Below are positions 1-64,000 of a DNA stretch of 64,000 nucleotides, in pieces. A program made the position numbers and the translations under genes. Positions within the stretch are counted from its first letter, which is position 1; every line of letters starts with the position of its first letter. Origin of the DNA: Candidatus Latescibacterota bacterium. GTDB lineage: Bacteria; Krumholzibacteriota; Krumholzibacteriia; Krumholzibacteriales; Krumholzibacteriaceae. The stretch is taken from NCBI GenBank assembly GCA_019038625.1, contig JAHOYU010000077.1, positions 3,703 to 67,702 of the forward strand, written 5' to 3'. Under the pieces are notes generated by a model. The model was not told the origin of the DNA and ran no database searches. It saw only the letters and a list, made by a program, of their open reading frames with translations.

Positions 1-228
1 CAGGGGAATGTGACTGCGCTCGAACAACGTCCCTACCGTCACCGTAAACGGCTTGCGACAGTGGCCGCACTTGTACAGTCCAGGGCGTGTAGACTTACCC
101 TCAAGCTTGTAAGCCTTGTCCATACCGCCGCAATGTGGGCAGACAACGCCATCAGGCCAGCGAACCTTTTCAAGGTACTCACGTGCCGCCTGTTCATCAT
201 GGAAGTATTGCGCGGAAAGTTGGCTCAT
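1..228 (-). CDS. IS1595-family (ISXO2-like) transposase, N-terminal 76 aa only; the gene runs off the left edge
   Basis: Reverse-complement translation from ATG at 228 gives MSQLSAQYFHDEQAAREYLEKVRWPDGVVCPHCGGMDKAYKLEGKSTRPGLYKCGHCRKPFTVTVGTLFERSHIPL. It has the zinc-ribbon CPHCGG...CGHC and the TVTVGT motif typical of the N-terminus of IS1595-family transposases. AAGGAG RBS at 236-241. It is absent from the ORF track because no stop codon lies within the window. Confidence 0.7.
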   Translation of the reverse strand, partial: MSQLSAQYFHDEQAAREYLEKVRWPDGVVCPHCGGMDKAYKLEGKSTRPGLYKCGHCRKPFTVTVGTLFERSHIPL

Positions 229-231
229 CGG

Positions 232-837
232 TTACTCCTTGAAAGGATTACCATCGGGTGATTTGCCTTTTAAGCATGCAACTGAATTCCAAAGATATTC
301 GCGGTCTTTATCTGAAAGATTTTGATCGCATTTCAGGGTATCAACTATCTGCCCTTGGCGATCCCAAATCTCTTTGAGTAGGGGAATTCTTCCTTCAAGT
401 ATTTTTAGTCGCTCAAGATTAAGTTGATCCAATTGGGCTTTAAGCTGTTTCTCTTGGGTTTCAAGTTGTTGGATTTGAATAGATAAATGCTTTTTATCAG
501 TTTTAAGCCGTTCTGACTTGATGGTGAGTTCATCATAGCGAATTTGCAGAGTGTCCTTTTCGGATTGAATTTGACTTAAGCGATCTTCACTTTCCTGTTT
601 GGCTTTTAAATCGAGGGCTTTATGAAATTGATGAAGGCGGATAAGAGCGGCGACAACTATGATTGTCAACGCGATGTATGCCAAAGTCGATTGGCTAAAA
701 TATATCAACGCCGCTACAATGGAATTGCCAATTCCAAGAATGAAATAAAGGCCATGTTTAAACTTGTCCGGGATGATACCGGTCTGAGCTTTTGGGCTGG
801 GGTTACTATTTGCAATCTTTTCCATGTGTTGCTCCAT
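232..837 (-). CDS. membrane-anchored coiled-coil protein (two predicted TM helices, then a long heptad-rich region)
   Basis: 201-aa ORF. Hydrophobic segments LYFILGIGNSIVAALIYF and IALTIIVVAALI are followed by a K/E/Q/L-rich coiled coil. Promoter-like element just upstream at 843-900. A diverged truncated copy lies at 57353-57652. The stop overlaps the RBS of the transposase gene. Confidence 0.55.
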   Translation of the reverse strand: MEQHMEKIANSNPSPKAQTGIIPDKFKHGLYFILGIGNSIVAALIYFSQSTLAYIALTIIVVAALIRLHQFHKALDLKAKQESEDRLSQIQSEKDTLQIRYDELTIKSERLKTDKKHLSIQIQQLETQEKQLKAQLDQLNLERLKILEGRIPLLKEIWDRQGQIVDTLKCDQNLSDKDREYLWNSVACLKGKSPDGNPFKE

Positions 838-842
838 AGCTT

Positions 843-900
843 GAAAGGTCTATTTCCAATATACATCCTTTGTATCTGGTATGTCAAGTATATAATCGCC
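843..900 (-). promoter_or_regulatory. sigma70-like promoter (TTGACA, 18-nt spacer, TATATT) reading leftward; copy 1 of a repeated element that begins GGCGATTATATACTTGAC
   Basis: The reverse complement is ggcgattatatacttgacataccagatacaaaggatgtatattggaaatagacctttcaa. It is nearly identical to 57279-57338, and its first 23 nt recur inverted at 58047-58064. Confidence 0.5.
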
Positions 901-1055
901 TTAGAAAGTGGGCTTTGAACAACGGCTATCAAGAGGGGCTTAGTCTGGACAGGATTAACCCCGATGGAAACTACGAGCCGAGTAATTGTCAATGGCTGAC
1001 TCGCGGTGAAAACACAAGCAAAATGCACCGGGAAAAACACCGAGTTCAGGTTTAA
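901..1055 (+). pseudogene. HNH homing-endonuclease C-terminal remnant; its 5' part is replaced by the repeat element
   Basis: ORF 870-1055 encodes ...NGYQEGLSLDRINPDGNYEPSNCQWLTRGENTSKMH, which resembles the C-terminal half of HNH_3 endonucleases with the catalytic His replaced. The N-terminal 10 codons of the ORF lie inside the repeated promoter element, so the gene appears to have been interrupted. Confidence 0.45.
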
Positions 1056-1101
1056 TGTAGTTTATAGCAGCAGCACTCACACTTAGCAAAAGGAGAAGCA
1101 G

Positions 1102-1845
1102 ATGGGAAAGCTGCATGAACTATTGAGTGTGGAGCCGGATGTTGTCGGCACTGCAAAAGCCATTGTTGACGAGGGCATCAGCACCCTTGGCAAGAAAGGC
1201 GAAAGGTTTACGGGACTGCGCAAGACCTACCAGCCCCTGGACGAGGAGGGCACCAGCTACCCGCCTGAGATTACTCAGGTACAGGAAACGGTATCGGGCA
1301 AGCTCGATTACGTAGCGGGAACGCTGGCCAAGGCGATTAATATCGTTTTGAGCAAAGAGGTCACGAACACGCTGACCTCGGCCAAGCTCCTGATTGGCAA
1401 AGAAGACTTCGGGGAGTTCCCGGCCACCGTCTACTTGGCTCTGGAAAAGCAGGTTAAGGAGTTCAGGCGCGTGCTTCAGGCGGTGCCTACCCTTGACCCG
1501 GCGTACACATGGAAGGCTGACCCTGGCCGCGCACATACTATGGTAACAGATACCGTTGAAACTCAGCGCACGGAGAAACAGCATCAGCCGGTGGTGATGT
1601 ACGAGGCCACCAAGGAACACCCGGCGCAGGTCGAGATGATCAGCCGGGATGTGGTAGTCGGCAACTGGAACACGATCAAAGAGAGTGGCATGATCTCCGT
1701 CAGGGCCAAGAGTGAGATGCTTGCCCGCTGCGATCAGGTCATCAGGGCCATCAAGACGGCGCGCCAGCGCGCTAACGACATCGAAGCTAGCAAGGTCACC
1801 GTGGGCATGGCGATCTTAAAATTTATAACCGAAGAAAGGAAGTAG
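1102..1845 (+). CDS. hypothetical protein (247 aa)
   Basis: Long ORF with a GGAG RBS 8 nt upstream. No motif recognised. Confidence 0.55.
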   Translation: MGKLHELLSVEPDVVGTAKAIVDEGISTLGKKGERFTGLRKTYQPLDEEGTSYPPEITQVQETVSGKLDYVAGTLAKAINIVLSKEVTNTLTSAKLLIGKEDFGEFPATVYLALEKQVKEFRRVLQAVPTLDPAYTWKADPGRAHTMVTDTVETQRTEKQHQPVVMYEATKEHPAQVEMISRDVVVGNWNTIKESGMISVRAKSEMLARCDQVIRAIKTARQRANDIEASKVTVGMAILKFITEERK

Positions 1846-1977
1846 TACCGATAGGGGTATGCGTCAGCTTTCGCCTTAGTAATGGGGAATAATCCCCTGA
1901 GCAGACGTAACAATTCAGCTTATTACCCCTCAGTCTCAAGAAGGAGCGGTGCATTGAATAACTTGCCAAGGTTACTT

Positions 1978-2014
1978 TGCCGAAACGTGGGTTCGAGTCC
2001 CACCGGGGCCGCCA
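1978..2014 (+). other. tRNA 3'-half fragment: T-arm GTGGG-TTCGAGT-CCCAC, 3' acceptor strand CGGGGCC, discriminator G, encoded CCA
   Basis: Canonical GGTTCGAGTCC T-arm. The complementary 5' acceptor strand (GG followed by pyrimidines) is not found within 100 nt upstream, so this is not a complete tRNA. Confidence 0.5.
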
Positions 2015-2026
2015 ATAAAACTCTAT

Positions 2027-2056
2027 GGCCCCGTAGTTTAGTGGCAGAACGCGGCT
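2027..2056 (+). other. tRNA 5'-half fragment: acceptor strand GGCCCCG, TA, D-arm GTTT-AGTGGCA-GAAC
   Basis: GGCCCCG is the exact complement of the 3' acceptor strand at 2004-2010, which lies 12 nt upstream. No T-arm or 3' acceptor strand follows within 90 nt. Confidence 0.45.
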
Positions 2057-2103
2057 ATAAGCAGACACCCTGGCGTGAGCGAAAGATGCAGACAGCGTTC
2101 CGA

Positions 2104-2176
2104 ATTGCTATAGCTCAATTGGTAGAGCTTCTGACTATGGATCAGACTGTTACCGGTTCAAATCCGGTTAGCGAAT
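2104..2176 (+). tRNA. tRNA gene, 73 nt, no encoded CCA; anticodon loop CUAUGGA, identity uncertain
   Basis: Cloverleaf read by hand: acceptor ATTGCTA/TAGCGAA with six of seven pairs and an A1-A72 mismatch; D-arm GCTC-AATTGGTA-GAGC; anticodon stem TCTGA/TCAGA; 5-nt variable loop; T-arm ACCGG-TTCAAAT-CCGGT. Confidence 0.5.
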
Positions 2177-2195
2177 ATTGAGAGACTTGTAATCT

Positions 2196-2238
2196 CTTGG
2201 GGGGGGGAACAGGCGAGTTCCCTCCCCCCTTTTATTTA
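2196..2238 (+). terminator. rho-independent terminator
   Basis: GGGGGGGGGAAC, loop AGGCGA, GTTCCCTCCCCCC, followed by TTTTATTT. This is a near-perfect 12-bp GC-rich hairpin with a T-tract, immediately after the tRNA region. Confidence 0.7.
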
Positions 2239-2250
2239 AACGGGGATCGA

Positions 2251-2427
2251 ATGACCTACGATGAGTCAAATCTTGAAGATGGCTGCTGCCCGTGGTGTGG
2301 GCATAAGCTTACCCTGCGTAGAATATATGGTAAGTACCACGAAGCGGAGTGCGAGAATTCCAAGTGCGTCGAGGGCTATTACTATGATAGCAGCCCACCT
2401 GAGGTTCACTTTGGACGACCGGAGTAG
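2251..2427 (+). CDS. small Cys4 zinc-ribbon protein
   Basis: An internal ATG of ORF 2197-2427 gives MTYDESNLEDGCCPWCGHKL...HEAECENSKC. The upstream part of that ORF is the terminator hairpin. Confidence 0.5.
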   Translation: MTYDESNLEDGCCPWCGHKLTLRRIYGKYHEAECENSKCVEGYYYDSSPPEVHFGRPE

Positions 2428-2730
2428 ATGATGGATTTATCAAAGCTCAATAAGCTGCTCACCCTGCCGCCGTGGGAATGGGAGGGCATGTGCTTAGTGA
2501 ATCAAGAAGGCGAAACAATTATTGAGGCGGCCCATCCGTCATACGCTACTAATCTCGAAGAATGGAAGCCGTTACTCGCCGCCGCCCCTGACCTGCTGGC
2601 AGAGGTTGAGAAGTTGCGGGAGAAGTTGGCGCAGATAAGCATCTGTGCCAGCAACGCTCAATATGGTCGGCTGGATATGAATGAGGCCATGAGCAGCATA
2701 GCCAAAGCCGCAAAACTGGAGTGTAAGTGA
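2428..2730 (+). CDS. hypothetical early protein; paralog of 63174-63488
   Basis: Shares the M(M/I)DL(S/T)K..PW N-terminus and the AAAPDLLAEVE(K/R)LR segment with the 104-aa ORF at 63174-63488. ATGATGG overlap with the upstream stop. Confidence 0.55.
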   Translation: MMDLSKLNKLLTLPPWEWEGMCLVNQEGETIIEAAHPSYATNLEEWKPLLAAAPDLLAEVEKLREKLAQISICASNAQYGRLDMNEAMSSIAKAAKLECK

Positions 2731-2960
2731 TGGCAATATGTAAGGTGTGCAAGCCGCTGATAGCCGCACTGACCAACGAGGTGTATGCTATAAAGGCCGA
2801 GAGAGATAAGCTGCGAACCGAGAAATCCGTGTATAAGGAACTGGCCGAACTGCGAAGTAGTTTGTTATGCCTCTATCGCGTTGGAGGGAGACCAAGTGAC
2901 CGGCTGCTTGATGGGCTGGATAGATTGCAAAAGAAAGCCGAAGAACTGGAGGGCAAGTGA
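2727..2960 (+). CDS. hypothetical protein (77 aa, coiled-coil-like)
   Basis: Start overlaps the upstream stop (GTGATGG), consistent with operon-style coupling. Confidence 0.45.
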   Translation: MMAICKVCKPLIAALTNEVYAIKAERDKLRTEKSVYKELAELRSSLLCLYRVGGRPSDRLLDGLDRLQKKAEELEGK

Positions 2961-3259
2961 CTGATGAACAGGCACCCTTGAACCTTGAGCCTCGCTTCAA
3001 CGGGCCGGTTTACGAGCCTGTGCAAGATCACTCACGGCTGTACAAGCAGCACGAGGTTATCAGGGGTTACATGCTGTACGCATACCGGCATGGCAGCGGC
3101 TGGCGCACCCTGGCCGAGATAGAAAAGGCCACCGGCTTTCCGCAAGCTTCTATCAGCGCACAACTCAGGCACCTGCGTAAACCGCGCTTTGGAAGCTATG
3201 CGGTAGATAAGCGCAGACGGCGCGATGCGGGCCTTTGGGAATACAGAGTATCACATTAA
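2957..3259 (+). CDS. hypothetical protein (100 aa), possible winged-helix regulator
   Basis: ORF overlapping the upstream stop; basic C-terminus. No firm motif. Confidence 0.45.
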   Translation: MTDEQAPLNLEPRFNGPVYEPVQDHSRLYKQHEVIRGYMLYAYRHGSGWRTLAEIEKATGFPQASISAQLRHLRKPRFGSYAVDKRRRRDAGLWEYRVSH

Positions 3260-3269
3260 CCGGGAGTAA

Positions 3270-3524
3270 ATGATGGCGAACTGGCGGCATAGGGTTAAGC
3301 TCAGAGACCTGTTTGAGTCATTCGACCCACAAGAAACCGCAGAGGCCGAGAAGGCCGAAGTGCTGCGGGTGGGCAAGGCTGTACTTGCAAGGGTTAAGGG
3401 CGAAGATTGCCTTAATGGGTTCCGCCTGAAACGCTTTATTGAGGCCGAAACGGAAGCGCAGTCTAATCGCGTGATCGAGAGCCTATACGATTTTTGCGAC
3501 CAACACCTTATCTGGGTTGATTAA
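3270..3524 (+). CDS. hypothetical protein (84 aa)
   Basis: ORF with a GGAG-type RBS. Confidence 0.45.
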   Translation: MMANWRHRVKLRDLFESFDPQETAEAEKAEVLRVGKAVLARVKGEDCLNGFRLKRFIEAETEAQSNRVIESLYDFCDQHLIWVD

Positions 3525-3553
3525 CCGATCCAAATCACCGAAAGGGACTACAG

Positions 3554-4870
3554 ATGAAAGGATTTAGAATAACCCTACTGATGCTCGATCATTACGGCGG
3601 AGTGAAAGCCGCCCTTGTAAGGCCGGGAGATATACCGGTGATCAAAGTCGAGGGGCCGAATGGAGCCGGGAAGACAACGGTGATCGATTCGATCTTTGCC
3701 GTTGTTGCGGCCCAGACACTGCAAGACCCCATTCGTCACGGCGCGAAAAAGGCCACTATCACGCTGGCCATGAGCAATGAGGAAAAAGATGAAATCACGG
3801 TCACCAGACACATGACCGCGAAGACATCCAGGCTGGAGGTGAGCTACAACGGCGTCCCGCAGGAAAGCCCGCAGACCCTGCTCAACAAGCTGTTCAGCAA
3901 GGTATCGATTGATCCGCTGGCCTTTGCGCGCATGAAAAAGCGGGAGCGCATTGACGTTATACTCGACCTGACCGGCAAGAAGGATGAGATAGCCAAGCTG
4001 GATGCCGAATACCAATGCGCGTACGATGAGCGCACGCTTACCAACCGCATAATCAAGACGCTTCAAGGTAAGCTGGATGGCGAGGAACGCCCGGAGAACG
4101 ATAAGCCAGAGGCCGAGATAGACACACAGGGCGTACTTGATAAACTGGCGGCGGAGCGGCAGCGGATACGGGGGGTTGAAAGCAGCAACGATCAGCGTAA
4201 GATTCTGAGCAACAAGATTCTTGAGGCCGAAGTTGATAGGGACAATAATGCCCGCCAGATAAAGCAGTACGAAGACACTATAGCCTCCCTCAGGGAAGAC
4301 GATAAGAATTTGCAGGAGGCGATAAGCGAGAGAAACAAGGCTATAGCCGATATCGATGATGGGTTGAAGGGCGAGGCACCAAGCGAAGTTGCAGCGCTTG
4401 AACAATCCCTGGTTGACGCACAGGCCCACAACGGTCGGGTGGCCGCTGAAAACGCATACTGGACGCTCATAGCCGATGCGAAGTCCGAGAAAGAAACGTC
4501 TGCGGCCTACACCCGCAAGCTGGAACAGATCGAGGTAGCAAAGCGGGATATCCTGTGCGAGAACCTCCCGTTCAAGGAGATCACCATTACCGGCGATACC
4601 ATTCTAATCGAGGGTAAGCCGTTTGATGACCTGTGCGGCATGGAAAAGATGTTTGCCAGCATGGAAATAGCCCTGCGGATGAATCCAAGCCTACGGGTGA
4701 TCAGGATTGCCGATGGCGCTGAACTGGATAAGAAAAGCTGGAAGAAGATCGAGAGCTTTGCCGTCAAGAATAACCTTCAGGTATGGACTGCCGTTGTGTC
4801 CGATGACCGACACAGTGGTAGTTTCTACATAGAGGAAGGAGTGTTATCGGCAAAAGAAGAGCAAGGGTAG
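3554..4870 (+). CDS. SMC/SbcC/RecF-like AAA ATPase (recombination or repair)
   Basis: Walker A GPNGAGKTT near the N-terminus, a long central coiled coil, and a C-terminal Walker B-like LRVIRIADGAELD. RBS GGGACTACAGATG. Confidence 0.7.
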   Translation: MKGFRITLLMLDHYGGVKAALVRPGDIPVIKVEGPNGAGKTTVIDSIFAVVAAQTLQDPIRHGAKKATITLAMSNEEKDEITVTRHMTAKTSRLEVSYNGVPQESPQTLLNKLFSKVSIDPLAFARMKKRERIDVILDLTGKKDEIAKLDAEYQCAYDERTLTNRIIKTLQGKLDGEERPENDKPEAEIDTQGVLDKLAAERQRIRGVESSNDQRKILSNKILEAEVDRDNNARQIKQYEDTIASLREDDKNLQEAISERNKAIADIDDGLKGEAPSEVAALEQSLVDAQAHNGRVAAENAYWTLIADAKSEKETSAAYTRKLEQIEVAKRDILCENLPFKEITITGDTILIEGKPFDDLCGMEKMFASMEIALRMNPSLRVIRIADGAELDKKSWKKIESFAVKNNLQVWTAVVSDDRHSGSFYIEEGVLSAKEEQG

Positions 4871-4948
4871 CGTGGAGTGATGACAAGTATGGCAAAGGCA
4901 CGGTAGCGTAGGGTTCGGTTCGGTAGAGTAAGGTAAAGGTATGGTGGA

Positions 4949-5377
4949 GTGAAGCATGGTGGAGTTATGGTGCTGGCCGTCCCATCAATAAAGGTGGCTG
5001 ACTTGAGTAAAAAGTCCAAGGGCACATACCGGGCGTGTAGCGGTAAAGGCGTAGAGTTTTTTGACAAAGAGTGGTGGGCTGATGCCGCCGCGATATTGAG
5101 TAGGAAGCTCCCGAAGTCGGTAGTAGTTCGTGGTGAAGAGGTAAGGCAGAACATAGGAGGGGGAAGGGTAAAAAGGCTGGTTGTAAAGGAGTGGATTATC
5201 AACAAGGCCTTTCTGGGCAATCGGGTAGACGATTACAGGAAATGGAACGTGATGAAGTATATCGGTGACAAGGGCGTATGCCTTCTGTACTGCCTGTACC
5301 ACCAGAAAATGACACTACAGGCGCTGGATATCATTGAGGAGGCCGAACCTCATATCCTGCACATACCTGGGGAATGA
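4949..5377 (+). CDS. hypothetical protein (142 aa; the start may be the Met 6 codons downstream)
   Basis: ORF only. Confidence 0.4.
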   Translation: MKHGGVMVLAVPSIKVADLSKKSKGTYRACSGKGVEFFDKEWWADAAAILSRKLPKSVVVRGEEVRQNIGGGRVKRLVVKEWIINKAFLGNRVDDYRKWNVMKYIGDKGVCLLYCLYHQKMTLQALDIIEEAEPHILHIPGE

Positions 5378-5484
5378 TTCTAAACATGCCGCCTGTAAGC
5401 CTCCAGGGGTCGCGCTTACCTACCTTGGCGGGGAACGGCGTGAAGCCCTTGGAGCAGGGCGGGCTTAACTTAAGGAGAATTGAC

Positions 5485-6117
5485 ATGCCTAGAGTCCATT
5501 TTGTAGCAAAGGCACGCAAGGATAACGAAGTATGTAAAAAGGGCGAAAGTTACTACTGGTGGAAGCACAAGACCGGCCCGCGTAGCAGCATAAAACGCAT
5601 GAGTAAAGCCAGACCAAGGGGCAGTGAGCTTACCCTGTCCGACAAGATTGGCCGCATGAGGGCCGCTGGCGAGGCCATAGAAGACTCGTTTGGTAATCTG
5701 GATACTGGTGATGTTGATAGCGCGGAAAGCGTCATCAGCGCCCTTGAGGAAGCTGAGAGTGAGGTGCGTGAGGTGGCCGATGAGTACCGGGAGTCGGCTG
5801 AGAACATGGAAGAGGGCTTTGGCCACTCCACCTCCCAGAGCGAGGCCATCGAAGAGCAGGCCGATGAGGCCGAGAGCTACGCCGATGAGATCGGGAACCT
5901 CAAGGATAGCATCGAGAATGTTGAGATACCCGACAGGGATGATTTCGAGACGGATGCCAAGGAAGAGATCGAAAGGCAGGTCAATGCCAACGAGCTTGAG
6001 GAAGCCGAGAGCGACAGCGCAGTAGCGCAGGTTATGGACGAAAAATACGATGAGGCCGTGAGTGGTTACATAGATGAGATAGGCGGGTACCAAGGCGAAG
6101 CACCGTGCCCCGTATAA
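5485..6117 (+). CDS. highly acidic protein (basic N-terminus, D/E-rich C-terminal 150 aa)
   Basis: Internal ATG with AAGGAG 7 nt upstream. MPRVHFVAKARKD... is followed by long runs such as EEAESEVREVADEYRESAENMEEG. Confidence 0.5.
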   Translation: MPRVHFVAKARKDNEVCKKGESYYWWKHKTGPRSSIKRMSKARPRGSELTLSDKIGRMRAAGEAIEDSFGNLDTGDVDSAESVISALEEAESEVREVADEYRESAENMEEGFGHSTSQSEAIEEQADEAESYADEIGNLKDSIENVEIPDRDDFETDAKEEIERQVNANELEEAESDSAVAQVMDEKYDEAVSGYIDEIGGYQGEAPCPV

Positions 6118-6137
6118 CCAAGCCGGAGGACAAATAG

Positions 6138-6563
6138 ATGTCAAAACTGGCCAGTGAAATGTTTACCAAAGAGCAGGACGCGGCACGGCTGGTGGTGCTG
6201 AAAGAGGTCATGGATACACAGGCCAGAAACATGGCTTCTCTGCACCAGCAGGAGCTGAAAGCCTATTGGGAGAAGGCCGCTGACCTTGTCTATCTCGACG
6301 GCGAGATCAACCTGCGGCTACGCAAGCTCATCTTTGAGGCGGTAAGCCGGCACTACAGCCCAAATATGCTGGACGCGCTTGGCGGCGACAAGTACTCCGA
6401 GGATGAAAAAAACGAGATGAAGAAGGATGTAATCAGGGCCACTATTCTAATGGCCGAACTCATTTCAGTCACTTTCTCCGCACCCAATATGCTGACCGAA
6501 CCGGAGAACAACTTACTCGATGCCCTGATAGACGCGCGGTTCTCGCACGCTCTCTCAAGGTGA
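6138..6563 (+). CDS. hypothetical protein (141 aa)
   Basis: ORF with RBS GGAGGACAAATAGATG. Confidence 0.5.
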   Translation: MSKLASEMFTKEQDAARLVVLKEVMDTQARNMASLHQQELKAYWEKAADLVYLDGEINLRLRKLIFEAVSRHYSPNMLDALGGDKYSEDEKNEMKKDVIRATILMAELISVTFSAPNMLTEPENNLLDALIDARFSHALSR

Positions 6564-6576
6564 GGAAGGATAGGAT

Positions 6577-7161
6577 ATGATGGACGAGATTACCTATATT
6601 TTTACTGTCTATGCCGCGCTTGCTATCCTCTCCTGCGCGGGGATAGCGGCTTACCTCATGTCCCGCCAGGCAAAGCGCCACCGGAAGCATGTTGGCCGCG
6701 TTAGAGCGGAAGAGATCAAGAATACAATCCACTGCTATCAGAGGTTTTGGGGCAGCGTGCGCGAAAACCGTGAGCGTATCGCGGCCATCCGCTGCGAAGA
6801 GGTGTTCCCCCTCCTGCGCATCCGCACATCCCTTGTCCACCAGCTTAAGCATTCCGCTGAGGAACGGCACCGGCTTATCGGTGAGGTGCAGCGCTACAGG
6901 AACATGGCTGGCGTGGCCGGTGATGCGTATGGCCTAATGATAAACGAATGCCGTCTGGGCCTGAGCAGCAGCAAGAGCACCATGAGGTGCCTGCGCGACA
7001 TTCAGGAGATAATCCACAACGCCAGCGCAATGCTGGCAGCACAGGAGGTAGTCAGTGACGAGGGCGCAAAACAAGCAGCTATCAAGGTTGAGAAAAAAAG
7101 GGTGGGAAGTAGTCGCAAAGCCAAAGGGAGAAGAGGAGCCGGTACTGCTAAGAAGGGCTGA
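6577..7161 (+). CDS. membrane-anchored protein with an N-terminal TM helix and a basic C-terminus
   Basis: IFTVYAALAILSCAGIAAYLM hydrophobic helix, then an R/K-rich tail. Confidence 0.5.
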   Translation: MMDEITYIFTVYAALAILSCAGIAAYLMSRQAKRHRKHVGRVRAEEIKNTIHCYQRFWGSVRENRERIAAIRCEEVFPLLRIRTSLVHQLKHSAEERHRLIGEVQRYRNMAGVAGDAYGLMINECRLGLSSSKSTMRCLRDIQEIIHNASAMLAAQEVVSDEGAKQAAIKVEKKRVGSSRKAKGRRGAGTAKKG

Positions 7162-7514
7162 AATTGATTTCAGCGGCTATTTCTACAAACAGATATTGCC
7201 AAACGGCACTGTGGAAAACATCAGTAAACCGTGAGGATGTGATGCGAGCAATACAAGGAAAATATACGGAAGCTGTTATCTATACAGGGGCGAGTGCTGT
7301 CTCGTACTGCGGCCAAGGCCATGCTGTCTATGAAAAACTTCACCTCGTCAATGGAGGGCATCTATAGTCAATCGGTGGTCGAGAGCACGATAGATGAGGC
7401 TCCTATGGCCTACAAGGATGCGTCCCTGATAGAGTCAACCATCGGCCCGGCTGCGGAGATTGTTGACCGTCTTGTTCCGCTTCATAACCTGAAAGCCTGT
7501 TAGGGGGTAGATGG

Positions 7515-7952
7515 ATGGTTCTCGAAATAATAAACCCGTCCGATAGCTACACGATGGAAACGGACGATAAGGCGGCGGCTTGCGCTGCGGTCTCTCTTCT
7601 TGGCTCAGGCCAATACGGCCTGAAAGACTTGGCAAACGGGGAAGATATTCTTCCAGTGCTAATTTTCTGCCAGGACGAAGACCATTTCAATGAGATATTC
7701 AAGAAATACGCCGGAATGGGCCTGAATGAAGTAATGGAAACAAGGCGGGAGCAGGTCGCGGAGGCTCTTGAGAGCGTTCTTATCGGCGACAGGGCCGCAT
7801 ATGAAGATGCCATTAAAGGCATAACAGATGATACCGAGAGGGCTGCGTTCGCCGAAAAATGGCATGCCGAGAAACGCACATCACTGAATGACATTGGCGG
7901 CAGAGCAAAAGATATAGCGGCTGCCCTGCGAAGAAGCTCAGAAACACCCTAA
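7515..7952 (+). CDS. hypothetical protein (145 aa)
   Basis: ORF with RBS GGGGGTAGATGGATG. Confidence 0.5.
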   Translation: MVLEIINPSDSYTMETDDKAAACAAVSLLGSGQYGLKDLANGEDILPVLIFCQDEDHFNEIFKKYAGMGLNEVMETRREQVAEALESVLIGDRAAYEDAIKGITDDTERAAFAEKWHAEKRTSLNDIGGRAKDIAAALRRSSETP

Positions 7953-8005
7953 CCATTGACTTTCGCCGGGCTATAAACTATTATTAATAACCGAAAGGAG
8001 CAACG

Positions 8006-8929
8006 ATGCCGATAATAATGACACCAGAGCAGTTAGCCAAGCGCAGGACGCATATCTGCTCATCTGAGGTGGGCAAGATATTCAACGAAAGCCCATTCGG
8101 GAATGCCTGGGATGTCTGGTGCGAAAAGGTCTGGGAGTTGGAGGATTGGCCGAGTACGCCCATGCAAGAGGCGGGTAACTACCTGGAACCGGCAATCGCC
8201 GCTTGGGCCTGCGACCAGCTTGGTATTGAATGGGAACTTGACCAAGAGAAGTTAGAGGGCATCAAGGGCTTGCACATGAGCCACCCCGACGGCGAGGATA
8301 AGGCTAACCCAAAGGTTGGCGGGGAGTGGAAGCTTGTGACCATGACAGCCGGTTGGGGTAAGGCCCAAGATGAAATACCTGGCTTTGTCGCCCTACAGGT
8401 TGCCCATCAGATGTATGTAAAGGATTATGACAAGGTTCATGTCGTGGTGTTTAAGCGCACGATGGGAGAGCCTTTCAGCTTGTACGAGATCGGCAGAACT
8501 CCGGTGGTTGAAGAGATGATCAAGACGGTGGTGGAGCATACCGAATGGTGGTGGAATGAGTACGTACTGACCAAGAAAGAGCCGGAGAACACGCCACTGC
8601 CCTCACTTGATACCCTGAACAGAGTCATCCGACTGCCGCATCCTGATAATACAACGGTTATCCCGCTGTCGCTGGTGGAAGCGTGGGATGAAGCGCGTAG
8701 ACAGCGCCTGGAAGCGGAAAAGTTTGAGAAGGAGCAGAAGAAGGCCATGCTGATGGCTCTTGGCGAGTACGAGGCGGCAAACCTTGATGATGGAAGCCTG
8801 ATCTGGTTAAAGACGGAAGGTGCTGGCAGGCGAATCGATACGAAGAGATTCAAGAAAGAAGAGCCGGAGCTTTACATCAAATTCAGTAACGAATCCACCC
8901 GGCAGATACCGCGCTGGAAGAAAGGTTGA
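8006..8929 (+). CDS. YqaJ-like (lambda-exonuclease fold) recombination exonuclease
   Basis: The N-terminal ICSSEVGKIFNESPFGNAWDVW..AGNYLE pattern matches the GxSE...G...E core of YqaJ-type viral recombinase exonucleases. It sits in a module with RecT and the ATPase. RBS AAAGGAGCAACGATG. Confidence 0.6.
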   Translation: MPIIMTPEQLAKRRTHICSSEVGKIFNESPFGNAWDVWCEKVWELEDWPSTPMQEAGNYLEPAIAAWACDQLGIEWELDQEKLEGIKGLHMSHPDGEDKANPKVGGEWKLVTMTAGWGKAQDEIPGFVALQVAHQMYVKDYDKVHVVVFKRTMGEPFSLYEIGRTPVVEEMIKTVVEHTEWWWNEYVLTKKEPENTPLPSLDTLNRVIRLPHPDNTTVIPLSLVEAWDEARRQRLEAEKFEKEQKKAMLMALGEYEAANLDDGSLIWLKTEGAGRRIDTKRFKKEEPELYIKFSNESTRQIPRWKKG

Positions 8930-8935
8930 GGGGCT

Positions 8936-9112
8936 ATGGACAATACAGCCGAAGAGCATTCAGCAGTGATCCAGGCTAAGATTGCCGACATGGCCGATAC
9001 AATTGAGATATTGCAAGATAAAGACCTTATGCGTCAGATAAAGAGCAGCGAGAAAGACATCGCGCAAGGCCGCACCATTCCAGCCTCTGTAATTAAAGCC
9101 AAATATGGTTGA
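8936..9112 (+). CDS. small hypothetical protein (58 aa, below the ORF-track cutoff)
   Basis: ATG at 8936 with GGGGCT upstream. Encodes MDNTAEEHSAVIQAKIADMADTIEILQDKDL... Confidence 0.3.
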   Translation: MDNTAEEHSAVIQAKIADMADTIEILQDKDLMRQIKSSEKDIAQGRTIPASVIKAKYG

Positions 9113-9334
9113 GGGGCTGAAACGAGAAAGCGTAAACACAACGGAAATTGCGAGGGGGTGGCGTGAAAGGCAAAGAGTTGTACCCCGAAGGTGCGTTCTT
9201 GGATGCCGCTGGTCAAAAGTATCGACCATCAAACGGTACCGATGGTGAAATGTTTCAAGCCATGTGGTGCGATAAGTGTAGGCTTGAACCTGATCAAGAT
9301 CAACGGGAGTGGAAAAGGTACTCGGAGAAATGAA

Positions 9335-9526
9335 ATGAAAAAGATACATGTCTATCGACCAGGAACCGGAAAGAGTTTCTGCGGGTTGGTTGTGGGCTTA
9401 CATTCGGGGGTGAAGATCGTGCGAGATACTACTGCCGGGAAATTAATCGGCTGGCGCGGCAAGTACACGGTTGGGGATTTCTGTGCTAAGTGCGTGAAGG
9501 CAAGTGAAATAAAGGCGGAAGTATGA
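9335..9526 (+). CDS. small hypothetical protein (63 aa)
   Basis: ATG immediately after the stop of ORF 9148-9333 (ATGAAATGA arrangement). Its end overlaps the next gene's start (ATGA). Confidence 0.35.
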   Translation: MKKIHVYRPGTGKSFCGLVVGLHSGVKIVRDTTAGKLIGWRGKYTVGDFCAKCVKASEIKAEV

Positions 9527-10200
9527 GAAAGCGCGGCCACAACGCTATTGGTTATTGCCACGAAACGCGGAATCCTATCGGCGGCTGTCTGCACGGCTGT
9601 TCCTATTGCTACGCCCACCGGATGAGCAAGCGGTTCCCAAATCTGTCAATGGAGCCGAAATTTTACCCGGAGCGGCTTGGAAAGATGGCCCGCGAACTCG
9701 CCACGACCGAGCCGAGCAGAATATTTGTCGGCAGTATGGGTGATATGTTCGGGGACTGGGTACCCCGGCATTGGATTTTGCATGTGCTTGCGGTGTGCTA
9801 CATACTTGAACGGCATAGGTTTTTGTTTTTGACGAAGAATCCTGCACGGTATGGAGAATTTCGATTACCGGAAAACTGCTGGTGTGGAACCAGTATTGAG
9901 GGCGGCAAGGATGATGAAGTCGCGCGTCGCTTGGAAATGTTGGCAATCCACGCGCCGCGAGAAAGGTCTTTTATATCTCTGGAGCCGCTATTGACAGAAC
10001 CGTCTTATTTGTTACGCAATCACCCCTACCGCTGGCTGATTATCGGCGGTCTAACGGGTAAGGGAGCGCGACCGGCTCCAGGCGGGTGGGTAAAAAATGC
10101 AATATACATGGCGAAAGTGCAGGATAGGCCCGTCTACATCAAATCCAACGCCGGGCATCCGGAAATAGTACAAGAATTCCCCGAAGGTTTATTGTTGTAA
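9523..10200 (+). CDS. DUF5131 (phage Gp37/Gp68-like) protein with a CxxxCxxC motif (radical-SAM-like)
   Basis: WNP-like start: IGYCHETRNPIGGCLHGCSYCYAHRMSKRF matches the WNPvtGC...GCdhCYA signature of the Gp37/Gp68 family. Confidence 0.55.
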   Translation: MRKRGHNAIGYCHETRNPIGGCLHGCSYCYAHRMSKRFPNLSMEPKFYPERLGKMARELATTEPSRIFVGSMGDMFGDWVPRHWILHVLAVCYILERHRFLFLTKNPARYGEFRLPENCWCGTSIEGGKDDEVARRLEMLAIHAPRERSFISLEPLLTEPSYLLRNHPYRWLIIGGLTGKGARPAPGGWVKNAIYMAKVQDRPVYIKSNAGHPEIVQEFPEGLLL

Positions 10201-10215
10201 TTAATAGGAGATGTT

Positions 10216-10416
10216 ATGCCAGATGATAAAGACCACAAGGGCATCAGGGTATCAAGTCTTATGGATTTAGATTGGGCAAGGAGTCAAAAACTGCCTGTCT
10301 TTATTCCCGCTGACAAATCTTGGGCAGCCCCCAAACCGGCAGCGGTTTTGATTAATCAGGCGGGCCATGTTCTACTGCGCCTGTTCAGGGCCGGTATGTA
10401 CGTCTACGTGAAATGA
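10216..10416 (+). CDS. hypothetical protein (66 aa)
   Basis: ORF with RBS AGGAGATGTTATG. Confidence 0.4.
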   Translation: MPDDKDHKGIRVSSLMDLDWARSQKLPVFIPADKSWAAPKPAAVLINQAGHVLLRLFRAGMYVYVK

Positions 10417-10434
10417 CCAACGCACCTGAAAGGG

Positions 10435-11583
10435 GTGAATATTATGGTGGAGAACAAAGATAATACCTCAACGGAGATGACAACGCGGGATAAGTCATTC
10501 ACAAGCCAGCTTGTTTCAACCGGTGGGACGCACATCGGCAAGCTCCTGCAAAAGCGTCATGATATTGAATACTTCATCGGGCAGGCGGTCATCAGCCTGA
10601 TGGGCAGTGAAAAGGAAAAAGAATACAATATCGCACGCCAACATCCCCACCAGCTTCTTAAGGTAATAGGCCAGCAGGCCATACTTGGCCTTCAGAGCAG
10701 CCTGGGGCTGTGCCATATCGTTGCTTTCGGGCAAACCCTACAACTTATGGTAGACTACAAGGGATATCTGGAAGTGGCGCACCGTCACCCACAGATCAAG
10801 CAGATTATTGCGAAAGCCGTCTATGAGAAAGACGAGATCGATATAGATTCTGCGCGCAAGCCGCCGGTGGCCCACCGCATAAGCCTCGATGATGACCGTG
10901 GTAAGCTCCGTGGCGCATACGCTATGGTGGAGTATACAAACGGCGGTTTTGATTTCCGCTGGTGCCCTGAGTCTGAGATTCTCGATATACGCGACAAGTA
11001 CTCTAAGGCGTGGAAAGCCAAAGGCAAGTCAAGTGTCTGGGGCCAGCGTCCGAGTGAGATGTACGTCAAGACAGCCGTTAACCTACTGTGGAAAATACTG
11101 CCGAAGACGGATGCAATGCACCAGCTTTACAAGTTTGACAACGCGGCCAGCGCCGAAATGCCGTCAGACCGGACACCCGAAGGCGAAACGACTGAAAACC
11201 TGTCAGAAAGAATGCGGGAGGAAAGCGCACGCCAGCGCGGCCAGACCACAGAAGAACCGTCCGCGCCAGCCAACATCGAAGACGCTCAGTTTGAGGAAAC
11301 GGAGCCAGCGACAGAGCCGCCACCCGAAAAACCGGAGAAAGGCAAGAAGGGGACTACGAGCAGCAAGAAGGAAAAGCCAGCAACGAACCCGGCTGCGGGG
11401 AAAAAGAATACGTTTTCTGCCAAACACCACCAGCGCCTTGCCGATCTGATTGAATTCTTCGGCAACCCGAAGGTAGTGGATGCCCGACAAACTCTTGACA
11501 TTATGAAATTTCACATTGGGGATCATACGCCAGAAGACGTAGAGCGTATCGCCCAACTGCTTGAAAACGGCTCAACTAATTAG
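10435..11583 (+). CDS. RecT-family single-strand annealing protein
   Basis: The N-terminal 230 aa follow the RecT pattern, including the C-proximal ...SVWGQRPSEMYVKTAVNLLWKILP (the M..KT....L.K.LP signature). A low-complexity acidic/basic tail follows. Adjacent to the exonuclease and ATPase. Confidence 0.6.
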   Translation: MNIMVENKDNTSTEMTTRDKSFTSQLVSTGGTHIGKLLQKRHDIEYFIGQAVISLMGSEKEKEYNIARQHPHQLLKVIGQQAILGLQSSLGLCHIVAFGQTLQLMVDYKGYLEVAHRHPQIKQIIAKAVYEKDEIDIDSARKPPVAHRISLDDDRGKLRGAYAMVEYTNGGFDFRWCPESEILDIRDKYSKAWKAKGKSSVWGQRPSEMYVKTAVNLLWKILPKTDAMHQLYKFDNAASAEMPSDRTPEGETTENLSERMREESARQRGQTTEEPSAPANIEDAQFEETEPATEPPPEKPEKGKKGTTSSKKEKPATNPAAGKKNTFSAKHHQRLADLIEFFGNPKVVDARQTLDIMKFHIGDHTPEDVERIAQLLENGSTN

Positions 11584-11663
11584 CATCTGGCCGGGCGGCG
11601 TGGTGCCAATAGGCGTTATCTGACCCTGGCCAGATATTTTAACAATCTAACTACGAGGAAGAG

Positions 11664-11912
11664 ATGGATACACAGGAGAAGAAACCCACTGCCGAAGAAG
11701 ACGATGCGCTGGTCAGGGATTGGCGTAAGGCGCTTATTGATAGGGGCATGAAGCCTCTCGACTTCTGCAAGCTCTATCCCAATGAAATACCGTCAAAGAA
11801 CGTGTTTACACAGGCCATCAACGGGCATACCAACTTGCAGGACAGGTTCAGGGATGCCATGACCGCCTTTGTGGGCGAGACAAGGGCTATGGTTGCCGAT
11901 GAGCGCAGATAA
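11664..11912 (+). CDS. hypothetical protein (82 aa)
   Basis: ORF with RBS GAGGAAGAGATG. Confidence 0.45.
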   Translation: MDTQEKKPTAEEDDALVRDWRKALIDRGMKPLDFCKLYPNEIPSKNVFTQAINGHTNLQDRFRDAMTAFVGETRAMVADERR

Positions 11913-12558
11913 GGGCGTTACTAATACACCGCCCTTCCTGCGTATGTTTCACGAATTCTGGCTGAATACTGATCTCCCAAAGCTTAATCATGGGCAGCGC
12001 GGCAGTTTGGTTTATCTGATGCTTGAAGCGTGGACGCACCACTGGCCAGAGTTCGACATACCGGAAGGCTCTGTAAACCATAAAGTATATGATGCCTTTG
12101 TGAAGTACGGTAAGCCTTACCTTGAACTGGAACGCGACTATTACCTTCGGGGAGAAAAATCAGGCACCGCCAGGGTAACGGTTGACGGGTGGTTTAAGGC
12201 CAATCCGGAACAGGATGAGCTATTCAAGCAGTTCCACAAAGCGTATCCTCGCAAGGATGGGGAGGTAGAACCAAGACGGGCATGGAAAGATGCGAAGATC
12301 AAGCCCGAATTCTTCTCCCAGCTAATGAAGGCCTTGGAAGCACAGATAAAATCAGGCCAGTTGCCAGCCGACAAAGAGCGGAAGCGGTTCTGCAAGCAGG
12401 AAAGCCGCTGGATAAGGGGTAAGCACTGGCAGGATGAAATCATTGAACGGAGTAACAATGGAGATAGAAAAGCTGGAAGCTCTCAACGGGGACTCCCTGC
12501 GGACGAAAATGCAGGATACATTGAAGGACAATCCGATTTTACAAAGCTTGATGTCTGA
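11899..12558 (+). CDS. putative replication-initiation or helicase-loader partner protein
   Basis: 219 aa from an internal ATG. Its stop overlaps the start of the DnaC-like gene (ATGTCTGA), so the two are translationally coupled. The function is inferred from position only. Confidence 0.35.
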   Translation: MSADKGVTNTPPFLRMFHEFWLNTDLPKLNHGQRGSLVYLMLEAWTHHWPEFDIPEGSVNHKVYDAFVKYGKPYLELERDYYLRGEKSGTARVTVDGWFKANPEQDELFKQFHKAYPRKDGEVEPRRAWKDAKIKPEFFSQLMKALEAQIKSGQLPADKERKRFCKQESRWIRGKHWQDEIIERSNNGDRKAGSSQRGLPADENAGYIEGQSDFTKLDV

Positions 12559-13381
12559 GCTTATAGACCTGTCGCCCGCGCAAGATGACTGTAGCATGAC
12601 TACTTGCTGCGGGGATTGCGGGCTTTCCTATATGACAACGGATATCGCCGGTAAGATTTTCATCTACATGCCGTGTCATCATTGCAAGGGAGAGATTTAC
12701 GAGAAATTCCGCACCGCCTATGCGAAGTTTCACCGGGTAGTAGAGCAAGCACAGCACTTTGAGAGCTTCGTCACCGATAACATGATTGGCCCCAGGCTTG
12801 GTGCGGCAACCTTCAAGAGCTTTGAGACTTACGGGACACCCACGGAGATAGGACGGCAGGAGCGTGCCCTTTCTACTTGTAAGGCGTATGCCCATTATTT
12901 TGATAACAGAACCGTACAGTGGATGGTTCTGGCCGGTGGATGTGGAACGGGCAAGGGTCATCTGGCCATGAGTATAATGCGTGCGATAATTGAGCGCGGG
13001 GAAGGTCCGTGCCGTTTTATCAGCATGGACAGGATGATGCTGGAGATCGGTGAAACCTACCGCAGTGACAGCCCCGTAAGCACAATGAAGTACTTGGATG
13101 CCTTGTGTGAGGTCAGGCTGTTGACAATAGACGATCTTGGGCGTAACATTAATATAAACGAGCATGTCAGGGGCAGGCTGTTCACGATAATCAATACGCG
13201 CAACCTGAACATGCTTCCCACCATCTTTACCACGAACTTGCTGCCGAAGGATGACGATAACCCGGAGCGCAGCACGCTCAAAAAGGTCTTAGGCCAAGCT
13301 AACTACGAAAGAATCTTCGATAAGACCACGGATAACCTCTATGTCCCTTTTGAATGGCGCTCTTACCGGGAAAAGAAATGA
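12551..13381 (+). CDS. DnaC/IstB-like AAA+ helicase-loader ATPase with an N-terminal Cys-rich zinc finger
   Basis: Walker A GGCGTGKGHLAMS, Walker B LLTIDDLG, sensor FTTNLL. Upstream CCGDCG...CHHC zinc-finger. The start is chosen at the ATG coupled to the upstream stop; the ORF track allows 12434. Confidence 0.65.
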   Translation: MSELIDLSPAQDDCSMTTCCGDCGLSYMTTDIAGKIFIYMPCHHCKGEIYEKFRTAYAKFHRVVEQAQHFESFVTDNMIGPRLGAATFKSFETYGTPTEIGRQERALSTCKAYAHYFDNRTVQWMVLAGGCGTGKGHLAMSIMRAIIERGEGPCRFISMDRMMLEIGETYRSDSPVSTMKYLDALCEVRLLTIDDLGRNININEHVRGRLFTIINTRNLNMLPTIFTTNLLPKDDDNPERSTLKKVLGQANYERIFDKTTDNLYVPFEWRSYREKK

Positions 13382-13394
13382 GAGAGGCAGGGCG

Positions 13395-14123
13395 ATGCAC
13401 GGAATGAAATGGCCAAAGGATTATATCAATCAGGTTATCTGTGGCGATTGTCTTGAGGTTATGAAAAGTATGCCGGATGAGTGTGTGAACATGGTGTGGA
13501 CTGACCCGCCGTATAACGCTGGCAAGGATTACGGCACATATAAAGACAAGTTATCTGACAATGAATATCTAAAAATGTGCGAGATGTGGGCGCGAGAGAT
13601 GAAGCGAGTCTCTGGAAACAGGATGGCCATATTTGTGCCGCAGAAATACAAGCTGGATTGGTGGTTGCTGCTGGGGTCGGATTACCGTGAAATTATACTT
13701 ACGTGGTCTCCAGAGGGCAGTTTGCGCGGAGGGTTTTGCAACCAGTTTTCCACGCTTCTTACAAACATGCGGCCCCTGAAATACACGAAAAACGTATGGC
13801 ACAATTGCCAAATGCCGGGATTGGGATATTTTTTCCGCGAAAACAATTACAATCACCCCGGTTATACGTCGGAAGATATTACCGCCCGTGTCATAATGGC
13901 GTTTTCAGAATTGGGGCAAAAAATCTTAGACCCCTTCGGAGGCGCGGGTACCACTGCGGCGGTGTGTAAAGTGCTGGGGCGCAATTCTGTTAGCGTTGAA
14001 GTGGACGCGGGGTGGTGTGAAATGGCTCGTAAGCGGATAGCACAAGCCGCCGAGCAACAAGACTTGTTTCGTAATCCCGTACAAGAGAGACAAGCCGAAC
14101 AGCACAAGTTGGGGTTGGCGTGA
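13395..14123 (+). CDS. DNA methyltransferase (beta-class N6-adenine or N4-cytosine), orphan
   Basis: DPPY motif (VWTDPPYNAGKDY) precedes the FxGxG AdoMet motif (ILDPFGGAGTTAAV). No restriction endonuclease partner nearby. Start at the internal ATG with RBS GAGAGGCAGGGCGATG. Confidence 0.75.
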   Translation: MHGMKWPKDYINQVICGDCLEVMKSMPDECVNMVWTDPPYNAGKDYGTYKDKLSDNEYLKMCEMWAREMKRVSGNRMAIFVPQKYKLDWWLLLGSDYREIILTWSPEGSLRGGFCNQFSTLLTNMRPLKYTKNVWHNCQMPGLGYFFRENNYNHPGYTSEDITARVIMAFSELGQKILDPFGGAGTTAAVCKVLGRNSVSVEVDAGWCEMARKRIAQAAEQQDLFRNPVQERQAEQHKLGLA

Positions 14124-14497
14124 AAAAAAAACAGCCGGAAAAGAAACTACAGGAAGCGTGTCTTGAGATCGCGGGACTGAGCGAGTGCTTCAACGCCTTT
14201 CCGGTGGACATCAACCCGGTTCCCGGTGGCGGTAAACTCGATTGGCGCATTGCCGGGTACCCTGATCTGCTTATCGTGGGGTATAGGGAAGACCGTCAGT
14301 TCCATGTTGAGCTTAAGATAGGGCGCAACGGCCTGAACAGGAAGCAAAAGACATGGCACGCGCGCTACAAGGCCGTCAACGGTTCCGCTTTCGTCTGCCG
14401 TACTACCCTGGAATTCGCTGAAGTGCTGCTTTCAAAGGCCAGAGAGTACGGCTGGCGGGATCAGCGGCTTGAACTTATCCGTGTGGGGCTGCAATGA
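14120..14497 (+). CDS. VRR-NUC domain nuclease (PD-(D/E)xK)
   Basis: GYPDLLIVGY...FHVELKIGRNGLNRKQKTWH matches the VRR-NUC pattern (PD...E.K...Q..W). GTG start overlapping the methyltransferase stop (GTGA). Confidence 0.6.
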   Translation: MKKKQPEKKLQEACLEIAGLSECFNAFPVDINPVPGGGKLDWRIAGYPDLLIVGYREDRQFHVELKIGRNGLNRKQKTWHARYKAVNGSAFVCRTTLEFAEVLLSKAREYGWRDQRLELIRVGLQ

Positions 14498-14742
14498 GTG
14501 ATTGTGCGCACCAACTCCGAGGGCAATATTGGCGGAGGATGATTGATGGCAGAGAGGCCGCACTAATCAACCTGTCGCATCTTACTCTAAACATTAGTAA
14601 GGAGTTTGGGTTCCTCGGCGCGTTTATTGCACTCCATCGGTACAAGGGTAGGTTGGAGCCGCACCTGAGTATATATCTGTGGAAGTGGCACCTATCAATT
14701 GGTTGGAGATGGATAGAAAACAACCTCAAGGAGAGCGTATGA
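14494..14742 (+). CDS. hypothetical protein (82 aa)
   Basis: ATGA overlap with the upstream stop. Confidence 0.35.
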   Translation: MSDCAHQLRGQYWRRMIDGREAALINLSHLTLNISKEFGFLGAFIALHRYKGRLEPHLSIYLWKWHLSIGWRWIENNLKESV

Positions 14743-15227
14743 AGCGCGTAGCGGTGACAAGAACCGTGGATGGGGATCAGGGCACATTCGGGAAGATCGT
14801 GGCTGGTGGACGCTCCTGGTGTTCCCTGGAGCTACCCGGAAGGGGCAATAAGCCCTACGTTTCGCGCATACCGGCGGGAATTTATACCTGTCAGTGGACG
14901 TATAGCACTGCTTTTGAGCGCGACCTGTATATCGTTCTCAACGTTCCGGGCCGTAGCGGGATAATGCTGCACTCAGCCAATTGGGCTGGCAACAGGGATA
15001 AGAACTACTATTCGCAGTTATTGGGCTGTATCGCTCCCGGCCTTGGTTATGGGCAGATGATTCCCACTGCCAACGAACAGCATTGGCAACCGCAGTGGGC
15101 CGTCACGGACAGCAGGGATGCCCTGAAAGAGTTTGAAGATTACCTTGACCGTAAAGAATTTGAGCTTCATGTTATAGATGCAATTTCAGATGTATCTTAT
15201 GAATGGGCGCTTGCGCCCGCAGCATGA
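14739..15227 (+). CDS. putative cell-wall hydrolase (candidate endolysin) with a His...Cys motif reminiscent of the YkuD/L,D-transpeptidase fold
   Basis: LHSANWAGN...(18 aa)...LLGCIAPG resembles the H...(S/T)xGC(I/V) catalytic signature. It lies directly upstream of a holin-like gene. RBS CAAGGAGAGCGTATG. Assignment is tentative. Confidence 0.3.
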   Translation: MKRVAVTRTVDGDQGTFGKIVAGGRSWCSLELPGRGNKPYVSRIPAGIYTCQWTYSTAFERDLYIVLNVPGRSGIMLHSANWAGNRDKNYYSQLLGCIAPGLGYGQMIPTANEQHWQPQWAVTDSRDALKEFEDYLDRKEFELHVIDAISDVSYEWALAPAA

Positions 15228-15238
15228 GAGGTAACATC

Positions 15239-15574
15239 ATGAGTATAGCACTGATAGTCGATTGGGCCGTAGATAATTGGGCCATGCTGGCCGCGTCCTT
15301 TCCCGTTCTCGCAGCCGCGTTGGCCTGGGTGGCCCACCGCATAGGCAAGCTGGGGCCGATCATCATGGAGCTTTACCATGTGCTCAAGGACAAAGAGGCA
15401 TCCGACAAGGAGATCGCCACCATAGTCTGGATGTTCGCCGCAGTTCTGGTAGGCTTGTTCAGTAAGCCAAGTTACAAGGTGCTGAACTACGCGCCCGATC
15501 ACCAGATAGCGTTGCTCAAGGCCAAGCAGTTTATACCGGCCTCATACCGGCCAGAAGTAAAGGCCGTAACTTAA
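15239..15574 (+). CDS. holin-like small membrane protein (two to three TM helices)
   Basis: An internal start gives MSIALIVDWAVDNWAMLAASFPVLAAALAWVAH and a second hydrophobic helix IVWMFAAVLVGLF, with a charged C-terminus. Confidence 0.45.
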   Translation: MSIALIVDWAVDNWAMLAASFPVLAAALAWVAHRIGKLGPIIMELYHVLKDKEASDKEIATIVWMFAAVLVGLFSKPSYKVLNYAPDHQIALLKAKQFIPASYRPEVKAVT

Positions 15575-15590
15575 CCCAAAGGGGTTAACC

Positions 15591-16067
15591 ATGTTTCTTC
15601 TCGATTTACTGGCGGCAATAGGCTCCGTTATGCTCAGGATGTTCAGAGGCAGAACGGGCCGTGTGGCGCGTTATCTTGAGCCGGTGGCAGAATCGATCAT
15701 CCGGCAGCTTGATAAAACCGAACTGACGGCTGAAGAGCGGTTTAAGCTGGCGTTTGAAACGCTGACCAACTTCGCCATTGGGAGCGGGGCAGAGGCCGCT
15801 GATCACGCTATCAACCTCGTTATCGAATGGGAATTAGCTGAGGGGCGTGGTAAGAACATCAAGAAGATATTCGATGAAGGTCTACAGCAGGCCCGCGAGG
15901 TCGTGGCGGAAGTGGGCAAGCTGGCCATCGAAAGCGACATGGACAAGAAGCTGGAGGCCGCAGAACAGTTGCGTATGCGACTAACTCACGACATGAAGGA
16001 ATGGTTGACCGAAACGAATACGCTTTTTTTACTTGTGGAAGCGGCGGTTGCGGAAACTAAAGAATGA
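15591..16067 (+). CDS. membrane-anchored coiled-coil protein (candidate spanin or antiholin-like lysis accessory)
   Basis: N-terminal hydrophobic MFLLDLLAAIGSVMLRMF, then predicted helical or coiled-coil sequence. Last gene of the plus-strand block. Confidence 0.4.
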   Translation: MFLLDLLAAIGSVMLRMFRGRTGRVARYLEPVAESIIRQLDKTELTAEERFKLAFETLTNFAIGSGAEAADHAINLVIEWELAEGRGKNIKKIFDEGLQQAREVVAEVGKLAIESDMDKKLEAAEQLRMRLTHDMKEWLTETNTLFLLVEAAVAETKE

Positions 16068-16072
16068 ATATA

Positions 16073-16108
16073 AACCGGCCTTGAGTATGGGAGTTCTCAA
16101 GGCCGGTT
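16073..16108. terminator. bidirectional rho-independent terminator between convergent gene blocks
   Basis: AAACCGGCCTTGAG, loop, CTCAAGGCCGGTTT forms a 14-bp perfect stem with T-runs on both flanks. It sits between the plus-strand stop at 16067 and the minus-strand stop at 16111. Confidence 0.65.
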
Positions 16109-16110
16109 TT

Positions 16111-16527
16111 CTACTCCCTCAACAGCCGTTCTATTTCTTTCAGGAGTTCGTTGTTCTCCTTCTGGCGGTCAATGAAGCCGTCCACCTTTGTTTCCAGCTT
16201 GACGATCCTGCCGTTCGTATCGTTCTTAAGATCGCCGTGCATCTTGTAGTTGGCAAAACCGGTTCCGACAACGGAAACCGCCGCTGCTGCAACGATGCCG
16301 ATAAGCCAGTAAAAAATGCGGCGTAAATTCTTGACCTCTTCTTTGCTTGCGCGAGTCTTGTATACATCTGCGATAGCTTCCCGAATGTTATTGTCCATCT
16401 GCGCTATCTCTTTGGGCATAAAGGGTGTCTGTGGTTGCCGTGGTGTCGGTTGTCTCCATTGAATCTGTCGCAATGTCGCCGGTTTCAGCCACCTCCATCC
16501 GTTCGACAAGCAGGGTGCGGATGACAA
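16111..16527 (-). CDS. single-pass membrane protein with a C-terminal coiled coil (the start is probably the internal Met near 16416)
   Basis: TM helix FYWLIGIVAAAAVSVVGTGF, then K/E-rich helical sequence. Its 5' end overlaps the 3' end of 16388-16678 in another frame. Confidence 0.4.
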   Translation of the reverse strand: MSSAPCLSNGWRWLKPATLRQIQWRQPTPRQPQTPFMPKEIAQMDNNIREAIADVYKTRASKEEVKNLRRIFYWLIGIVAAAAVSVVGTGFANYKMHGDLKNDTNGRIVKLETKVDGFIDRQKENNELLKEIERLLRE

Positions 16528-16678
16528 GCAATCGTACTTTCATACTGTCCTGCTGGGCGCGCAGGCTGTCATCCTTCTCCGCAAGCGTGTCCGCGCGGCT
16601 GCTGTCTGGCGATTTACTGGCAGCAGAGAGGGCGACAAATAGCGCCAGGCAGCATATAATCAATAGTCGAAACATCAC
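16388..16678 (-). CDS. small protein with a predicted signal peptide (acidic, Thr/Asp-rich mature part)
   Basis: MMFRLLIICCLALFVALSAASKS is a cleavable Sec-type signal peptide. The ORF overlaps the next gene out of frame. Confidence 0.45.
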   Translation of the reverse strand: MMFRLLIICCLALFVALSAASKSPDSSRADTLAEKDDSLRAQQDSMKVRLLVIRTLLVERMEVAETGDIATDSMETTDTTATTDTLYAQRDSADGQ

Positions 16679-16684
16679 TTCTCC

Positions 16685-18739
16685 CTAATTGACAGAACGA
16701 GTCCCCTGTACGCCCATGACATTCAAGGGTATTGATACTCCAGTACCTGTGCTCGGATCGAGGGTATCAAACACCGCTCCTATATAGCTCCCAGTTACGT
16801 CCGTGTGAAACGCCCGATAGGCATAGGTAGTATCCGTTGCCAAGCTATCGGTGGTTAGTACGGAGAACACGCCCTCTTCCCATGGGCCGTTGGTATCACT
16901 CGCGTCCAGAATCGTATCTGGCGTAGCGTGTCTGCCAAGTGGGAAGTATTGAAACCCACGAACTGTGATTGGGGTTGTGTTTGGCGTATACGTGAATCCG
17001 GTTGTTCCCGTAAACTGAGCGAGAACATACTTGACGGTATCTGCGTCTGTTGAGATAGTACCATCTGTTATGTCAGTTCTAACCGTGTCCGCTACATCGC
17101 TGTGTATGCGAGTGCCAGTAGTAGCCGAGAAGGCGGTTACAATATAAGCCGTGTCGATAGCAAGAGTGTCTGCTGTTATTGAAGTGTTGATGAAGAAGAC
17201 ACTATCTGTTCCAACGATAGACCATTGTACGTTGGTTGAGTCCGTGGATACGAATACCCTGGTTATCGTGTCGGCTGGAACGGCCTGCTTGTAAAAGGTA
17301 AACCCCACGCTGTCAAGAGAGCCGTCAGTCCCTACCGAGTCAACTGTTGCGCCAAGAGATAACTGAGGAGCAAGGCCGGTTACTTTGAGCGTGTCCGGGT
17401 TATTAGTTACCCCGGTAGTTACGTGTGAAAGGTTGGCAGGAGTATCATCATAATATATAACGATATGGTTATCTGTTATGCTGAACGTCAGAAGCTCGTT
17501 CGCATTTTGCGTATCACTAAACTGATCCCCCGCATCCTTTGCCATCAGCATCATTATCCGCAGGGTATCAGAATCGAGATATGACAGTAGCGTATCTTCT
17601 CCGGCAGTAGTGAAATCGAGCACCTGCCAGCCGGTTTCCTCTGACGTTGTAATCAGGGAATCAGTAAACACTACAACCCCATAAGCTCCGCCTCCGGAGC
17701 CATCGGCCCAACCTGGGAAAGAATTGTAATCATTTCTGTCAGGAACGCCAGTCCATGAACCTTCGACAAATAGCAGAGTATCGGCTTCTGTATTTGCATT
17801 AGCAGTGAGATTCATGTGCAGCTTTGCGGAATCTATGCTAACTGCGCTGGTGCTGTAGCCCGATAAATCAAAGGACATCAGGCCACGAAGAATATTCATC
17901 CGGCTGCCGTTATCATTGACGGCCTTGATTCTTAGGGTGGCGTTGGATGGATTTATAGCAAACTCAGAACCCCGGACGGAATCCCACGCCGCCTGTGTAG
18001 TGGCCCCAACCAGAAAGCCGAGTTCGGTAGTATCGCCCGCCATCATTGTATCATTGACCGAGGGGTCAACTGTAATTGGAAACACGGCCCCAGCCGTATC
18101 TACCAGCACAGTCAGGCTGTCTGCTGTGTAGTTGACGGTCAGCGGGACAGCCGAACCAGCAGCATCCCACGCCACCAATTTACCGAGTTCAGCAACTACC
18201 GCGCTTACAGCGTTCCTGACCCGACCCTTGCCCACGCCTTCATTTTCATGAGTGGACGTAAAATTAAAACCCCATGCCAAGCGATCAGGGCTGTCAGCCT
18301 CAAGATAATAATTGGCCTTCAACCCGTGAGCATGGATGTTAAACTCTATTCCGACATCAGTAGTATCGAAGGCCGGGAGAAATTCAACGAAGCCCTGTTT
18401 GCGCTCGAATCTGATCGCGCCAGTTTCGTTATAGGCAATATCAAACTTACCCGTCCGGATTACCTTGCTGAATGTGCCCGTGGTATCATCAGGCTCAAAG
18501 TTTAGATTAACCATCGTGCCGGAACTGTCACGGTGAATGGGCTGTAGGCCGATCATCGTAACGAACTTGCCGGAACCAATGCTATCAACCTCAAACGTCT
18601 TGCCGTTCAGCGTCCGTTTGCTCACCCGCTCTATTGTATTCGCTGGCTGCTGAAACTTCTCAGGCTTGTTGATCTTAAAACCCTTAGCCGACATCACTGA
18701 GGGCAATAGCATTAACAGCAATACAAGTGCGAATCTCAT
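16685..18739 (-). CDS. large protein (about 684 aa from Met16), beta-rich and Thr/Ser/Asp-rich, with a predicted N-terminal signal peptide
   Basis: AAGGAGGG RBS 7 nt before ATG. MRFALVLLLMLLPSVMSAKG signal peptide. The ORF track extends to a TTG at 18784. Confidence 0.55.
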   Translation of the reverse strand: MRFALVLLLMLLPSVMSAKGFKINKPEKFQQPANTIERVSKRTLNGKTFEVDSIGSGKFVTMIGLQPIHRDSSGTMVNLNFEPDDTTGTFSKVIRTGKFDIAYNETGAIRFERKQGFVEFLPAFDTTDVGIEFNIHAHGLKANYYLEADSPDRLAWGFNFTSTHENEGVGKGRVRNAVSAVVAELGKLVAWDAAGSAVPLTVNYTADSLTVLVDTAGAVFPITVDPSVNDTMMAGDTTELGFLVGATTQAAWDSVRGSEFAINPSNATLRIKAVNDNGSRMNILRGLMSFDLSGYSTSAVSIDSAKLHMNLTANANTEADTLLFVEGSWTGVPDRNDYNSFPGWADGSGGGAYGVVVFTDSLITTSEETGWQVLDFTTAGEDTLLSYLDSDTLRIMMLMAKDAGDQFSDTQNANELLTFSITDNHIVIYYDDTPANLSHVTTGVTNNPDTLKVTGLAPQLSLGATVDSVGTDGSLDSVGFTFYKQAVPADTITRVFVSTDSTNVQWSIVGTDSVFFINTSITADTLAIDTAYIVTAFSATTGTRIHSDVADTVRTDITDGTISTDADTVKYVLAQFTGTTGFTYTPNTTPITVRGFQYFPLGRHATPDTILDASDTNGPWEEGVFSVLTTDSLATDTTYAYRAFHTDVTGSYIGAVFDTLDPSTGTGVSIPLNVMGVQGTRSVN

Positions 18740-18752
18740 AATCATACCCTCC

Positions 18753-19631
18753 TTATTTGGATGCCCAGGGAAAGTTAACATCAAACATAATCATATCAGG
18801 ATGAATCACCCAACCAACAATTTGAGAAGCATGTCCGGCAGTAGTGTCTGCCGGGGCTTCTGTCAATCCTCCCGCCGTAGTGCTGACATATAAATAAGCG
18901 CCTATTTTAGTCCAGTTCCAAGTTGTATTATGAGCCACGCCGCGTGTCATTATGGTGCCAGAAGAGCCGTTACTTATGTTGGCCGTCGCCATGCCCATGC
19001 CGCGCTTGGCGTAAAACGATCCCGCACCGCTGCTCGTATCGGCATCCGCAAGTTTCCAAGTGCTGTCCGGGGCATAATAAAGAAGCTCGAAGGCACTGAT
19101 GGACTCTCCGGCCTTAGTCCACGAAGAAGGAGTATAGCCCTCCTTCATGTCCACATCGCCATCAGCTATGGTAAGATCGAAGAAGGGACTAACACTTATC
19201 CCGTCCACACGCAGTAGATCAGTAACCACGCTGTCAGCATTGGCAGCTAACGTACTATCACGGTTGAACGCATCATGTGCCGTTGCCGTGTCGCTTGCAA
19301 TTTCGGCAACAAGAATAGTGTCCGCACCGGAGATAATCGTGTCGCCGGAAATAGACATCGTGGTAAAGATGATCTGCCCATCTGCTCCGTAGGCAAATAC
19401 CAGTGTGCTATCAGCGCTCGCCGGTCTTGCCGCTGGCAGGTACATGGCGGAGTCAAGGTCTGCCGCCCACGACAGGGAGGTCGTAACCAGATCGGTATTC
19501 TTCCAGCCGACTCGACTGGTCTCCGTGATCTGTGCTGAGAGTGGAATAGCAAGGAGGCTGAGACCAATCAGCGCCCCCACGATACTTCTTATAAGCGCTC
19601 GTGTTCTCATGTTATTCTCCTCGGATTTCAT
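18753..19631 (-). CDS. protein (292 aa) with a predicted N-terminal signal peptide, paralog A
   Basis: Signal peptide ...RALIRSIVGALIGLSLLAIPLSAQ. Shares W(A/W)(A/E)DLDS(A/T)MYLP.ARP..ADS....YGA.GQI with 19612-20241. Confidence 0.55.
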   Translation of the reverse strand: MKSEENNMRTRALIRSIVGALIGLSLLAIPLSAQITETSRVGWKNTDLVTTSLSWAADLDSAMYLPAARPASADSTLVFAYGADGQIIFTTMSISGDTIISGADTILVAEIASDTATAHDAFNRDSTLAANADSVVTDLLRVDGISVSPFFDLTIADGDVDMKEGYTPSSWTKAGESISAFELLYYAPDSTWKLADADTSSGAGSFYAKRGMGMATANISNGSSGTIMTRGVAHNTTWNWTKIGAYLYVSTTAGGLTEAPADTTAGHASQIVGWVIHPDMIMFDVNFPWASK

Positions 19632-20241
19632 AGCTTACCCTGGTATCCCAGTAAACCGTCTTAAGATTAGCTCCGGTTATTTGCACGTCCACCGTCTGGC
19701 TATCAGTATTAGCCACTATATCGAAGTCGAAAGCTGCTCCGTCGCTATAATGGCTACTCAGTACAATCGAACTGCCCAGAATCGTCACGTCCCCGGCGGT
19801 GTCTCGGTAGAATGCGGCCTCTACTCGGTAGCTGGCTGCTTCGTCAGTCGCTGCGCGGGCTGTAGTCATCGCCAAGACAGAGATCGTCTGCTGTGCGGCC
19901 AACGGAATAGCCACGGCCACTTCCATCGTACTGGTCGTGGTGGTATCGGTAGCAATGGAAACGCTCTCGTAGTACCCTGCTCCGCCGCCACTTCCATAAG
20001 TCCAGACTATCTGCCCGCCAGCCCCATAGGTCAGTACCCATGAACTGTCGGCATCGTCCGGTCTGGCGGGCGGTAGGTACATCGTTGAATCCAAGTCCTC
20101 TGCCCACCACAGGCCAAGGGCGGTTGCATATCCATTGCTAAACCCCGGTCTCGTTCCCGTTACCTGCGCACTCGCCATTTGCGGCACCAGCAGCAGAAGA
20201 GATAGCATGATGGTAAGTCTTGTAATCCATTTTCTGTTCAT
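19612..20241 (-). CDS. protein (209 aa) with a predicted N-terminal signal peptide, paralog B
   Basis: Signal peptide MNRKWITRLTIMLSLLLLVPQMASAQ. Paralogous core with 18753-19631. Confidence 0.55.
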   Translation of the reverse strand: MNRKWITRLTIMLSLLLLVPQMASAQVTGTRPGFSNGYATALGLWWAEDLDSTMYLPPARPDDADSSWVLTYGAGGQIVWTYGSGGGAGYYESVSIATDTTTTSTMEVAVAIPLAAQQTISVLAMTTARAATDEAASYRVEAAFYRDTAGDVTILGSSIVLSSHYSDGAAFDFDIVANTDSQTVDVQITGANLKTVYWDTRVSYEIRGE

Positions 20242-20254
20242 TTGCTTATTCCTC

Positions 20255-20656
20255 TTAGCTGGCTAAGGTTCGGTAGACAAGTCGGCAAGACCACTTGACG
20301 GTTTCTCCATCCGCGCCGGTTACCGTCACCACAATGGAATTCCCGCTGGCATCCAGGGAGGCCGCGTAGGAGGCTTCGGCACTCATGTGCGAATCGAGAG
20401 AAGCATCATACCCCTCTCGCGCAAGGCTGCTCACCCGCTTGAAGGTGGCCGATAGCTTATAGACCGCTATCTTTGCCCCGGAAACGCCCCAAGCCATGCA
20501 AATAGCCTCGCAGTCAACCACCTGACCGGCAGCGACAGGCAGCGTCAGCACGGTTGTCTCGGTAGCATCAGAGGTAACAGCAGACCCCTCTATGCTGCTC
20601 GAATGCTTTGAGGCGTTGCTGCTGTTGTAAATATTACCCCATAGTCGATTGCCCAT
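20255..20656 (-). CDS. hypothetical protein (133 aa) downstream of the tail fiber
   Basis: ORF with RBS. No signal peptide. Confidence 0.45.
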   Translation of the reverse strand: MGNRLWGNIYNSSNASKHSSSIEGSAVTSDATETTVLTLPVAAGQVVDCEAICMAWGVSGAKIAVYKLSATFKRVSSLAREGYDASLDSHMSAEASYAASLDASGNSIVVTVTGADGETVKWSCRLVYRTLAS

Positions 20657-20668
20657 GATGGTCTCCGT

Positions 20669-21898
20669 TTATGCGTTTACTCCGCGATTATCCAACCAAC
20701 CCAATGTGCAAACGTCAACAGCATAAGCATCCTGGGATGGTCGTATTCTGATTTGTCCGCTGCTGTTAACCCTGACTTCTATCTGCCCGGTACTGAACCG
20801 GACACCTGTATTCAACGGCACCGCAAGCTGTGGAAACGGCGCGGTCGTGTACTCGTTGGGCGCTTCATCGTCAATGCTAAGAGAACTGAAATAAACACTT
20901 CCGGCCACCGCATTTGTACCGGCGGTCGCCGTGATTATCGCGGAAACGCTGGAATCTGGTGGAACCGTAAGCGCCTGGGTAGTAGCAGGAGAGGCATCAA
21001 TGTTACCATCACCAGCAGCATTCCTGTCCTCAACGGTTTCCTTCCACAGAAAAGTATCAGCATCCTGGCTAAAATCCTTGATCTGTGAACTGGAATCGGT
21101 TTTAATCCAGCCGATTCTACGGAAAGTGGTATATCCGGTTGGCAGTGTGGGGCTTGACGCGCTGGTGCTGATCATAATGTCAGTGGTATCGCTCTCAGGG
21201 TTATAGATCAGATGCACGGCGTACCACGTATTTACAATGATGGAAAGGCCTGATTGCAGGCTCCCGTTGCCGGTACCCACTACCCACCCGCTTAAGGTCT
21301 TTGTATAATTTGAGGCCAATGTCGGTGAGGTGCTATCCGTGCTGTCCCGGCATTTACCGGCTGACACCCCGAAGGTAGTAACAGCCGAGTAAGAAAGGGT
21401 TAGCCCGCTGAGATGTTCGGGCGGCACGCTGGCCGCAGAACCGCCAATGTTGGTAAGATTGGACCCGTCAAGTACGGGCAACTTGGCATCGTCATCGAGT
21501 AGCAGGACTTCACCGCCATCCGTGCCAGCATCCTTGGTGGCGGCTGTACCGAGGCCGAGAGATGAGCGCATTGCGGTAGCGCTTGCCTGTGCAAGCAGGT
21601 CGCGTGCATCGTCTGTGATCTGGAGGGCGAGAACGTAATCGATGGTGTCAATGAGATTATCGTCACTATCGTAAAGCTCAATCTTGTAAAGACCTTCACC
21701 AAATATAGCAGCCATCCCATAGCTGTTGAGAATAACCGGATTGGCGTTGGCGCTTGACATGCCACCGTCTTGCCATGTGACCTTGGGGGTGCTTGTTCCA
21801 GCTTCGTAGGTTCTTACCTTGCCACCGGAAAGAGGCGCTCCTGAGCTATCGAATGCCTGAAACCAGGGGTTATTCAGGGGAGGTGCGTAATCAGCCAT
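20669..21898 (-). CDS. tail fiber protein
   Basis: The N-terminal region ...DDARDLLAQASATAMRSSLGLGTAATKDAGTDGGEVLLLDDDAKLPVLDGSNLTNIG matches the conserved tail-fiber N-terminal (collar-attachment) motif common to many phages. The C-terminus is beta-rich. Confidence 0.6.
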   Translation of the reverse strand: MADYAPPLNNPWFQAFDSSGAPLSGGKVRTYEAGTSTPKVTWQDGGMSSANANPVILNSYGMAAIFGEGLYKIELYDSDDNLIDTIDYVLALQITDDARDLLAQASATAMRSSLGLGTAATKDAGTDGGEVLLLDDDAKLPVLDGSNLTNIGGSAASVPPEHLSGLTLSYSAVTTFGVSAGKCRDSTDSTSPTLASNYTKTLSGWVVGTGNGSLQSGLSIIVNTWYAVHLIYNPESDTTDIMISTSASSPTLPTGYTTFRRIGWIKTDSSSQIKDFSQDADTFLWKETVEDRNAAGDGNIDASPATTQALTVPPDSSVSAIITATAGTNAVAGSVYFSSLSIDDEAPNEYTTAPFPQLAVPLNTGVRFSTGQIEVRVNSSGQIRIRPSQDAYAVDVCTLGWLDNRGVNA

Positions 21899-21937
21899 TT
21901 TTTCAAGCGCTCCTGCAGTCGCTATCTCCCTATGCGC

Positions 21938-21983
21938 CCAATATCGCGCAGGGATTTTCTCAACTGCTTGCCAGGGTTAGGCA
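21938..21983. repeat. 46-bp direct repeat, copy 1 (intergenic, between the giant gene and the tail fiber gene)
   Basis: aatgcgcccaatatcgcgcagggattttctcaactgcttgccagg is repeated exactly at 22087-22132, where it encodes the last 15 residues of the giant protein. Confidence 0.7.
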
Positions 21984-22085
21984 TTTTGGGAACCAACGGT
22001 TGCCCGCCCTTTGGCGTGCGCTTGATTACTGCCTTATATATAACAGCTTTTGGTAGAGATTCCAAATACCAGTTCAACCAATCAT

Positions 22086-25000
22086 CTATTTCTTAATGCG
22101 CCCAATATCGCGCAGGGATTTTCTCAACTGCTTGCCAGGATCAGGAGGCTTTGGGAAAACAGGAGATTCCCGAACCGGAACCGCCTTAAGTTCGGGATTG
22201 ATTTTCCTCTGCTCCTTGATGAACCGACTCTTAACGGACTTCGCAGTTTTCTTCTCCATTGACCCATCCGCGACAGCCCTATCCACTGCACTCTTGAAAC
22301 GCTCCCGCTCTCCTGCGGTAAACACGGTGGTCGCCGCATCGTCCAACATACCGTAGACAGTTTGCTTACTCTTACCAGGATAAGGTTTACGGTAAAAACG
22401 GCGCATCACGGGTATAAACCGCGTTTCTATCTTTTCATCAGTTGCCAGTGAGATGCCGGTAGCCACCGAATTGCTGACAAACTTCCCAATTCCACCGCCC
22501 AGGAAGTTGATCGTGTGGTCAATATACTCAGGGCTGACATCCGCCGCACCGAAAGGCTTACGCTGCGTAGCGGTCTTCTCTGCCAACCAGCGAGTGAATT
22601 CCCTTGTGGATGGGCGCACGCCCTTGAAATATAACTGGTGCCGTGGCTTTTTAGGCCCATAGGCCGGTTGATCTGGTGCCACAGGGCCACCGAAAAATGT
22701 TTTATTTGTAGCCAACTGCACCGGCAGATCAAGGGCAGTCGGTGAAATGATCTGTGTCAACGGGCCACCGCCAACAGGACTTGCAGCATCGGCCACCGCG
22801 CCCACCATCCTGGCCGCGAGTTTAACTGGATCAGGGTTATTGCCTAATGCCATTTCTGCCGCCAGTCCACCGAGCGCCCAATAGACGTTAAGCCCGTAAG
22901 GCAACGGTACGCTCAATGTTCTGCCGCCGCCAAGATGCCAAGTAGCGTTCTGATCCTTTTGGAAGTCGGCCACTTCCTCCCAATCGTCAGGATCGATCAT
23001 GCGATTCTTTAACTCGTTGAGAAATGCGGTGGCTATGATAAGGCCGATCAGCGCCTGTGCCCTTACCTGTCCTGCCGTCTTAGGCTTACCGGGGATGCCG
23101 ATTGTTCTCAAATTACGGGCTATGCCCTGAATCGTAGCATTTGAGAACAGGTACAGACTGTTCAATATCCTACCGATTTCACCTTTTTTATTAAAGTTGA
23201 CGGTCACGTTTTTAGCATAACTCGCGGCCACTTCCTTTGTCGCGCCAGCACCCTTAAGGTGATGGTATACCGACAGGCGGATACCGCTCTCCACCATCTC
23301 ATTGTAATCCTGTATTAATTGCCCAAGGACTTTTATCGGTGCGACTATCCGACCTTTACCCGTGTAAGAGCGCACCTTGCGCTCAAGCTGTTTTATCCTC
23401 TGCTCCAACGGCTTGTTGTCAAACCAACCTACCTTACCGCCAGTAGCCTTCAAGTCCTCATACTCAGCAGCCCAACCTTTATCCGCATCACTTCTGATGT
23501 TACCGCGCACACCGTTGATAGCCGCAGGTAGTGAGGCAAGTGTCTTAGTCGCCAGCTTAAATCCATGATCGGAAGTGATATGGAATGTGGCCGTGGGGGT
23601 ATCCCTGATGAAGTTGAAGATCGGGAATACGGGCGAAAACGTTGTTATTACCCCGCGCTGTATGGTGTTAAACAGTTCAAGCGCACCGCCGATTATGGGC
23701 ACGGTACTCTCTGTACCTAAGCTTTTCATTGCACGGGCGAGAACCACATCCCTGATAGTCACCTCTATGGTCTTGCCCTCTTCCTTGACGGCAAATATCT
23801 CATGCGCATAATCACTCGCCGGATCACGAAACGCAATCTCTCCCTCTTCGTTTATTGTCGAAGGGTTAAAGACCTCCTTGGCATCCCAAAGCGGATGAGG
23901 ATTGTTGCGCACGAACTCAAGGAACGTACTGGCTACCTTGTTCTTTTCCTCGCGCATTACCGCCTGCTCGTAGTCTACGATGGCCTGCACGAATGGATTG
24001 TCCGCAATCGACCAGCGCCCATGTGCCCGCTTAATGGACTTCCCGCTTACCGAGAATCCCTTACCGATACCACGATAGGCTTTCTTACCCGCCTTACCCT
24101 TGAGCGGTACGTAATAATTGTACTGGTCCTTATACTTCTGGTAAGCTTCTTCTGTGATCTCACCATAGTCACGGTAACGTTCGAGCGTCACGTTGATAAT
24201 CTTCTTACGGAACTCATCGGCAAACTCTTCTATGCCCGTACCCTCGTAACGATCCAGAACAACAGCAGCCTGGTTTAATGATATACCGGCCCCGAAAGTA
24301 TCATCCCGATCCTCAAGCCTCGCACTCAGCTTCGCAAGTTCCTTTTCAGCCACCTCTGGCGTGATAACCCCAGCCTCAAGCTGTGCGTTAAGATCGTCAA
24401 TCATCTCTCCGTACTTAGCCTGACGGCGTTCGGCGGTGTGCTTCGCGTACATGAACCCACCGAGTTTGCCCACACTATATCCAGCTTGAGCCAAGCGCAC
24501 CATGAACGACTTCCTGCCCTTGGTCAGAAAATCCTCAAGTTTATCAAGCTCGTGCGACACTCTGCCGGGGAACAACTCTGCGGCCAGCCGCGTATCCTCT
24601 GTCTGCGGAACCACATCATAAGCTTTCTGGATTGTCTCTATTCTGTTCAGCTTATCGACTACCACGCGCACAAACTTCTCCCTGTTTGTCTCATCATCAA
24701 TCTGAGGAATGGTGCGCTCAAGATCAGCAGAGACATCGGTGCGGGCGAAGCGCAACCCCTGCTCTGCGGCCACCATCTGCCGCTCAAGCTCTGCGATCTT
24801 CTGCAAGTAACGCATCTGTATGTTTTCCGTGCTCACCCCGTTGCGCATCGGCGGTAGGTTAGCCAACAACTCTGATACCTGCTGTATCTCCTTCTCTATG
24901 GCAACAGGGTCAAGGGTACGGGCGAACAAAGGCTGACCAGCCTCTCTCTCCGCTCTCTTGCGCCCCATACTCGCCCTCAGAGCATCATCGAGCAACACCC

Positions 25001-28000
25001 TTAGTTCGGCTTCACTGAACGCAAATCGCACACCTATGGCCTTCAGGGTGCGCCGTATGAAGGCCATCAGCCTGTCCAACAGACTCGGTGCTACCGTTCC
25101 ATCCTCTATCTGTCCGGCAAGCATTTCCTCGGCAGCTTTTTCAAGGGGAATGTTCCACCTGTCGGCTATGCCCTGGATTTCATCTTTGTACTTCTTATGC
25201 TCGATCAACTCCTTGCGGTAGAACTCATCGATACCACTACCGAGTACCCGGCGTAGCCCGTAGTGCGCTACAACCTCATGCAATACAGTGCTAACCGCTT
25301 TCTTGCGTTGCCGCAGGCTATCGGCTATCAGATACATTTCTTCGGTAGTCGGATCGAAGAAGCCACGGATTACGCCGCCCTTTTCCATCTCAGCCTTCAC
25401 CGCATCCTGGTACTGCGCTGGCAGGTCTTCAACGGACTGCACGGTATTCACCGGCACGTCAATCTTGGCGGCCAGTGGCTTAACCGCATCCTCGATGAAC
25501 TTGACGGACTTAGGTTTTGCGGCAGGCTTGCCTTCCCGTGTTGCAAAGCGGAGCTTGCCTTCTGGCGGTTTCTCGGTGGGTTTTACTTCCTCAGCAGCGG
25601 GCTTTTTCTTTAGACGCGCCTCTCTGCTATCAATCAAATATTTAGCATCGGAGAAGGCTCGTGCGTGCATCTTAGCACCATCCTTTTCCAATCTAAAGGC
25701 ATACTTTTCCCCAAGCGGAGACATAGGATTAATTTTAACAACTCTATACCCGTGTTTTTTTGCATACTCTCGAACTTCTTTAATTTCTGACCTGCGCACA
25801 GCATAGCCATCAAATGTCTTGACGGCCTCATAATCTTCACCGAGAGACTTGGCTTTGCGCTGTGCTGCTCCCTGAGACTTAAATGGACGACCAGTGCTGG
25901 TGAATATTAGTTCTGGTTCAATCTTTACTTCCTCGCGCTGCTCAGGCGCGTCCTCAACGGGCGGAGCGGATTTCTCAAGCTCGGTCAGCTTGCGCTTGTC
26001 CTTCTCAACCTGTCGGGCAACAGCGGCCAGCGCATCCTTGCTCATCTTTTTACCGATAACATTCTTACCAGACTCAAGAATCATCTCGCCTTCGCGGATG
26101 TCGTTCTTCTTTGCCTGGATTGCGGCTGCATCAAGAACTGGCTTCACTTCCTCTTTCATTCCCGCAGCTTCGGTTACAGGCGCGGCGGGTTCGGGTTTGG
26201 CTGGGGGTGTGCTGGCATCAACAATAACAGCCGGAAATGATTTTACCCCAAGCATTGCAAGGGCATCAAATCGATGACCACCCTCAAGGATATATGGCCC
26301 CTTGTCTTCTATGGCTACAATAAGTGGATTGATTTCTTTATTGCTCTTAATTTCATCCGCAAGTTTACGGATGCGTTCATTCTCAGTAGCACTATGGGAG
26401 GGTTTGTTTACGTCTTCTGCCACTGTGAAGGCATCCATAGAAACATCCCTAACGCCCGGTAATATTTCATATTCACCTTCGTCATAGGTTGATTCTATCG
26501 AACCCATGTTAGGTACGGCTTTGCGGACAGTGTAACCGTACAGCTTATCTTTGGTCGTTGGGGCCGCCCTAACGCTTTCAATGTTCGCCTCTACCGCCTC
26601 AGCCTTTTCCTCGCCCTTTTCTTCCGCAACGACTTCAGGCTCCGGTGCGACCTCAGCTTGTGCTTCTTCTTCTTTTTCTTCCGCTTTTTCCTCGAAAACT
26701 TCACGTGCATGCTCTCTCGCGTACACATCAACTGGCTTGTCGCTCTTATATAGTTCATCTACGGCCTCCACTGTACCAAGTTTGGAAACCTTATCCTCGA
26801 TAAACTTGCGTGTATCATCGGTTATCTCTGCCTCTGCCTCAACCGCCTTCGCCAGCTTCTTTTCAATCTCTGTTGCTGGTTCTTTTTCCTCAGCCTTGCG
26901 CTTTTCCTCAGCGGCGAGGGCTGAAACTTCCTCTTTCGCTGGCTCTTCTGGCTTCTCTGCGGCTTTTTCCTCTTCCGCCACCTCTTTGACCGGCTCTTCA
27001 GCGATCACCTCTTCAGCGGCCTCTGCGGGCTTTTCGGTGGTAACTTCTTCGCCAAACATTTTATTCAGATCAGATTCAAGTTCGTCGGCTGTTTCAGCGG
27101 GCTTTTTCGCAGTGGGCTCTTCTTTGGGCTTTTCGACCTCTTTTTTAACCTTAACTTCTTTCTCTGTAACGGGTTTAGTGGGGGGCTCTTCAGCCACCGC
27201 AAGTTCTTCATCCTCTATCAGTGCTTCAGCCTCCTCCGCGCTTACCTCGGCCTCTACCTCTGGCCCCAATTCTTTCGTGAACGGCTGTTTGGCCTTGTCG
27301 CCCTCGACTGTCTTTTCTGCCTCAAGTTTCTCTTTTACGGCAGCTTGCATATCATCTCTTATCTTGCGCTCACGAATTAGTTGCTCTTCCTGCTCAAGAC
27401 CCAAATCGCCTTTCCCCTGCTCTTCCTCCAAGGCTTTTACGCGGTTCTCCTGTGCTTTCTGGATATAACCCGATACGGCACTTCCACCACCACCCATAAT
27501 CATCGCAGGGCCAATAACAGCAAGCCCGTCCTTCATCTTCTGGCGATACTCGGCACCCTCCATGCCTAAGATTTCAGCCTCAAGCGGTTCTTCGGCGTAT
27601 TCTGTTGCCCCCTCGGTTAATGCCGCCACGGTAGCCATAACAAGCTTCTTGCCCTTATACTTGGAAAATATGGCAGTAAAGCCTATTTGGTTGAGAACCG
27701 CGCTACCCACGGTCATCAACATCATATCCTTGAACGCTTCATCCGGCTCATTCCCGCGCTCACGCGATTCACCATAGGTATTTGCCCCCTCCATCATGCC
27801 CGCAGAAATACCACCAATAGCAGTCGCGGCGAGTTTCCCGAATCTTAGCGCAGCCGCGCCAGGAAGCATCGCGGCGAGAAACGATGGAGCCATATTACCA
27901 ACTCCATACAAGGTAAATCGAGGGTCAAGGATGATCTCAGGGTTATCCCAAAGGTTCTTGCCCTGTAATTCTTTCGCCATTGGGTGTTCTTCGGCCTTCT

Positions 28001-28622
28001 CCTTTAAGAAGTCCCTTACGCGCCTTGCCCCTATTTCAAGGGCACCCTCTCCTTCAACCTGTTCTGCTACCGCGTGCGTTATGGCAAACGGAATACTCGC
28101 TACGTCGAGGACACCTGCGGTCAATCCCTCGGCCAGTGATTCCATATACCCTTGTGGGTCGGCTATAGATCGTTGATCTTCTGGCATCTGCTCAACCACA
28201 CCACCGGCTTCAGGCATTACCGGGAGTTCGGACACGGTATCATACGGCTCCGGCTCCAAGCCTACGATATCCGCAATACCAGACTCTTGCGCGGCGGCAG
28301 CCAATTCCTTGTCGGCCTCTAACGAGAACCGATCCGGTTCAGCCGCTACCGCTGTTTCTGGAAATAGTGGGCGCTGCCCTTCGACCATAGCCTGATGCGC
28401 CTCGGTAAGCTGGTCACCGGCCATAGGATTAGGGAGATACTTATTAAGGAAGTGATCTTTAATGCGTGTCTGGTCTTCTGCGGCAATAGAATTAAAACGG
28501 TTATCTGCAATATTATTATCGAAATACTTCATAACTATCGCAGACTGTTGTTCGTGGGGCAACCTGATAAACCGTTCATCCCGCTGCCACTTATTGATTA
28601 ATCTGCTCAGGCGATCAGGCAT
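22086..28622 (-). CDS. giant 2178-aa protein with an internal ParB/Srx-like nuclease domain; probably an ejected internal-virion or polyvalent protein
   Basis: Single uninterrupted ORF. N-terminal region with Gly/Ala-rich hydrophobic segments; 300 aa of E/K/A-rich low complexity; ParB-like motif NPLIVAIEDKGPYILEGGHRFDALAMLG at about 26200-26360; HEVVAHYG motif; about 1000-aa C-terminal globular region. It sits in the slot occupied by large ejection proteins in podovirus-like gene orders. Confidence 0.6.
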   Translation of the reverse strand: MPDRLSRLINKWQRDERFIRLPHEQQSAIVMKYFDNNIADNRFNSIAAEDQTRIKDHFLNKYLPNPMAGDQLTEAHQAMVEGQRPLFPETAVAAEPDRFSLEADKELAAAAQESGIADIVGLEPEPYDTVSELPVMPEAGGVVEQMPEDQRSIADPQGYMESLAEGLTAGVLDVASIPFAITHAVAEQVEGEGALEIGARRVRDFLKEKAEEHPMAKELQGKNLWDNPEIILDPRFTLYGVGNMAPSFLAAMLPGAAALRFGKLAATAIGGISAGMMEGANTYGESRERGNEPDEAFKDMMLMTVGSAVLNQIGFTAIFSKYKGKKLVMATVAALTEGATEYAEEPLEAEILGMEGAEYRQKMKDGLAVIGPAMIMGGGGSAVSGYIQKAQENRVKALEEEQGKGDLGLEQEEQLIRERKIRDDMQAAVKEKLEAEKTVEGDKAKQPFTKELGPEVEAEVSAEEAEALIEDEELAVAEEPPTKPVTEKEVKVKKEVEKPKEEPTAKKPAETADELESDLNKMFGEEVTTEKPAEAAEEVIAEEPVKEVAEEEKAAEKPEEPAKEEVSALAAEEKRKAEEKEPATEIEKKLAKAVEAEAEITDDTRKFIEDKVSKLGTVEAVDELYKSDKPVDVYAREHAREVFEEKAEEKEEEAQAEVAPEPEVVAEEKGEEKAEAVEANIESVRAAPTTKDKLYGYTVRKAVPNMGSIESTYDEGEYEILPGVRDVSMDAFTVAEDVNKPSHSATENERIRKLADEIKSNKEINPLIVAIEDKGPYILEGGHRFDALAMLGVKSFPAVIVDASTPPAKPEPAAPVTEAAGMKEEVKPVLDAAAIQAKKNDIREGEMILESGKNVIGKKMSKDALAAVARQVEKDKRKLTELEKSAPPVEDAPEQREEVKIEPELIFTSTGRPFKSQGAAQRKAKSLGEDYEAVKTFDGYAVRRSEIKEVREYAKKHGYRVVKINPMSPLGEKYAFRLEKDGAKMHARAFSDAKYLIDSREARLKKKPAAEEVKPTEKPPEGKLRFATREGKPAAKPKSVKFIEDAVKPLAAKIDVPVNTVQSVEDLPAQYQDAVKAEMEKGGVIRGFFDPTTEEMYLIADSLRQRKKAVSTVLHEVVAHYGLRRVLGSGIDEFYRKELIEHKKYKDEIQGIADRWNIPLEKAAEEMLAGQIEDGTVAPSLLDRLMAFIRRTLKAIGVRFAFSEAELRVLLDDALRASMGRKRAEREAGQPLFARTLDPVAIEKEIQQVSELLANLPPMRNGVSTENIQMRYLQKIAELERQMVAAEQGLRFARTDVSADLERTIPQIDDETNREKFVRVVVDKLNRIETIQKAYDVVPQTEDTRLAAELFPGRVSHELDKLEDFLTKGRKSFMVRLAQAGYSVGKLGGFMYAKHTAERRQAKYGEMIDDLNAQLEAGVITPEVAEKELAKLSARLEDRDDTFGAGISLNQAAVVLDRYEGTGIEEFADEFRKKIINVTLERYRDYGEITEEAYQKYKDQYNYYVPLKGKAGKKAYRGIGKGFSVSGKSIKRAHGRWSIADNPFVQAIVDYEQAVMREEKNKVASTFLEFVRNNPHPLWDAKEVFNPSTINEEGEIAFRDPASDYAHEIFAVKEEGKTIEVTIRDVVLARAMKSLGTESTVPIIGGALELFNTIQRGVITTFSPVFPIFNFIRDTPTATFHITSDHGFKLATKTLASLPAAINGVRGNIRSDADKGWAAEYEDLKATGGKVGWFDNKPLEQRIKQLERKVRSYTGKGRIVAPIKVLGQLIQDYNEMVESGIRLSVYHHLKGAGATKEVAASYAKNVTVNFNKKGEIGRILNSLYLFSNATIQGIARNLRTIGIPGKPKTAGQVRAQALIGLIIATAFLNELKNRMIDPDDWEEVADFQKDQNATWHLGGGRTLSVPLPYGLNVYWALGGLAAEMALGNNPDPVKLAARMVGAVADAASPVGGGPLTQIISPTALDLPVQLATNKTFFGGPVAPDQPAYGPKKPRHQLYFKGVRPSTREFTRWLAEKTATQRKPFGAADVSPEYIDHTINFLGGGIGKFVSNSVATGISLATDEKIETRFIPVMRRFYRKPYPGKSKQTVYGMLDDAATTVFTAGERERFKSAVDRAVADGSMEKKTAKSVKSRFIKEQRKINPELKAVPVRESPVFPKPPDPGKQLRKSLRDIGRIKK
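22087..22132. repeat. 46-bp direct repeat, copy 2 (3' end of the giant ORF, encoding ...PGKQLRKSLRDIGRIKK)
   Basis: Exact duplicate of 21938-21983. Confidence 0.7.
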
Positions 28623-28917
28623 TGAACGGCCTTATTGGGGGGTGGCACGATGACTAAAAAGTACTTAAGGCAACCCACGCTGGAGAAATCAAAATAGGGG
28701 ACACCATAATCCCTTGTGCAGTTTTGGAAGATGGCACAAGGTTACTCACACAACAAGGCTTTCTTGTTGCTATTGGTCGTTCAGGACAACCCGCAAAAGG
28801 GCGCGGGTCACAACTCGAAAAGATGGCCCTTTTTTTGGATATAAAAAACATAAGACCCTACGTAGACAAAGAGTTAGAGGATTCGAGTAAACCAGTTCTT
28901 TTCCAGTTATTTCATGC

Positions 28918-29148
28918 TCAAGGAAATTCTTCAGACATGCAACCTTGCTCTACGCGAGAAAGATGCCTAATGGTTCTTATCTCGTCCTGTAGAATGTTTG
29001 CAACTTCAGGTATGTGGTGTTGCGCCTTGACCCTTGATTGAATTAGCTTATATGCTTCAATGGCTACTTCGTGAAGGTCTTCGGATTTTGGCGAAGCGTC
29101 CACAATGTCCTCCTTGTTACTCATTGGAGTAGAATGCGATTCGTTCAT
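28918..29148 (-). CDS. small hypothetical protein (76 aa)
   Basis: AAGGGGGAC RBS before ATG, directly downstream of 29184-29999. Confidence 0.45.
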   Translation of the reverse strand: MNESHSTPMSNKEDIVDASPKSEDLHEVAIEAYKLIQSRVKAQHHIPEVANILQDEIRTIRHLSRVEQGCMSEEFP

Positions 29149-29183
29149 CTTGTCCCCCTTTGGGTACGTTAATTACAATCGCC

Positions 29184-29999
29184 CTATTTTAGCTCTATCC
29201 CAACTTCTTCTGCCAAAGTATCAAGTTCCGATCCCTCGTCTCCAGAAACCTCTTCACCAAATCCAATCCTTTCATCAACCATTTCTGCAATCTTTTTCTT
29301 ATCTTCGTCAGTGAGAGGCTTTGTGCCCGTGATTTCACGGTTGCCGTTTTCATCCGGTTCCCCCCAGGTATAAAGATCGTTCTCGTACCGGTAATCGCTA
29401 ACCGCGCTACTTAAAACATCTAACCGTTGTTTTGGAGTCAGTTTTTTCCCAGACTCATCCTTTTGATTGGCAAGCTTATTTTGCAATTCCTTATCTAATA
29501 CCATCATCCGGTTTGCGGCCCGTTCGTTCTCGATCCTGATTTGATTATTCGTCTTGAATGTCTCAAACCGATATTCTGCGGATTTATCCTCTACCGCTGC
29601 CATTAGCTTGGGATGTATCTCATTCCACTGCTCATCGGACATATTGGGATCAAGCTCAGGAATTTCCTGCGGGTTTACGCCCATTTCATCTATTGCATAC
29701 TGACGAAACTCCTGATATTGTTGCGCGTTCTCAACAAGCGGTAGACTTTTCATGGCCATGTTAAGCACGCGCCGGTTCGACTGGTATTGGTATTCCTTAT
29801 CCTCGCGCCCTTCTGTTATACCGCGCCTTGCCTTGTCGGCCTTGAGCTTATCTATCTGAAGACCGCCACGTTCAAGCGCCTGCTCGGACGCTGCCTGACG
29901 GATAGACCTGCCCTGCCTGGATGTCTTGATTGCCTCTGCCTGTTGCATTGCAGGGCCAAGAACTTGTCCCGTATCAAGCTGAGGAATTGCCATGATCAC
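29184..29999 (-). CDS. virion-associated protein (271 aa), possible internal or core protein
   Basis: Charged, helical-looking ORF in the structural block. Confidence 0.5.
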   Translation of the reverse strand: MIMAIPQLDTGQVLGPAMQQAEAIKTSRQGRSIRQAASEQALERGGLQIDKLKADKARRGITEGREDKEYQYQSNRRVLNMAMKSLPLVENAQQYQEFRQYAIDEMGVNPQEIPELDPNMSDEQWNEIHPKLMAAVEDKSAEYRFETFKTNNQIRIENERAANRMMVLDKELQNKLANQKDESGKKLTPKQRLDVLSSAVSDYRYENDLYTWGEPDENGNREITGTKPLTDEDKKKIAEMVDERIGFGEEVSGDEGSELDTLAEEVGIELK

Positions 30000-30002
30000 C
30001 CC

Positions 30003-30689
30003 TTATCCATATACTTTCTGGTTCACCGGATCAACAGTATTCCGGTTAAACTGGCTTCCGGCTGGCGTGGCCGCATCCGCCACACCGGCCACGCCCGTAT
30101 CCTCTTTCGCCAAATCGCGCAGGGTCACGTCTCTTGCCGTAGAGCGGGCAACGTTGGCTACGTTGATACCTGCCCCTGCGTAAGCCTCACCCTTGGCCAT
30201 CTCAGCGGATGCAATCTGACCAGCAGCAGCAGAACCAGCCGCCACCTGACCGGCAGCCGAAGCCTGACCGACACCGGCCATCTGCCTCAGAGGCTCAAGG
30301 CTTTGGTAATACCGGGCAAGAAAACGATCACGCTCATCGGTGGCATAATCTTGGCCGTAGCGCACAAGCTCTTTCCCGAACTTCCCGCTACCAAGTTCAC
30401 CTTTGGCCGAGGCCGCGCGTCTTGCGGCCTTTTCGCCCTCTTCCATTCTAAACTGGTAGCCTGGGCTTTCGGTAAACTCGCCGGGGCCAGCCTGTATTTT
30501 TTCATCATAGAGTTTAAGCGCATCCTCACCGGCAGCACGCCACGGCTGTAGGTCTGCCCTTGACTGTGCCGCAGCGTCACGGATAGTTGCCTGCGCCTTA
30601 GAAGCAGACTTTGCCTGAATCGCGGCTGATCCAGTAGCCGCAGCCGCACTTACACCCGCTGCTATTAACGTACTTGTAGCTACGGCCAT
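30003..30689 (-). CDS. virion-associated protein (228 aa), Ala/Gly-rich
   Basis: ORF in the structural block; low-complexity A/G-rich ends. Confidence 0.5.
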   Translation of the reverse strand: MAVATSTLIAAGVSAAAATGSAAIQAKSASKAQATIRDAAAQSRADLQPWRAAGEDALKLYDEKIQAGPGEFTESPGYQFRMEEGEKAARRAASAKGELGSGKFGKELVRYGQDYATDERDRFLARYYQSLEPLRQMAGVGQASAAGQVAAGSAAAGQIASAEMAKGEAYAGAGINVANVARSTARDVTLRDLAKEDTGVAGVADAATPAGSQFNRNTVDPVNQKVYG

Positions 30690-30690
30690 C

Positions 30691-31173
30691 TCACACCTTC
30701 TTGATAAGTAGATGCTCTAATGAAGTATAACCATTTCGGGCATAGTAGCGCAATAAGACCCGCTCTCTGGGGTTGTCATGCGTTCCCATAATACAGAATT
30801 GCGCTCCTGCGGCCTTTGCCGTAGACTCAAACTGTTCCAATAGCCAGTGTTCAACGCCGCTACCTCGATGATCTTTCGCAACATACCACCAAGCTTCCTG
30901 GCAAACCGACTGCTCTCTGCACAGCAGCCACGGACTGATAGTACCGGCAATCGTACCCACCACCTCATTATTATCACCAATGGCGAGTATCAGGATGCCA
31001 AAGTCATTGTTAATCAAAAGCTTTATAGTCTCAAGCAGGCTGAACGCATTGGCATCAAGCCCCTTATCCTTCAGCGTAGTCTCATTGTAGAACGCCGCAC
31101 CAAGACCAATCAGTTGCGTCAGATACGGCTCAACCATCCCATCGCTGACGATATTTATAATCCGGTAGTTCAT
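30691..31173 (-). CDS. GNAT-family N-acetyltransferase
   Basis: Motif A-like ...AKDHRGSGVEHWLLEQFESTAKAAG (R-x-x-G-x-G) and overall GNAT pattern. Embedded between tail genes. Confidence 0.6.
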   Translation of the reverse strand: MNYRIINIVSDGMVEPYLTQLIGLGAAFYNETTLKDKGLDANAFSLLETIKLLINNDFGILILAIGDNNEVVGTIAGTISPWLLCREQSVCQEAWWYVAKDHRGSGVEHWLLEQFESTAKAAGAQFCIMGTHDNPRERVLLRYYARNGYTSLEHLLIKKV

Positions 31174-31196
31174 TTAAGTATCCACAACGATTGTCT

Positions 31197-33455
31197 TTAT
31201 GAATCAACGGCTATGGTGCCTACAAATCCATCGCCGAATTTTACTTTTAGATTGCCATCGGCGCTATTGCCGTATATTTGTATGACTCCACTTATTGTAT
31301 CCGGCTCGGTTACGCCATCGGTGACACAGATGATGTCTGTCCGAACCTTGCCCGCTTTATCCCACGAGAATTCGGTGCCAAGGGTCGTTACTTTGATTGT
31401 GCTTTCGGTCGGGGGTGTAGGCAAGGTGCCGCGCGTTCGCCTGATGCGTATCCAGTAGTAGTCCACTACATTGTCACCCGCGCCCGTAACTTCGTTGACC
31501 GTCCGCACTCCCCAGTCGGTCAGGTTGTCTTTATCAAAGGTGATAGCTCCAGAGTTCTGGAAGCCTGATGTGCTATCGTCTGGAGTGAAAGCGTGCCAAG
31601 TTCCAGCATCCTTGACATACTCAAATGTCGGGATAATGGTATGGCTTGCTGGCGTGACAAGGATCGCATTTATCTCGTCCCACTTCGCTGCCGCCGCTAT
31701 GTAGATATAGTCGTCGTCACTTGGGAAGAGCTGGACGTTTGTTCCAGAATCCCCGAAAGCAGTAGTCCGATCCGTGTAAGTATCCGTATCATAAGAAAAC
31801 GCGGCGGTTATGGAAGCCAGCGTCCCAAGATGCTGGTGAATAACATCAACATTGCCGTTAGAGCCAACGGCAGCTACGTTCATATCGGTGTTGGCCGTGT
31901 CTGTTACACTCACGCTAAGGCCATGAACATCACCTGCCGTGGCTCCCGCGTTATCTACCAGGACGCAGTTAGCGTGTCCTACCTTGGCAGCATCATCAAA
32001 GGCTGTAGCATCGAAGTTTACGCTATTCCCACATATTCCAGAGTAAATATCCGCGTCCACTTCCAGAAAAACGGCGCGATGATTGTCCTTCCCGGCGGTT
32101 ATGAGATAGTGAAGTGCGTGATCGTTATTGGCTTCATCACAATGCACCTTGAATGAAGCCCCGGCATTTACACCAATATGAAAATGCACATCCCCATTAT
32201 CAAGCACGAACATAAGAGGATGGTTAATTACCACGAAGTCCACGCCAGTCAGGTCATCTGGAGAAGCCGCTCCGGTCGAGTCTAAAGAGATAGTAATCGT
32301 AGTCTCTTCTACTGCGATAATCTCTCCGGTTGCCCCAATATAAGAAGCATCGCTTGCATCCGTTATTCTAAGCACATCTCCTACTACCACACCGTCAGTT
32401 ACAAATGTTTCTCCGGCTTTAAGAAACGTGAATGTAGCGGCAGTGAAAGTAGCGGCTATATCATACCATAAGGTTTTCGTCTTGGCATACTCCCGCATCA
32501 GGAGAGAGGGTCCATACTTATTGGCAATCGCGTACATCCCGTTACCCCAGTAACAACCGCCATCATTTGAGAATAGATCACCCTCGCTCCCAAAGAATCC
32601 AGTGGAATCGGCATCGTCCCCCAATTGCACGTTCTCGTGGAATGTCACTTTCTTAGCAGCATCCACGGTCATCACGACCACCCACGCCCCTGTAGCATAC
32701 GACTCAAGAGTGAACCCGGCAGCCGTCTTGCTGGCCACCAAGCGCCACTTGTCGGCGTTATCGTCACCTTCGTCGGCACTCAGGTAGATAATCCCGTCCG
32801 TATCCTCGGCACCCTTGACCGTCAGATCATCGCTCGTTACAAGCGTACCGCCCACGGTAGCATTGCCCGCAATTGTCGCCGTGGCACCGCCTACGTCTCC
32901 TACTACATCAAGATCACCACCAACGTCAGCATTGCCGGTAATATTGGCGGTTGCGCTCTCCATTTCCCCTGTTACATCAAGAGACGCGCCAGTTATGGCC
33001 CCAGCTATCGTCGCCGTAGCTCCAGCAACGTCGCCGGTCACATCAAGGTCTCCTCCTACATCCGCATCGCCAGTGACATTCAGGGTCGCGCTCTCCACCT
33101 CGCCAGTAACATCAAGCGAATCACCGGTTATCGCGGCACCTGAAATATCACCGTCAATACTCGCATCACCATCGGCTTCAATATTACGGCCCGCCAGAAC
33201 GTCCCGTTCCGCGATCACATCCTTGCCAGACTTGATGTCGCCCAGATCAGAGGTAGTAATATCATTCTTAACCTCAAGGCTATTGAGCGACAGATCACTA
33301 TCAATACCGGTTGCGGTTTCAACCGCTTCAGTGGTATCAGATAACTCTCTTACTATGGCCCCAAACCACTCCTGCCACGCCACGGACATAATGGTCTTTT
33401 CTTCATCCTCGAAGAAGGGCGTTTCAATCGGTGGCTCTATGAACTGGTTGGCCAT
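31197..33455 (-). CDS. large tail or structural protein (752 aa) with tandem 45-aa repeats
   Basis: Repeats AITG(D/A)SLDVTGE.ESAT.N.TG.ADVGGDLDV.GDV.GATATIAG occur twice, then a beta-rich body. Confidence 0.55.
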   Translation of the reverse strand: MANQFIEPPIETPFFEDEEKTIMSVAWQEWFGAIVRELSDTTEAVETATGIDSDLSLNSLEVKNDITTSDLGDIKSGKDVIAERDVLAGRNIEADGDASIDGDISGAAITGDSLDVTGEVESATLNVTGDADVGGDLDVTGDVAGATATIAGAITGASLDVTGEMESATANITGNADVGGDLDVVGDVGGATATIAGNATVGGTLVTSDDLTVKGAEDTDGIIYLSADEGDDNADKWRLVASKTAAGFTLESYATGAWVVVMTVDAAKKVTFHENVQLGDDADSTGFFGSEGDLFSNDGGCYWGNGMYAIANKYGPSLLMREYAKTKTLWYDIAATFTAATFTFLKAGETFVTDGVVVGDVLRITDASDASYIGATGEIIAVEETTITISLDSTGAASPDDLTGVDFVVINHPLMFVLDNGDVHFHIGVNAGASFKVHCDEANNDHALHYLITAGKDNHRAVFLEVDADIYSGICGNSVNFDATAFDDAAKVGHANCVLVDNAGATAGDVHGLSVSVTDTANTDMNVAAVGSNGNVDVIHQHLGTLASITAAFSYDTDTYTDRTTAFGDSGTNVQLFPSDDDYIYIAAAAKWDEINAILVTPASHTIIPTFEYVKDAGTWHAFTPDDSTSGFQNSGAITFDKDNLTDWGVRTVNEVTGAGDNVVDYYWIRIRRTRGTLPTPPTESTIKVTTLGTEFSWDKAGKVRTDIICVTDGVTEPDTISGVIQIYGNSADGNLKVKFGDGFVGTIAVDS
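32865..33134 (-). repeat. tandem 135-bp coding repeat (two units) inside the 752-aa gene
   Basis: Two consecutive 45-aa units are near-identical at protein and DNA level. Confidence 0.55.
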
Positions 33456-35296
33456 CAGTGATACCCGCCTTCATAGCCAATAAATCCGGCCACCATTACA
33501 GTTTTGATTGGGTCGGATATAGTAAACCTTAACCCGATTGTTCGCGCACTGCCAAGTTGGAACCAACGTGCCCTTGCCTCATATTCGCCAAGAGCGCCAA
33601 TATCGGTTATCCGTGGAGGGTTCCAGCTTTTACCACCGTTATATGATAGCTCCACCATTGCCTCTGGAGAACTACCCTGGCCACTTACCGCACCAGTACC
33701 AGGCTCCATCTCAAGTTCTACCTCTTTGACGATTATCCTGTACCTGTCATTAATCACATTAGGCACTGTCCTTTGCCTGATGACAGTATTGCCATCCTCG
33801 GTATAAACATCCGGGTCAAGGTAGTAAATCTTGTTATTCCGGTAATCGCCTACGAGATGATAATTCTCGAACAGGGCATAAGTGTTTCCGCGATGCCTGC
33901 CGTACCCGTCTATGTTGTCCTTCCAGCTTTTACGCTCATGCCATTCCTCTTCGGTGAAATCATAGCTGAATGTAACATCGTCTGTCGGGAAGCTTATCAC
34001 GTAGAATTCGTGGCCGCCTTGGCCGTAGGAGAACGACACTGCATCATCCACCTTACTCAACGCTTCCATTCTCGCAACCGTCTGGGGCGTAGATATATCA
34101 ACTGCGCTCATCCCTATGGCGGAATAGACATGCTTGTTATGGCCAAGCCACGTAAGTCTTTCTTGAAGGGCAGACACAGACCACTTCGCACCAAGTCCTA
34201 TTTCGAGATTACCGCCAGAACGGCGCTTGAACACAAGTTCAGCATCTCCGCTATTATAAAATACTTCCGTGCTTTTCTTCTTCCACACCCACAGGTTGCG
34301 CTTGTGGCTCAATATGCGTAGCGTATCAGTCGGCTTGACCTCTGCCCTGGCCACATCGAGAGCATTCCAGATGAGGCCGTTGTTTACCGCACTATGGAAA
34401 AAGTCGGGGCTATTCGGCCTGCCGGATATAAAAAAACCGTCCTGCGCGGTGCCACTCAGGCCACCCAAGAAGCTATAGTCGCTTTCATCAAGGCGCGTAA
34501 ACGAACCGCTTGAATCATCATACACGTATCCCGCGATAGTCCCGTCACAGATGAATAACTGCCTCCCCCCCACTAAGTTCCAGATGGAAGACATATCAAC
34601 AAGCCCGGCCTTCGTGGCCATAGGAGTATTGGCATTAATGGTGGTCACCGTGAAGTCGCTGTCTATTCTCTTCAGCAACGGCCCATGCACAACATACAGG
34701 TAATCGCCCATTATGTGCATACCGCGCATACTATAGTTTAGATTGATAACCTGGGTAAGGCTCACATCGCCCATTACGAGGGCTAAACTTGCAGTTGCAG
34801 TAAACTTAACACCACCAGAAGCACCGGCCACTATGTCCATCGTATACGTACCGGGACTCACCACAGGATCGCCATCCGTACCCGCAACAGATGGGACAAG
34901 AACCCCGCCGCTGATAGTAACTACGGTGAATGTCAGACGATGAGTTTCATCTTCTTCTGGCGCGGTCGCACCAACCATTTGGGCAACAGTTTGTTCGGTA
35001 TTATCCGCACTACCGCCTGCCGCCCTTCTGAGCTTATCACTTGAGATAGTCCATTGACCAGAACCTTTTGTCCAATCGGAATCGGCAGAAAAATCACCAC
35101 TTGTAATCTGGTCAGACTGTAGGTCGGTTTCTGTAAGATCGAGTTTTTCCACAAGGCCGGGAGTATTAATAAGCGCATCACGACCCCGCCCACGATCACG
35201 CTCAAGAAACATATTGACCGTGCGCTGTGGGTCGGCGTATACGCTTATACCCTCGCGGCTTCCGCCAACGAGAGGGATTTCTTTTCTCTGCGTCAT
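33455..35296 (-). CDS. large tail or structural protein (613 aa)
   Basis: Shares the domain FTV.(T/S)ISGG.(L/T).PS.AGT.G..VS..G....DIVAGASGGV.F with the 494-aa protein at 37526-39010. Confidence 0.5.
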   Translation of the reverse strand: MTQRKEIPLVGGSREGISVYADPQRTVNMFLERDRGRGRDALINTPGLVEKLDLTETDLQSDQITSGDFSADSDWTKGSGQWTISSDKLRRAAGGSADNTEQTVAQMVGATAPEEDETHRLTFTVVTISGGVLVPSVAGTDGDPVVSPGTYTMDIVAGASGGVKFTATASLALVMGDVSLTQVINLNYSMRGMHIMGDYLYVVHGPLLKRIDSDFTVTTINANTPMATKAGLVDMSSIWNLVGGRQLFICDGTIAGYVYDDSSGSFTRLDESDYSFLGGLSGTAQDGFFISGRPNSPDFFHSAVNNGLIWNALDVARAEVKPTDTLRILSHKRNLWVWKKKSTEVFYNSGDAELVFKRRSGGNLEIGLGAKWSVSALQERLTWLGHNKHVYSAIGMSAVDISTPQTVARMEALSKVDDAVSFSYGQGGHEFYVISFPTDDVTFSYDFTEEEWHERKSWKDNIDGYGRHRGNTYALFENYHLVGDYRNNKIYYLDPDVYTEDGNTVIRQRTVPNVINDRYRIIVKEVELEMEPGTGAVSGQGSSPEAMVELSYNGGKSWNPPRITDIGALGEYEARARWFQLGSARTIGLRFTISDPIKTVMVAGFIGYEGGYH

Positions 35297-35307
35297 ATAG
35301 ATAGTCT

Positions 35308-36315
35308 TTAGTTGGTGTTGTCAGCAACCTGCTCGTTAACAACTGCCTTTGGAGAAGCCTGTGAATCGCTTGCCACGCTGCTGCTATTAAGCGCTCTTAA
35401 GAACGCCCGACTCTCCGAAGCCCTACTCGCAAGCCACTCTGGAACGGGAGCGCCGTATTCCGGGGCAAGTTCAATCGCAAGATTATACTTTAGCGCACGG
35501 AGAAATTCTTTAGGCAATAGGATGTCTGTAGAGCGCTCACTAACCAGGTAAGTTCTGAACGGCTGCCACAAATCAAGTTTTATCAAATCCGTGGCATCGG
35601 GGATATTGTCAAACCAAAGTGATCCGCTGTTTATCCCACGGTTATAATACATATTCTCCGGGGCGGCAGTGGACGCAAGGCCAGTAAGCTCTCTCATTCT
35701 TGTTCTGGCAATTATGCCAAGAGGGTCTTCTGCGCTACTTGTTTTAATGTTCGCCCACATGATCCTGTTAGGTCGTTGCATATTAAGCACTGTTGCGCTA
35801 CCTGCCGTCACGGCATCCGCAATGGCGGTCATGGTTATACTCGTAACGGTTTTGAACAGGAGATCGCTGTAGGCGTTACCAGCATTTGCACCCGTTACGT
35901 GATCTACCTGACCCTTGCCCTTCTCATTTGTGCCGGTAATGATGAAGGTGTTCCCGCTCTCATCGCCATCTGAAACCAAAATAACCTGTCTGGCAATATC
36001 CATTGTAGCAACGCTATCAGCAGCCAGGGCACCATCTATTGTAATACTCTCAGCAGCGGCGGCCTCAGTGCCTATGCCGTCAGCATCACCGCTGGCAACA
36101 TCGCTCTCCCCGATTGTATAGACCCTGCGGCCTACAACGAGAGGGAAATAGAACTCATCAAAATCATTCATTGCCAGCCGGTCGGCAGACCAGCTATCCA
36201 ACATATTATTAAGAGTCTCAATCCCATCATTGACCTTATTGGCCGGAGGCGGTTGTTCGGCATCATAAACTCCCAACTGCTGGAAGCTGGCCCTGACTAA
36301 TTCATATACAGTCAT
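35308..36315 (-). CDS. structural protein (335 aa), paralog of 36357-37334, carrying one copy of the FKTVTS module
   Basis: N-terminal similarity to the 325-aa neighbour. Contains TFIITGTNEKGKGQVDHVTGANAGNAYSDLLFKTVTSITM. Confidence 0.5.
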   Translation of the reverse strand: MTVYELVRASFQQLGVYDAEQPPPANKVNDGIETLNNMLDSWSADRLAMNDFDEFYFPLVVGRRVYTIGESDVASGDADGIGTEAAAAESITIDGALAADSVATMDIARQVILVSDGDESGNTFIITGTNEKGKGQVDHVTGANAGNAYSDLLFKTVTSITMTAIADAVTAGSATVLNMQRPNRIMWANIKTSSAEDPLGIIARTRMRELTGLASTAAPENMYYNRGINSGSLWFDNIPDATDLIKLDLWQPFRTYLVSERSTDILLPKEFLRALKYNLAIELAPEYGAPVPEWLASRASESRAFLRALNSSSVASDSQASPKAVVNEQVADNTN

Positions 36316-36356
36316 ATTTCTACCCTCGATAATGGGGATTTGAGTTAATAATTCCT

Positions 36357-37334
36357 TTAACGATTGTAGTTATCATAGTACCTGTCCCTGCTCTTGCGGC
36401 GCAGAACCATACTACGATGGCCGCTATCAAAGTTGTTCAGCATCTTAAGCTTCTTTTCAGCTTCTGAAATAACCCAGGCATAAACCGCTGAGGGCACTGC
36501 GTTCCTGTTCTCCGCGCCCCATTCCTTAGCGAGATTCCAGCGGATACAGGACATCCACTCATCAGGCAGATCAGGAGTATCGCTGCGATTAACAAACGTT
36601 TCTATGGGCATGAGTGCGCTGAACATGATACGCCCGTCAACGTCACTGAGCGGTGGCCAGATATAAAGCCTGCTATTGGTCAGCCTGGGCTGGAAGAAGC
36701 CAACAGACGGGGCAGCAGACGCTTGGCTACGTTGATTGATTGCGAAGAAGCGCTGCCTGGGCCACAGCAGAATAGGTTGTTCGTCTCCACTATTGTTCCG
36801 ATACCGAACATTATCGCGGTCAATATCTATCGGACGCACGATCTTGGTAGTGTAGTTCACAACCGTGTTGTTCTCACTGGCAGCGCCTGTAAGCACATCG
36901 GTTAGCGTAACAACGTTTGCAGATGGTACGCCATCGACAGTCGTGTACTGCATAAACCCTGTATCGAGTTCCACGCCGATATAGTCACCATTGGTTATAT
37001 CATCGTCATCATCGACAGTAATAGTACCGGCGGCTGCCGCTGCATCTGCGGCAAGTTCAGTGCCATACGGAGTGAAAGTAGCGTTGTCGCCACTTGGCCC
37101 CAAAGCATAATACTGGCTATCTTTCTGCGGAAAAAGCGCAATATCTTCTTTCGTCCATATCCCAACGCCCTGCGTCTGCCACTCGCGCATCATCTCATTA
37201 AGCGCACTAAGGGCATCGTTAAACTTCTCAGGCGGTATTCCTTCGCCCGTCTGGTATAAATGCAACAGGCGTGCCGCTCCGCGAATCAAGCCATCCGCAG
37301 TCTGTGTGATTGTCACTACGCCCGACGTTGCCAT
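36357..37334 (-). CDS. structural protein (325 aa), paralog of 35308-36315
   Basis: N-terminus LIRGAARLLHLYQTGEGIPPEKFNDALSALNEMMREW aligns with ELVRASFQQLGVYDAEQPPPANKVNDGIETLNNMLDSW of the neighbour. Confidence 0.5.
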   Translation of the reverse strand: MATSGVVTITQTADGLIRGAARLLHLYQTGEGIPPEKFNDALSALNEMMREWQTQGVGIWTKEDIALFPQKDSQYYALGPSGDNATFTPYGTELAADAAAAAGTITVDDDDDITNGDYIGVELDTGFMQYTTVDGVPSANVVTLTDVLTGAASENNTVVNYTTKIVRPIDIDRDNVRYRNNSGDEQPILLWPRQRFFAINQRSQASAAPSVGFFQPRLTNSRLYIWPPLSDVDGRIMFSALMPIETFVNRSDTPDLPDEWMSCIRWNLAKEWGAENRNAVPSAVYAWVISEAEKKLKMLNNFDSGHRSMVLRRKSRDRYYDNYNR

Positions 37335-37525
37335 AATCAGTAACCTCCGCGCTCCCTGTTCAGCCCGGAATTCATAGACTGAGGATTAGCCACAGAAGCT
37401 TCGCGGATAGTCATACGGCGTTTCTGATTGCTATCCTTTTTAGCGGGCTTCTTCTTACCCTTTGATCTCATGCCTTGAGCGTCCTTCATTTGCTTTTCGC
37501 CTCACTGCAAATAGTTGTGCCCTTA

Positions 37526-39010
37526 TCACAGATCGTCCTGGGTAGGGCTTTCATCGATAAACTCCCAATCGTATTCCGGCCTTGCGATTATATCAACGGC
37601 ATCATCAACCTTAGCCCGTACAAAGTCCTGCGCGTGTCGTGCCTCGTAACAGTTACCGGCTGGCGGCTTGCACACCCACTGGTTCTTCCAGTTCTTACGA
37701 ACTTCGTAGTAGTGAAAATGAAACCCGCAGATTTCGCATGTTACCTTATAGTCGTAGTCTATCGATCCTTGCCCTTCACCAGCATCCACGCCACTTAACT
37801 TCAAACTCGCATCATCCATCTGGATCGTAAGCCCTGAAACCAACTCCAACACGCTTATATCGTCCATCTGAATCGTCAGACTTGTAGAGCCGCTAAAAAT
37901 CACTCCGCCAGAAGCACCGGCCACTATATCCTGCTCATGGTCACCGGCTGCGCTCACGGCAGTTCCAGAAGTCCCAGCCAGAGAGGGCGTAACCGTTCCC
38001 CCGCTAATGCTATCGACCGTAAAGTATAGCCGGTAGGTCTTGCCTTCCACAAAAGCTACTGCCAGATCGCCAGCAACTTGAGAGGCCGTGTCTGGGCCAG
38101 TGGGACTGTAGCCAGTCACCTCTTTGAGTGACGCATTGTCCAGATAGCATGATTGGGTAATGCCAGCCGTGGTATCCTTACGGATACGCAGGACTGGCCC
38201 TTCTCCGACAACCGTGACAGCCGATATGGCAGTAGAATAGGTGCCATTTGCCGACACGTTGGAAAACGATGGCCCGTAGGTGGCCGCGCCCACAATATCC
38301 ATGCGCATTGGCATGGTGCCAGAAAGATTGGATACTTCGATTGTCGCTCTGTAGGTAGTATTGTCCTTGAGTACCGCACTAAAATCAGTGTCTGCTATGC
38401 CCCAGCCGCCAGCACTTGTCGTTTCCTTGATCCACAAAACGCCGGTAGCAGTGGAGAAGTAACCGGTAGTCGGCACCCAATTGCCAGCACCACCAGTGAA
38501 GGTAATGTCGCCGCCAACAAGAAGCTCTGAGCCAAGTATTTCATCACCTGTTCCGGGTGTTCTCGTAAGCTTTCCACCGGCAATAGCCCATTGGCTTTCC
38601 AGCGTCCAACCAGTATCACCTCCCGAAAAGTCTCCGTTAGAAATATGCTCTACTGCCAATGGCGTATCTATAGACCTGGGGCCATCAGATTGGAATCTTA
38701 GGCCATCAGTCACGTCTGTCGGCGTAAAATAAATGGTGTACGTGCCAACTTCGCTCAGTTTTGGCCCTTGGACATTGCCTAACCACGGCCTTACGGTGCC
38801 ACCGGTAATGCTGTCGATGGTAATCACCAAGACGTAGGTTGTACCTATAAGCAGATCATCGGTCAGATCAGCTTCAAGCTGTTCGGCACTATCCTCGCCC
38901 ACGCCGGAAGATGTACGTGTAAGCTTTCCACCGGCAATCCCCCACTGATCTCCGAGAGTCCAGCCGGTAGAAGATGCAAAATCCCCATTCTGTAGCAGTT
39001 CAGCGGCCAC
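37526..39010 (-). CDS. structural protein (494 aa) with an internal duplication and a C-terminal Cys4 zinc-ribbon
   Basis: LQNGDFASSTGWTLGDQWGIAGGKLTRT repeated as ISNGDFSGGDTGWTLESQWAIAGGKLTRT. C-terminal CEICGFH...CKPPAGNC. Shares a domain with the 613-aa protein. Confidence 0.5.
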   Translation of the reverse strand: MAAELLQNGDFASSTGWTLGDQWGIAGGKLTRTSSGVGEDSAEQLEADLTDDLLIGTTYVLVITIDSITGGTVRPWLGNVQGPKLSEVGTYTIYFTPTDVTDGLRFQSDGPRSIDTPLAVEHISNGDFSGGDTGWTLESQWAIAGGKLTRTPGTGDEILGSELLVGGDITFTGGAGNWVPTTGYFSTATGVLWIKETTSAGGWGIADTDFSAVLKDNTTYRATIEVSNLSGTMPMRMDIVGAATYGPSFSNVSANGTYSTAISAVTVVGEGPVLRIRKDTTAGITQSCYLDNASLKEVTGYSPTGPDTASQVAGDLAVAFVEGKTYRLYFTVDSISGGTVTPSLAGTSGTAVSAAGDHEQDIVAGASGGVIFSGSTSLTIQMDDISVLELVSGLTIQMDDASLKLSGVDAGEGQGSIDYDYKVTCEICGFHFHYYEVRKNWKNQWVCKPPAGNCYEARHAQDFVRAKVDDAVDIIARPEYDWEFIDESPTQDDL

Positions 39011-39175
39011 TGGACCAACCCCGGACCCATGCGGTCCAACCCAAAATTTATTAAATCACCGCAACACAATAAGCGCCATAGAGATACGTGGATATCAATT
39101 GAAAATGGCAATAATTTGCATAACAGCTAAATGATTATAACATAGACTGTTGGCCGCCGGACCAACCCGGTCCCG

Positions 39176-40423
39176 TTAATAATCACTGATAGGCGGTAGG
39201 ATTATCATATCCACGCTACCGGCCACGAAGTTTGTAATCTCTGCCCTGACCGCTGCCACCGCACCAACGGAACTACCCCGCTCACTGGCAACCTGCGGGC
39301 CATCAGTCTCAAACCAGCGTGCAGTATCCTCGTTACGCTCACCGTCTATAAGCCGGTCAAGGGTAGATACGAAGTTGTGGGTAAGATCACCATCCGAAGA
39401 ATGCTCGATGGCAAAGGTTATCCCGCTGTCGAAACGTTCCAGCGGTATGGGCGGGCCGTCCATTGAATCCGCGCTGCCAATCTCCACATTATCAGTAACC
39501 GCACCAGAGGCCCGTATGCTGGTTATCGTCCTGAAGTTCTTGGCAGAGGTGGCCGTGCCCGCGTTTGAGCCTGTGACAGCCTCTGAGAGCGCGTTACCGC
39601 GCCGGTCAGTGCCTTCAATGGTCAACGTTATACCACTGTTATCACCCGTACCCTCGATAGTGATATGTCTTGCGGTCAACTCGCAGAGTTCTCCGTTGAA
39701 CACAACGTCACCGGCACCGGACATCACCTGGGATATCGCTATGCCATCGAGTTTATCCACGGTACCGACTGTAAACCCTGAAGCATGGGTAGCGCCATCA
39801 ACAGCAACGCGGTTTACCGTCTTGAACAGCAGTGAACCTGTAACAGTTGCATCGTTCCCACCCGTAATGGCCTCGCTGATCTCGACATCATTGGCATCAC
39901 GGCCATAGACCGTGAACGTATCGCCCGAATCATCACCAGCGTTTGCAATCGCAACTATCTGGGCAACACCAAGATCGCCCACCCCGTACATATTGGCAAC
40001 CTTGGCCGCAGCACCATCGATAGCCAGGTTACGTGCATTAGCCGGAGTCTGCGCCTCACAGGCACCGTCATCATTGGCAACCTGTCCGACTTCCACTTCA
40101 CCAGAGGCTGCGCCATCGATTGAAACACGGGTAACGCTCTTGAACGTCTGGGTTGTATCGCCGGTAGTAGCTGCGGGGCCGGTCATTGATTCTTGAATTG
40201 GACTGCCGTTACTCCCCTCGCCGTAGACAACAAACGTGCGTGCCGACTCGTCTGCCGCGCAGGTAATGCGGATAGCAGCCGCTACGCCGAAGTTTGCTTT
40301 AACGTCAGTGACTACCAGGGCACCGTTAAGCAGCAAATCTGCGGCAGCACCGGTTGTCTGATCCGCGCAAACTCCGTTTGCATCCAGCGAGGACAGGGCA
40401 AGTGTAATCTTCTTCTGACGCAT
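39176..40423 (-). CDS. structural protein (415 aa) built from about four copies of a 50-aa module
   Basis: The module TF.VYG...G..I.E..TG.....T...FKTV..V..DGA recurs about four times. The same module appears once in 35308-36315 and once in 41483-42781. Confidence 0.5.
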   Translation of the reverse strand: MRQKKITLALSSLDANGVCADQTTGAAADLLLNGALVVTDVKANFGVAAAIRITCAADESARTFVVYGEGSNGSPIQESMTGPAATTGDTTQTFKSVTRVSIDGAASGEVEVGQVANDDGACEAQTPANARNLAIDGAAAKVANMYGVGDLGVAQIVAIANAGDDSGDTFTVYGRDANDVEISEAITGGNDATVTGSLLFKTVNRVAVDGATHASGFTVGTVDKLDGIAISQVMSGAGDVVFNGELCELTARHITIEGTGDNSGITLTIEGTDRRGNALSEAVTGSNAGTATSAKNFRTITSIRASGAVTDNVEIGSADSMDGPPIPLERFDSGITFAIEHSSDGDLTHNFVSTLDRLIDGERNEDTARWFETDGPQVASERGSSVGAVAAVRAEITNFVAGSVDMIILPPISDY

Positions 40424-40533
40424 TGCATGTTCTCCTCATTTTACAGAAATATCCTTAATCATTGTGTTTTCTCCACACGAGTTTAGAAAAGCCGGGGCTA
40501 TAAAAGCCCCCGGCCACAGAGAATAAATTACGA

Positions 40534-41439
40534 TCAAGGAACTGCGCCAGCAGCAGGATTAAGCACACCGCTAAGATTGATCACATGAGAGGCGAAGTTC
40601 TGACACACGAAAAAATCATTCGTGGCCGCAAGTGGTGCAGCGGTGTTCAAAGGACATTGTAAGTAGTTGTCGTAAATCGCTCCAGTTGCAGAGCTATCCG
40701 ACTTGATGCCCAGTACCAGACCGGCATCCAAATCGATATTTACGATGCGGTTGTTGTGTATCCGAATATTGGTCGAGTTGCCTGTAAGATGATCGATGAC
40801 CGATGCCGAGCAATCAACATGCCACTTGTTGTTTCTGATAATGCAGGTGTCGCTGGTTCCGGTAAAAAAGATCGAACTGGTCATCGCACCAGCGCCAGTA
40901 ATAAAGTCACAGCCCTCGATAATCACATTGGCGATAGTGGTAGCGATATCGACATGCTTCTTAAAGTCCAAAGCCGCCGTATCCCTGAACACACAGTTAC
41001 GGATAACCGTTCCATCAGCAGCGGCAGCAAGATCAATTGCCTGCACGCAGTCCGCAATACCAGACGCGAACTTCAGGTTCTCAAGCACCGTATTAGCCAC
41101 GGTAATCATCACCGCGCCAGCGGTGGCAGTCGATGTAAATGTGGGAACCCTGTTGCCCTGGCCAAGACCCCTGATGGTCAAATTGGCAACATCAACGGCA
41201 AAGATAGCCGCAGTAGACAGGTTCTCGGTATGGCCAGCCGCAATCAGAATCGTATCACCAGCCGTAGCCTTGCCGATAGCAATGTCGATTGTAGCATAGG
41301 GGTTGTCTTTCGTACCCCTTCGGGTAGTACCGCTATTCGCATCAACCCAGATCACCTTATTCCCAGAGCCGGGTATTTGATTCATGGGAAGCTCTTTTAC
41401 CGCAGCATCCCCGCTTATTACACTTGGGAAACTACTCAT
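40534..41439 (-). CDS. right-handed beta-helix (pectate-lyase-like) protein, candidate spike or depolymerase (301 aa)
   Basis: NLTIRGLG...TVIRNCVFRDTAALDFKKHVDIATTIANVIIEGCDF... shows typical parallel beta-helix rungs. The C-terminal about 250 aa are paralogous to 41483-42781. Confidence 0.55.
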   Translation of the reverse strand: MSSFPSVISGDAAVKELPMNQIPGSGNKVIWVDANSGTTRRGTKDNPYATIDIAIGKATAGDTILIAAGHTENLSTAAIFAVDVANLTIRGLGQGNRVPTFTSTATAGAVMITVANTVLENLKFASGIADCVQAIDLAAAADGTVIRNCVFRDTAALDFKKHVDIATTIANVIIEGCDFITGAGAMTSSIFFTGTSDTCIIRNNKWHVDCSASVIDHLTGNSTNIRIHNNRIVNIDLDAGLVLGIKSDSSATGAIYDNYLQCPLNTAAPLAATNDFFVCQNFASHVINLSGVLNPAAGAVP

Positions 41440-41482
41440 TTTTCACATCTCCCTTAGGCTTAGTAGCCTAAACTGCGATAAG

Positions 41483-42781
41483 TTAGATAGTATCAGCGCC
41501 AGGCTCTAACACACCACTGACATTGATAGTGTTGGAGGCATAGTTCTCGGACGTATAGTAATCAGCCGTAACGGCAATAGGTTCGGCATCAGTTTTGGGC
41601 GACAAGCAGTAGTTATCGTAGACCAATCCCGTTCCGTCACCGGAAGAATCAAGGCCAAGTACCAGGCCGGCCCCAGTGTCGATATTAATTATTCGATTAC
41701 CGTAAATCGCAATATCGAGCGGATCGTCAGCCAAGTGGTCAATGACACCAGCCGAACAGTCAACATGCCAGAAGTTATTACGGATAATGCAGTAAGAACT
41801 CGTCCCGGCGAAATCAACAGATTCTGTCATCCCACCGGCAGCGGTAGTAAAATCACAGCCCTCAATAATGAGATCGGTAACAGTTGTGGCGATATCAATG
41901 TGTTGCAAAAAGTCCAGGGCCGCACTTGAATCTCTGAACACACAGTTACGGATAACAGTACCGTCTGCGGCGGCGGAAAGATCAATCGCGTTTGCGCAAT
42001 CAGTGATGTTGGACACGAACTTCAAGTTCTGAAGTGTCGTATTCGCGGCTGTAATCATCACCGCGCTAAGTTGTGCGGTGGTGGTAAATGTCGGTATCCT
42101 CTGGTTTTCACCCATACCTTTGATGGTCAACCCTGCGGTACTCACGTTAAAACCTACCGCAGTGACATACGCACCGTTCATCGGTATGTAAAGTGTGCTC
42201 GGAGTGGCGGCAGTAGTGCAGATGCCGTCAGGATCAGCGACCGTCCCGATAGTAATATTGCCAGAAGTCGCGCTGCCAACATAGACCGATGTAACGGTCT
42301 TGAATTTTTGGGTGGTATAGACGGTGCCAGAGGACGCGGGGCCAACTCGCGCCTCGCTAACAGGTTGGCCCCTGCCATTCGTACCGGTGATGGTAAAGGT
42401 GTCGCCAGAATCGTTTTGATCACTTGTGATCCCTACGACACATTCAGTCGCCAGCGTTGCCACTACCGTAAGATTCTCGGTATGCCCGGCTGCAATCATT
42501 ATCGTATCGCCGGTCTTGGCCGCAGCGATGGCCGCAGCTACAGTAGCATACGGTCTAACGTATGTCCCGTCACCGCCCTTAGCAGCGTTAACGTCAACCC
42601 ATAGAACTTTCTCTACCGGGCCGACAAGAGGCTGAATGGGCATGTTCAGAATCGACACGCCGTCACTAAAGCCTTCTGGGTAATTTGAACTATACATTAT
42701 TTCTCCTACGGACGCTCGTAGCGCCCCTTCGGGATAACCCGTAGTTCGTGATTGAAAGCTAATGGTACGGCAGCCGGTCAA
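41483..42781 (-). CDS. right-handed beta-helix protein, paralog of 40534-41439, with an extra N-terminal module (432 aa)
   Basis: The C-terminal domain aligns with the 301-aa neighbour (TVIRNCVFRDSSAALDFLQHIDIATTVTDLIIEGCDF). The N-terminal part carries the FKTVTSV module. Confidence 0.55.
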   Translation of the reverse strand: MTGCRTISFQSRTTGYPEGALRASVGEIMYSSNYPEGFSDGVSILNMPIQPLVGPVEKVLWVDVNAAKGGDGTYVRPYATVAAAIAAAKTGDTIMIAAGHTENLTVVATLATECVVGITSDQNDSGDTFTITGTNGRGQPVSEARVGPASSGTVYTTQKFKTVTSVYVGSATSGNITIGTVADPDGICTTAATPSTLYIPMNGAYVTAVGFNVSTAGLTIKGMGENQRIPTFTTTAQLSAVMITAANTTLQNLKFVSNITDCANAIDLSAAADGTVIRNCVFRDSSAALDFLQHIDIATTVTDLIIEGCDFTTAAGGMTESVDFAGTSSYCIIRNNFWHVDCSAGVIDHLADDPLDIAIYGNRIINIDTGAGLVLGLDSSGDGTGLVYDNYCLSPKTDAEPIAVTADYYTSENYASNTINVSGVLEPGADTI

Positions 42782-42862
42782 TGACCGACCACCGTACCCG
42801 TAGCAAAATATTTATCGCCCGTTATCGGACGGCTAAACCGCGTAAGTCCTTATTGGGTAGGC

Positions 42863-43792
42863 TCATCCCCCTTCAGAGCCAAAAACGCCTTTTGCGTCCG
42901 TCCAGCCAAAAGAGCAACGGAAATATCCGCTGAACTTGGCGTTTTTGGTATCGAAATCGTCGTCTTGCTCGAACTTGTCAGGGTCACGATCAAAATACTT
43001 CAGACCGTCCGGGCAGTCGGTGATGATAAACCACGCATCGGCATCGGTGAAGTAATGGTTGATAGTGTACCCTTCGGGGAACGTGCCCAGGTTACGCAGA
43101 GCGTTAATGTCGTTATTGGCCGTACCAACACGCAGCGGAGATTTAAGAATCCTCTCCGCCTCGTACTTCAATTGGCGCGGGATGGCCAGCTTGCGCGGCA
43201 TAACCTTGATCTTCAGCCCACGGTCATTAGTCCAGCCAGCAATGTCGATATCTGCCTGTTCCAATGCCTTTTCGCTGAGATCGGATGGGGTTTCGAGTTC
43301 GTTCCGGTATGTCCCGCCGTAACCACCTTGGTTCGGGTGAACAGACGAGAACATTTCCAGGCCGTCAGCGCCGGTGTACGCAGAGTTGAAGCCACGGTTG
43401 AAGACATTTGCGGCCACATGCTCTTTCGTCTGGCGAAGACTGTAGGCCAGAGCACGCGGTTTGCGCAGCATCTGGTTGGTGATGCGGTACTGGCTGTCAC
43501 GCCACATCTCCCAGGAGACAATAAATCCGAGGGCGTATGCAATGTGCGCGTACCGCTGGACAAAACCCTGACTCATTGAGTCGTAGGTAATGCCCTTGTT
43601 CTCAGGCTTGATCGGAGCGAGTCCGAGAGATGTCAGGCCGACATCTTCCTCGTAAGCCTTATCCGAGGAGTTGTAGGAAAAGAGTTCGGTGTATTCCTCC
43701 GGGTATTTCTTGTACTCCGCTGCATAAGTGGAGTTCATTCCCGGCCACAGGAATTTACCGAACCCTCCGCGAGTTATTACGCCTGCTGCCAT
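42863..43792 (-). CDS. putative major capsid protein (309 aa)
   Basis: Assigned by position (after scaffold-like proteins, before the spike and tail genes) and size. No diagnostic motif recognised. Confidence 0.4.
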   Translation of the reverse strand: MAAGVITRGGFGKFLWPGMNSTYAAEYKKYPEEYTELFSYNSSDKAYEEDVGLTSLGLAPIKPENKGITYDSMSQGFVQRYAHIAYALGFIVSWEMWRDSQYRITNQMLRKPRALAYSLRQTKEHVAANVFNRGFNSAYTGADGLEMFSSVHPNQGGYGGTYRNELETPSDLSEKALEQADIDIAGWTNDRGLKIKVMPRKLAIPRQLKYEAERILKSPLRVGTANNDINALRNLGTFPEGYTINHYFTDADAWFIITDCPDGLKYFDRDPDKFEQDDDFDTKNAKFSGYFRCSFGWTDAKGVFGSEGG

Positions 43793-43849
43793 GTTGGTAA
43801 CCTCGTTTTGGTTTCGTTAAAAGCAAACGCTAATAGCATACTGTCGCTA

Positions 43850-44446
43850 TCAGGCATGCACTCCTGTCGAACCGGTTGACCCGGTAGTGTCCGCACCATG
43901 ACCGTACTGGTGGATGTTAAATCCGACAAGAAGATCGGCGTTTGCACCGAGTTCATTGTCGGCCCTGTCCTCTACTTCCAAGATGAAGAAAATCAGGGTG
44001 TTGGTGGTATTGACCGTACTCTGGTCGATTTCCATGCCAGATGCGCCGGAATCGGTATCGACTCCAGCCGCTACCAAATCCGCATTGGCCCCCACATCTC
44101 CATCTTCTACTGTTCCGCTTGACTGAACCCGCATAACCAAATTCGGGTCCATGCAAACAAGCACGTATGCGCCTGTCGAAGCAGGCAGATACGTTGGATC
44201 GAGAATGCCGTCTTCCCATCGTTCAATACTGGTGATAACCCCGCAAGGGCAATCACCAGCATCCGAATCGGTGACATTGGGGACATTCTTGCTGGCCCCA
44301 TTGGCAAGCAGTTTGACAATATCGCCAACTGCCAGTGCCTTGTCCTGCCCGGACGGCACATAGCACCGCCTGGACTCACCGTTGTAGGATGCTCCACTGA
44401 GAAAACCGACAGGCTCGAAACCGCGAACCCTGTCTACGTTAGCCAT
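43850..44446 (-). CDS. head-associated protein (198 aa), possible decoration or minor capsid protein
   Basis: Gly/Asp-rich ORF between the scaffold-like genes and the putative capsid gene. Confidence 0.4.
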   Translation of the reverse strand: MANVDRVRGFEPVGFLSGASYNGESRRCYVPSGQDKALAVGDIVKLLANGASKNVPNVTDSDAGDCPCGVITSIERWEDGILDPTYLPASTGAYVLVCMDPNLVMRVQSSGTVEDGDVGANADLVAAGVDTDSGASGMEIDQSTVNTTNTLIFFILEVEDRADNELGANADLLVGFNIHQYGHGADTTGSTGSTGVHA

Positions 44447-44470
44447 TGTAAGAAACTCCCGTTACAAACA

Positions 44471-45484
44471 TTAACGGTAAGCCTCGGCCTCTTGTTTGCC
44501 TACACTCAGGCCAGCGGGTGTTCCTGGCGCACCAGGGAGATTAACCGCAGCCCCCAGACCTTCCGGGGGAGTGGCCAGCATCTGCTCCAGCCTGTTAATC
44601 TCTTCCTGTTTCTGCGCCTTGCGTTCAAGGAACATTGCTTCAGGAATCTCCACCAGATAACCGCGCGTGGAAGCACCACCCTCATCAGTACCTACATGAC
44701 GACTAACGGCGCTACCCATTTGCGAAGCCGAACTCGCATCTCCGTCTGATTCGACTTTTGAACCATCGGCAACCAAGTTCCAGCCATCTTCGATGAAGCT
44801 CTTGATTCGTTCCCCGCCCGCAATATCACTAACACACCGCCTCCGATAGCCGGGGCGTTGTGGAAACGTCAGTACACCGCGAGTAGTAAGGCTTTTTCTT
44901 ACCGGCCTGTTGCCGGGAAGCCCTTCCCTGCGCACATGCTGACGTTCCGTTGATTGATCGCCACCTTCCTGTAACCTGGCAAGCTCATCACGCGCTGCGG
45001 CAAGCCTACGCTCTACCGCAAGGCGCTTCTCTACCCGTCCAAGTTCTGCTTCAGCCGTTGCCAATTCATCGTCTTCTGACGATAAGGCAGCCGACTGTCG
45101 CATGGTCTGAGGTGGCTGTTCCCCGCCGTTGTTGGTAGGTGATTGCTTTTGTTCCCCGCCGTTATCGGCAGGCAATTGCTCTTGTTCGGCATGTCCGGTA
45201 GCAGGATTGGGATTGCTCTCAGGCTGCCCGGAAGTGTCATCGGCTTGCGCGCCAGGGCCGTCATCGCCCAGAATTTTCAGCGCCCATAGCCCGTCACCAA
45301 CCTGGACGGCTACAGTATCAATCCCATCATTTGCTTTCAACATCTTCCTGCGTGTCCCGGTTGCAGACTGTTTGGTGTAAGGCTTGCCATCCGGCCTGTA
45401 AAACACGCCCTGCTTCTCATCGTACCCTTTTGGGTACACTTTTTTAACGACACTTTTGGTCGCACCTTCTCTGATACTCGTCAT
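44471..45484 (-). CDS. head morphogenesis protein (337 aa) with a disordered central region and a coiled coil
   Basis: Low-complexity Q/E/P/G-rich middle and a coiled-coil segment; location within the head module. Confidence 0.4.
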   Translation of the reverse strand: MTSIREGATKSVVKKVYPKGYDEKQGVFYRPDGKPYTKQSATGTRRKMLKANDGIDTVAVQVGDGLWALKILGDDGPGAQADDTSGQPESNPNPATGHAEQEQLPADNGGEQKQSPTNNGGEQPPQTMRQSAALSSEDDELATAEAELGRVEKRLAVERRLAAARDELARLQEGGDQSTERQHVRREGLPGNRPVRKSLTTRGVLTFPQRPGYRRRCVSDIAGGERIKSFIEDGWNLVADGSKVESDGDASSASQMGSAVSRHVGTDEGGASTRGYLVEIPEAMFLERKAQKQEEINRLEQMLATPPEGLGAAVNLPGAPGTPAGLSVGKQEAEAYR

Positions 45485-45513
45485 TGTATTGTCACTCCAT
45501 AAAGGAATTCGTT

Positions 45514-46326
45514 TTAGTAACCAACGTCAGAATACTCTTCTTCCTGCTGCTGCATCGACTTCAGGTAATCGGCCTGCGTACCCATCTTGGCCGCTACAAA
45601 ACTATCGCAGGCGGATTTACCAGCAGGCGGAAGATTTGCGTAAGTAAGTTTCCCACCGCCACCTCCAACACCACCGCCACCTCCGGCCTCGGCATCAGAA
45701 ATTTGTTCTTGCTCGTTCCCACCGCCCTTGGACTTGTAGTAATCGGGATACGCGCCTCTCATGTGCGTATCCACGAAGGCAAGCTTCTCGGCCAATGAAA
45801 GATCGTCATTGAGGCTTTGGTGAAATCTATCCGCTTCGGCTGTCATCTCCGGGTTTGTCTCATACCAATCCTTGTTATTCTCATGCCAGCCCAGAAAGAC
45901 AGGGCTTTCCGTGCCACCACTGCCCTCTGCCGTCTTTGCTACTTCACGGTGCTTCTCTTCCAGGCCGTCAAGTTCCTTGCTTATCTGATCGTACTTGTCG
46001 GTATCACCGTCTTCAACCGCTGTGCGCTGCTGCTCTTTCAGCCTGTCCTTGAGCGCGGTTATCTCGGCCATAGTCTCCTGCTGGTGGCGAAGCTCCATAC
46101 TGTCGAACTTCTTGTTAAGCTTCGACAACTGGCCTTCAAGCGACCTGTTGGCGACCTTCTGGTTGTTGATCACCTTTTTACTATCCCGCATGTATTCAGC
46201 CGCAGGTTTGTGCTTTCCGGCATCGCCTTTCCATTGGTCTTCAGGAACCCACCCTGCATCCGAGGCGAGTTTCTCAACGACCTCTGTTTGTTCTGCCGTT
46301 AGATTATCGAAATCAACTGGACTCAT
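45514..46326 (-). CDS. scaffolding-like protein (270 aa, acidic, coiled-coil, Gly-rich C-terminus)
   Basis: Composition and position downstream of the portal gene. Confidence 0.45.
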   Translation of the reverse strand: MSPVDFDNLTAEQTEVVEKLASDAGWVPEDQWKGDAGKHKPAAEYMRDSKKVINNQKVANRSLEGQLSKLNKKFDSMELRHQQETMAEITALKDRLKEQQRTAVEDGDTDKYDQISKELDGLEEKHREVAKTAEGSGGTESPVFLGWHENNKDWYETNPEMTAEADRFHQSLNDDLSLAEKLAFVDTHMRGAYPDYYKSKGGGNEQEQISDAEAGGGGGVGGGGGKLTYANLPPAGKSACDSFVAAKMGTQADYLKSMQQQEEEYSDVGY

Positions 46327-46351
46327 CGTCTTGTAACCCCTCTTAGGTTAG

Positions 46352-46795
46352 TTAGAACTGCTTCCCATGATTGTAGTAAATATCTACATCGTTTACCACG
46401 CGCCATTTGCACTTTTCGTCAAGCTGTACTTCAACTCCTGAATGGCGCACGAAATCAACCAAATCTCCAATCTCCGCCCACGGAGTGCCGCCCGGCTGGT
46501 CGGCCCAGGCACAGGCTCCTATTTCCCTGATAATGCCTTTCTCGCAAGCCTGCTGGTGTGCGTCTTTGACGGTATCGGGAATCTCGATCAGACTCTTTGA
46601 CCTGTCCATACCCATTGACTTATACAGAAAAGTCTTAAAATCAACGGGTTCGATCAGCACCCTTGTACCGGCTGGCCCCTTGTACTGGCTTACGGGCTTC
46701 TGGGCCGTCTTTATGCGCGGCCCAAGGGCGGCAGGGGGGTAATCTCCAACAAATCCATCAGCTATAATATTCTTCTCCGTTGCACCCATCTTCAA
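46352..46795 (-). CDS. hypothetical head-module protein (147 aa)
   Basis: ORF with RBS. Confidence 0.4.
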   Translation of the reverse strand: MKMGATEKNIIADGFVGDYPPAALGPRIKTAQKPVSQYKGPAGTRVLIEPVDFKTFLYKSMGMDRSKSLIEIPDTVKDAHQQACEKGIIREIGACAWADQPGGTPWAEIGDLVDFVRHSGVEVQLDEKCKWRVVNDVDIYYNHGKQF

Positions 46796-47106
46796 ACCCC
46801 TTGTGGGTTAGTTAATAAAAAAGCCCGCGCCTACCACTTTCACGGTGGTAAGTTCGGGCTTATGGATAAAACCGGCGTTGCCGGGTATTCATAGAGGCAT
46901 GTTATTTATCAAGATTGTCTGGCCCACTGGCTACTGTTCCTCTGGTTATCCCACCTTCATTCAGGTGGAAACCAAAGTTGATCAGTCCGGTGGTTCGCTT
47001 CGCCTTTACATCGTATAATACCTTTCTCATCAGAGTTAGATATTTTTCTATTTTCGCGTCATCAGCCATCTCATATACCTTAGTATGCGCCTTTAGCCGC
47101 TATTTG

Positions 47107-47406
47107 TCAATATAGAGGCTTGTCCGTAGCCGGTGTCCGCGTTGCGCCCGCCTTTTTCTTCTTTGCCACTCGTTCAGGCTTTACTGCCAGCGCCTGTTCC
47201 ACGGCCCTGCAGTAGCCATTCGAGTCCGCTACTTTCCCATGGGTCAGATCGGGCCTGTCCATGTCAATGACCTTATTCTGACTCAATCTCCTGCGCTCAT
47301 CTTCCAGCGCGGCACTAAGCGCTCTCCTGAAATGTTGGGTAACAGGATGATTGAACCATTGCTGAAATACATCATCATTTACCGGTAGATTTCTTATTCT
47401 TGCCAT
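47107..47406 (-). CDS. hypothetical protein (99 aa)
   Basis: The ORF overlaps the portal gene's stop by 32 nt. Confidence 0.35.
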   Translation of the reverse strand: MARIRNLPVNDDVFQQWFNHPVTQHFRRALSAALEDERRRLSQNKVIDMDRPDLTHGKVADSNGYCRAVEQALAVKPERVAKKKKAGATRTPATDKPLY

Positions 47407-49423
47407 CTGCCTTCCCCTTCTTGGTCGGCTGCTTATCAGCCGGTTTGTCAGGTTTGTTGGCCTGTTTTATCCTCGCGGCGGCTTCCATCTTCTTGATATC
47501 TATTTCCTTCAGCGCTATCTCATGCTTCTGATCAAGCTCCTGTTTCTTAAGCTTCAACTCGCCTTCTTTAAGCTTCAACTCTTCCATCTTAAGCTTGAAC
47601 TCAGCGCCAGCGGCTTCCTTTTCCGCGAGTATCTCCAGCACTTTCGGGTCTGGCGGCGGCTTGTAATCCTCTGGTATCTTGAATCTTTCCTTGTCCTCTA
47701 TCTGCATCGCATCAAGCCAATACTCGAAAATAGCTTGGGCTACCGGCGGGACTACCGTTTGCCTCATCTCCATAAGCTTGTCGGCCTTGAGCATCTTCTG
47801 GATGTGCATCACATCTTCGGGCAGCGCGGAAAGCGTTATATCAACACTCTCTGAGTTAAAGTCTCTGGCAAAGACTTCCTGCTGCTCGTTTACATCCATT
47901 ACGTTGTAATATTCCGCCCGGCCAAGATGCTCCATGTCCAGACGGTAAATCTTTTTGAGTTCCTCGCCAATGCCACGGTGGACACGGCCCATAACCGCAG
48001 TATGCAGCTTAAGCCCCTGTTCTATCAGGGCAAGCGTAGTAGTGGCCGGTTGATTTGAGCCGGAGGCTTGACCGCCCAACACATCTACGCTCATACCCAG
48101 ACGCTGATAGGCTTCCATCAGCAGCCCAAGTGTATGGAACAGGGTCATGCTCGGCTCACGCGCGGGCAGCATCATAAACTTCTTGCGCAGATCGTCTACA
48201 TCCGATGCTTCCTTGAACTCGTTCGGCTCAAACTCAAGGTTGCCGGACTCGTTGGATGCCATCAGCAGATCAGAGGTATACAGGCCAGCGTTGGTATTAT
48301 ACCAGATGCCGGAATCAATTATCTCTCTGATTATCGCGTTAATGGCATCATTGGGGTGGGAAAGCAACTGGCCGAATCCGAAGCCGTAAACCGACTTATC
48401 GATTGCGGGCATAAACAGGATGCGGGTAAACATCTCACGCGCTTCTATCTTTGCGATCTCTTTCCCGTCGGGTGTCAGCCAGATATCGTCTTCCTTGTAT
48501 CTGGCCTTTATCCTCGCAACAGTATCTGTTTCCTTGTGAACGGTCACTATGTAAGGCTCTGCATAGCCATCACCGTCCAAGTCCCACCATCTATGCTGCT
48601 CCAGAAAGATATAATTACCTTCATCTTCTCCCTGTGAGGTCTGCTTCGCCTCCTGATCACCCTCGCCTATCTTCTCCAAGATATCTGACCATGCACCGCT
48701 ATTAATGCGCTCCTTAACAGTATTCCGGGTCAACTCAAGGTAATGGGTAGCGCGTTTGGCGGTCTTCAGGTCGGTAACTTCGGGGTGGATCACTAAGTCC
48801 ATCGCAGATACATACTCACTGTAATTGCGCTTCTCTTCCACGTAGCGGTATGTTTTCTTGAAGGCGCAGCCGAATACTGGCAGGCCGAACAGGGCAGCGT
48901 CAGTCTCAGGCATCCATTCAGGCATTTCCTCTGTAAGCTGGTAGTTCACAAAGTCGGCAACGCGCTGTGCGCTACTGGCCTTCTGGCCGTCCGGGTCTTG
49001 GCCGATTACCTTGCCCTTTACTATTCTATTGCTGAATATCGCTCCTGTCGCCCTGGAACTGAACTGGACACACGATTGGGCCAGCAAAGGCATTATAACA
49101 GAACATGCTCCTGCGAATGGCGTGTCCTTTTCCTCCACATTCATCTTAACGAACTTGATGGCCATCGCCATAGTCCGTTCCCAATCTTTGCGCGCGTCCT
49201 TATCGTACTTATACTCCTGAGTGACCTTCACGCCAATCCGGCGTACAACCTCGTCTTTCAGCGCGGGTACGATATTCGCCATCTTGCTCCACTTCACAAG
49301 CTGCTTCGGGTCAGTGCCCTTGGCGTTGTTGCCCGTAGCGTCCTTCAGACCCCGTGAAGCATAGTACTTTCTGTTCTTCGTCACGTATTTCGGCATTTCA
49401 CCGCCCCTTTTTCTTCCATTCAA
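47375..49423 (-). CDS. portal protein (682 aa)
   Basis: Size, position (after the terminase and before the scaffold and capsid genes), and a K/E-rich helical tail. Overall pattern typical of podovirus-type portal or connector proteins. Confidence 0.6.
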   Translation of the reverse strand: MNGRKRGGEMPKYVTKNRKYYASRGLKDATGNNAKGTDPKQLVKWSKMANIVPALKDEVVRRIGVKVTQEYKYDKDARKDWERTMAMAIKFVKMNVEEKDTPFAGACSVIMPLLAQSCVQFSSRATGAIFSNRIVKGKVIGQDPDGQKASSAQRVADFVNYQLTEEMPEWMPETDAALFGLPVFGCAFKKTYRYVEEKRNYSEYVSAMDLVIHPEVTDLKTAKRATHYLELTRNTVKERINSGAWSDILEKIGEGDQEAKQTSQGEDEGNYIFLEQHRWWDLDGDGYAEPYIVTVHKETDTVARIKARYKEDDIWLTPDGKEIAKIEAREMFTRILFMPAIDKSVYGFGFGQLLSHPNDAINAIIREIIDSGIWYNTNAGLYTSDLLMASNESGNLEFEPNEFKEASDVDDLRKKFMMLPAREPSMTLFHTLGLLMEAYQRLGMSVDVLGGQASGSNQPATTTLALIEQGLKLHTAVMGRVHRGIGEELKKIYRLDMEHLGRAEYYNVMDVNEQQEVFARDFNSESVDITLSALPEDVMHIQKMLKADKLMEMRQTVVPPVAQAIFEYWLDAMQIEDKERFKIPEDYKPPPDPKVLEILAEKEAAGAEFKLKMEELKLKEGELKLKKQELDQKHEIALKEIDIKKMEAAARIKQANKPDKPADKQPTKKGKADGKNKKSTGK

Positions 49424-49706
49424 CCATGATTAAACGCTCACGTTCCTTAAGCGCGGCAATGGCATCTGCGAATGACCGGTGTATGTGATCCTCATGTATG
49501 CGTAAACCACGATTGTTGCAGCCATCCAGGCGCAACATAATCGCATCAAAGATTTGAGTTGGAATATCAAGCGTTTTTGTCCAACGTATTTTAGCAGCAT
49601 CTATTTTAAGTTCTATGGGCCGACCTGCCCTTTGTAAGCCTTGCCCGCTTATTCCTACTATTTCATTGTAACTGCCCTTGGGCCATCCATCATCGTATTT
49701 CGGCAT
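49398..49706 (-). CDS. hypothetical protein (102 aa)
   Basis: ORF between the terminase and portal genes. Confidence 0.4.
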   Translation of the reverse strand: MPKYDDGWPKGSYNEIVGISGQGLQRAGRPIELKIDAAKIRWTKTLDIPTQIFDAIMLRLDGCNNRGLRIHEDHIHRSFADAIAALKERERLIMVEWKKKGR

Positions 49707-49710
49707 CTTT

Positions 49711-49998
49711 TCAGCCTTTCTGAGTTAGCAGCTTTTGTGCGATCTCGTTGGCTGGTACGGTTAAGTCACCGTCTCTTAGTATCTTATCTAAAAGTATACC
49801 GGGTAGGCTACCGCACATTTCTACCGTACCAACATTGGGGCTATTCTTTTTGAGAGTCGTCTTATAAAACACCACCGCCACACTATCACCTGCAAGATGT
49901 ATCTTAAAATCCCCACTTGCGTAACTGGCGAATGGCTTTATTGTATGCTGCGAATTTGGTAATCTAAACGCTTCTGGTTTAATCTTCTTCCAGGCCAT
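49711..49998 (-). CDS. hypothetical protein (95 aa)
   Basis: ORF. Confidence 0.4.
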   Translation of the reverse strand: MAWKKIKPEAFRLPNSQHTIKPFASYASGDFKIHLAGDSVAVVFYKTTLKKNSPNVGTVEMCGSLPGILLDKILRDGDLTVPANEIAQKLLTQKG

Positions 49999-50065
49999 CG
50001 TCTAACTCTCCTTCACGATTTCAAGCCAGTCTTTGAACTTAAACAGCAGTTGGCGGCTGCAAGCA

Positions 50066-50383
50066 TTAGACGGTTATCTTGTCAACGGTCTTTCCCTGTT
50101 CGTTCATCACGTAGACTGTTGCCGGTGGTTCGATGATAAACGACTTCATGCTATCCAGATCAAGTCTAAGCGCGAAACTCGGCTTTACCTTAACATCACC
50201 ACAAAAGGTTGTAGCCCCCGCTTCTTCTGGGGTACTGGCCCTAACGTAGTTTTGTATATTCTGGTGATTCACACAAGTTGCTTCTCGCATTTTAGTCTCC
50301 ACCAGTTTCTGAGCCGGTGGATTACTACCAGCTTCTGCTGTGTTCTCCACTTCTTGATACAACTCGATCTTGATCGTAAACAT
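50066..50383 (-). CDS. hypothetical protein (105 aa)
   Basis: AAGGAG RBS before ATG at 50383. Confidence 0.45.
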   Translation of the reverse strand: MFTIKIELYQEVENTAEAGSNPPAQKLVETKMREATCVNHQNIQNYVRASTPEEAGATTFCGDVKVKPSFALRLDLDSMKSFIIEPPATVYVMNEQGKTVDKITV

Positions 50384-50568
50384 CGCGCTACTCCTTCTTC
50401 TTCTGGATACTGCGTTGTGCTTCCGCCAACTGCTGCTTCTTCTTCAAATATATATCACGCATATCCTTATGGTCAACCTGTCTCGCTCCCATGTTGATCG
50501 CCGCGTCAATCTTGCTGTTCATGGCATCAAAATGAACGCTGTTTTTACCCGTGTTTTGGAGCCAAGTC

Positions 50569-50724
50569 TGACGCAGACCTATCTTAAGGCCGAACTCAAT
50601 TTGTGTCTATCGCCACGCCTCTGTCCGACATGCTCACTCGGTTTGACCTTTACCCATTTGAGATAGCATTGCATGGTTGACATCGGGCAACCTATGAGTT
50701 TAGCAACTTGTCCTGTAGTATATG
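50569..50724 (-). CDS. small helix-turn-helix protein (52 aa, Xis/AlpA/MerR-like)
   Basis: MLETYTTGQVAKLIGCPMSTMQCYLKWVKVKP... with an AGGAGAAAGG RBS. Below the ORF-track size cutoff. Confidence 0.4.
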
Positions 50725-50933
50725 TTTCAAGCATTTGCCTTTCTCCTGCGCCTCTCGCGCCTTCTCAATGTCCTGCGCCACTTTCGGGAACTCCGCTCTT
50801 CCTCTTCCCCGCTTGACAAAGCCAATAGAATGCTGTATTATTAAACTCAACGGATGCAAAGCCCGTTCGCAAGCGGCTGACACAGGGTCTCGATCCGGCA
50901 AGCGCTCCACTCAAAAGGTGGGGCGTTTTGCTT

Positions 50934-51164
50934 TTAGCCTTTTCCCACACAATCCTCTTTCTCTGCATTCTTGATTATCTCCATCGTGCAGGCCAAGCAG
51001 AATTTCCTGACAAGTTCATTTGATAACCGCGCCGGTTGCCCGCAATCGCATACGCCTATGATTGGAAAGGAAGTCTGGTATTCAATGCTCATCTTGTTAC
51101 CCTCTTTATCAATGCCCATGACCACTATTCGGTTCTGATGACAACTCTCTTTGTTCTCCGCCAT
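50934..51164 (-). CDS. small Cys-rich (zinc-ribbon-like) protein
   Basis: ...CDCGQPARLSNELVRKFCLAC... Confidence 0.35.
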   Translation of the reverse strand: MAENKESCHQNRIVVMGIDKEGNKMSIEYQTSFPIIGVCDCGQPARLSNELVRKFCLACTMEIIKNAEKEDCVGKG

Positions 51165-51493
51165 AGGTAGGTAGCCAAGTCACGCCAATATGGGCACGCC
51201 CCCTCTGGAATGCACTCATCGGCTGGCTTAAATCCATAGGGCTTCCATGCTCCGCGCCGATCTTTGTAGCACTTAAACCAGCGCCACGCTACGCTGGTTC
51301 TAAAAATATGATTCCACCACCCTACACGATACCATAACCAGAATAGCGGAACAACAGGAGCTATTGCATATCTTAAGTCGGGCCAATTGCCCAGAGTCGC
51401 CCATCCTACGTTTACCCACGGGAATCTCATCGGCCCTAAATCGTCAACATACTCACGGCTCACCGTTATCGTGCTCTGAAATGCTGGAAACAT
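51125..51493 (-). CDS. Trp-rich hypothetical protein (122 aa)
   Basis: ORF immediately downstream of the terminase gene. Confidence 0.4.
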   Translation of the reverse strand: MFPAFQSTITVSREYVDDLGPMRFPWVNVGWATLGNWPDLRYAIAPVVPLFWLWYRVGWWNHIFRTSVAWRWFKCYKDRRGAWKPYGFKPADECIPEGACPYWRDLATYLWRRTKRVVIRTE

Positions 51494-51673
51494 CAGAACC
51501 CCCTTAGTGTTCCGGATGAACGTAACCGCAGATCAAACCCTTTACCTGAATGTATTTCCATCTCCACGGATGTTCTCGCTGCCATTTCGCAAAACGCATT
51601 TCAGCAAGTCCAATCTCAAAGGCTTGCTTGTCGCACATCTCCCGAAAGCTACCCATATAGTTATTGCTCATAA

Positions 51674-54229
51674 TCAGTACCCACTTATAGGGCTTTTGCC
51701 CTTGTCGCGTTGACGGTGGAGTGCCGCATGTCGCCTGTGTTGCAGGCTATCCTTGTAAGTTTTGTTCTCGCGCCTCTGGTATTCAACCGGCTTTATCCTG
51801 AAAGCAAAGGTCTGGGCCAGCGCATCTCCAAAGTCCGGGCTGTCAAGTTCACGCGCCTTCATATGCTCCTTGCGCTCCAACTGTATCTTATCCGCAACGC
51901 TAAAGCCATACTCGATAGATGTCAGGTCTGTTTCAAGGTAATCGTACTCGCGCTGCTCCAGGCCACTCAGGTCTGCGGTCTTCAGCCATTCGCGCATGTT
52001 TCCCCACATCTCGGCCCGCTTATTGAAGTATTTCTTCTTGCTTGACCGGCTACCCGCCACAACGGAGAACCAGCGGCACTTAAGCTGCCTGCCACGATCA
52101 ATGACACCTGTCCCCGGCCCTGTCTCATCGATAAACACGGCATCGGCACCGTATTCGTCTTCAGCGTCCTGCACCAAGCTAACAATTGTCATGTTATCAA
52201 GCTCTCGATACTCGCGTATCTCCAGTATTCTAAGTCCCTGCCTTATAACAATAACAGTCCTGTCGTCACCGAAACGGGCTACATCAACGCCTATCACAAT
52301 AGGCGAATCCTTGTAGAGATCGTAATCAAGCTTCCGCTTACGGGCCTCTTCCACCCAATCAAGGGCAATAAACTGCATTGAACTTGCGCGCGGAAACTCA
52401 CCCTTCACCCTGACCCTCACAAAATCGCTGTCTTCTCCGTAATCGTCTATCCACTCCTGGATAAGCTGTTTCTCGGCCTTTTTCGCCGTCCTGCTGTCCA
52501 CCTTGAAAGTCACCCAACGCTTGCGGAACTTCGTCCAGCAGGCTCTAAAGCGGCCCACGTTTCTTGTCGGGTTGCCGAAACATATCCAGATAGAGCCGGT
52601 TGTGGTCATGGCACCGCTGGCCACCTCCCATATCTTGTCATCGATAGCACTCGCCTCATCGAAGATCATCAGCACGTTTTCTTCGTGTGTACCGGCAAAC
52701 GCCTCTGTATTCTGCTTGCTCCAGGGTGCGGCGGTCATAAAGTGCGTGGTAGGGTGTTCGATTGCGCGGAACTTGGTGGCAGTCCATTCAAACCAATGCT
52801 GGTTGATAACCATCTGGTGCCACTTCGATAGCTCCATCCATGTCTTGTCGGTCAACTGCATCTTGGTATTGGCGGTCACAACGGCCTTGATCGGTGTCCG
52901 CGTGGACATGAACCAGAGGATAATCCAGGCTACAAGGGCCGTGTTGTGTGTGACGATGAAATCATTTGCCAGATATAATTGATCCTCAGCCTCAACAGTT
53001 ATACACATGCATTCTGCTTCACCGGCAAGCTCCACGCGATCAATAAACCTTTCCAGATATCGCTTCTGTGATGTCGGCCTTATTCTCTCTGCCTTGCGCT
53101 TAATGTAGCACGGAGTAAATCCGTCTGGAAACGTCAAGGAACACAAGTAGGCTCCGTTATGCGTCTTACTATGCAGTCTTGCCTTCCCGCCGATGGAACG
53201 AGTTAGCCATATCACGTCTTCGATGAGCAACTTAGATACAGAGCAATATTGAGCACATCCAGTATCAGAAACATATCCATCGGTGTCCATCAGGCCACGT
53301 AGCACCTCTTCGCGCACCTCACGGAGATTATACTTATAAATATCGGGCACATGTTTTTCTCGCGCACCACACTTGTCAACGCCGAGTCGCTCCAACGCTG
53401 GTCGCAAATGTCCCACATTAAATACCTTTGCCTTCGTCTCTCGCTTGCTTTGCCCCTCGGTGAGCCTATAGCGCGCCGAAGCGATGCGCTCAAACACCTC
53501 AGCGTCCATATTTGTAATACGGCTTGTATTTCGGCAACCATCCCCCAGCCATGCGCCCAGTGTATACGGATCAACATTGACCCACTGATATGGATATTCT
53601 ACCGCACCATGACGCGGTATTTGGAATCTTCGTGCGCGCCCCTGCCCGTTTTTCCGCCGCGGCCCAGTTTCGGCGATCTCAGCAGTGCTCTTTGTTTCCC
53701 AATCTTTTCTGCGCTCTTTCACAAGCCATAAGTGCTCGGCGCACGTTAAGGTGCTGCTTTCATCGTCAAATATCACTCGATATATTGGCTTGATGCCCTG
53801 TGGGTGAATTTGTGCAATTCTTGTAGGCTTTCCGTCCCTACCAAAGACGGTATCTCCGGGCTTCAAATCTCCCCAGCGCCGTACACCGGTTGGCGTGTCC
53901 AGCTTCATATCAGTTGGATGCGCTTTTCCTGCCCCGTGGCCGCTGCTGACGGCCATCTGGATAGCGCGTGTTATGTTCCCATCTTTGCGCTTGAGCAGTT
54001 CTTCACGCAGCAGTCCAAGAAACTTGGTCTGCCAGATATCCGGCCCTGTCTCTTTTTCGAGAATAGTGCCCGATCTGCCCCAGGGAAGCGCCCACATGAC
54101 AAAGCCGTAAGGGTCATCCTTGAAGCTCATTATCTTCAAGGTCAACTCTTTCTCGTTCAACTCCGCCTTTGCCGCGCCATCGTGGTGCGATCTGCCTGTA
54201 GATTGGGCATGTGCTGTGGCCTCACTCAT
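51674..54229 (-). CDS. terL: terminase large subunit interrupted by a 327-aa intein
   Basis: Walker A is split: ...VSSGHGAGK | intein | TALVAWIILWF..., which reconstitutes GHGAGKT. Downstream terminase ATPase and nuclease pattern (...TTTGSIWICFGNPTRNVGRFRACW...). The extein is about 524 aa. Confidence 0.8.
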   Translation of the reverse strand: MSEATAHAQSTGRSHHDGAAKAELNEKELTLKIMSFKDDPYGFVMWALPWGRSGTILEKETGPDIWQTKFLGLLREELLKRKDGNITRAIQMAVSSGHGAGKAHPTDMKLDTPTGVRRWGDLKPGDTVFGRDGKPTRIAQIHPQGIKPIYRVIFDDESSTLTCAEHLWLVKERRKDWETKSTAEIAETGPRRKNGQGRARRFQIPRHGAVEYPYQWVNVDPYTLGAWLGDGCRNTSRITNMDAEVFERIASARYRLTEGQSKRETKAKVFNVGHLRPALERLGVDKCGAREKHVPDIYKYNLREVREEVLRGLMDTDGYVSDTGCAQYCSVSKLLIEDVIWLTRSIGGKARLHSKTHNGAYLCSLTFPDGFTPCYIKRKAERIRPTSQKRYLERFIDRVELAGEAECMCITVEAEDQLYLANDFIVTHNTALVAWIILWFMSTRTPIKAVVTANTKMQLTDKTWMELSKWHQMVINQHWFEWTATKFRAIEHPTTHFMTAAPWSKQNTEAFAGTHEENVLMIFDEASAIDDKIWEVASGAMTTTGSIWICFGNPTRNVGRFRACWTKFRKRWVTFKVDSRTAKKAEKQLIQEWIDDYGEDSDFVRVRVKGEFPRASSMQFIALDWVEEARKRKLDYDLYKDSPIVIGVDVARFGDDRTVIVIRQGLRILEIREYRELDNMTIVSLVQDAEDEYGADAVFIDETGPGTGVIDRGRQLKCRWFSVVAGSRSSKKKYFNKRAEMWGNMREWLKTADLSGLEQREYDYLETDLTSIEYGFSVADKIQLERKEHMKARELDSPDFGDALAQTFAFRIKPVEYQRRENKTYKDSLQHRRHAALHRQRDKGKSPISGY
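52943..53923 (-). mobile_element. intein with a LAGLIDADG homing-endonuclease domain, inserted after the Walker A lysine of the terminase
   Basis: Begins AHPTDMKLDTPTG... (Ala at position 1). Block B-like TCAEHLW. Two LAGLIDADG motifs, LGAWLGDGC and LRGLMDTDGYV. Ends ...FIVTHN, followed by the +1 Thr of the extein. Confidence 0.7.
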
Positions 54230-54278
54230 TTTAGCTCATCCTTCCACCTTAATGGTTAACATTCCGAAATCTTTCATG

Positions 54279-54623
54279 TCACACCTTCGCAGTCTGGGTT
54301 AGTTGCTCCATCAGCGCAAAGAACGTATCGGCTGCTTCCGTACCACTCTTAACCAACTGCTGTTGCCGGGGTGGAACGCCCCACATACCGCTGAACTTGC
54401 AGATGAACAGCACCCCCTGGCGCTGGCAGGAGAACGTACCCCGTGAGGCCATAATCTCCATGCTCTTGAATATTTCGCTCTCGCCCTTACTCATCGGCTT
54501 CTCCATTTCATAAACTACTCCCGTAGTGATTTGATGAATCCGCAAAGCGCAAAGATGGACTACAGCAATGAGTTGATATTGGGATGCTTTCCAGGGCTTA
54601 AAAATTCCTCTATTGCATAGCAC
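54279..54623 (-). CDS. hypothetical protein (the start is probably the internal MEKPMSKGESEIFK)
   Basis: Shares the KGSEIFK N-terminal motif with 54560-55036. Confidence 0.4.
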   Translation of the reverse strand: MLCNRGIFKPWKASQYQLIAVVHLCALRIHQITTGVVYEMEKPMSKGESEIFKSMEIMASRGTFSCQRQGVLFICKFSGMWGVPPRQQQLVKSGTEAADTFFALMEQLTQTAKV

Positions 54624-55036
54624 ACCATTAATTCGCTTCGCTTGCGCGTGTTGAGCATGTCGGAAAATATTGCATCACCATCCCCGCCAATTCGTATAGC
54701 CTCTCTCGTAGCCATCCACCTCTTAGCCAAAATTTCAAGGGCCAGCGCATAAACCATATCGACATAGGACTTACTAACGCCCTTGTCTATTGGGATCAAC
54801 AGCATCTCCGACACTGGAAGGGGAATATTTAGACCATTAGTAAACCGAATTCGCTCATTTTTACCAACAACATCTCCCTTTAAGCAGTCGCCACGAGTGA
54901 TTTCCACGAAACTATCTTTAGTCCAGTTGTCATCCTTGATGTCCTCTGGCTTGAATATCTCTGACCCTTTATCAGACATTTTTCTTCCTCTCTGCAAGCA
55001 TCGCATCGGCAAGTCTGTAACTCGCTTCTGCGGCAT
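54560..55036 (-). CDS. hypothetical protein (158 aa)
   Basis: MSDKGSEIFKPEDIK... is paralogous at the N-terminus to the downstream gene. Confidence 0.45.
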   Translation of the reverse strand: MPQKRVTDLPMRCLQRGRKMSDKGSEIFKPEDIKDDNWTKDSFVEITRGDCLKGDVVGKNERIRFTNGLNIPLPVSEMLLIPIDKGVSKSYVDMVYALALEILAKRWMATREAIRIGGDGDAIFSDMLNTRKRSELMVCYAIEEFLSPGKHPNINSLL

Positions 55037-55232
55037 TTCCTGGCCTAATTGCTACACCGGCTTTCTTTGCATCTTTATACAGCGAATCCATAACCCCAGC
55101 CAGAGCCTGTCCCGCAAACCAATCGCGGAGAGACATACCCTCTGGTACAAGGCTACGATTACCGTCTTTGTCGAGAGCGCACATAGGATGATTACTTGGG
55201 AACGCTGGCCCTCCATCTATTTTATCACTCAT
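54972..55232 (-). CDS. hypothetical protein (86 aa) with a GMSLRDWFAGQALAG motif
   Basis: ORF only. Confidence 0.4.
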   Translation of the reverse strand: MSDKIDGGPAFPSNHPMCALDKDGNRSLVPEGMSLRDWFAGQALAGVMDSLYKDAKKAGVAIRPGNAAEASYRLADAMLAERKKNV

Positions 55233-55729
55233 TAGTCTTCCTCCGGTATCTTGACATTGGCCAGCTTGCAGACGGCTTCAAAGACAGCCGCGCTGAGGTT
55301 AGCATCAAGTGCGAGTTGGTCCTTCCGCTTGATGCTAACCTCCTTCTCGTGCGGTTTCGATGTCCAGATGCAATGCCCATATTCGGAGATGCTTACCTGA
55401 ACATGGTTGCCGCTCTTGACCGCCAATATCTTCAGCACGTCGAAAAGAAAAGCAAGATCGGCATTTGGGTACATAAATTCACGCGGCTCTCCATCCCTCT
55501 TGCGGCTAACGCAGAAAACCGCTCCACCCCACGGCTGCATCCAGTCGCCATCTTCATTCGGTTTAGCACCCATCGCCTTCCAGAAAATCTCCCTCCAGCC
55601 TTGATCTGACCTCTTTTCTTCACTCATCAGGGTTTGCCTCCCGGCCATAATTCGCAACCAGCGGGCCATGTCTGTATCAGGTCTACCAACGGAAAAAATA
55701 CAATCACAATAAGGGCTACAACCAGCCAA
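55232..55729 (-). CDS. hypothetical protein (the start is probably the internal MSEEKRSDQGW)
   Basis: ORF only. Confidence 0.4.
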   Translation of the reverse strand: MAGCSPYCDCIFSVGRPDTDMARWLRIMAGRQTLMSEEKRSDQGWREIFWKAMGAKPNEDGDWMQPWGGAVFCVSRKRDGEPREFMYPNADLAFLFDVLKILAVKSGNHVQVSISEYGHCIWTSKPHEKEVSIKRKDQLALDANLSAAVFEAVCKLANVKIPEED

Positions 55730-55802
55730 AACATATATCTCTTCTCGCCTTGCGTCATTGGGCGCTTGAATCGCGCCGGGTTCCCATTTTTATCGAGTAT
55801 CA

Positions 55803-56078
55803 TCACCCACCCCGTAACGAGTCGAGTTGATGGTTTGTCCCGTTAGGATCGGCAAGTAGTGCAATAGCCTTATTCATCCCTATGTGGTGCATGTGAACAT
55901 TGCGATTGAAGTGCTGAAGGAGGGTGGCAATGCTCAGGAACTCCACAAAAATAACTTCATTTGTCTCCTCATCGTCCTCCACCTCCCCGGATATGTGTTC
56001 ACGCCACCGCTTAAAGGCGCTATCCATTGCTTTAAGATTCACGGTTGTCTCCTTAAAAAACTCTTTCCGACTAATCAC
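55803..56078 (-). CDS. hypothetical protein (91 aa)
   Basis: ORF only. Confidence 0.35.
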   Translation of the reverse strand: MISRKEFFKETTVNLKAMDSAFKRWREHISGEVEDDEETNEVIFVEFLSIATLLQHFNRNVHMHHIGMNKAIALLADPNGTNHQLDSLRGG

Positions 56079-56616
56079 AATTCACCCCCCGCTCAAGAGC
56101 CTCACGCCAGCAGCTAATGAAGTAGGCCGCTGCCTTCCGGTTCTTCATCGCCTCAAGGATATCGTTCTCACTCCCACCAGGCGGTATGTACGAGTTTTGC
56201 CCGCTGATTTCATTGTGGTTGCCGTACAGGGCGGCGGCAAGGCCGAAGCTGGTGAAAGCATAGTAACCGGGGCCGACATTGACGTTCATATCCATGCGCA
56301 TCAGGTCGTAGCAGCGCAGCAGAACGTCTATCCATACCTTCTTCAACTCCGGTAGCCTTCTGTATTGCTCGTAGGGAATGAGGATAAGCGCCTCAAGATC
56401 GGTGAGAAACTGGCTGACGCGGCCAAGGGCTTCCGCTCCCATACCCTTGTGTGCGTCATCAGGGAGATCAAACGCGGCCTTCACGCCATCAAGGGTTTCT
56501 GAACGCCACCAAAATTCGGCGGCATCTCTGGGTATCGTGCCTATCTGGCTTGTATATCGATCTACAACCTCTATCGCTTGCTCACGTGATGTTTCTGGTG
56601 CTCCTACGATTTCCAT
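56071..56616 (-). CDS. hypothetical protein (181 aa)
   Basis: ORF only. Confidence 0.45.
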   Translation of the reverse strand: MEIVGAPETSREQAIEVVDRYTSQIGTIPRDAAEFWWRSETLDGVKAAFDLPDDAHKGMGAEALGRVSQFLTDLEALILIPYEQYRRLPELKKVWIDVLLRCYDLMRMDMNVNVGPGYYAFTSFGLAAALYGNHNEISGQNSYIPPGGSENDILEAMKNRKAAAYFISCWREALERGVNCD

Positions 56617-56641
56617 TGTCTGTTCTCCCCTTTAGGAGTGT

Positions 56642-56851
56642 TTAGCCTATCAGAACCTTCCAGATCAGCAGCACAAGGCAATAGCCGACACAGGCTACCG
56701 CCACCACGGCGAGAATGAACTTCGCCAGCACCCACCAGAGGACATCCATGACCAGCCGCTTGAGGTCAAAGTGAATGGGGTACATCATGCTCACCGCCTC
56801 TTCCTGAATAGCGCCCGTATCTGGTTGGCACTTTCGGCGGCAACGAGACAA
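56642..56851 (-). CDS. small membrane protein (69 aa)
   Basis: VLWWVLAKFILAVVAVACVGYCLVLLIWKV transmembrane helix. Confidence 0.4.
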   Translation of the reverse strand: MSRCRRKCQPDTGAIQEEAVSMMYPIHFDLKRLVMDVLWWVLAKFILAVVAVACVGYCLVLLIWKVLIG

Positions 56852-57144
56852 AATCCGGCATCCTGTAGCCGGTATTGTACCGTCCGCAGTACATTATCCC
56901 GGTTGAAGTAGACCTCAGTCCTGAGTTCCATAATATCGTTGCGAAGTTTCAGGATATCGACTTGGTTTGCATCGGGCTGAAGAGAACCGCCACAGGAGAG
57001 AAGCGCAGCCCAGCCAACGAACACTCCGGCCAGAATCCAGACGCAGACAGCGGTGGTTATCAAGCCTGACTTTATATTGGCGGTCACAACAGCCTCCCAA
57101 GGAAGATACCCACCATAATGCAGACAACCCAGATTGCGGGCCAT
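56791..57144 (-). CDS. membrane protein (117 aa)
   Basis: LITTAVCVWILAGVFVGWAALLS transmembrane helix. Confidence 0.4.
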   Translation of the reverse strand: MARNLGCLHYGGYLPWEAVVTANIKSGLITTAVCVWILAGVFVGWAALLSCGGSLQPDANQVDILKLRNDIMELRTEVYFNRDNVLRTVQYRLQDAGFCLVAAESANQIRALFRKRR

Positions 57145-57278
57145 ATCCAGAACGGAACCCTTCTTACTTCTCGGTATTCTTTCACATCAACCTCCCTCTG
57201 GGGTTATTTGTAGTGCCTGTAACCATCACAAGCGCCGTTGTTGTGCATAGACCGTTAATCTACGCACCGCTAAATATG

Positions 57279-57338
57279 GCGATTATATACTTGACATACC
57301 CGCCGCAAAGGATGTATATTGGAAATAGACCTTTCAAG
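57279..57338 (+). promoter_or_regulatory. promoter, copy 2 of the repeated element (TTGACA 57291-57296, 18-nt spacer, TATATT 57315-57320)
   Basis: 57 of 60 nt identical to the reverse complement of 843-900. Confidence 0.5.
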
Positions 57339-57352
57339 CTACGGAGTATCAA

Positions 57353-57652
57353 ATGAATGACAGTGGCAAAAAAACCACCGAGAAAGAAACCAAGAAGGCC
57401 ATCCCCCCGGATAGATTTAAATATAGCCTCTTTTTTGTTTTTGGGATAGGCCAGGTTGCTATTACAATACTTCTTAGCAATGGGAATCTCTTGTTGGGCT
57501 ACATTGTCGCCGTGATTGTTATCGCCGGAGCAATTATCCTTTTCAATGGGCATGGTAACGCACTCCTAATAAAAGTAAAACAGGAAGCCGAAGATCGTTT
57601 AAGACAAATCCAATCCGAAAAGGACACTCTGCAAATTCGCTATAAGGTTTTT
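57353..57652 (+). pseudogene. truncated, diverged copy of the 232-837 membrane coiled-coil protein gene
   Basis: Protein and DNA similarity (for example caatccgaaaaggacactctgcaaattcgctat) runs to ...EKDTLQIRY and then is lost. The ORF continues as unrelated sequence to 57862. Confidence 0.5.
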
Positions 57653-57726
57653 TTACAAGTCCCAATCCAACCCATTTCATCACATGCCCTTACTGCAAGG
57701 GCGAAGGCTGTAAAGACTGTGAAAAT

Positions 57727-58011
57727 TCAGGATTGTTTTATGATCCCCGTAAGGATTTTGAATAATCTGTCTGCAACGCGCCAAGCGGCTGCATGTTCCA
57801 AATGTAGAATTAAATTGCCGTCTTCTCTGTCATCTGGTGCTTGTAAAACACCACAGGTATGATTTGTTCGATAGGCAACGAGTTCGCCCAATTGCCATGC
57901 CCGCGCATCACCCTCATTGTCATTATGTTCATCTTGTATCAGTTCACCGTTAGCCTTAACATGCTGGAATATCTCAATTACTTGCTCAATCTCGTTCTTC
58001 TTGCCTTTCAT
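57727..58011 (-). CDS. hypothetical protein (94 aa) inside the MITE-like element, driven by the inverted repeat copy at 58047-58064
   Basis: RBS GGGGGATAAAACGATG. Overlaps the 3' end of the truncated plus-strand ORF convergently. Confidence 0.4.
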   Translation of the reverse strand: MKGKKNEIEQVIEIFQHVKANGELIQDEHNDNEGDARAWQLGELVAYRTNHTCGVLQAPDDREDGNLILHLEHAAAWRVADRLFKILTGIIKQS

Positions 58012-58075
58012 CGTTTTATCCCCCTGTAGCGTTGAAGGCGAGGTACGTCAAGTATATAATCGCCATTAATTTTGA

Positions 58076-58492
58076 CTACTCCCCAAGGTGCGCCCTGATC
58101 TCTGCCTGCATCTTGGCCTTGCTGGTAGCGCCCTTGCTCAACTCGCAGCCAACTTCCACGGCCCTGGCCTTGAGTCTCTTGCCCGTTGTCTCTGTGGGAT
58201 CAACGTCTTCAGGCTGTACTTCTACCGGCTCCGCCTTCACCGCATAGATTTCAGCGGCGGCAAGCACAACCTCCACCGGCCAGCCGTTCAGGCGGTGATA
58301 CCGCGTTTCCCGGCCCTCTGCGAGTGTTGACCGCTCAACATGCAGACACTGCACGGCGTTGTCCATGAAAACCAGATGACAGAGTACGCCAGGGCACCCC
58401 ACGCGCTCAAACGAGGCATCGGGGGTCACGATATCACTATCGTGGAACGGCCTGAAGTCTACGGGTTCATCCAATCGCTTAAACATCTTCAA
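58076..58492 (-). CDS. hypothetical protein (138 aa)
   Basis: ORF only. Confidence 0.4.
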   Translation of the reverse strand: MKMFKRLDEPVDFRPFHDSDIVTPDASFERVGCPGVLCHLVFMDNAVQCLHVERSTLAEGRETRYHRLNGWPVEVVLAAAEIYAVKAEPVEVQPEDVDPTETTGKRLKARAVEVGCELSKGATSKAKMQAEIRAHLGE

Positions 58493-58516
58493 GCTCCTGT
58501 TAAGGTAATGGGTTAG

Positions 58517-58837
58517 TTAGGGCAGGGTATAGCCGAGCGTTGTGCTCTTACTGCGCGTATTGGCTATCTTTCGTATCCGACCATTAATACCAACCACGTG
58601 ATACTCCCGCCAGATTACGCCAGAGGTGGTTACAGTAGAACCCAGAGGCTTCACCTCGACCAACCGTCCGATAATCCTTTCGCTCTCACCAATGGGCCAG
58701 TTCTTTCCGCGATTGACCGCGTATAGCTTCCCGCTTCGGAGACCGGCAAAGAACGGCTGATGCATTACCTCATGCCCACTGCGTACCCTCGTTTCCCACC
58801 AGACACGCAAGCGCTGTAGCGGTATCGAGATTGTCAT
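58517..58837 (-). CDS. hypothetical protein (106 aa)
   Basis: ORF only. Confidence 0.4.
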   Translation of the reverse strand: MTISIPLQRLRVWWETRVRSGHEVMHQPFFAGLRSGKLYAVNRGKNWPIGESERIIGRLVEVKPLGSTVTTSGVIWREYHVVGINGRIRKIANTRSKSTTLGYTLP

Positions 58838-59097
58838 TTAATGCGCTCCCATTCCATATGAATCGTTCTGATTCTTTGGAGGGTAAGCTGGCAGTTGTCG
58901 CCCCATGTACCAACTGCTACCGGCTGCTCATTGGGATATATTGTATCACAAACGACAAGGCCGTACACTTTGCCGTTGGCTGTCGTGTCGCACGCCAGAT
59001 ACCTCTCTATCGAACGACTTGACAGCTTGGTGGTGGTGATAACGCACCACAATATAATTATGGCGACAATCGTTAATGGTACAACACAATTTTTCAT
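58834..59097 (-). CDS. small membrane-anchored or secreted protein (87 aa)
   Basis: N-terminal hydrophobic VVPLTIVAIIILWCVITTT. Confidence 0.4.
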   Translation of the reverse strand: MKNCVVPLTIVAIIILWCVITTTKLSSRSIERYLACDTTANGKVYGLVVCDTIYPNEQPVAVGTWGDNCQLTLQRIRTIHMEWERIK

Positions 59098-59137
59098 AAT
59101 CCCTCCAATGCTATATTATCGGCAATTATAAACTATT

Positions 59138-59178
59138 TGTCAATTGCCCTTGACATCCTGTAATAAATTGTTTATAGT
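59138..59178 (+). promoter_or_regulatory. sigma70 promoter (TTGACA, 17-nt spacer, TATAGT) with an overlapping palindrome TGTCAATTGCCCTTGACA (candidate operator)
   Basis: -35 at 59150-59155, -10 at 59173-59178. Divergent intergenic region between the minus-strand block and the plus-strand small genes. Confidence 0.5.
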
Positions 59179-59220
59179 AAGGGTAAGAAGTTCACTTTCA
59201 CTCCCGGCAGGAGGACGGCA

Positions 59221-59376
59221 ATGAGCACCAATAGAAATAAAACGCTTGATAAGCTTGCCAGAATAAGGAGCCTGCTGCTGCTTGTTTTAGCCAGCGGAGA
59301 TTCCGGTATCACAACGGATGAGGCATATAGGCTACAGGACTGTCGTGACACAATCGCACGGATAATCGGCAGCTAA
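59221..59376 (+). CDS. small protein (51 aa), possible regulator
   Basis: GGCAGGAGGACGGCAATG RBS. Below the ORF-track cutoff. Confidence 0.4.
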   Translation: MSTNRNKTLDKLARIRSLLLLVLASGDSGITTDEAYRLQDCRDTIARIIGS

Positions 59377-59445
59377 CCACCCCTGCCGGGCGGCGCTTGT
59401 ACAGGCCGCCCGGCTTTCTCTTCACCCTACGCCAAGGAGCAGCAA

Positions 59446-59577
59446 ATGAACAGCAACCAGCGCCCCGGCATCACGCTTTGCTTCCCCCCTGAAGAGCCGG
59501 TCGAAGAGCTTGACTTCTCTGACGCTGCCGAGTACAGGCGGGTGGACGCATTAGAACTCGACCCGGACGAGGATTAA
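59446..59577 (+). CDS. small acidic protein (43 aa)
   Basis: AAGGAG RBS 7 nt before ATG. Confidence 0.35.
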   Translation: MNSNQRPGITLCFPPEEPVEELDFSDAAEYRRVDALELDPDED

Positions 59578-59578
59578 C

Positions 59579-59809
59579 GTGGCCGCCTGTAAACATAAGC
59601 GCCAGAAGTTTCTTGGCATCCAGGACTTCGGGCCTGACCTCCCCAAGCTCCGGCTCTACAACTGCCTTGATTGCAAGACAACGCTGGCAAGGCCCACAAG
59701 GAGAAAAACTATCGTGCATTACCCTGACGCTCAATTCTTCTTCACAATTCTATCCTGGTTTGCTATGGCCCTCGCCGTAGGCTGGCTGATAGAAACGTTC
59801 CGCAAATGA
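59579..59809 (+). CDS. small protein with a CxxC...CxxC zinc finger and a C-terminal TM helix (76 aa)
   Basis: GTG start directly after the upstream stop. CKHKRQ...CLDCKTT and FFFTILSWFAMALAVGWLI. Confidence 0.4.
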   Translation: MAACKHKRQKFLGIQDFGPDLPKLRLYNCLDCKTTLARPTRRKTIVHYPDAQFFFTILSWFAMALAVGWLIETFRK

Positions 59810-59811
59810 TG

Positions 59812-59838
59812 GACGGCCCGCCCCGGCGGGCCTTTTTA
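59812..59838 (+). terminator. rho-independent terminator
   Basis: GGCCCGCC, loop CCGG, CGGGCC, followed by TTTTTATT. Confidence 0.6.
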
Positions 59839-60091
59839 TTGCTATCAACGACCCACTTGCCCTCGAAAAAGAATCGACTTGGCTTGTATAAAAGCCTTTC
59901 TCTGCGTCCACAATCAGCGCAGACTCTGACCGGGGTAACGGGGTGCGGCGAGGGGAGTTTATCGTATGGCCCCCAATTATGCCACCTGATTTTACACAAC
60001 AATGGCTTTTTTCTCTCCGTGTCCATATTTCCTCCTTACCCTACTATCTAAAGTTCACGATCTCCCCGCACAGAGCGGCTATGGAAGCCGT

Positions 60092-60721
60092 TTAAGGCCC
60101 GTCAGCGGAATTGTCGTTTAATAGCTCTATACTGCCCTTACCACGTATTTCTTCCAGTTTCTCGTCAGCCTCCTTCATCCTCTCGACCAAGTCTGAAGTT
60201 GTCCGGATTTCCCGCTTATCAACATACATGGCAAAGTAGCGGCCCAGGAGTTCCAAGCACTTCTCCTTCGAGATGAACGTTAGCTCCATCCGGCTTCTTG
60301 TGATGTCTGAGCCGTCTTTCTGTGATATTGTTGTCACGGTCTGCTTAATCGACTTAACAGCGCTCTTGGATTCCCTGCTGATCTCAGAGCTTGGCCTGAT
60401 CGTTACGTTACCCTCGCCATCCCAGATAGCAAAGTCCTCGATGTTGAACGTGGCTCCCCTGGCAAGTTCTTGCACAACGTCAGCGGCCTCGATGTGCATC
60501 TCTTTCATCTTGGCGGCGAGAATCATCTCTACTCTGGCGACTATAATAGGATTGGTTAGCAACTTGGAGGCTTCTACGCCAGCGGATTTACGAGCAAGGG
60601 CGGGCTTAAGATCAATGACAGACTGCCTGCCGTTGAATTGGTTAATAACGTACTGATGGCAGAACTGTTCCTGATAGGCGTTTAAGCCGTATTTGTTGAC
60701 TATGGATTTTTTACCCGCCAT
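60092..60721 (-). CDS. terS: terminase small subunit
   Basis: N-terminal ...YGLNAYQEQFCHQYVINQFNGRQSVIDLKPALARKSAGVEASKLLTNPIIVARVEMIL matches the phage TerS HTH pattern (L...QE.FC..Y...N...A...AGY...A..LL..P.I..RI). It lies 6 kb away from the large terminase gene on the same strand. Confidence 0.65.
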   Translation of the reverse strand: MAGKKSIVNKYGLNAYQEQFCHQYVINQFNGRQSVIDLKPALARKSAGVEASKLLTNPIIVARVEMILAAKMKEMHIEAADVVQELARGATFNIEDFAIWDGEGNVTIRPSSEISRESKSAVKSIKQTVTTISQKDGSDITRSRMELTFISKEKCLELLGRYFAMYVDKREIRTTSDLVERMKEADEKLEEIRGKGSIELLNDNSADGP

Positions 60722-60879
60722 CGTTAGTAATCCTCTTCGTCATCATCTACGAAATTGGAGATAGGCATCTTGTTAGTCTATTGCTAATTTGGTCAGCATC
60801 CGTGAGTTGTTGTTATCCATCTTTAAGTGTTTTATGTGCCTCTGATACGGCGCGCATAAAAATCTCAACGGGTTTGCTA

Positions 60880-61374
60880 TTATTGGTCTTCATCTCGCCC
60901 TCCTTTGGAGTACTTGTGTTCAACGATTAATCGGCTAATCTCTTTCTCGTCTTCTTCTTGATCGCTGGGTGGCTTTATTACTATGGCCAGTCTGTCGTGG
61001 CTATACAAATACGCTCTGGCGTACAACATTGCCGTTTCTCCCATCCCGTACTTTTCCCACTCCCCCTCGGAGAACCTCTCCCTGATAAATTGAGCACTCT
61101 TTTTGTCAAACACTGACACCACTAACCCCGGAGTCGCACAGGCCACAACATAAACCTTAAGGGACGAAACCATGTTAATTGCGCATTCTCCCATAGCGCG
61201 CTGCTGGGTAATTGCAAGCCGTAAAGCCCTTTCCCTTTTATGGGTTCTGATCACAAGCCCTACTATTATCAACGCCAGAACCACCACCACCCATTGTTGT
61301 TCCATTCTACCATCCTCCTTCAACGTGTTGTAGCTGTTTGCCCTTGAATGAGGCCACATAGGCAACGATATCAT
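60880..61374 (-). CDS. membrane protein (the start is probably the internal MEQQWVVVVLALIIVGLVI)
   Basis: Single TM helix, then a soluble domain. Confidence 0.4.
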   Translation of the reverse strand: MISLPMWPHSRANSYNTLKEDGRMEQQWVVVVLALIIVGLVIRTHKRERALRLAITQQRAMGECAINMVSSLKVYVVACATPGLVVSVFDKKSAQFIRERFSEGEWEKYGMGETAMLYARAYLYSHDRLAIVIKPPSDQEEDEKEISRLIVEHKYSKGGRDEDQ

Positions 61375-62200
61375 CCTTGGGTTGCTTGCTATCGAGTATT
61401 TGTTTCTTGAGCTTCCTGTTTACTTCCCTGATATTCACATGCCAGTGTTCAAGCCATGTGATATAGGCAAGTCGTTTCTGCTCTGGACTAATATCGTAGG
61501 GCCAGAGATCACAGAAGAGTTCGTAGTGGTATTCATACTCGTCAGATTTGTGTGCTTTGTTGGCAGCCCTTTCTATGTGTGAGATGAGGGGAATAACATT
61601 ATCATCCTCACCGATCTGTCGTGAGCCTTCAGGGTCACAAGGAGGCGAAGCCGATATGCTTTTGCCGTTTGTCTTTTTCTTTGAGGGTTTCTTTTTAGTC
61701 TTTAAGTCTTTTTCTTCTTCTACCTTCTTACTTCTCGCGCGAGGGGAATTAAGTAACTTCGTATCGACTTCTTTTTTACTTCGTAGTAGTGTCTGTGTGT
61801 AGTTATCACATAACTTGGCAAACTTAGGACAGTTAAGGGTTAAATGCCTTCCCTCTTCAGTTACAAAAAGACGGCCTTTTTTATCACAAAATTTTAAGAT
61901 TTTGAGTAAAAGTTGGCGAGAAAGTGCCGTTTTTTTGCGGAAAAAGGCGCAACTTATTGTCGTTTCCCCCGGAGAATCAACATCAAAGTTGTCTGCTATT
62001 ATCTCCATTGCCACAAAATATACCATGTAACCGTCACCGCCGAATAGTTCTATCAACTCGGAAATAAACGGGCTGTCCGCCGACTGTGATTTATGCTGGA
62101 ACCAAAGCAATTTTGTCTCCTTTAGAACGATTACAGCTACGACACGTCTGGCTTGTTCTTCCTGGACACGTTCCAATACGCCGTCTTGCAGTGAGGGCAC
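61307..62200 (-). CDS. hypothetical protein (297 aa) with a Lys-rich central linker; possible replication or regulatory protein
   Basis: N-terminal WFQHK...GGDGYMVYFVAMEI resembles replisome-organizer or DnaD-like N-terminal domains. This is weak. Confidence 0.35.
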   Translation of the reverse strand: MPSLQDGVLERVQEEQARRVVAVIVLKETKLLWFQHKSQSADSPFISELIELFGGDGYMVYFVAMEIIADNFDVDSPGETTISCAFFRKKTALSRQLLLKILKFCDKKGRLFVTEEGRHLTLNCPKFAKLCDNYTQTLLRSKKEVDTKLLNSPRARSKKVEEEKDLKTKKKPSKKKTNGKSISASPPCDPEGSRQIGEDDNVIPLISHIERAANKAHKSDEYEYHYELFCDLWPYDISPEQKRLAYITWLEHWHVNIREVNRKLKKQILDSKQPKDDIVAYVASFKGKQLQHVEGGW

Positions 62201-62394
62201 TGGCGCACATCTTCTTTCCTGCTATTCTAACCATGAACACCATTCATAGTGAATGGGGATAGGGACGGAGTAATTCTTTATCACTACCGGGAATCTCCCT
62301 GGCAACGTCCGCCTTGTGGACACAATTAACCCCTTGCGCTCAAGTGCATCCAATGTTGCAGGATCCAGAACGCCTCACGTTTAGCCTGGTTCAT

Positions 62395-62553
62395 TCATCA
62401 GCCTCCTTGTCGGCAAGAGTCTTGCTCGTTAGCTTTTCCCGTTCGTACTCAGACTTAAAAGATACGGTCGCAGCCGCTTCTGGGTTTGTCTTTGCCAAGT
62501 CTCTACGCATTTGATGCTGTGCCATAAGTATCTTATCGTGGTCGGCCATCACT
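62395..62553 (-). CDS. small hypothetical protein (52 aa)
   Basis: ATG overlapping the upstream stop (ATGGCCGACCACGATAAG...). Below the ORF-track cutoff. Confidence 0.3.
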
Positions 62554-63181
62554 CACTCCTTTCCAGCAGAGCGGCACGTCTGCATTTCCACACATCGGCT
62601 GAAGCCATATTAGAACCGTCCACGCTAAATATTTCATCGACTATAGTGAGTAAATACCGCACCTCTTGCGTTGGTGTCATTCCCCAAATATTCTTCTCTG
62701 CGCTCGGCCCGGCGGGCTGGCCCTTTGTAGTATATGTTGCCTCAAAAATATCCCTCTTGCAGGGGTACAATTCGCCTTTAATCCCTCGGATTAAAACGTC
62801 CTTGTCGGGATCATACTTATGAGTACCCTCAAGTGTATTAATCTCAAGGGGCGCTGACGGGACGGCAAATTCAACCTGCACGGGCCGCTTCACACACTTT
62901 AACCATTCAGCAGATTCTACGGCCTCACGAACCTCAGCTTCTCTTGCGGCCATGTAGTCGGAATATCCGTCACTCATTGTCATCCCCTTTAGGTAAGCGG
63001 CAACATCCCTCCTGTACCAGTTACACTCTTGGCGCATCAGCTCCCGCAGCAGGGCGTTGGCAAGGCGTTCAACCCCAGCCTCAAGCTCTTTGATGCGGGC
63101 ACGGCCAGCGAATAGCTCACAGTACGGACAACCTTCAAATATTACTCCATCGTACCTGCCATGCTTATCACATTTAGCCAT
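62549..63181 (-). CDS. hypothetical protein (210 aa) with an N-terminal zinc-ribbon (CDKHG...CPYC)
   Basis: ORF only. Confidence 0.45.
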   Translation of the reverse strand: MAKCDKHGRYDGVIFEGCPYCELFAGRARIKELEAGVERLANALLRELMRQECNWYRRDVAAYLKGMTMSDGYSDYMAAREAEVREAVESAEWLKCVKRPVQVEFAVPSAPLEINTLEGTHKYDPDKDVLIRGIKGELYPCKRDIFEATYTTKGQPAGPSAEKNIWGMTPTQEVRYLLTIVDEIFSVDGSNMASADVWKCRRAALLERSE

Positions 63182-63488
63182 CTTCGCCCTCCAGTTCTGC
63201 GGCAGCTAACTGTTGCGCTTTCTCCAGTACAAGCAATGGAACCATGCCCTTGAGGTTGGCTATCCCTTGAAGTGTAGCTCGTAGCCGTTCAACCTCTGCC
63301 AGCAGGTCAGGGGCGGCGGCGATGAGGCGGGCGTTAGCAACACTTTCTGTTGCCCCCGATACACAAGCCAATTCCTTGAATATTATCTCTCCTTTTGAGT
63401 AAGCATCAATAGCGTAGCTTCTGCCCAAACACATCTCAGCCTTCCACGGCCCTGGCGTGTGGCCCTCAAACTTTGTCAGGTCAATCAT
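63174..63488 (-). CDS. hypothetical protein (104 aa), paralog of 2428-2730
   Basis: MIDLTKFEGHTPGPW...AAAPDLLAEVERLR shared with the plus-strand gene at 2428. Confidence 0.5.
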   Translation of the reverse strand: MIDLTKFEGHTPGPWKAEMCLGRSYAIDAYSKGEIIFKELACVSGATESVANARLIAAAPDLLAEVERLRATLQGIANLKGMVPLLVLEKAQQLAAAELEGEDG

Positions 63489-63918
63489 CTTCGCCCTCCA
63501 ATCTGGACAACCTCTGCAATTTCCCTCTCGCCTTGACCAGCTTCAACTGATCGCGCTTGAGGATTTTCATCAAGACATCCAGTCGGTTCCAGTTCTTGGC
63601 CTCCAAGTTATACAGGATTAGTTGTTTGGCCTTTGCTACCCGCGCTCGGAGGGCAGCGACTTCAAGCCGCGCTTCAAGGTGGAGGGAGTCGATGTTCACC
63701 CGCGCCTTCACCTGCTCAGCCGTGGTGTCAGTTGCAGTATAGACACCAGCGTCAAGTACATCGTCGATTGGGGCGGCGCTCAGGCAGGCCGCGCAGGTCA
63801 TTGCAAGTAGTAGGTTAATCATTGGTTGCCTCCGTAAGTATCGGGCGACACTTCTTGATAATCTCGTTAGCCATCCGCCTGCCCTCACACCTTGCACATA
63901 GCCCACTTTCCGTTTCAA
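63481..63918 (-). CDS. exported or membrane-anchored coiled-coil protein (the start is probably the internal MINLLLAMTCAACLSAAP)
   Basis: Signal-peptide-like N-terminus, then a heptad-rich C-terminus. Confidence 0.4.
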   Translation of the reverse strand: MKRKVGYVQGVRAGGWLTRLSRSVARYLRRQPMINLLLAMTCAACLSAAPIDDVLDAGVYTATDTTAEQVKARVNIDSLHLEARLEVAALRARVAKAKQLILYNLEAKNWNRLDVLMKILKRDQLKLVKARGKLQRLSRLEGEDD

Positions 63919-64000
63919 CTTTCTTGCCGCACTTGCATCTATCTGAGTATGGGAGCCAATTATTCATCCCTCACCTTCCTTTCGGCCAGCCAGAGCAGGG

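Follow-up and report, generated by a model that had tools for sequence, protein, structure and literature searches.

The left edge of the window (the whole 64,000-nt stretch of DNA analysed here) is very probably the end of a cargo-carrying "transporter IS" of the IS1595 family, inserted in a phage gene annotated as HNH endonuclease. We found both ends of the element, an 8-bp target duplication, the target gene split in two, a transposase with its domains intact and an architecture shared with 69 relatives. The element kind itself is not new, and the locus is a clean, fairly uncommon case of a known event type; what sets it apart is that it resides in a phage, that one cargo gene precedes the transposase gene and that a further, non-autonomous copy exists. 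The original prediction, made from the window alone, of a mobile unit with a passenger membrane gene that had landed in an HNH gene was borne out by both ends, the duplication and the in-frame halves of the target gene. The gene content of the unit exceeds that prediction by two or three more genes, which lie beyond the window.

Ends, size and gene order of the element

The 1,852 bp missing to the left of the window were supplied by L088, a Logan contig of run SRR14477300, which overlaps the window by 564 identical bp. With this extension, window positions 1–900 (minus strand) are the leftmost 900 bp of an IS1595-family element that measures 2,752 bp over its outer repeats. The left terminal inverted repeat (IRL) of the window has one mismatch to the repeat consensus gGcgATtaTaTACTTGACaaAcC and agrees with the right terminal inverted repeat (IRR) at 18 of 23 positions. 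The two flanks agree at 8/8 bases, giving a perfect 8-bp target duplication, CTTTCTAA, with an A+T content of 75% (73% in the relatives). The leftward extension and the search for a duplication at 900/901 and at the far end, both suggested in the original prediction, thus recovered an inverted end 2,752 bp from position 900, the full 302-aa transposase, the in-frame front half of the interrupted gene, coding for the N-terminal part, and the duplicated target site itself. Apart from the two outer repeats, no further repeat-like site was found within 4.3 kb at up to seven mismatches to the 23-nt end consensus, and one full copy of the element only is present in the 64 kb. Both junctions are covered in a second (Logan) assembly of SRR14477300, in contigs L001 and L088, which may well derive from the same reads as the window and probably does not represent independent samples.

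In element orientation, which corresponds to the minus strand of the window, the order is IRL, promoter-like site, ORF1, transposase gene, ORF3, ORF4 and IRR (Table 1). ORF3, a 76-aa zinc-ribbon protein, and ORF4, of 275 aa, are both located downstream of the transposase gene. ORF1, the transposase gene and ORF3 are spaced by 2–3 nt, and the start of ORF4 is uncertain, either overlapping ORF3 or lying about 35 nt beyond its end. Because three further ORFs sit between the repeats, we classed the element as a transporter IS; a classical IS carries transposition genes alone.

Table 1. Coordinates of the element, its target and the related cassette. Positions refer to the window unless the element or contig L088 is named.
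Feature	Position	Strand	Remarks
Transposase, first 76 of 302 codons	1–228	−	Remainder outside the window, L088 337–1245
ORF1, membrane-anchored coiled-coil protein	232–837	−	201 aa from ATG 837; between IRL and transposase gene
Sigma-70-type promoter-like site	858–887	−	TTGACA (within IRL), 18 nt, TATATT; points into the element
Left terminal inverted repeat (IRL)	878–900	−	GGCGATTATATACTTGACATACC; outer end of the element at 900
Right terminal inverted repeat (IRR)	Element 2730–2752		IRL is element 1–23
Target-site duplication, 8 bp	901–908; second copy L088 2417–2424	.	TTAGAAAG on the plus strand; CTTTCTAA in element orientation
3′ fragment of HNH-annotated gene (last ~50 codons and stop)	901–1055	+	5′ half at L088 2680–2417 (−)
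Cassette, 787 bp, no transposase	57278–58064	.	Inverted repeat copies 57278–57300 (+) and 58042–58064 (−)
Truncated ORF1 paralogue	57353–57862	+	Residues 16–97 49% identical to ORF1; later sequence unrelated
94-aa ORF	57727–58011	−	Directed inwards from the cassette's right-hand repeat; matches no family

The transposase

The 76-aa translation of window 1–228 (minus strand) contains the motifs CPHCGG...CGHC and TVTVGT and matches the PF12760 Zn_ribbon_IS1595 domain (E = 1.7e-17; 63.5 bits vs. a cut-off of 25.4), in agreement with the IS1595-like transposase N-terminus predicted there. The full transposase (P0094) is an intact protein of 302 aa, encoded on the same contig of 70,917 bp; residues 1–76 are identical to the window translation. 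It comprises the zinc ribbon (PF12760, E = 2e-16) and the catalytic domain DDE_Tnp_IS1595 (PF12762, E = 2.4e-31; 109 bits vs. a cut-off of 27), and it scores 194 bits against NF033547 (cut-off 75). A 20-sequence alignment shows conservation of D139, D202, E238 and K245, and the nearest transposases are approximately 67–68% identical. The DDE domain, the zinc ribbon, the terminal inverted repeats and the 8-bp duplication place the element in the IS1595 family, which produces 8-bp target duplications and has an N-terminal zinc ribbon in all groups except IS1016 (PMC8101967). The DDE transposase would bind both repeats and insert the element via an 8-bp staggered cut. The nearest IS1595 group may be ISNwi1, whose ends read ggnnatTAT in ISfinder; the element end GGCGATTAT agrees with this, as a lead only.

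The possibility that the 76-aa fragment is a small stand-alone zinc-ribbon protein was rejected: genome loci carry ORFs of approximately 305 aa and the real protein has 302 aa. A word-indexed protein search with the fragment gave matches of 133 aa at most, since match lengths end at 1.75 times the query.

ORF1, the promoter-like site and the other cargo

Hydropathy analysis of ORF1 revealed hydrophobic residues at 29–71, followed by an L/Q/K/E-rich segment. Translation probably begins at the second in-frame ATG, position 825 (197 aa), because GGAG is located 6 nt upstream, likewise in the paralogue described below; the GenBank protein MBU8921225.1 (P0084) has 197 aa and is 100% identical to ORF1. 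A full HMMER scan of 1.84 billion representative proteins returned no homologue but ORF1 itself, and the 201-aa protein has no relatives in IMG/VR or the JGI metagenomes. The ORF1 stop lies 3 nt short of the transposase ATG. The last two sense codons of ORF1 (AAG GAG, before TAA) form AAGGAG, 6 nt 5′ of that ATG, where the ribosome-binding site of the transposase gene had been proposed; translation of the transposase would be coupled to that of ORF1.

A promoter had also been foreseen within 843–900, and the promoter-like site in this segment agrees with the sigma-70 consensus at 11/12 positions, a consensus that may not fit if the host belongs to Bacteroidota (the MAG carries the labels Bacteroidales and Latescibacterota). 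TTGAC is part of the repeat consensus, 'tatntt' at element positions 37–42 is conserved across 76 relatives, and an identical promoter-like site is present in the cassette copy of the repeat. Judged from its sequence, TTGACA-18-TATATT may act as a promoter, and the four same-strand ORFs would form one operon driven from the IRL.

For the cargo proteins, searches of Pfam, PADLOC, NCBIfam and PHROG gave no matches above noise, and a PDB profile search with ORF4 gave noise only. Homologues of ORF4 occur as cargo of four relatives (L027, L036, L081 and L112). ORF4 was considered as a HEPN protein on account of the motif RSSLDH, and this was rejected, as the His is not conserved among the homologues.

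The interrupted phage gene

When the element and one duplicate were excised in silico, the two halves of the target gene joined in frame into a 135-aa ORF, with the junction ...CQEWGADYLVFRK/WALNNGY..., where the slash marks the join; the predicted empty-site sequence, with the element absent, is ...GATTATTTAGTGTTTAGAAAGTGGGCTTTG.... The fragment at window 901–1055 (plus strand) matches gp61 of Bacillus phage Izhevsk (67% over 48 aa, E = 1e-16) and phrog_3377 (E = 5e-15). Its homology begins within one codon of 900/901 and covers the C-terminal module of the phage proteins. The restored ORF matches phrog_374 unbroken over the junction with E = 9e-43, compared with 8.7e-14 for the fragment alone, and phrog_3377 with E = 3.3e-35. 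The interrupted gene belongs, by these matches, to phage families annotated as HNH endonuclease. The original prediction had named an HNH homing endonuclease: the split gene and its HNH-annotated PHROG families stand, whereas the label is one of annotation only, with no Pfam HNH domain. The restored ORF matched no Pfam family at E ≤ 0.05 and no NCBIfam family at E ≤ 0.01. In our own reading it contains LDRINPDGNYEPSNCQW, in which R takes the place of the His found in HNH_3-type domains.

The missing half of the gene is absent from the window itself. The context is that of a phage, with genes for the large and small terminase subunits, portal, head-closure protein, capsid and RecT; a near-identity search of window 1–6000 against phage records gave no match. 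The element very probably transposed into a small HNH-annotated gene that lies among the early genes of a tailed phage.

Relatives with the same ends and their cargo

The same repeat pair with an 8-bp duplication was found in 69 relatives of 1.8–4.2 kb (40 GTDB genome loci and 29 IMG/VR viral loci), all of them transporter IS by content; they also served as the reference set against which the ends were compared. This transposase type gave 222 hits in GTDB and occurs in 486 IMG/VR stretches. The IRL consensus was present in 76 of 80 GTDB loci, mostly 44–83 bp upstream of the transposase ATG; an IRR together with a perfect 8-bp duplication was found in 40 of these 76, and the repeats with a perfect 8-bp duplication in 29 of the best 80 IMG/VR loci. 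An ungapped search for inverted repeats up to 250 bp from the transposase genes of the relatives yielded chance matches only, because the elements are 2–4 kb long and not approximately 1.1 kb; a pattern search succeeded. All cargo is located downstream of the transposase gene in 61 of the 69 relatives. A gap of 285–652 bp with ORFs between IRL and transposase gene is seen in a minority (L015, L043, L057, L101, L137 and L156). The cargo is variable and often consists of toxin-antitoxin or anti-phage defence genes, e.g., PD-Lambda-5, PIN and DUF3800.

IS1595-family elements with passenger genes are called "transporter IS" (Siguier, Gagnevin & Chandler 2009, cited by PMC3129680 and PMC8101967). 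The element described here has in common with them the zinc ribbon and DDE_Tnp_IS1595 transposase, the inverted repeats, the 8-bp duplication and the extra genes, but differs in residing in a phage and in having one cargo gene upstream of the transposase gene and coupled to it. Of all phages, 92% are reported to be IS-free, with one IS per 346 kb (Leclercq & Cordaux 2011; PMC3429520); what the present case shares with other IS insertions in phages is that the IS survives by landing in a dispensable gene. Among curated phage records the transposase family occurs in 2 of 50,697, both fragments of 4–5 kb and with 34% identity, as against the 486 IMG/VR stretches. The locus gives a base-exact, fully resolved cargo-carrying IS1595 element in a phage, with its ends, duplication, restored target and companion cassette. 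It is useful for learning how such elements enter and ride phages, because phages rarely tolerate IS and curated records contain hardly any transposases of this type.

About 70 relatives combine these ends with highly variable cargo in which toxin-antitoxin and defence genes abound, which points to a small, widespread gene vehicle; this finding may matter more than the locus. We put forward, tentatively and as a rather doubtful proposal, that this IS1595 clade serves generally to carry small conflict modules (toxin-antitoxin, defence), that the phage has been colonised by one such element and is able to shuttle it, and that ORF1, expressed in step with the transposase, has a role in superinfection exclusion or in some other conflict between phage and host. 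The ORF1 family occurs in two places, between the repeat-embedded promoter-like site and the transposase gene, and in the mini-cassette described next.

A cassette bounded by the same repeat

The 18-mer of the end motif is present in exactly three copies, at 883–900 (−), 57278–57295 (+) and 58047–58064 (−), with 0.07 expected by chance. Similarity among them sets in precisely with the first G, outside which the sequences are unrelated. Of the boundary that the original prediction had shared between position 900 and two distant copies, the exactness and the position 58064 hold, and 57279 is off by one (57278). The distant copies do not belong to this unit as additional ends; they bound a separate cassette of 787 bp. 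At both cassette ends the 18-mers are perfect, and the 23-mers have 1–2 mismatches to the consensus.

No transposase ORF was found in the cassette. Ahead of the truncated ORF1 paralogue stands a copy of the IRL, promoter-like site and 5′ UTR with 90% identity, and two patches are alike between element and cassette, 823–900 vs. 57278–57355 at 90% and 535–608 vs. 57570–57643 at 89%. Logan contig L089 independently links the right end of the cassette to the phage flank. No target duplication surrounds the cassette (flanks CTAAATAT and ATTAATTT), so it is not a simple transposition product. An inversion between IS and cassette as the cause of this was rejected, because the IS retains its own matched duplication. 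The cassette represents a non-autonomous relative with the same ends, on which the transposase could act in trans.

Units bounded by IS ends and lacking a transposase, such as MIC231 of IS231, are known as mobile insertion cassettes (MICs) or MITEs (cited in PMC3129680). The cassette resembles these in its inverted IS ends, its lack of a transposase and its 1–2 short ORFs; it differs in lacking a duplication, in having IRL-type sequences at both ends, and in an interior that is only patchily related to the element (two patches of about 75 bp at about 90%). T4-type phages carry promoter-bearing shuffling cassettes (PeSL), in which, as here, a repeated promoter-containing sequence bounds small variable phage ORFs. 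Unlike in PeSL cassettes, the repeat here is the end of a transposase-bearing element and a putative transposase binding site, and it is accompanied by a transposase gene and target duplications.

Alternative explanations

The motif holds TTGACA and then TATATT, and paralogous genes sit behind two of its copies, as might be expected if the 18-mer were the upstream part of a repeated phage promoter and the gene had been broken by recombination between promoter copies. We regard this as extremely improbable: the motif is the terminal inverted repeat of the 69 transposase-bearing elements, which come from unrelated bacteria and viral contigs and have duplications of their own, and the unit here likewise has an inverted partner repeat and lies between perfect 8-bp duplicates. 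It is hardly conceivable, too, that metagenome assembly joined a bacterial IS to phage DNA via a short shared repeat. Although the sequence is MAG-derived and the Logan contigs break at internal repeats, each junction is contained in one Logan contig (L001 or L088), and a chimeric join would not yield complementary halves of one gene together with an exact 8-bp duplication. The transposase could instead belong to a compact, independent IS with its left end within 229–330, leaving the membrane gene as a resident phage gene. The short distance from IRL to transposase ATG in most relatives would suit such an arrangement, and the membrane protein is an orphan, known only from this phage. We nevertheless consider it very unlikely. 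An IS end in 229–330, which the original prediction had itself named as counter-evidence, was looked for and not found; 229–882 has no repeat-like sequence even at 7/23 mismatches. The membrane gene is also enclosed by the repeat pair with its perfect duplication, and some relatives likewise place ORFs between IRL and transposase gene.

If the insertion is real, the element could by now be an immobile relic that is fixed in the phage genome and retained because of its cargo or promoters, with a transposase inactive on these ends. The IRR differs from the IRL at 5/23 positions, the cassette has no duplication and the 64 kb hold a single full copy, all of which would be in line with a relic. Against this, the transposase ORF is intact with its catalytic residues conserved, and IRRs of a similar, 'ATACCTTT' type exist in relatives with perfect duplications, e.g., L049 and L081. 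We therefore judge a relic to be rather unlikely. The perfect duplication and the two target-gene halves, both still open and in frame, suggest that insertion of the transporter IS into the HNH-annotated gene was recent.

The interrupted gene and the complete element

The 76 residues encoded by 1-228(-), MSQLSAQYFHDE...CPHCGG...CGHCRKPFTVTVGTLFERSHIPL, matched the Pfam family Zn_ribbon_IS1595 with an E-value of 1.7e-17, in agreement with the original prediction of an IS1595-type transposase N-terminus. A word-indexed protein search with this 76-aa query gave no match longer than 133 aa, and a zinc-ribbon protein standing alone was at first considered. This idea was ruled out: the ceiling of 133 aa corresponds to exactly 1.75 query lengths, and 80 GTDB loci encoding relatives (52-73% identical) have ORFs of approximately 300-325 aa. 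The full-length transposase was retrieved with a chimeric query, composed of the window's 76 aa and the remainder of a relative. The protein obtained, P0094, is a 302-aa "IS1595 family transposase" whose residues 1-76 are the window translation. It contains PF12760 and PF12762, scores 194 bits with NF033547 and retains D139, D202, E238 and K245, residues that vary little or not at all among 20 relatives; the closest transposases are approximately 67-68% identical.

By exact look-up of P0094 we found L088, a Logan contig of 3,783 bp (SRR14477300_22626). Its bases 1-564 reproduce window 1-564, reverse-complemented, without a single difference. Extension leftward through this contig recovered the full transposase, an inverted far end and an 8-bp duplication, giving an element of 2,752 bp. 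The right repeat matches the left one at 18 of 23 positions. Directly outside it lies CTTTCTAA, and the same eight bases, the target-site duplication that had been anticipated, stand directly outside the left repeat at 901-908. When this 4.3-kb stretch was searched with the end consensus, allowing up to 7/23 mismatches, the two outer repeats alone resembled it, and thus no IS end, which would have refuted the original reading, was seen between 229 and 330. The start of ORF4 is uncertain, either overlapping ORF3 or approximately 35 nt past its end.

Coordinates of the element and of associated features (window positions unless prefixed L088)
Feature	Position	Strand	Description
ORF1	232-837	-	201-aa ORF ending 3 nt upstream of the transposase ATG
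Promoter-like site	887-858	-	TTGACA-18-TATATT, 11/12 match
Motif copy 1	883-900	-	
Transposase gene	L088 337-1245		
ORF3	L088 1248-1478		76-aa zinc-ribbon; starts 2 nt past the transposase gene
ORF4	L088 1513-2340		275 aa; 310 aa if the start is at 1408
Right repeat	L088 2416 (last base)		...GGTATAATCGCC; reverse complement GGCGATTATACCTTTTACGTACC
tRNA-Glu	L088 2807-2881		
DUF7873 gene	1102-1845		
Motif copy 2	57278-57295	+	
Motif copy 3	58047-58064	-	
Cassette	57278-58064		787-bp unit

The product of 901-1055(+), ...RKWALNNGYQEGLSLDRINPDGNYEPSNCQWLTRGENTSKMH..., matches the C-terminal module of phage proteins that carry an HNH endonuclease annotation (67% identical to the 231-aa Bacillus phage Izhevsk gp61 over its residues 178-225; 5e-15 for phrog_3377). 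The homology starts within one codon of 900/901, as expected for the proposed HNH C-terminus without its start. Each part of the original observation was thus confirmed. Past the right repeat, L088 encodes, on the strand equivalent to window plus, MPRWLCECKCG...YSIWRGMKKRC...YYGERGISVCQEWGADYLVFRK. After deletion of the element and one duplicate, the YYGERGISVCQEWGADYLVFRK half joins WALNNGYQEGLSLDRINPDGNYEPSNCQWLT... in frame to give a 135-aa ORF, which aligns across the junction to phrog_374 with an E-value of 9e-43 (8.7e-14 for the fragment alone). The 8-bp duplication and the in-frame rejoining of the halves strongly support the insertion of a mobile unit in the HNH-annotated gene. IS/phage junctions could also stem from a chimeric assembly, but chimerism would not yield complementary gene halves together with an exact 8-bp duplication, and each junction is contained within one Logan contig (L001, equal to window 843-2605, and L088). 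The target gene is located in the rightward early region, between the tRNA-Glu and the DUF7873 gene.

Element ends in the window and in related loci

The motif GGCGATTATATACTTGAC occurs exactly three times in the window, with 0.07 occurrences expected by chance. Alignment of the copies revealed that similarity begins exactly at the first G in each, so the outer boundary at 900 is indeed common to the two further copies. The motif was first read as a repeated phage promoter, because copies 1 and 2 are similar beyond the 18 nt, precede paralogues and contain a -35 hexamer; this reading was abandoned once the motif proved to be the IS end in relatives. There, the pattern GGNNATTATNNNNTTGAC lies directly upstream of the transposase gene and again, inverted, 2-4 kb downstream. 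A left repeat with the consensus gGcgATtaTaTACTTGACaaAcC, usually 44-83 bp ahead of the ATG, was present in 76 of the 80 GTDB loci. Forty of the 76 have also the inverted right repeat, with 8 bp of the flank perfectly duplicated in direct orientation (for example CAGAAGCC, TTAAATTA and TCTCGAGA); the chance probability of such an 8-bp match is 1 in 65,536 per locus. These 40 elements measure 1.8-4.2 kb, and therefore 1-3 kb of cargo is present in each. This architecture was also seen in 29 of the best 80 of 486 IMG/VR viral-contig loci.

The ends, the 8-bp duplication, the disrupted target gene, the intact transposase ORF and an architecture conserved in relatives are all directly observed. 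Judging from DDE transposases and this family, the transposase would bind the repeats, integrate the element through 8-bp staggered cuts in the target and prefer A+T-rich sites. The A+T content of the duplications is 73% in relatives and 75% here.

ORF1 and its probable coupling to the transposase gene

AAGGAG forms the last two sense codons of ORF1, directly ahead of its stop, which places the transposase RBS inside the final ORF1 codons, where it had been predicted; translation of the transposase is probably coupled to that of ORF1. Because all four ORFs share one strand, ORF1, the transposase gene, ORF3 and ORF4 probably form one operon. The -35 hexamer of the promoter-like site upstream of ORF1 is contained in the left repeat. 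TTGAC is kept in both repeats and 'tatntt' at element positions 37-42 across relatives; the predicted left-repeat promoter would normally serve the transposase gene. ORF1 starts at the first ATG past this site, 63-75 nt from the element end. Only a minority of relatives place a gene between left repeat and transposase gene: the spacing is 285-652 bp in L015, L043, L057, L101, L137 and L156, and approximately 127 bp in L007 and L016.

The ORF1 protein is hydrophobic over residues 29-71 and rich in L/Q/K/E in the segment behind them, and family searches with it returned weak coiled-coil matches alone, all below cut-offs. It is 100% identical to P0084 (MBU8921225.1, 197 aa), from a MAG contig labelled Bacteroidales/Latescibacterota; P0084 and P0094 are encoded on one 70,917-bp MAG contig. 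ORF1 is an orphan, with no other true match among 1.84 billion representative proteins.

Comparison with known elements

The end GGCGATTAT would fit ggnnatTAT, the ISfinder consensus of the ISNwi1 group. The IS1595 family is defined in PMC8101967 (citing Siguier et al. 2009) by a transposase with zinc-ribbon and DDE_Tnp_IS1595 domains and by 8-bp duplications, and PMC3129680 names the passenger-carrying form "transporter IS". Because of their cargo, the element and its relatives correspond to this form. All four testable defining features are present; the element belongs to the IS1595 family, in a cargo-carrying kind already described.

ISs are uncommon in phages, 92% of which have none (PMC3429520). 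Among 50,697 curated phage records, this transposase type was found in just 2; both are short fragments with 34% identity. Relatives are encoded by 486 IMG/VR stretches, therefore an IS1595-type element in viral sequence is not unique. Modestly unusual are the position of one cargo gene upstream of the transposase gene, to which it is apparently coupled, the presence of a companion cassette, and a phage gene whose disruption is exact to the base.

Cargo of the related elements

Approximately 70 related elements, found among GTDB genome loci (L006-L085) and IMG/VR loci (L090-L169), share common ends and 8-bp duplications, with 1-3 kb of cargo ahead of the right repeat, past the transposase gene. 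This cargo is extremely variable (91 ORFs, very few shared clusters); the unnamed family of ORF4 recurs in L027, L036, L081 and L112. Toxin-antitoxin and defence genes are abundant. Pfam domains include DUF3800 (in 6), PIN (in 4 plus 2), DUF433, SocA_Panacea, Fic, NYN, M78 peptidase and D12 methylase, and PADLOC matches include PD-Lambda-5 A (5e-151) and B (1e-115), PDC-M04A, HEC-09, PD-T4-10_B, RmrA and SoFic. The relatives' cargo supports, and does not prove, a reading of the element as carrier of a conflict module into the phage.

A conserved stretch, GGCTTCGGCGGCGT..CAGCAT.CG.CGGAGAAT.TCGTCG, was noted in the otherwise unrelated cargo of L020, L027, L034, L068 and L079. Its antisense strand encodes '...ILRRMLNTPPKP...', and ORF3 has a similar 'FDDVVKKLVNTPPRLK'; the stretch may mark a small protein family common to the cargo.

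The transposase-less cassette

Motif copies 2 and 3 are inverted repeats bounding the cassette, which has a minus-strand phage gene on either side. Within it, the left repeat, promoter and 5' UTR are present in copy, together with the first approximately 97 codons of an ORF1 paralogue and with unrelated sequence, where a 94-aa ORF runs inward from the opposite repeat. Identity to the full element is patchy (90% for 823-900 vs. 57278-57355; 89% for 535-608 vs. 57570-57643), suggestive of gene conversion between two diverged copies; the paralogous genes behind copies 1 and 2 are 49% identical over 82 aa. No transposase is encoded among the cassette ORFs, and its flanks, CTAAATAT and ATTAATTT, show no target duplication. 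An inversion between element and cassette was rejected as the cause of the missing duplication, as the element keeps its own matched duplication. The cassette is most aptly regarded as a MIC-like non-autonomous relative.

The repeat complement holds TATAAT, which at the cassette right end pairs with TTGAAG as an outward-facing promoter-like site (58032-58060(+), 10/12 match). The same TATAAT at 891-896 is directed towards the DUF7873 gene and the truncated HNH fragment, without a good -35.

Phage context

The window is a tailed-phage genome, encoding large and small terminase subunits, portal, head-closure protein, capsid, RecT, a DnaC-like loader and a methylase. A search of the 46 window ORFs of at least 110 aa revealed no integrase. 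The large terminase candidate (51674-54229(-), 851 aa) is unusually long. A perfect 34-bp inverted repeat, at which Logan contigs break, has its arms 60.7 kb apart (2576-2609 / 63289-63322). A perfect 44-bp direct repeat (21932-21975 / 22096-22139, 164 bp apart) lies at the 3' end of a 2,178-aa ORF, and a direct repeat of approximately 240 bp with 75% identity (40880-41117 / 41826-42066) lies in two adjacent minus-strand ORFs, which are probably structural genes and paralogues of each other. At 1965-2077(+), Rfam YrlA (Y RNA-like, tRNA-like module) gave a weak match, with 28 bits vs. a gathering threshold of 69 and an E-value of 0.0034; it adjoins a tRNA at 2104-2176, the single one called here by ARAGORN.

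What the first reader, a model, noticed from the sequence alone, without database searches (positions are those of the whole stretch)
1978..2056. tRNA 3' half and matching 5' half in permuted order, 12 nt apart
1987-2014 is a perfect T-arm plus 3' acceptor strand, discriminator and CCA, but with no upstream 5' partner. Twelve nucleotides later, 2027-2050 is a 5' acceptor strand (GGCCCCG, the exact complement of 2004-2010) plus a D-arm, with no downstream 3' partner. In addition, CGGC at 2052 can pair with GCCG at 1979-1982 as an anticodon stem. So the two halves of one tRNA appear in 3'-then-5' order. This could be a decayed tandem tRNA pair, an att-site relic (phages integrate into tRNA 3' ends), or, more speculatively, a permuted tRNA gene.
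Basis: seen in the sequence. Interest (0 to 1): 0.55.

Follow-up and report, generated by a model that had tools for sequence, protein, structure and literature searches.

The report
Phage tRNA-mimic RNA beside DUF7873
The "back-to-front tRNA" is real, but it is not a tRNA gene: it is the tRNA-shaped head of a non-coding RNA of about 160 nt that sits directly after an uncharacterised phage gene (DUF7873) in nearly all of the ~90 related phage loci examined, and it resembles bacterial Y RNAs while lacking their Ro protein partner.

Summary
It reads T-arm, 3' acceptor strand, GCCA, a 12-nt linker, a perfectly complementary 5' acceptor strand, D-arm, and a 4-bp stem that closes the junction.

It is neither a decayed tRNA pair nor an att relic. 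The same permuted tRNA-like module lies 60-500 nt downstream of the DUF7873 gene, on the same strand. It was found in 91 of 92 related loci; the remaining contig ends too early to tell.

All four helices covary: 94% of cells are paired against 57% in shuffles. The tertiary Levitt pair 15:48 also covaries (p = 4e-19). The 5' and 3' flanks pair specifically into a long closing stem.

The architecture is that of YrlA-type bacterial Y RNAs. However, the Ro60-binding motif is absent and no Ro/TROVE gene is present. Rfam's YrlA model scores only 28 bits against a gathering score of 69.

Half of the family encodes NCCA after the acceptor strand, and half has U at position -1. This points to RNase P cleavage and CCA-end maturation into a two-piece tRNA mimic.

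DUF7873 (about 2,600 clusters, nearly all viral) has no recognisable homologue. Its role as the RNA's partner is inferred only from adjacency.

Verdict: a real and apparently undescribed phage variant of the Y-RNA/tRNA-mimic kind. Its function is unknown.

The parts
1102..1845 (+). DUF7873 protein gene (247 aa), immediately upstream of the RNA. Proposed partner or co-functional gene.
   Evidence: Pfam PF25283, E = 1.8e-71. AF2 model pLDDT 89.5. The RNA follows this gene on the same strand in 91 of 92 homologous loci.
1864..1881 (+). Weak copy of the family's T-Y-A-G-N-N hexamer array (TCAGCT TTCGCC TTAGTA) between the gene and the RNA.
   Evidence: Across the family, YAG-to-YAG spacing peaks at 6 nt (78) and 12 nt (53) against about 10 at other lags. 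A control region gives 11 and 10. In the window only two YAG are in register, so membership is tentative.
1921..1928 (+). Conserved upstream box TATTACCC (family consensus T[AT]TTG[AC]CC).
   Evidence: A loosely defined 8-nt pattern for this box matches within 90 nt upstream of the model start in 41 of 75 loci; by my reading of the list about 33 of these sit at the characteristic position, -38 to -57 from the model start. There is no control for chance matches. In the window it sits at -41. Its function is unknown.
1943..1955 (+). 5' strand of the outer closing helices. GGAGCG 1943-1948 pairs with 2096-2101. TGCAT 1950-1954 pairs with 2086-2090.
   Evidence: MFE fold. Cognate 5'/3' flanks across the family are specifically complementary. 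The individual base pairs in the window are predicted only.
1965..1971 (+). 5' strand of helix P1 (GCCA-A-GG, with A1969 bulged). Pairs with CCTGGC 2069-2074.
   Evidence: Rfam YrlA alignment, MFE fold and duplex prediction.
1979..1982 (+). Inner stem, 5'-proximal strand GCCG. Equivalent to tRNA positions 40-43 of the anticodon stem. Pairs with 2052-2055.
   Evidence: The four core pairs are 90-97% paired across 93 sequences and show all Watson-Crick pair types.
1983..1986 (+). Variable-loop equivalent AAAC. C1986 is C48.
   Evidence: The Levitt pair 15:48 covaries across the family: G:C 55, A:U 30, other 4 (p = 3.6e-19). The window has G15 and C48.
1987..2003 (+). T-arm GTGGG-TTCGAGT-CCCAC.
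   Evidence: The helix is 99.8% paired with covariation.
2004..2014 (+). 3' acceptor strand CGGGGCC, discriminator G2011 and encoded CCA 2012-2014.
   Evidence: The 7-bp acceptor helix is 99.4% paired and all 7 pairs covary. NCCA occupies this exact position in 45 of 93 family members, against a chance rate of about 1/64.
2015..2026 (+). Linker ATAAAACTCTAT that closes the acceptor stem. The predicted RNase P cut lies between U2026 and G2027. The linker would then be trimmed back to CCA.
   Evidence: Linker length is unconserved (3-83 nt, median 22). The -1 nucleotide is U in 48 of 93. Cleavage is inferred by analogy with M. smegmatis YrlA (PMC4201824).
2027..2051 (+). 5' acceptor strand GGCCCCG, U8 A9, D-arm GTTT-AGTGGCA-GAAC, and G26.
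   Evidence: U8 is present in 92 of 93. The D helix is 97% paired with covariation.
2052..2055 (+). Inner stem, 3'-proximal strand CGGC (tRNA positions 27-30).
2056..2064 (+). Conserved 3'-arm loop motif UAUAAGCAG (family U[UA]AG or UCAG).
   Evidence: The motif lies within 12 nt of the inner stem in 46 of 75 loci, against 4 of 75 at a control offset.
2069..2101 (+). 3' strands of P1 (2069-2074) and of the outer helices (2086-2090, 2096-2101), with the conserved GAAA at 2081-2084.
   Evidence: GAAA peaks 25-29 nt after the inner stem (21 occurrences in 75 flanks). The window has it at +25. Flank complementarity is shown.
2103..2177 (+). tRNA (ARAGORN: His, anticodon AUG) that abuts the RNA's 3' end. 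Its RNase P site would define that end.
   Evidence: 58 bits. By my count, in roughly 15 of the 60 related loci scanned a tRNA starts within about 10-30 nt of the RNA's model end.
2199..2238 (+). Intrinsic terminator that ends the DUF7873 - RNA - tRNA unit.
   Evidence: It is the only terminator-like site, and there is no sigma-70-like promoter, between 900 and 2500.

Best explanation
Window 1943-2101 encodes a non-coding RNA of about 160 nt that belongs to a large phage-specific family.

Shown:
- The two ends of the RNA pair into a long irregular stem.
- The tip of that stem is a tRNA-like domain written in permuted order: anticodon-stem equivalent, variable loop, T-arm, a 7-bp acceptor stem closed by a loop, then D-arm.
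- The domain folds into the tRNA L-shape.
- The RNA is genetically coupled to the DUF7873 gene just upstream, and probably co-transcribed with it and with the downstream tRNA.

Inferred:
- Host RNase P cuts between U2026 and G2027.
- 3' exonucleases trim the linker back to the encoded CCA (2012-2014). Where CCA is not encoded, the CCA-adding enzyme supplies it.
- The product is a two-piece tRNA mimic with a free CCA end, held together by the acceptor, inner and outer stems. This is what was observed for M. smegmatis YrlA.

More speculative:
- The stem motifs (UWAG, GAAA) and the upstream YAG hexamer array bind DUF7873.
- The resulting particle presents a tRNA-shaped but anticodon-less head to tRNA-directed host factors, acting either as a decoy or as a tether. 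This would form part of the phage's tRNA-maintenance programme, independent of Ro60.

My probabilities:
- Real structured tRNA-mimic RNA: 0.97.
- Functionally linked to DUF7873: 0.8.
- RNase P and CCA processing: 0.6.
- Direct DUF7873-RNA complex: 0.5.
- Decoy or tether role towards tRNA-targeting factors: 0.3.
For: Anatomy:
- The anatomy is at the stated coordinates.
- Rfam's YrlA model aligns full length over 1965-2077 (28 bits, E = 5.6e-4).

Association with DUF7873:
- A strict scan finds the module downstream of DUF7873 on the same strand in all nine first loci.
- It does so in 70 of 80 IMG/VR loci. That is 87 hits in 113 kb downstream, against 8 in 176 kb upstream or within the gene, and 8 in 289 kb on the minus strand.
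- Covariance model R1 recovers it in every other locus except one truncated contig and two variants that were identified by eye.
- It is also present in all 3 GTDB hits.
- In the complete genome of Gordonia phage Ronaldo it occurs once, right after DUF7873.

Structure:
- 94% of cells are paired, against 57.5% in shuffles and 40-48% in slid controls.
- 751 cells carry changes on both sides, against 226 in shuffles. All four helices covary.
- The Levitt pair 15:48 covaries, p = 3.6e-19.
- U8 is present in 92 of 93, and the T- and D-loops are canonical.

Closing stem:
- Cognate flanks give -27.6 kcal/mol, against -18.5 for non-cognate pairs.
- The cognate flank is the best partner in 16 of 73 loci and in the top 5% in 37 of 73.

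Processing signals:
- NCCA is encoded in 45 of 93.
- U is at -1 in 48 of 93.
- The acceptor stem is 7 bp.
- M. smegmatis YrlA, which also has a 7-bp acceptor stem, is cut by RNase P and receives CCA in vivo (PMC4201824).

Transcription unit:
- There is no promoter-like site between 900 and 2500.
- The only terminator is at 2199-2228, after the tRNA.

Independence from Ro60:
- No TROVE domain was found among the 20 largest ORFs tested.
- tblastn with a phage Ro protein finds nothing in the window (best E = 0.11) or in the Ronaldo genome.
- The GNCGAAN0-1G motif is absent from the window and occurs at the chance rate in the family (3 of 75).
Against: - No expression, processing or binding data exist for any member. 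RNase P cleavage, CCA maturation and DUF7873 binding are all inferred.
- DUF7873 is not basic (median pI 6.6).
- DUF7873 has no detectable RNA-binding domain or structural homologue. Adjacency could therefore reflect co-expression or a cis role, not a complex.
- About half of the members lack an encoded CCA.
- Acceptor sequences and discriminators are not conserved, so no common aminoacylation identity exists.
- The alignment used for pair counts was fitted to the model. The training sequences had been selected for perfect core helices. The two outermost inner-stem pairs, the Levitt pair, and the excess of hits downstream of the gene over the flanking and opposite-strand controls were not used in that selection.
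- The host could encode Ro60. This was not testable because the host is unknown.
Confidence: 0.6

Rival explanations
1. It is a purely cis-acting processing or stability element. The tRNA-like fold recruits RNase P, in the manner of tRNA punctuation, to cut the DUF7873-tRNA polycistron. That would leave the DUF7873 mRNA with an exonuclease-resistant tRNA-like CCA 3' end. The RNA would have no function in trans and would not form a complex with the protein.
For: - The element lies in the 3' UTR of DUF7873 within a single transcription unit.
- It is often followed directly by a tRNA.
- It carries the RNase P determinants: a 7-bp acceptor stem and U at -1.
- DUF7873 shows no RNA-binding signature.
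Against: - A processing signal would not need a complete D-arm, the Levitt pair, a long specific 5'/3' closing stem and conserved loop motifs.
- Several loci carry two or three modules in tandem.
- An ordinary tRNA in normal order would serve equally well as a punctuation mark.
Confidence: 0.17
2. It is a canonical Ro60-dependent Y RNA (YrlA) that works with the host's Ro60/Rsr and PNPase. DUF7873 would be an unrelated neighbour.
For: - Rfam's YrlA is the only family whose model aligns full length.
- The score is similar to that of a bona fide mycobacteriophage YrlA next to Ro, which reaches only 32.5 bits.
- The overall architecture is the same (PMC4201824).
Against: - There is no Ro gene in the window or in a complete DUF7873 phage genome.
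- In GenBank, the genus profiles of phages carrying Ro and of phages carrying DUF7873 are largely different.
- The Ro-binding motif GNCGAAN0-1G is absent.
- My family model matches the Bxz1 YrlA only over the tRNA-like core, not over the stems.
- Ro60 orthologues are present in only a minority of bacteria (own knowledge, about 5% of genomes), whereas DUF7873 phages infect many phyla.
Confidence: 0.1
3. It is a genuine permuted or split tRNA gene. The halves would be joined (circularised and re-cut, or trans-ligated) to give a decoding tRNA.
For: - The halves appear in 3'-then-5' order.
- When rejoined in silico, the halves are called a tRNA by ARAGORN in 539 of 750 junction choices.
- One related contig has an Rnl1-type RNA ligase 1.6 kb downstream.
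Against: - The anticodon that ARAGORN calls depends entirely on the arbitrary junction.
- No 7-nt anticodon loop or conserved anticodon exists. The stem continues into a long helix of 50-60 nt per side.
- No bulge-helix-bulge motif is seen on inspection.
- Bacteria lack the splicing endonuclease that this pathway uses (established knowledge).
Confidence: 0.03
4. It is a decayed tandem tRNA pair or a phage attP/att-site relic with no function.
For: Phages often carry tRNA 3' fragments at att sites. Dimeric tRNAs can also mimic YrlA hits, a caveat raised in PMC4201824.
Against: - The two acceptor strands are perfectly complementary to each other, and this holds with different sequences in about 90 loci.
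- No flanking tRNA halves are present.
- The position relative to DUF7873 is fixed.
- A tertiary pair covaries.
Confidence: 0.01
5. It is a miniature two-piece (permuted) tmRNA that acts in trans-translation.
For: The gene order is that of permuted ssrA: T-arm, 3' acceptor strand with CCA, a gap, then the 5' acceptor strand. There are weak Rfam hits to tmRNA_permuted (18.9 bits) and beta_tmRNA (16.5 bits).
Against: - ARAGORN calls no tmRNA here.
- The scores are far below the gathering thresholds of 47 and 84 bits.
- There is no G3:U70 pair. The window has C3:G70, and in the family G-U/U-G pairs make up at most 6 of 93 at any acceptor position, none at the column I take to be 3:70.
- A full D-arm is present, which tmRNA lacks.
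- No tag reading frame or pseudoknot domain fits in the roughly 50-nt arms.
Confidence: 0.02

Closest known systems
YrlA-type bacterial Y RNAs (Rfam RF02553; Chen et al. 2014, PMC4201824), especially M. smegmatis YrlA
   Same: - A long stem is formed by the 5' and 3' ends.
- The tRNA-like domain is in the same permuted order: V-loop, T-arm, acceptor stem closed by a loop, D-arm.
- The tRNA tertiary nucleotides are conserved, including a covarying 15:48 pair.
- In M. smegmatis YrlA the acceptor stem is 7 bp, RNase P cleaves it, and a CCA end is made in vivo.
- YrlA RNAs also occur in phages.
   Different: - The neighbour is DUF7873, not Ro60/TROVE.
- The Ro-binding GNCGAAN0-1G motif is absent.
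- The stem motifs are different (UWAG, GAAA).
- There is an upstream YAG hexamer array and an upstream box.
- CCA is genome-encoded in about half of the members.
- The score is below Rfam's gathering threshold.
Two-piece (circularly permuted) tmRNA of alpha-proteobacteria, cyanobacteria and some beta-proteobacteria
   Same: The gene is permuted so that the T-arm and 3' acceptor-CCA precede the 5' acceptor strand. The intervening segment is excised, and the mature RNA consists of two base-paired pieces (own knowledge).
   Different: There is no G3:U70 alanine identity, no tag ORF and no pseudoknots. A full D-arm is present. ARAGORN and Rfam tmRNA models do not call it.
Permuted tRNA genes of Cyanidioschyzon merolae, prasinophyte algae and some archaea
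   Same: The 3' half of a cloverleaf is encoded upstream of the 5' half, with a short linker that joins the acceptor ends (own knowledge).
   Different: Those genes yield decoding tRNAs, through a circular intermediate made at a bulge-helix-bulge motif by the splicing endonuclease. Here there is no anticodon loop and no BHB motif, and the context is a bacterial virus.
Ro60-Y RNA modules of actinobacteriophages (for example Bxz1 gp220 with its upstream YrlA)
   Same: Both are phage-encoded tRNA-like Y RNAs next to a protein gene, located near tRNA genes. My model R1 recognises the tRNA-like core of the Bxz1 RNA (28 bits).
   Different: In the Bxz1 example examined:
- The RNA lies upstream of the protein gene, not downstream.
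- The partner is a 552-aa TROVE protein.
- The host range is different.

Membership tests
YrlA / bacterial Y RNA (RF02553; PMC4201824) | tRNA-like domain in the order V-loop, T-arm, acceptor stem closed by a loop, D-arm, closed by a stem formed by the flanks | tested here: met
   (full-length alignment to the model).
YrlA / bacterial Y RNA (RF02553; PMC4201824) | Conserved tRNA tertiary nucleotides, with a compensatory 15:48 Levitt pair | tested here: met
   G15:C48 in 55, A15:U48 in 30, other combinations in 4 (p = 3.6e-19). U8 in 92 of 93. GG in the D-loop and TTCRA in the T-loop.
YrlA / bacterial Y RNA (RF02553; PMC4201824) | Score at or above Rfam's gathering threshold (69 bits) | tested here: not met
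   28 bits in the window and 28.8-42 bits in related loci. Caveat: a bona fide phage YrlA next to Ro (Bxz1) also reaches only 32.5 bits.
YrlA / bacterial Y RNA (RF02553; PMC4201824) | Ro60-binding stem carrying the GNCGAAN0-1G motif | tested here: not met
   No match in 1900-2102. It occurs in 3 of 75 family members, which is the chance rate.
YrlA / bacterial Y RNA (RF02553; PMC4201824) | Encoded within about 4 kb of a Ro60 (TROVE) gene on the same strand | tested here: not met
   No TROVE domain among the 20 ORFs tested. tblastn with Bxz1 Ro against the whole window gives a best E of 0.11. None in the complete Ronaldo genome.
YrlA / bacterial Y RNA (RF02553; PMC4201824) | Physical binding to Ro60/Rsr | not testable with these tools
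   This needs immunoprecipitation. The host is unknown.
Permuted tRNA gene (C. merolae type) | The 3' half is upstream of the 5' half, with complementary acceptor strands | tested here: met
Permuted tRNA gene (C. merolae type) | An anticodon loop and a bulge-helix-bulge motif at the pre-tRNA termini, allowing circularisation into a decoding tRNA | tested here: not met
   The inner stem is followed by a 7 x 13-nt internal loop and further helices. The called anticodon depends on the junction chosen.
Two-piece tmRNA | G3:U70 pair, tag reading frame, pseudoknots, and detection by ARAGORN or Rfam tmRNA models | tested here: not met
   The window has C3:G70. ARAGORN calls no tmRNA. tmRNA_permuted scores 18.9 bits against a gathering score of 47. 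In the family, G-U/U-G pairs make up at most 6 of 93 at any acceptor position, and there are none at the column I take to be 3:70.
Ordinary tRNA (RF00005) | Contiguous cloverleaf with an anticodon arm | tested here: not met
   There is no tRNA call over 1978-2056 by ARAGORN or by Rfam, even at E <= 10.
DUF7873-associated tRNA-like RNA (family defined here, model R1) | Match to covariance model R1, immediately downstream of a DUF7873 gene on the same strand | tested here: met
   Window 1961-2086, 76.3 bits. It is a training member, so the match is partly by construction. The gene ends at 1845.
DUF7873-associated tRNA-like RNA (family defined here, model R1) | Family flank motifs: U[UA]AG or UCAG just 3' of the inner stem, GAAA about 25 nt further on, and an upstream T[AT]TTG[AC]CC-like box | tested here: met
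   UAAG at 2058-2061, GAAA at 2081-2084, TATTACCC at 1921-1928. The hexamer array is only weakly present in the window.

The most novel reading that the evidence does not exclude
DUF7873 and this RNA form a previously unrecognised ribonucleoprotein that is widespread in phages. A protein with a new or RAMP-like fold would bind hexamer-periodic YAG repeats and the RNA stem. The stem would carry a two-piece, CCA-ended, anticodon-less tRNA mimic. Phages would use this particle to decoy, inhibit or recruit host factors that act on tRNA elbows and 3' tails. Candidates include anticodon- or acceptor-targeting defence nucleases, tRNA-tail-cleaving CRISPR effectors, nucleotidyltransferase toxins and exoribonucleases. 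That would make it a Ro-independent viral counterpart of Y RNPs.
Probability: 0.3. Interest if true: 0.85.

Novelty: new variant of a known kind. Interest (0 to 1): 0.72.

Why it matters
tRNAs are now recognised as a major battleground between bacteria and phages. Phage tRNA clusters are read as countermeasures to that conflict.

This RNA is a conserved, structurally complete tRNA mimic that cannot decode. It is tied to one of the larger uncharacterised phage protein families (about 2,600 clusters at 50% identity). It would be a new component of that toolkit, and the first Y-RNA-like tRNA mimic that does not depend on Ro60.

There are also practical consequences.
- The RNA is not found by tRNA finders or at Rfam's gathering thresholds (ARAGORN run on ~70 loci, Rfam on ~20).
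- In the one curated genome checked (Gordonia phage Ronaldo) it is overlapped by small 'hypothetical protein' calls.
- A covariance model now exists to annotate it.
- Members occur in culturable phage-host pairs (Gordonia, Arthrobacter, Rhizobium, Vibrio, Klebsiella, Serratia), so the predicted processing and binding can be tested directly.

Tried and rejected
- **Nucleotide relatives.** Megablast of window 1-6000 against GenBank phages found no match. An exact 25-mer of the element has no match in IMG/VR. blastn of 1940-2102 gave only short T-arm/tRNA matches.
- **Rejoining the halves in silico.** ARAGORN calls a tRNA for most junctions, but the anticodon follows the junction chosen, so this is uninformative.
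- **Identifying DUF7873.** These searches found nothing:
  - PDB sequence searches with the single protein and with the profile.
  - PHROGs, NCBIfam and PADLOC.
  - Pfam at E <= 10 on 38 members, which returned only DUF7873.
- **Fold searches with the AF2 model.**
  - Foldseek against PDB gave TM scores of about 0.12.
  - Foldseek against BFVD gave nothing significant.
  - AFDB was not available.
- **Cas7/Csm3 lead.** Cas7 and Csm3 are enriched among the non-significant Foldseek hits. This is recorded only as a lead.
- **Conserved neighbours.** Four long contigs share nothing beyond the gene-free RNA/tRNA gap. One has an Rnl1 ligase.
- **Literature.** No paper mentions DUF7873. I found no description of a permuted tRNA-like RNA in phages outside the Ro-associated YrlA.
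- **MFE folding.** Folding of the window RNA alone gives only z = -1.8 and mis-draws the D-arm. The structure therefore rests on comparative data.
Full report
**1. Observation**

- GCCG, 1979-1982.
- AAAC, 1983-1986.
- T-arm GTGGG-TTCGAGT-CCCAC, 1987-2003.
- 3' acceptor strand CGGGGCC, 2004-2010.
- G2011, then CCA 2012-2014.
- A 12-nt linker, 2015-2026.
- 5' acceptor strand GGCCCCG, 2027-2033.
- UA, 2034-2035.
- D-arm GTTT-AGTGGCA-GAAC, 2036-2050.
- G2051.
- CGGC, 2052-2055.

ARAGORN and Rfam at gathering thresholds find only the adjacent tRNA at 2103-2177. No ordinary tRNA therefore explains the pieces. My strict pattern scan finds this arrangement once on both strands of the 64-kb window.

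**2. First lead**

A permissive Rfam scan aligned the YrlA (Y RNA-like) model full length over 1965-2077. The score was 28 bits against a gathering score of 69, with E = 5.6e-4. Weaker local hits to permuted tmRNA models covered only the T-arm and acceptor stem.

YrlA RNAs are bacterial Y RNAs. Their 5' and 3' ends form the Ro60-binding stem, and their tip is a tRNA-like domain in exactly this permuted order. They are found within about 4 kb of a Ro60 (TROVE) gene. In M. smegmatis the 7-bp acceptor stem is cut by RNase P and the 5' piece gains a CCA end (PMC4201824).

**3. Context**

The window is phage-like.
- SU10-type portal, RecT, a weak sub-threshold YqaJ-like hit (20.2 bits against a cut-off of 22), a DnaC-like loader and a DNA methylase.
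- The identical upstream protein is on record from a 70.9-kb contig of a MAG labelled Bacteroidales.
- No Ro/TROVE protein is present. None of the 20 largest ORFs tested hits TROVE.
- tblastn with the Ro protein of mycobacteriophage Bxz1 finds nothing in the window; the best E is 0.11.

The gene that ends 100 nt upstream of the RNA (1102-1845) is instead a full-length member of Pfam DUF7873, E = 1.8e-71.

Between 900 and 2500 there is no sigma-70-like promoter. The single terminator lies at 2199-2228, after the tRNA. This suggests one DUF7873 - RNA - tRNA transcription unit.

**4. The RNA follows DUF7873 everywhere**

- Loci anchored on DUF7873 homologues of only 34-45% identity all carry one or more permuted modules. 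The module reads T-arm, 7-nt strand, linker, perfectly pairing 7-nt strand, D-arm, and lies 60-500 nt downstream on the same strand. These loci were IMG/VR contigs and phages of Rhizobium, Arthrobacter, Gordonia and Vibrio.
- A profile search in IMG/VR found 419 relatives. In 70 of the 80 loci kept, the strict scan hits downstream: 87 hits in 113 kb. The controls give 8 hits in 176 kb upstream or within the gene, and 8 in 289 kb on the opposite strand.
- A covariance model (R1) built from 30 members finds 93 matches in 78 non-redundant sources, all on the gene's strand. It recovers the loci that the strict scan missed.
- Two loci without an R1 hit have variants visible by eye: a 155-nt linker, or a TTTAAGT/TGCAATT T-loop. 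One contig ends too early to tell.
- All three hits in GTDB species genomes are MAG contigs, and each has the RNA.
- In the complete Gordonia phage Ronaldo genome, R1 hits exactly once, right after DUF7873. That genome has no Ro homologue.

**5. Structure**

On the 93-sequence alignment:
- 94% of cells are paired, against 57.5% in shuffles and 40-48% when partners are slid.
- 751 cells carry changes on both sides, against 226 in shuffles.
- The acceptor, T, D and inner ('anticodon-equivalent') helices all covary.

The alignment is fitted to the model, and the training set was selected for perfect core helices. Three independent checks therefore matter.
- The tertiary Levitt pair, which is not part of the model's structure, covaries: G15:C48 in 55, A15:U48 in 30, other combinations in 4 (p = 3.6e-19).
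- U8 is present in 92 of 93, and the D- and T-loops are canonical.
- The 5' and 3' flanks beyond the model's helices are specifically complementary. Cognate duplexes average -27.6 kcal/mol against -18.5 for non-cognate pairs. The cognate flank is the best of 73 partners in 16 loci and in the top 5% in 37 loci.

The RNA is thus a long closing stem tipped by an L-shaped tRNA mimic without an anticodon loop.

The window shares the family's stem motifs.
- U[UA]AG or UCAG lies just 3' of the inner stem in 46 of 75 loci, against 4 of 75 at a control offset. In the window it is UAAG at 2058-2061.
- GAAA lies about 25 nt further on. In the window it is at 2081-2084.

**6. Processing signals**

- NCCA follows the 3' acceptor strand in 45 of 93 members, where chance would give about 1.6%.
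- The nucleotide before the 5' acceptor strand is U in 48 of 93.
- The acceptor stem is always 7 bp on a 5-bp T-stem.
- Linker length is free, 3-83 nt.

U at -1 and the 12-bp coaxial acceptor/T helix are known RNase P determinants (established knowledge). The M. smegmatis precedent shows such an RNA being cut and CCA-tailed.

I therefore infer cleavage between U2026 and G2027 and trimming back to CCA2014. This would give a two-piece tRNA mimic. It has not been shown.

In the window the outer stem ends at 2101. The tRNA starts at 2103-2104, so the tRNA's own RNase P site would define the RNA's 3' end. By my count, roughly 15 of the 60 related loci scanned have a tRNA starting 10-30 nt after the RNA's model end.

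**7. Is it a YrlA?**

It works like one in architecture, but it fails the defining tests for membership.
- It scores below Rfam's gathering score: 28 bits here and 28.8-42 bits in relatives. This criterion is weak, because the bona fide Ro-adjacent YrlA of Bxz1 scores only 32.5 bits.
- The Ro-binding motif GNCGAAN0-1G is absent from the window and occurs at the chance rate in the family, 3 of 75.
- There is no Ro gene.
- In GenBank, Ro is in 357 phage records, mainly Mycobacterium (212) and Streptomyces (117). DUF7873 is in 75 records: Vibrio 29, Rhizobium 12, Gordonia 12, Klebsiella 7, Serratia 6, and others.
- R1 recognises only the tRNA-like core of the Bxz1 RNA, not its stems.

The family is therefore a distinct relative or analogue of YrlA that is associated with DUF7873.

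**8. DUF7873**

- The family has 2,594 clusters at 50% identity. The 150 best hits are 242-275 aa long, with no fusion among them.
- It is almost entirely viral: 419 loci in IMG/VR against 3 MAG contigs among 185,579 species genomes. The genome scan used a single peptide pattern, so its sensitivity was limited.
- The AF2 model is confident: pLDDT 89.5, with secondary-structure order beta-alpha-beta-beta-alpha-beta plus a long beta-hairpin and flanking helices.
- The protein is not basic; the median pI is 6.6.
- Neighbourhoods are otherwise unconserved.

That DUF7873 binds the RNA is therefore inferred from invariant adjacency alone.

Two observations are recorded as leads, not evidence.
- Many loci have an array of T-Y-A-G-N-N hexamers between the gene and the RNA. 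YAG spacing peaks at 6 and 12 nt (78 and 53, against about 10 at other lags; control region 11 and 10).
- The non-significant Foldseek hits are enriched for Cas7/Csm3 backbone proteins, which bind RNA with a 6-nt period.

**9. Rivals**

- *Relic readings.* These are refuted by sections 4 and 5.
- *Decoding permuted tRNA.* This is very unlikely. There is no anticodon loop and no BHB motif, and the anticodon ARAGORN calls on rejoined halves simply follows the junction chosen.
- *Mini two-piece tmRNA.* This is excluded by the lack of G3:U70, of a tag frame and of any tmRNA call.
- *Purely cis-acting RNase P punctuation or mRNA-stabilising element.* This remains possible (about 0.17). It does not explain the complete D-arm, the tertiary pairs, the long specific stem, the conserved loop motifs or the tandem copies.
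- *Dependence on a host Ro60.* This cannot be excluded without knowing the host. The missing binding motif argues against it.

**10. Novelty and verdict**

I found no description of this RNA or of DUF7873 in the searchable literature. There is no Rfam family for it.

A 2023 survey of candidate structured RNAs in viruses mentions tRNA-like candidates only generically (PMC10690425). I cannot exclude that this RNA is among those unnamed candidates.

I rate it a new variant of a known kind: a Y-RNA-like tRNA mimic with a different gene partner that is independent of Ro60.
- The structural claims are strong.
- The processing model is plausible.
- The partner role of DUF7873 and the biological function are open.

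Noticed in passing
window 2103-2177 (+): The tRNA that abuts the RNA has anticodon AUG (His with A34), which is very unusual for bacteria or phages. Its first acceptor pair is an A1-A72 mismatch. Rfam scores it 58 bits.
   Followed up: partly
L024 2608-2680; L068 2877-2948; L022 2617-2689; L056 1592-1668; L071 2653-2727: tRNAs lying just downstream of the RNA in related loci often have odd anticodons: Tyr-AUA, Asn-AUU, Ile-AAU, Val-AAC (all with A34) and a UUA suppressor. There are also two Ile-UAU. This may be a class of non-standard phage tRNAs linked to the module.
   Followed up: no
window 1864-1881, and between the DUF7873 stop and the RNA in many loci (for example L079, L045, L051, L032): Arrays of 3-6 or more T-Y-A-G-N-N hexamers in register. 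YAG spacing peaks sharply at 6 and 12 nt. At least 3 repeats are in register in 26 of 75 loci, against 2 of 75 control segments. This may be a periodic protein-binding site.
   Followed up: partly
window 1921-1928: Conserved box TATTACCC (family T[AT]TTG[AC]CC). A loose pattern for it matches in 41 of 75 loci, about 33 of them by my count at roughly 40-57 nt upstream of the RNA model start; no chance control was run. It does not have sigma-70 promoter spacing.
   Followed up: partly
window 1884-1897: Small hairpin GGGG-AATAAT-CCCC between the DUF7873 stop and the RNA.
   Followed up: no
L003 3660-3795 and 3844-3978; L006 2797-2920 and 2952-3094; L016, L027, L029, L034, L039, L053, L061, L063, L067, L069, L074: Many loci carry two tRNA-like modules in tandem after DUF7873, and some appear to carry three. 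The first often has a class-II-like D-arm (GCGGAATGGCAGACGC).
   Followed up: partly
L007 2989-3198 (Gordonia phage Ronaldo gp125): This small annotated 'hypothetical protein' CDS overlaps the R1 hit (3129-3276) and a further tRNA-like module seen by eye. It is probably a spurious gene call over RNA genes.
   Followed up: partly
DUF7873 model (window 1102-1845): By my count roughly half of the top 50 non-significant Foldseek PDB hits are Cas7/CasC, Csm3 or Cmr backbone subunits (E 0.03-0.2, TM 0.12-0.16). The predicted secondary-structure order is ferredoxin/RRM-like with a long beta-hairpin. No sequence support was found.
   Followed up: partly
L010 664-1031: ARAGORN calls a phage-borne tmRNA (tag DKSYALAA*) about 500 nt upstream of the DUF7873 gene, on a 189-kb viral contig.
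   Followed up: no
L097 10336-11415: A T4 Rnl1-type RNA ligase gene lies 1.6 kb downstream of DUF7873, after a 1.4-kb gene-free stretch. It was seen in one of the four long contigs inspected.
   Followed up: no
window 51674-54229 (-): An 851-aa ORF with weak, sub-threshold LAGLIDADG and Hom_end homing-endonuclease matches in its middle. This suggests an intein or an inserted endonuclease in a large phage protein.
   Followed up: no
window 3554-4870 (+): A 438-aa SMC/RecF-like AAA ATPase (phrog_1499) with weak similarity to the ATPases of defence systems (LmuB, PtuA, AriA, MAD3).
   Followed up: no
window 22086-28622 (-): A 2,178-aa ORF, the largest in the window. It was not analysed.
   Followed up: no
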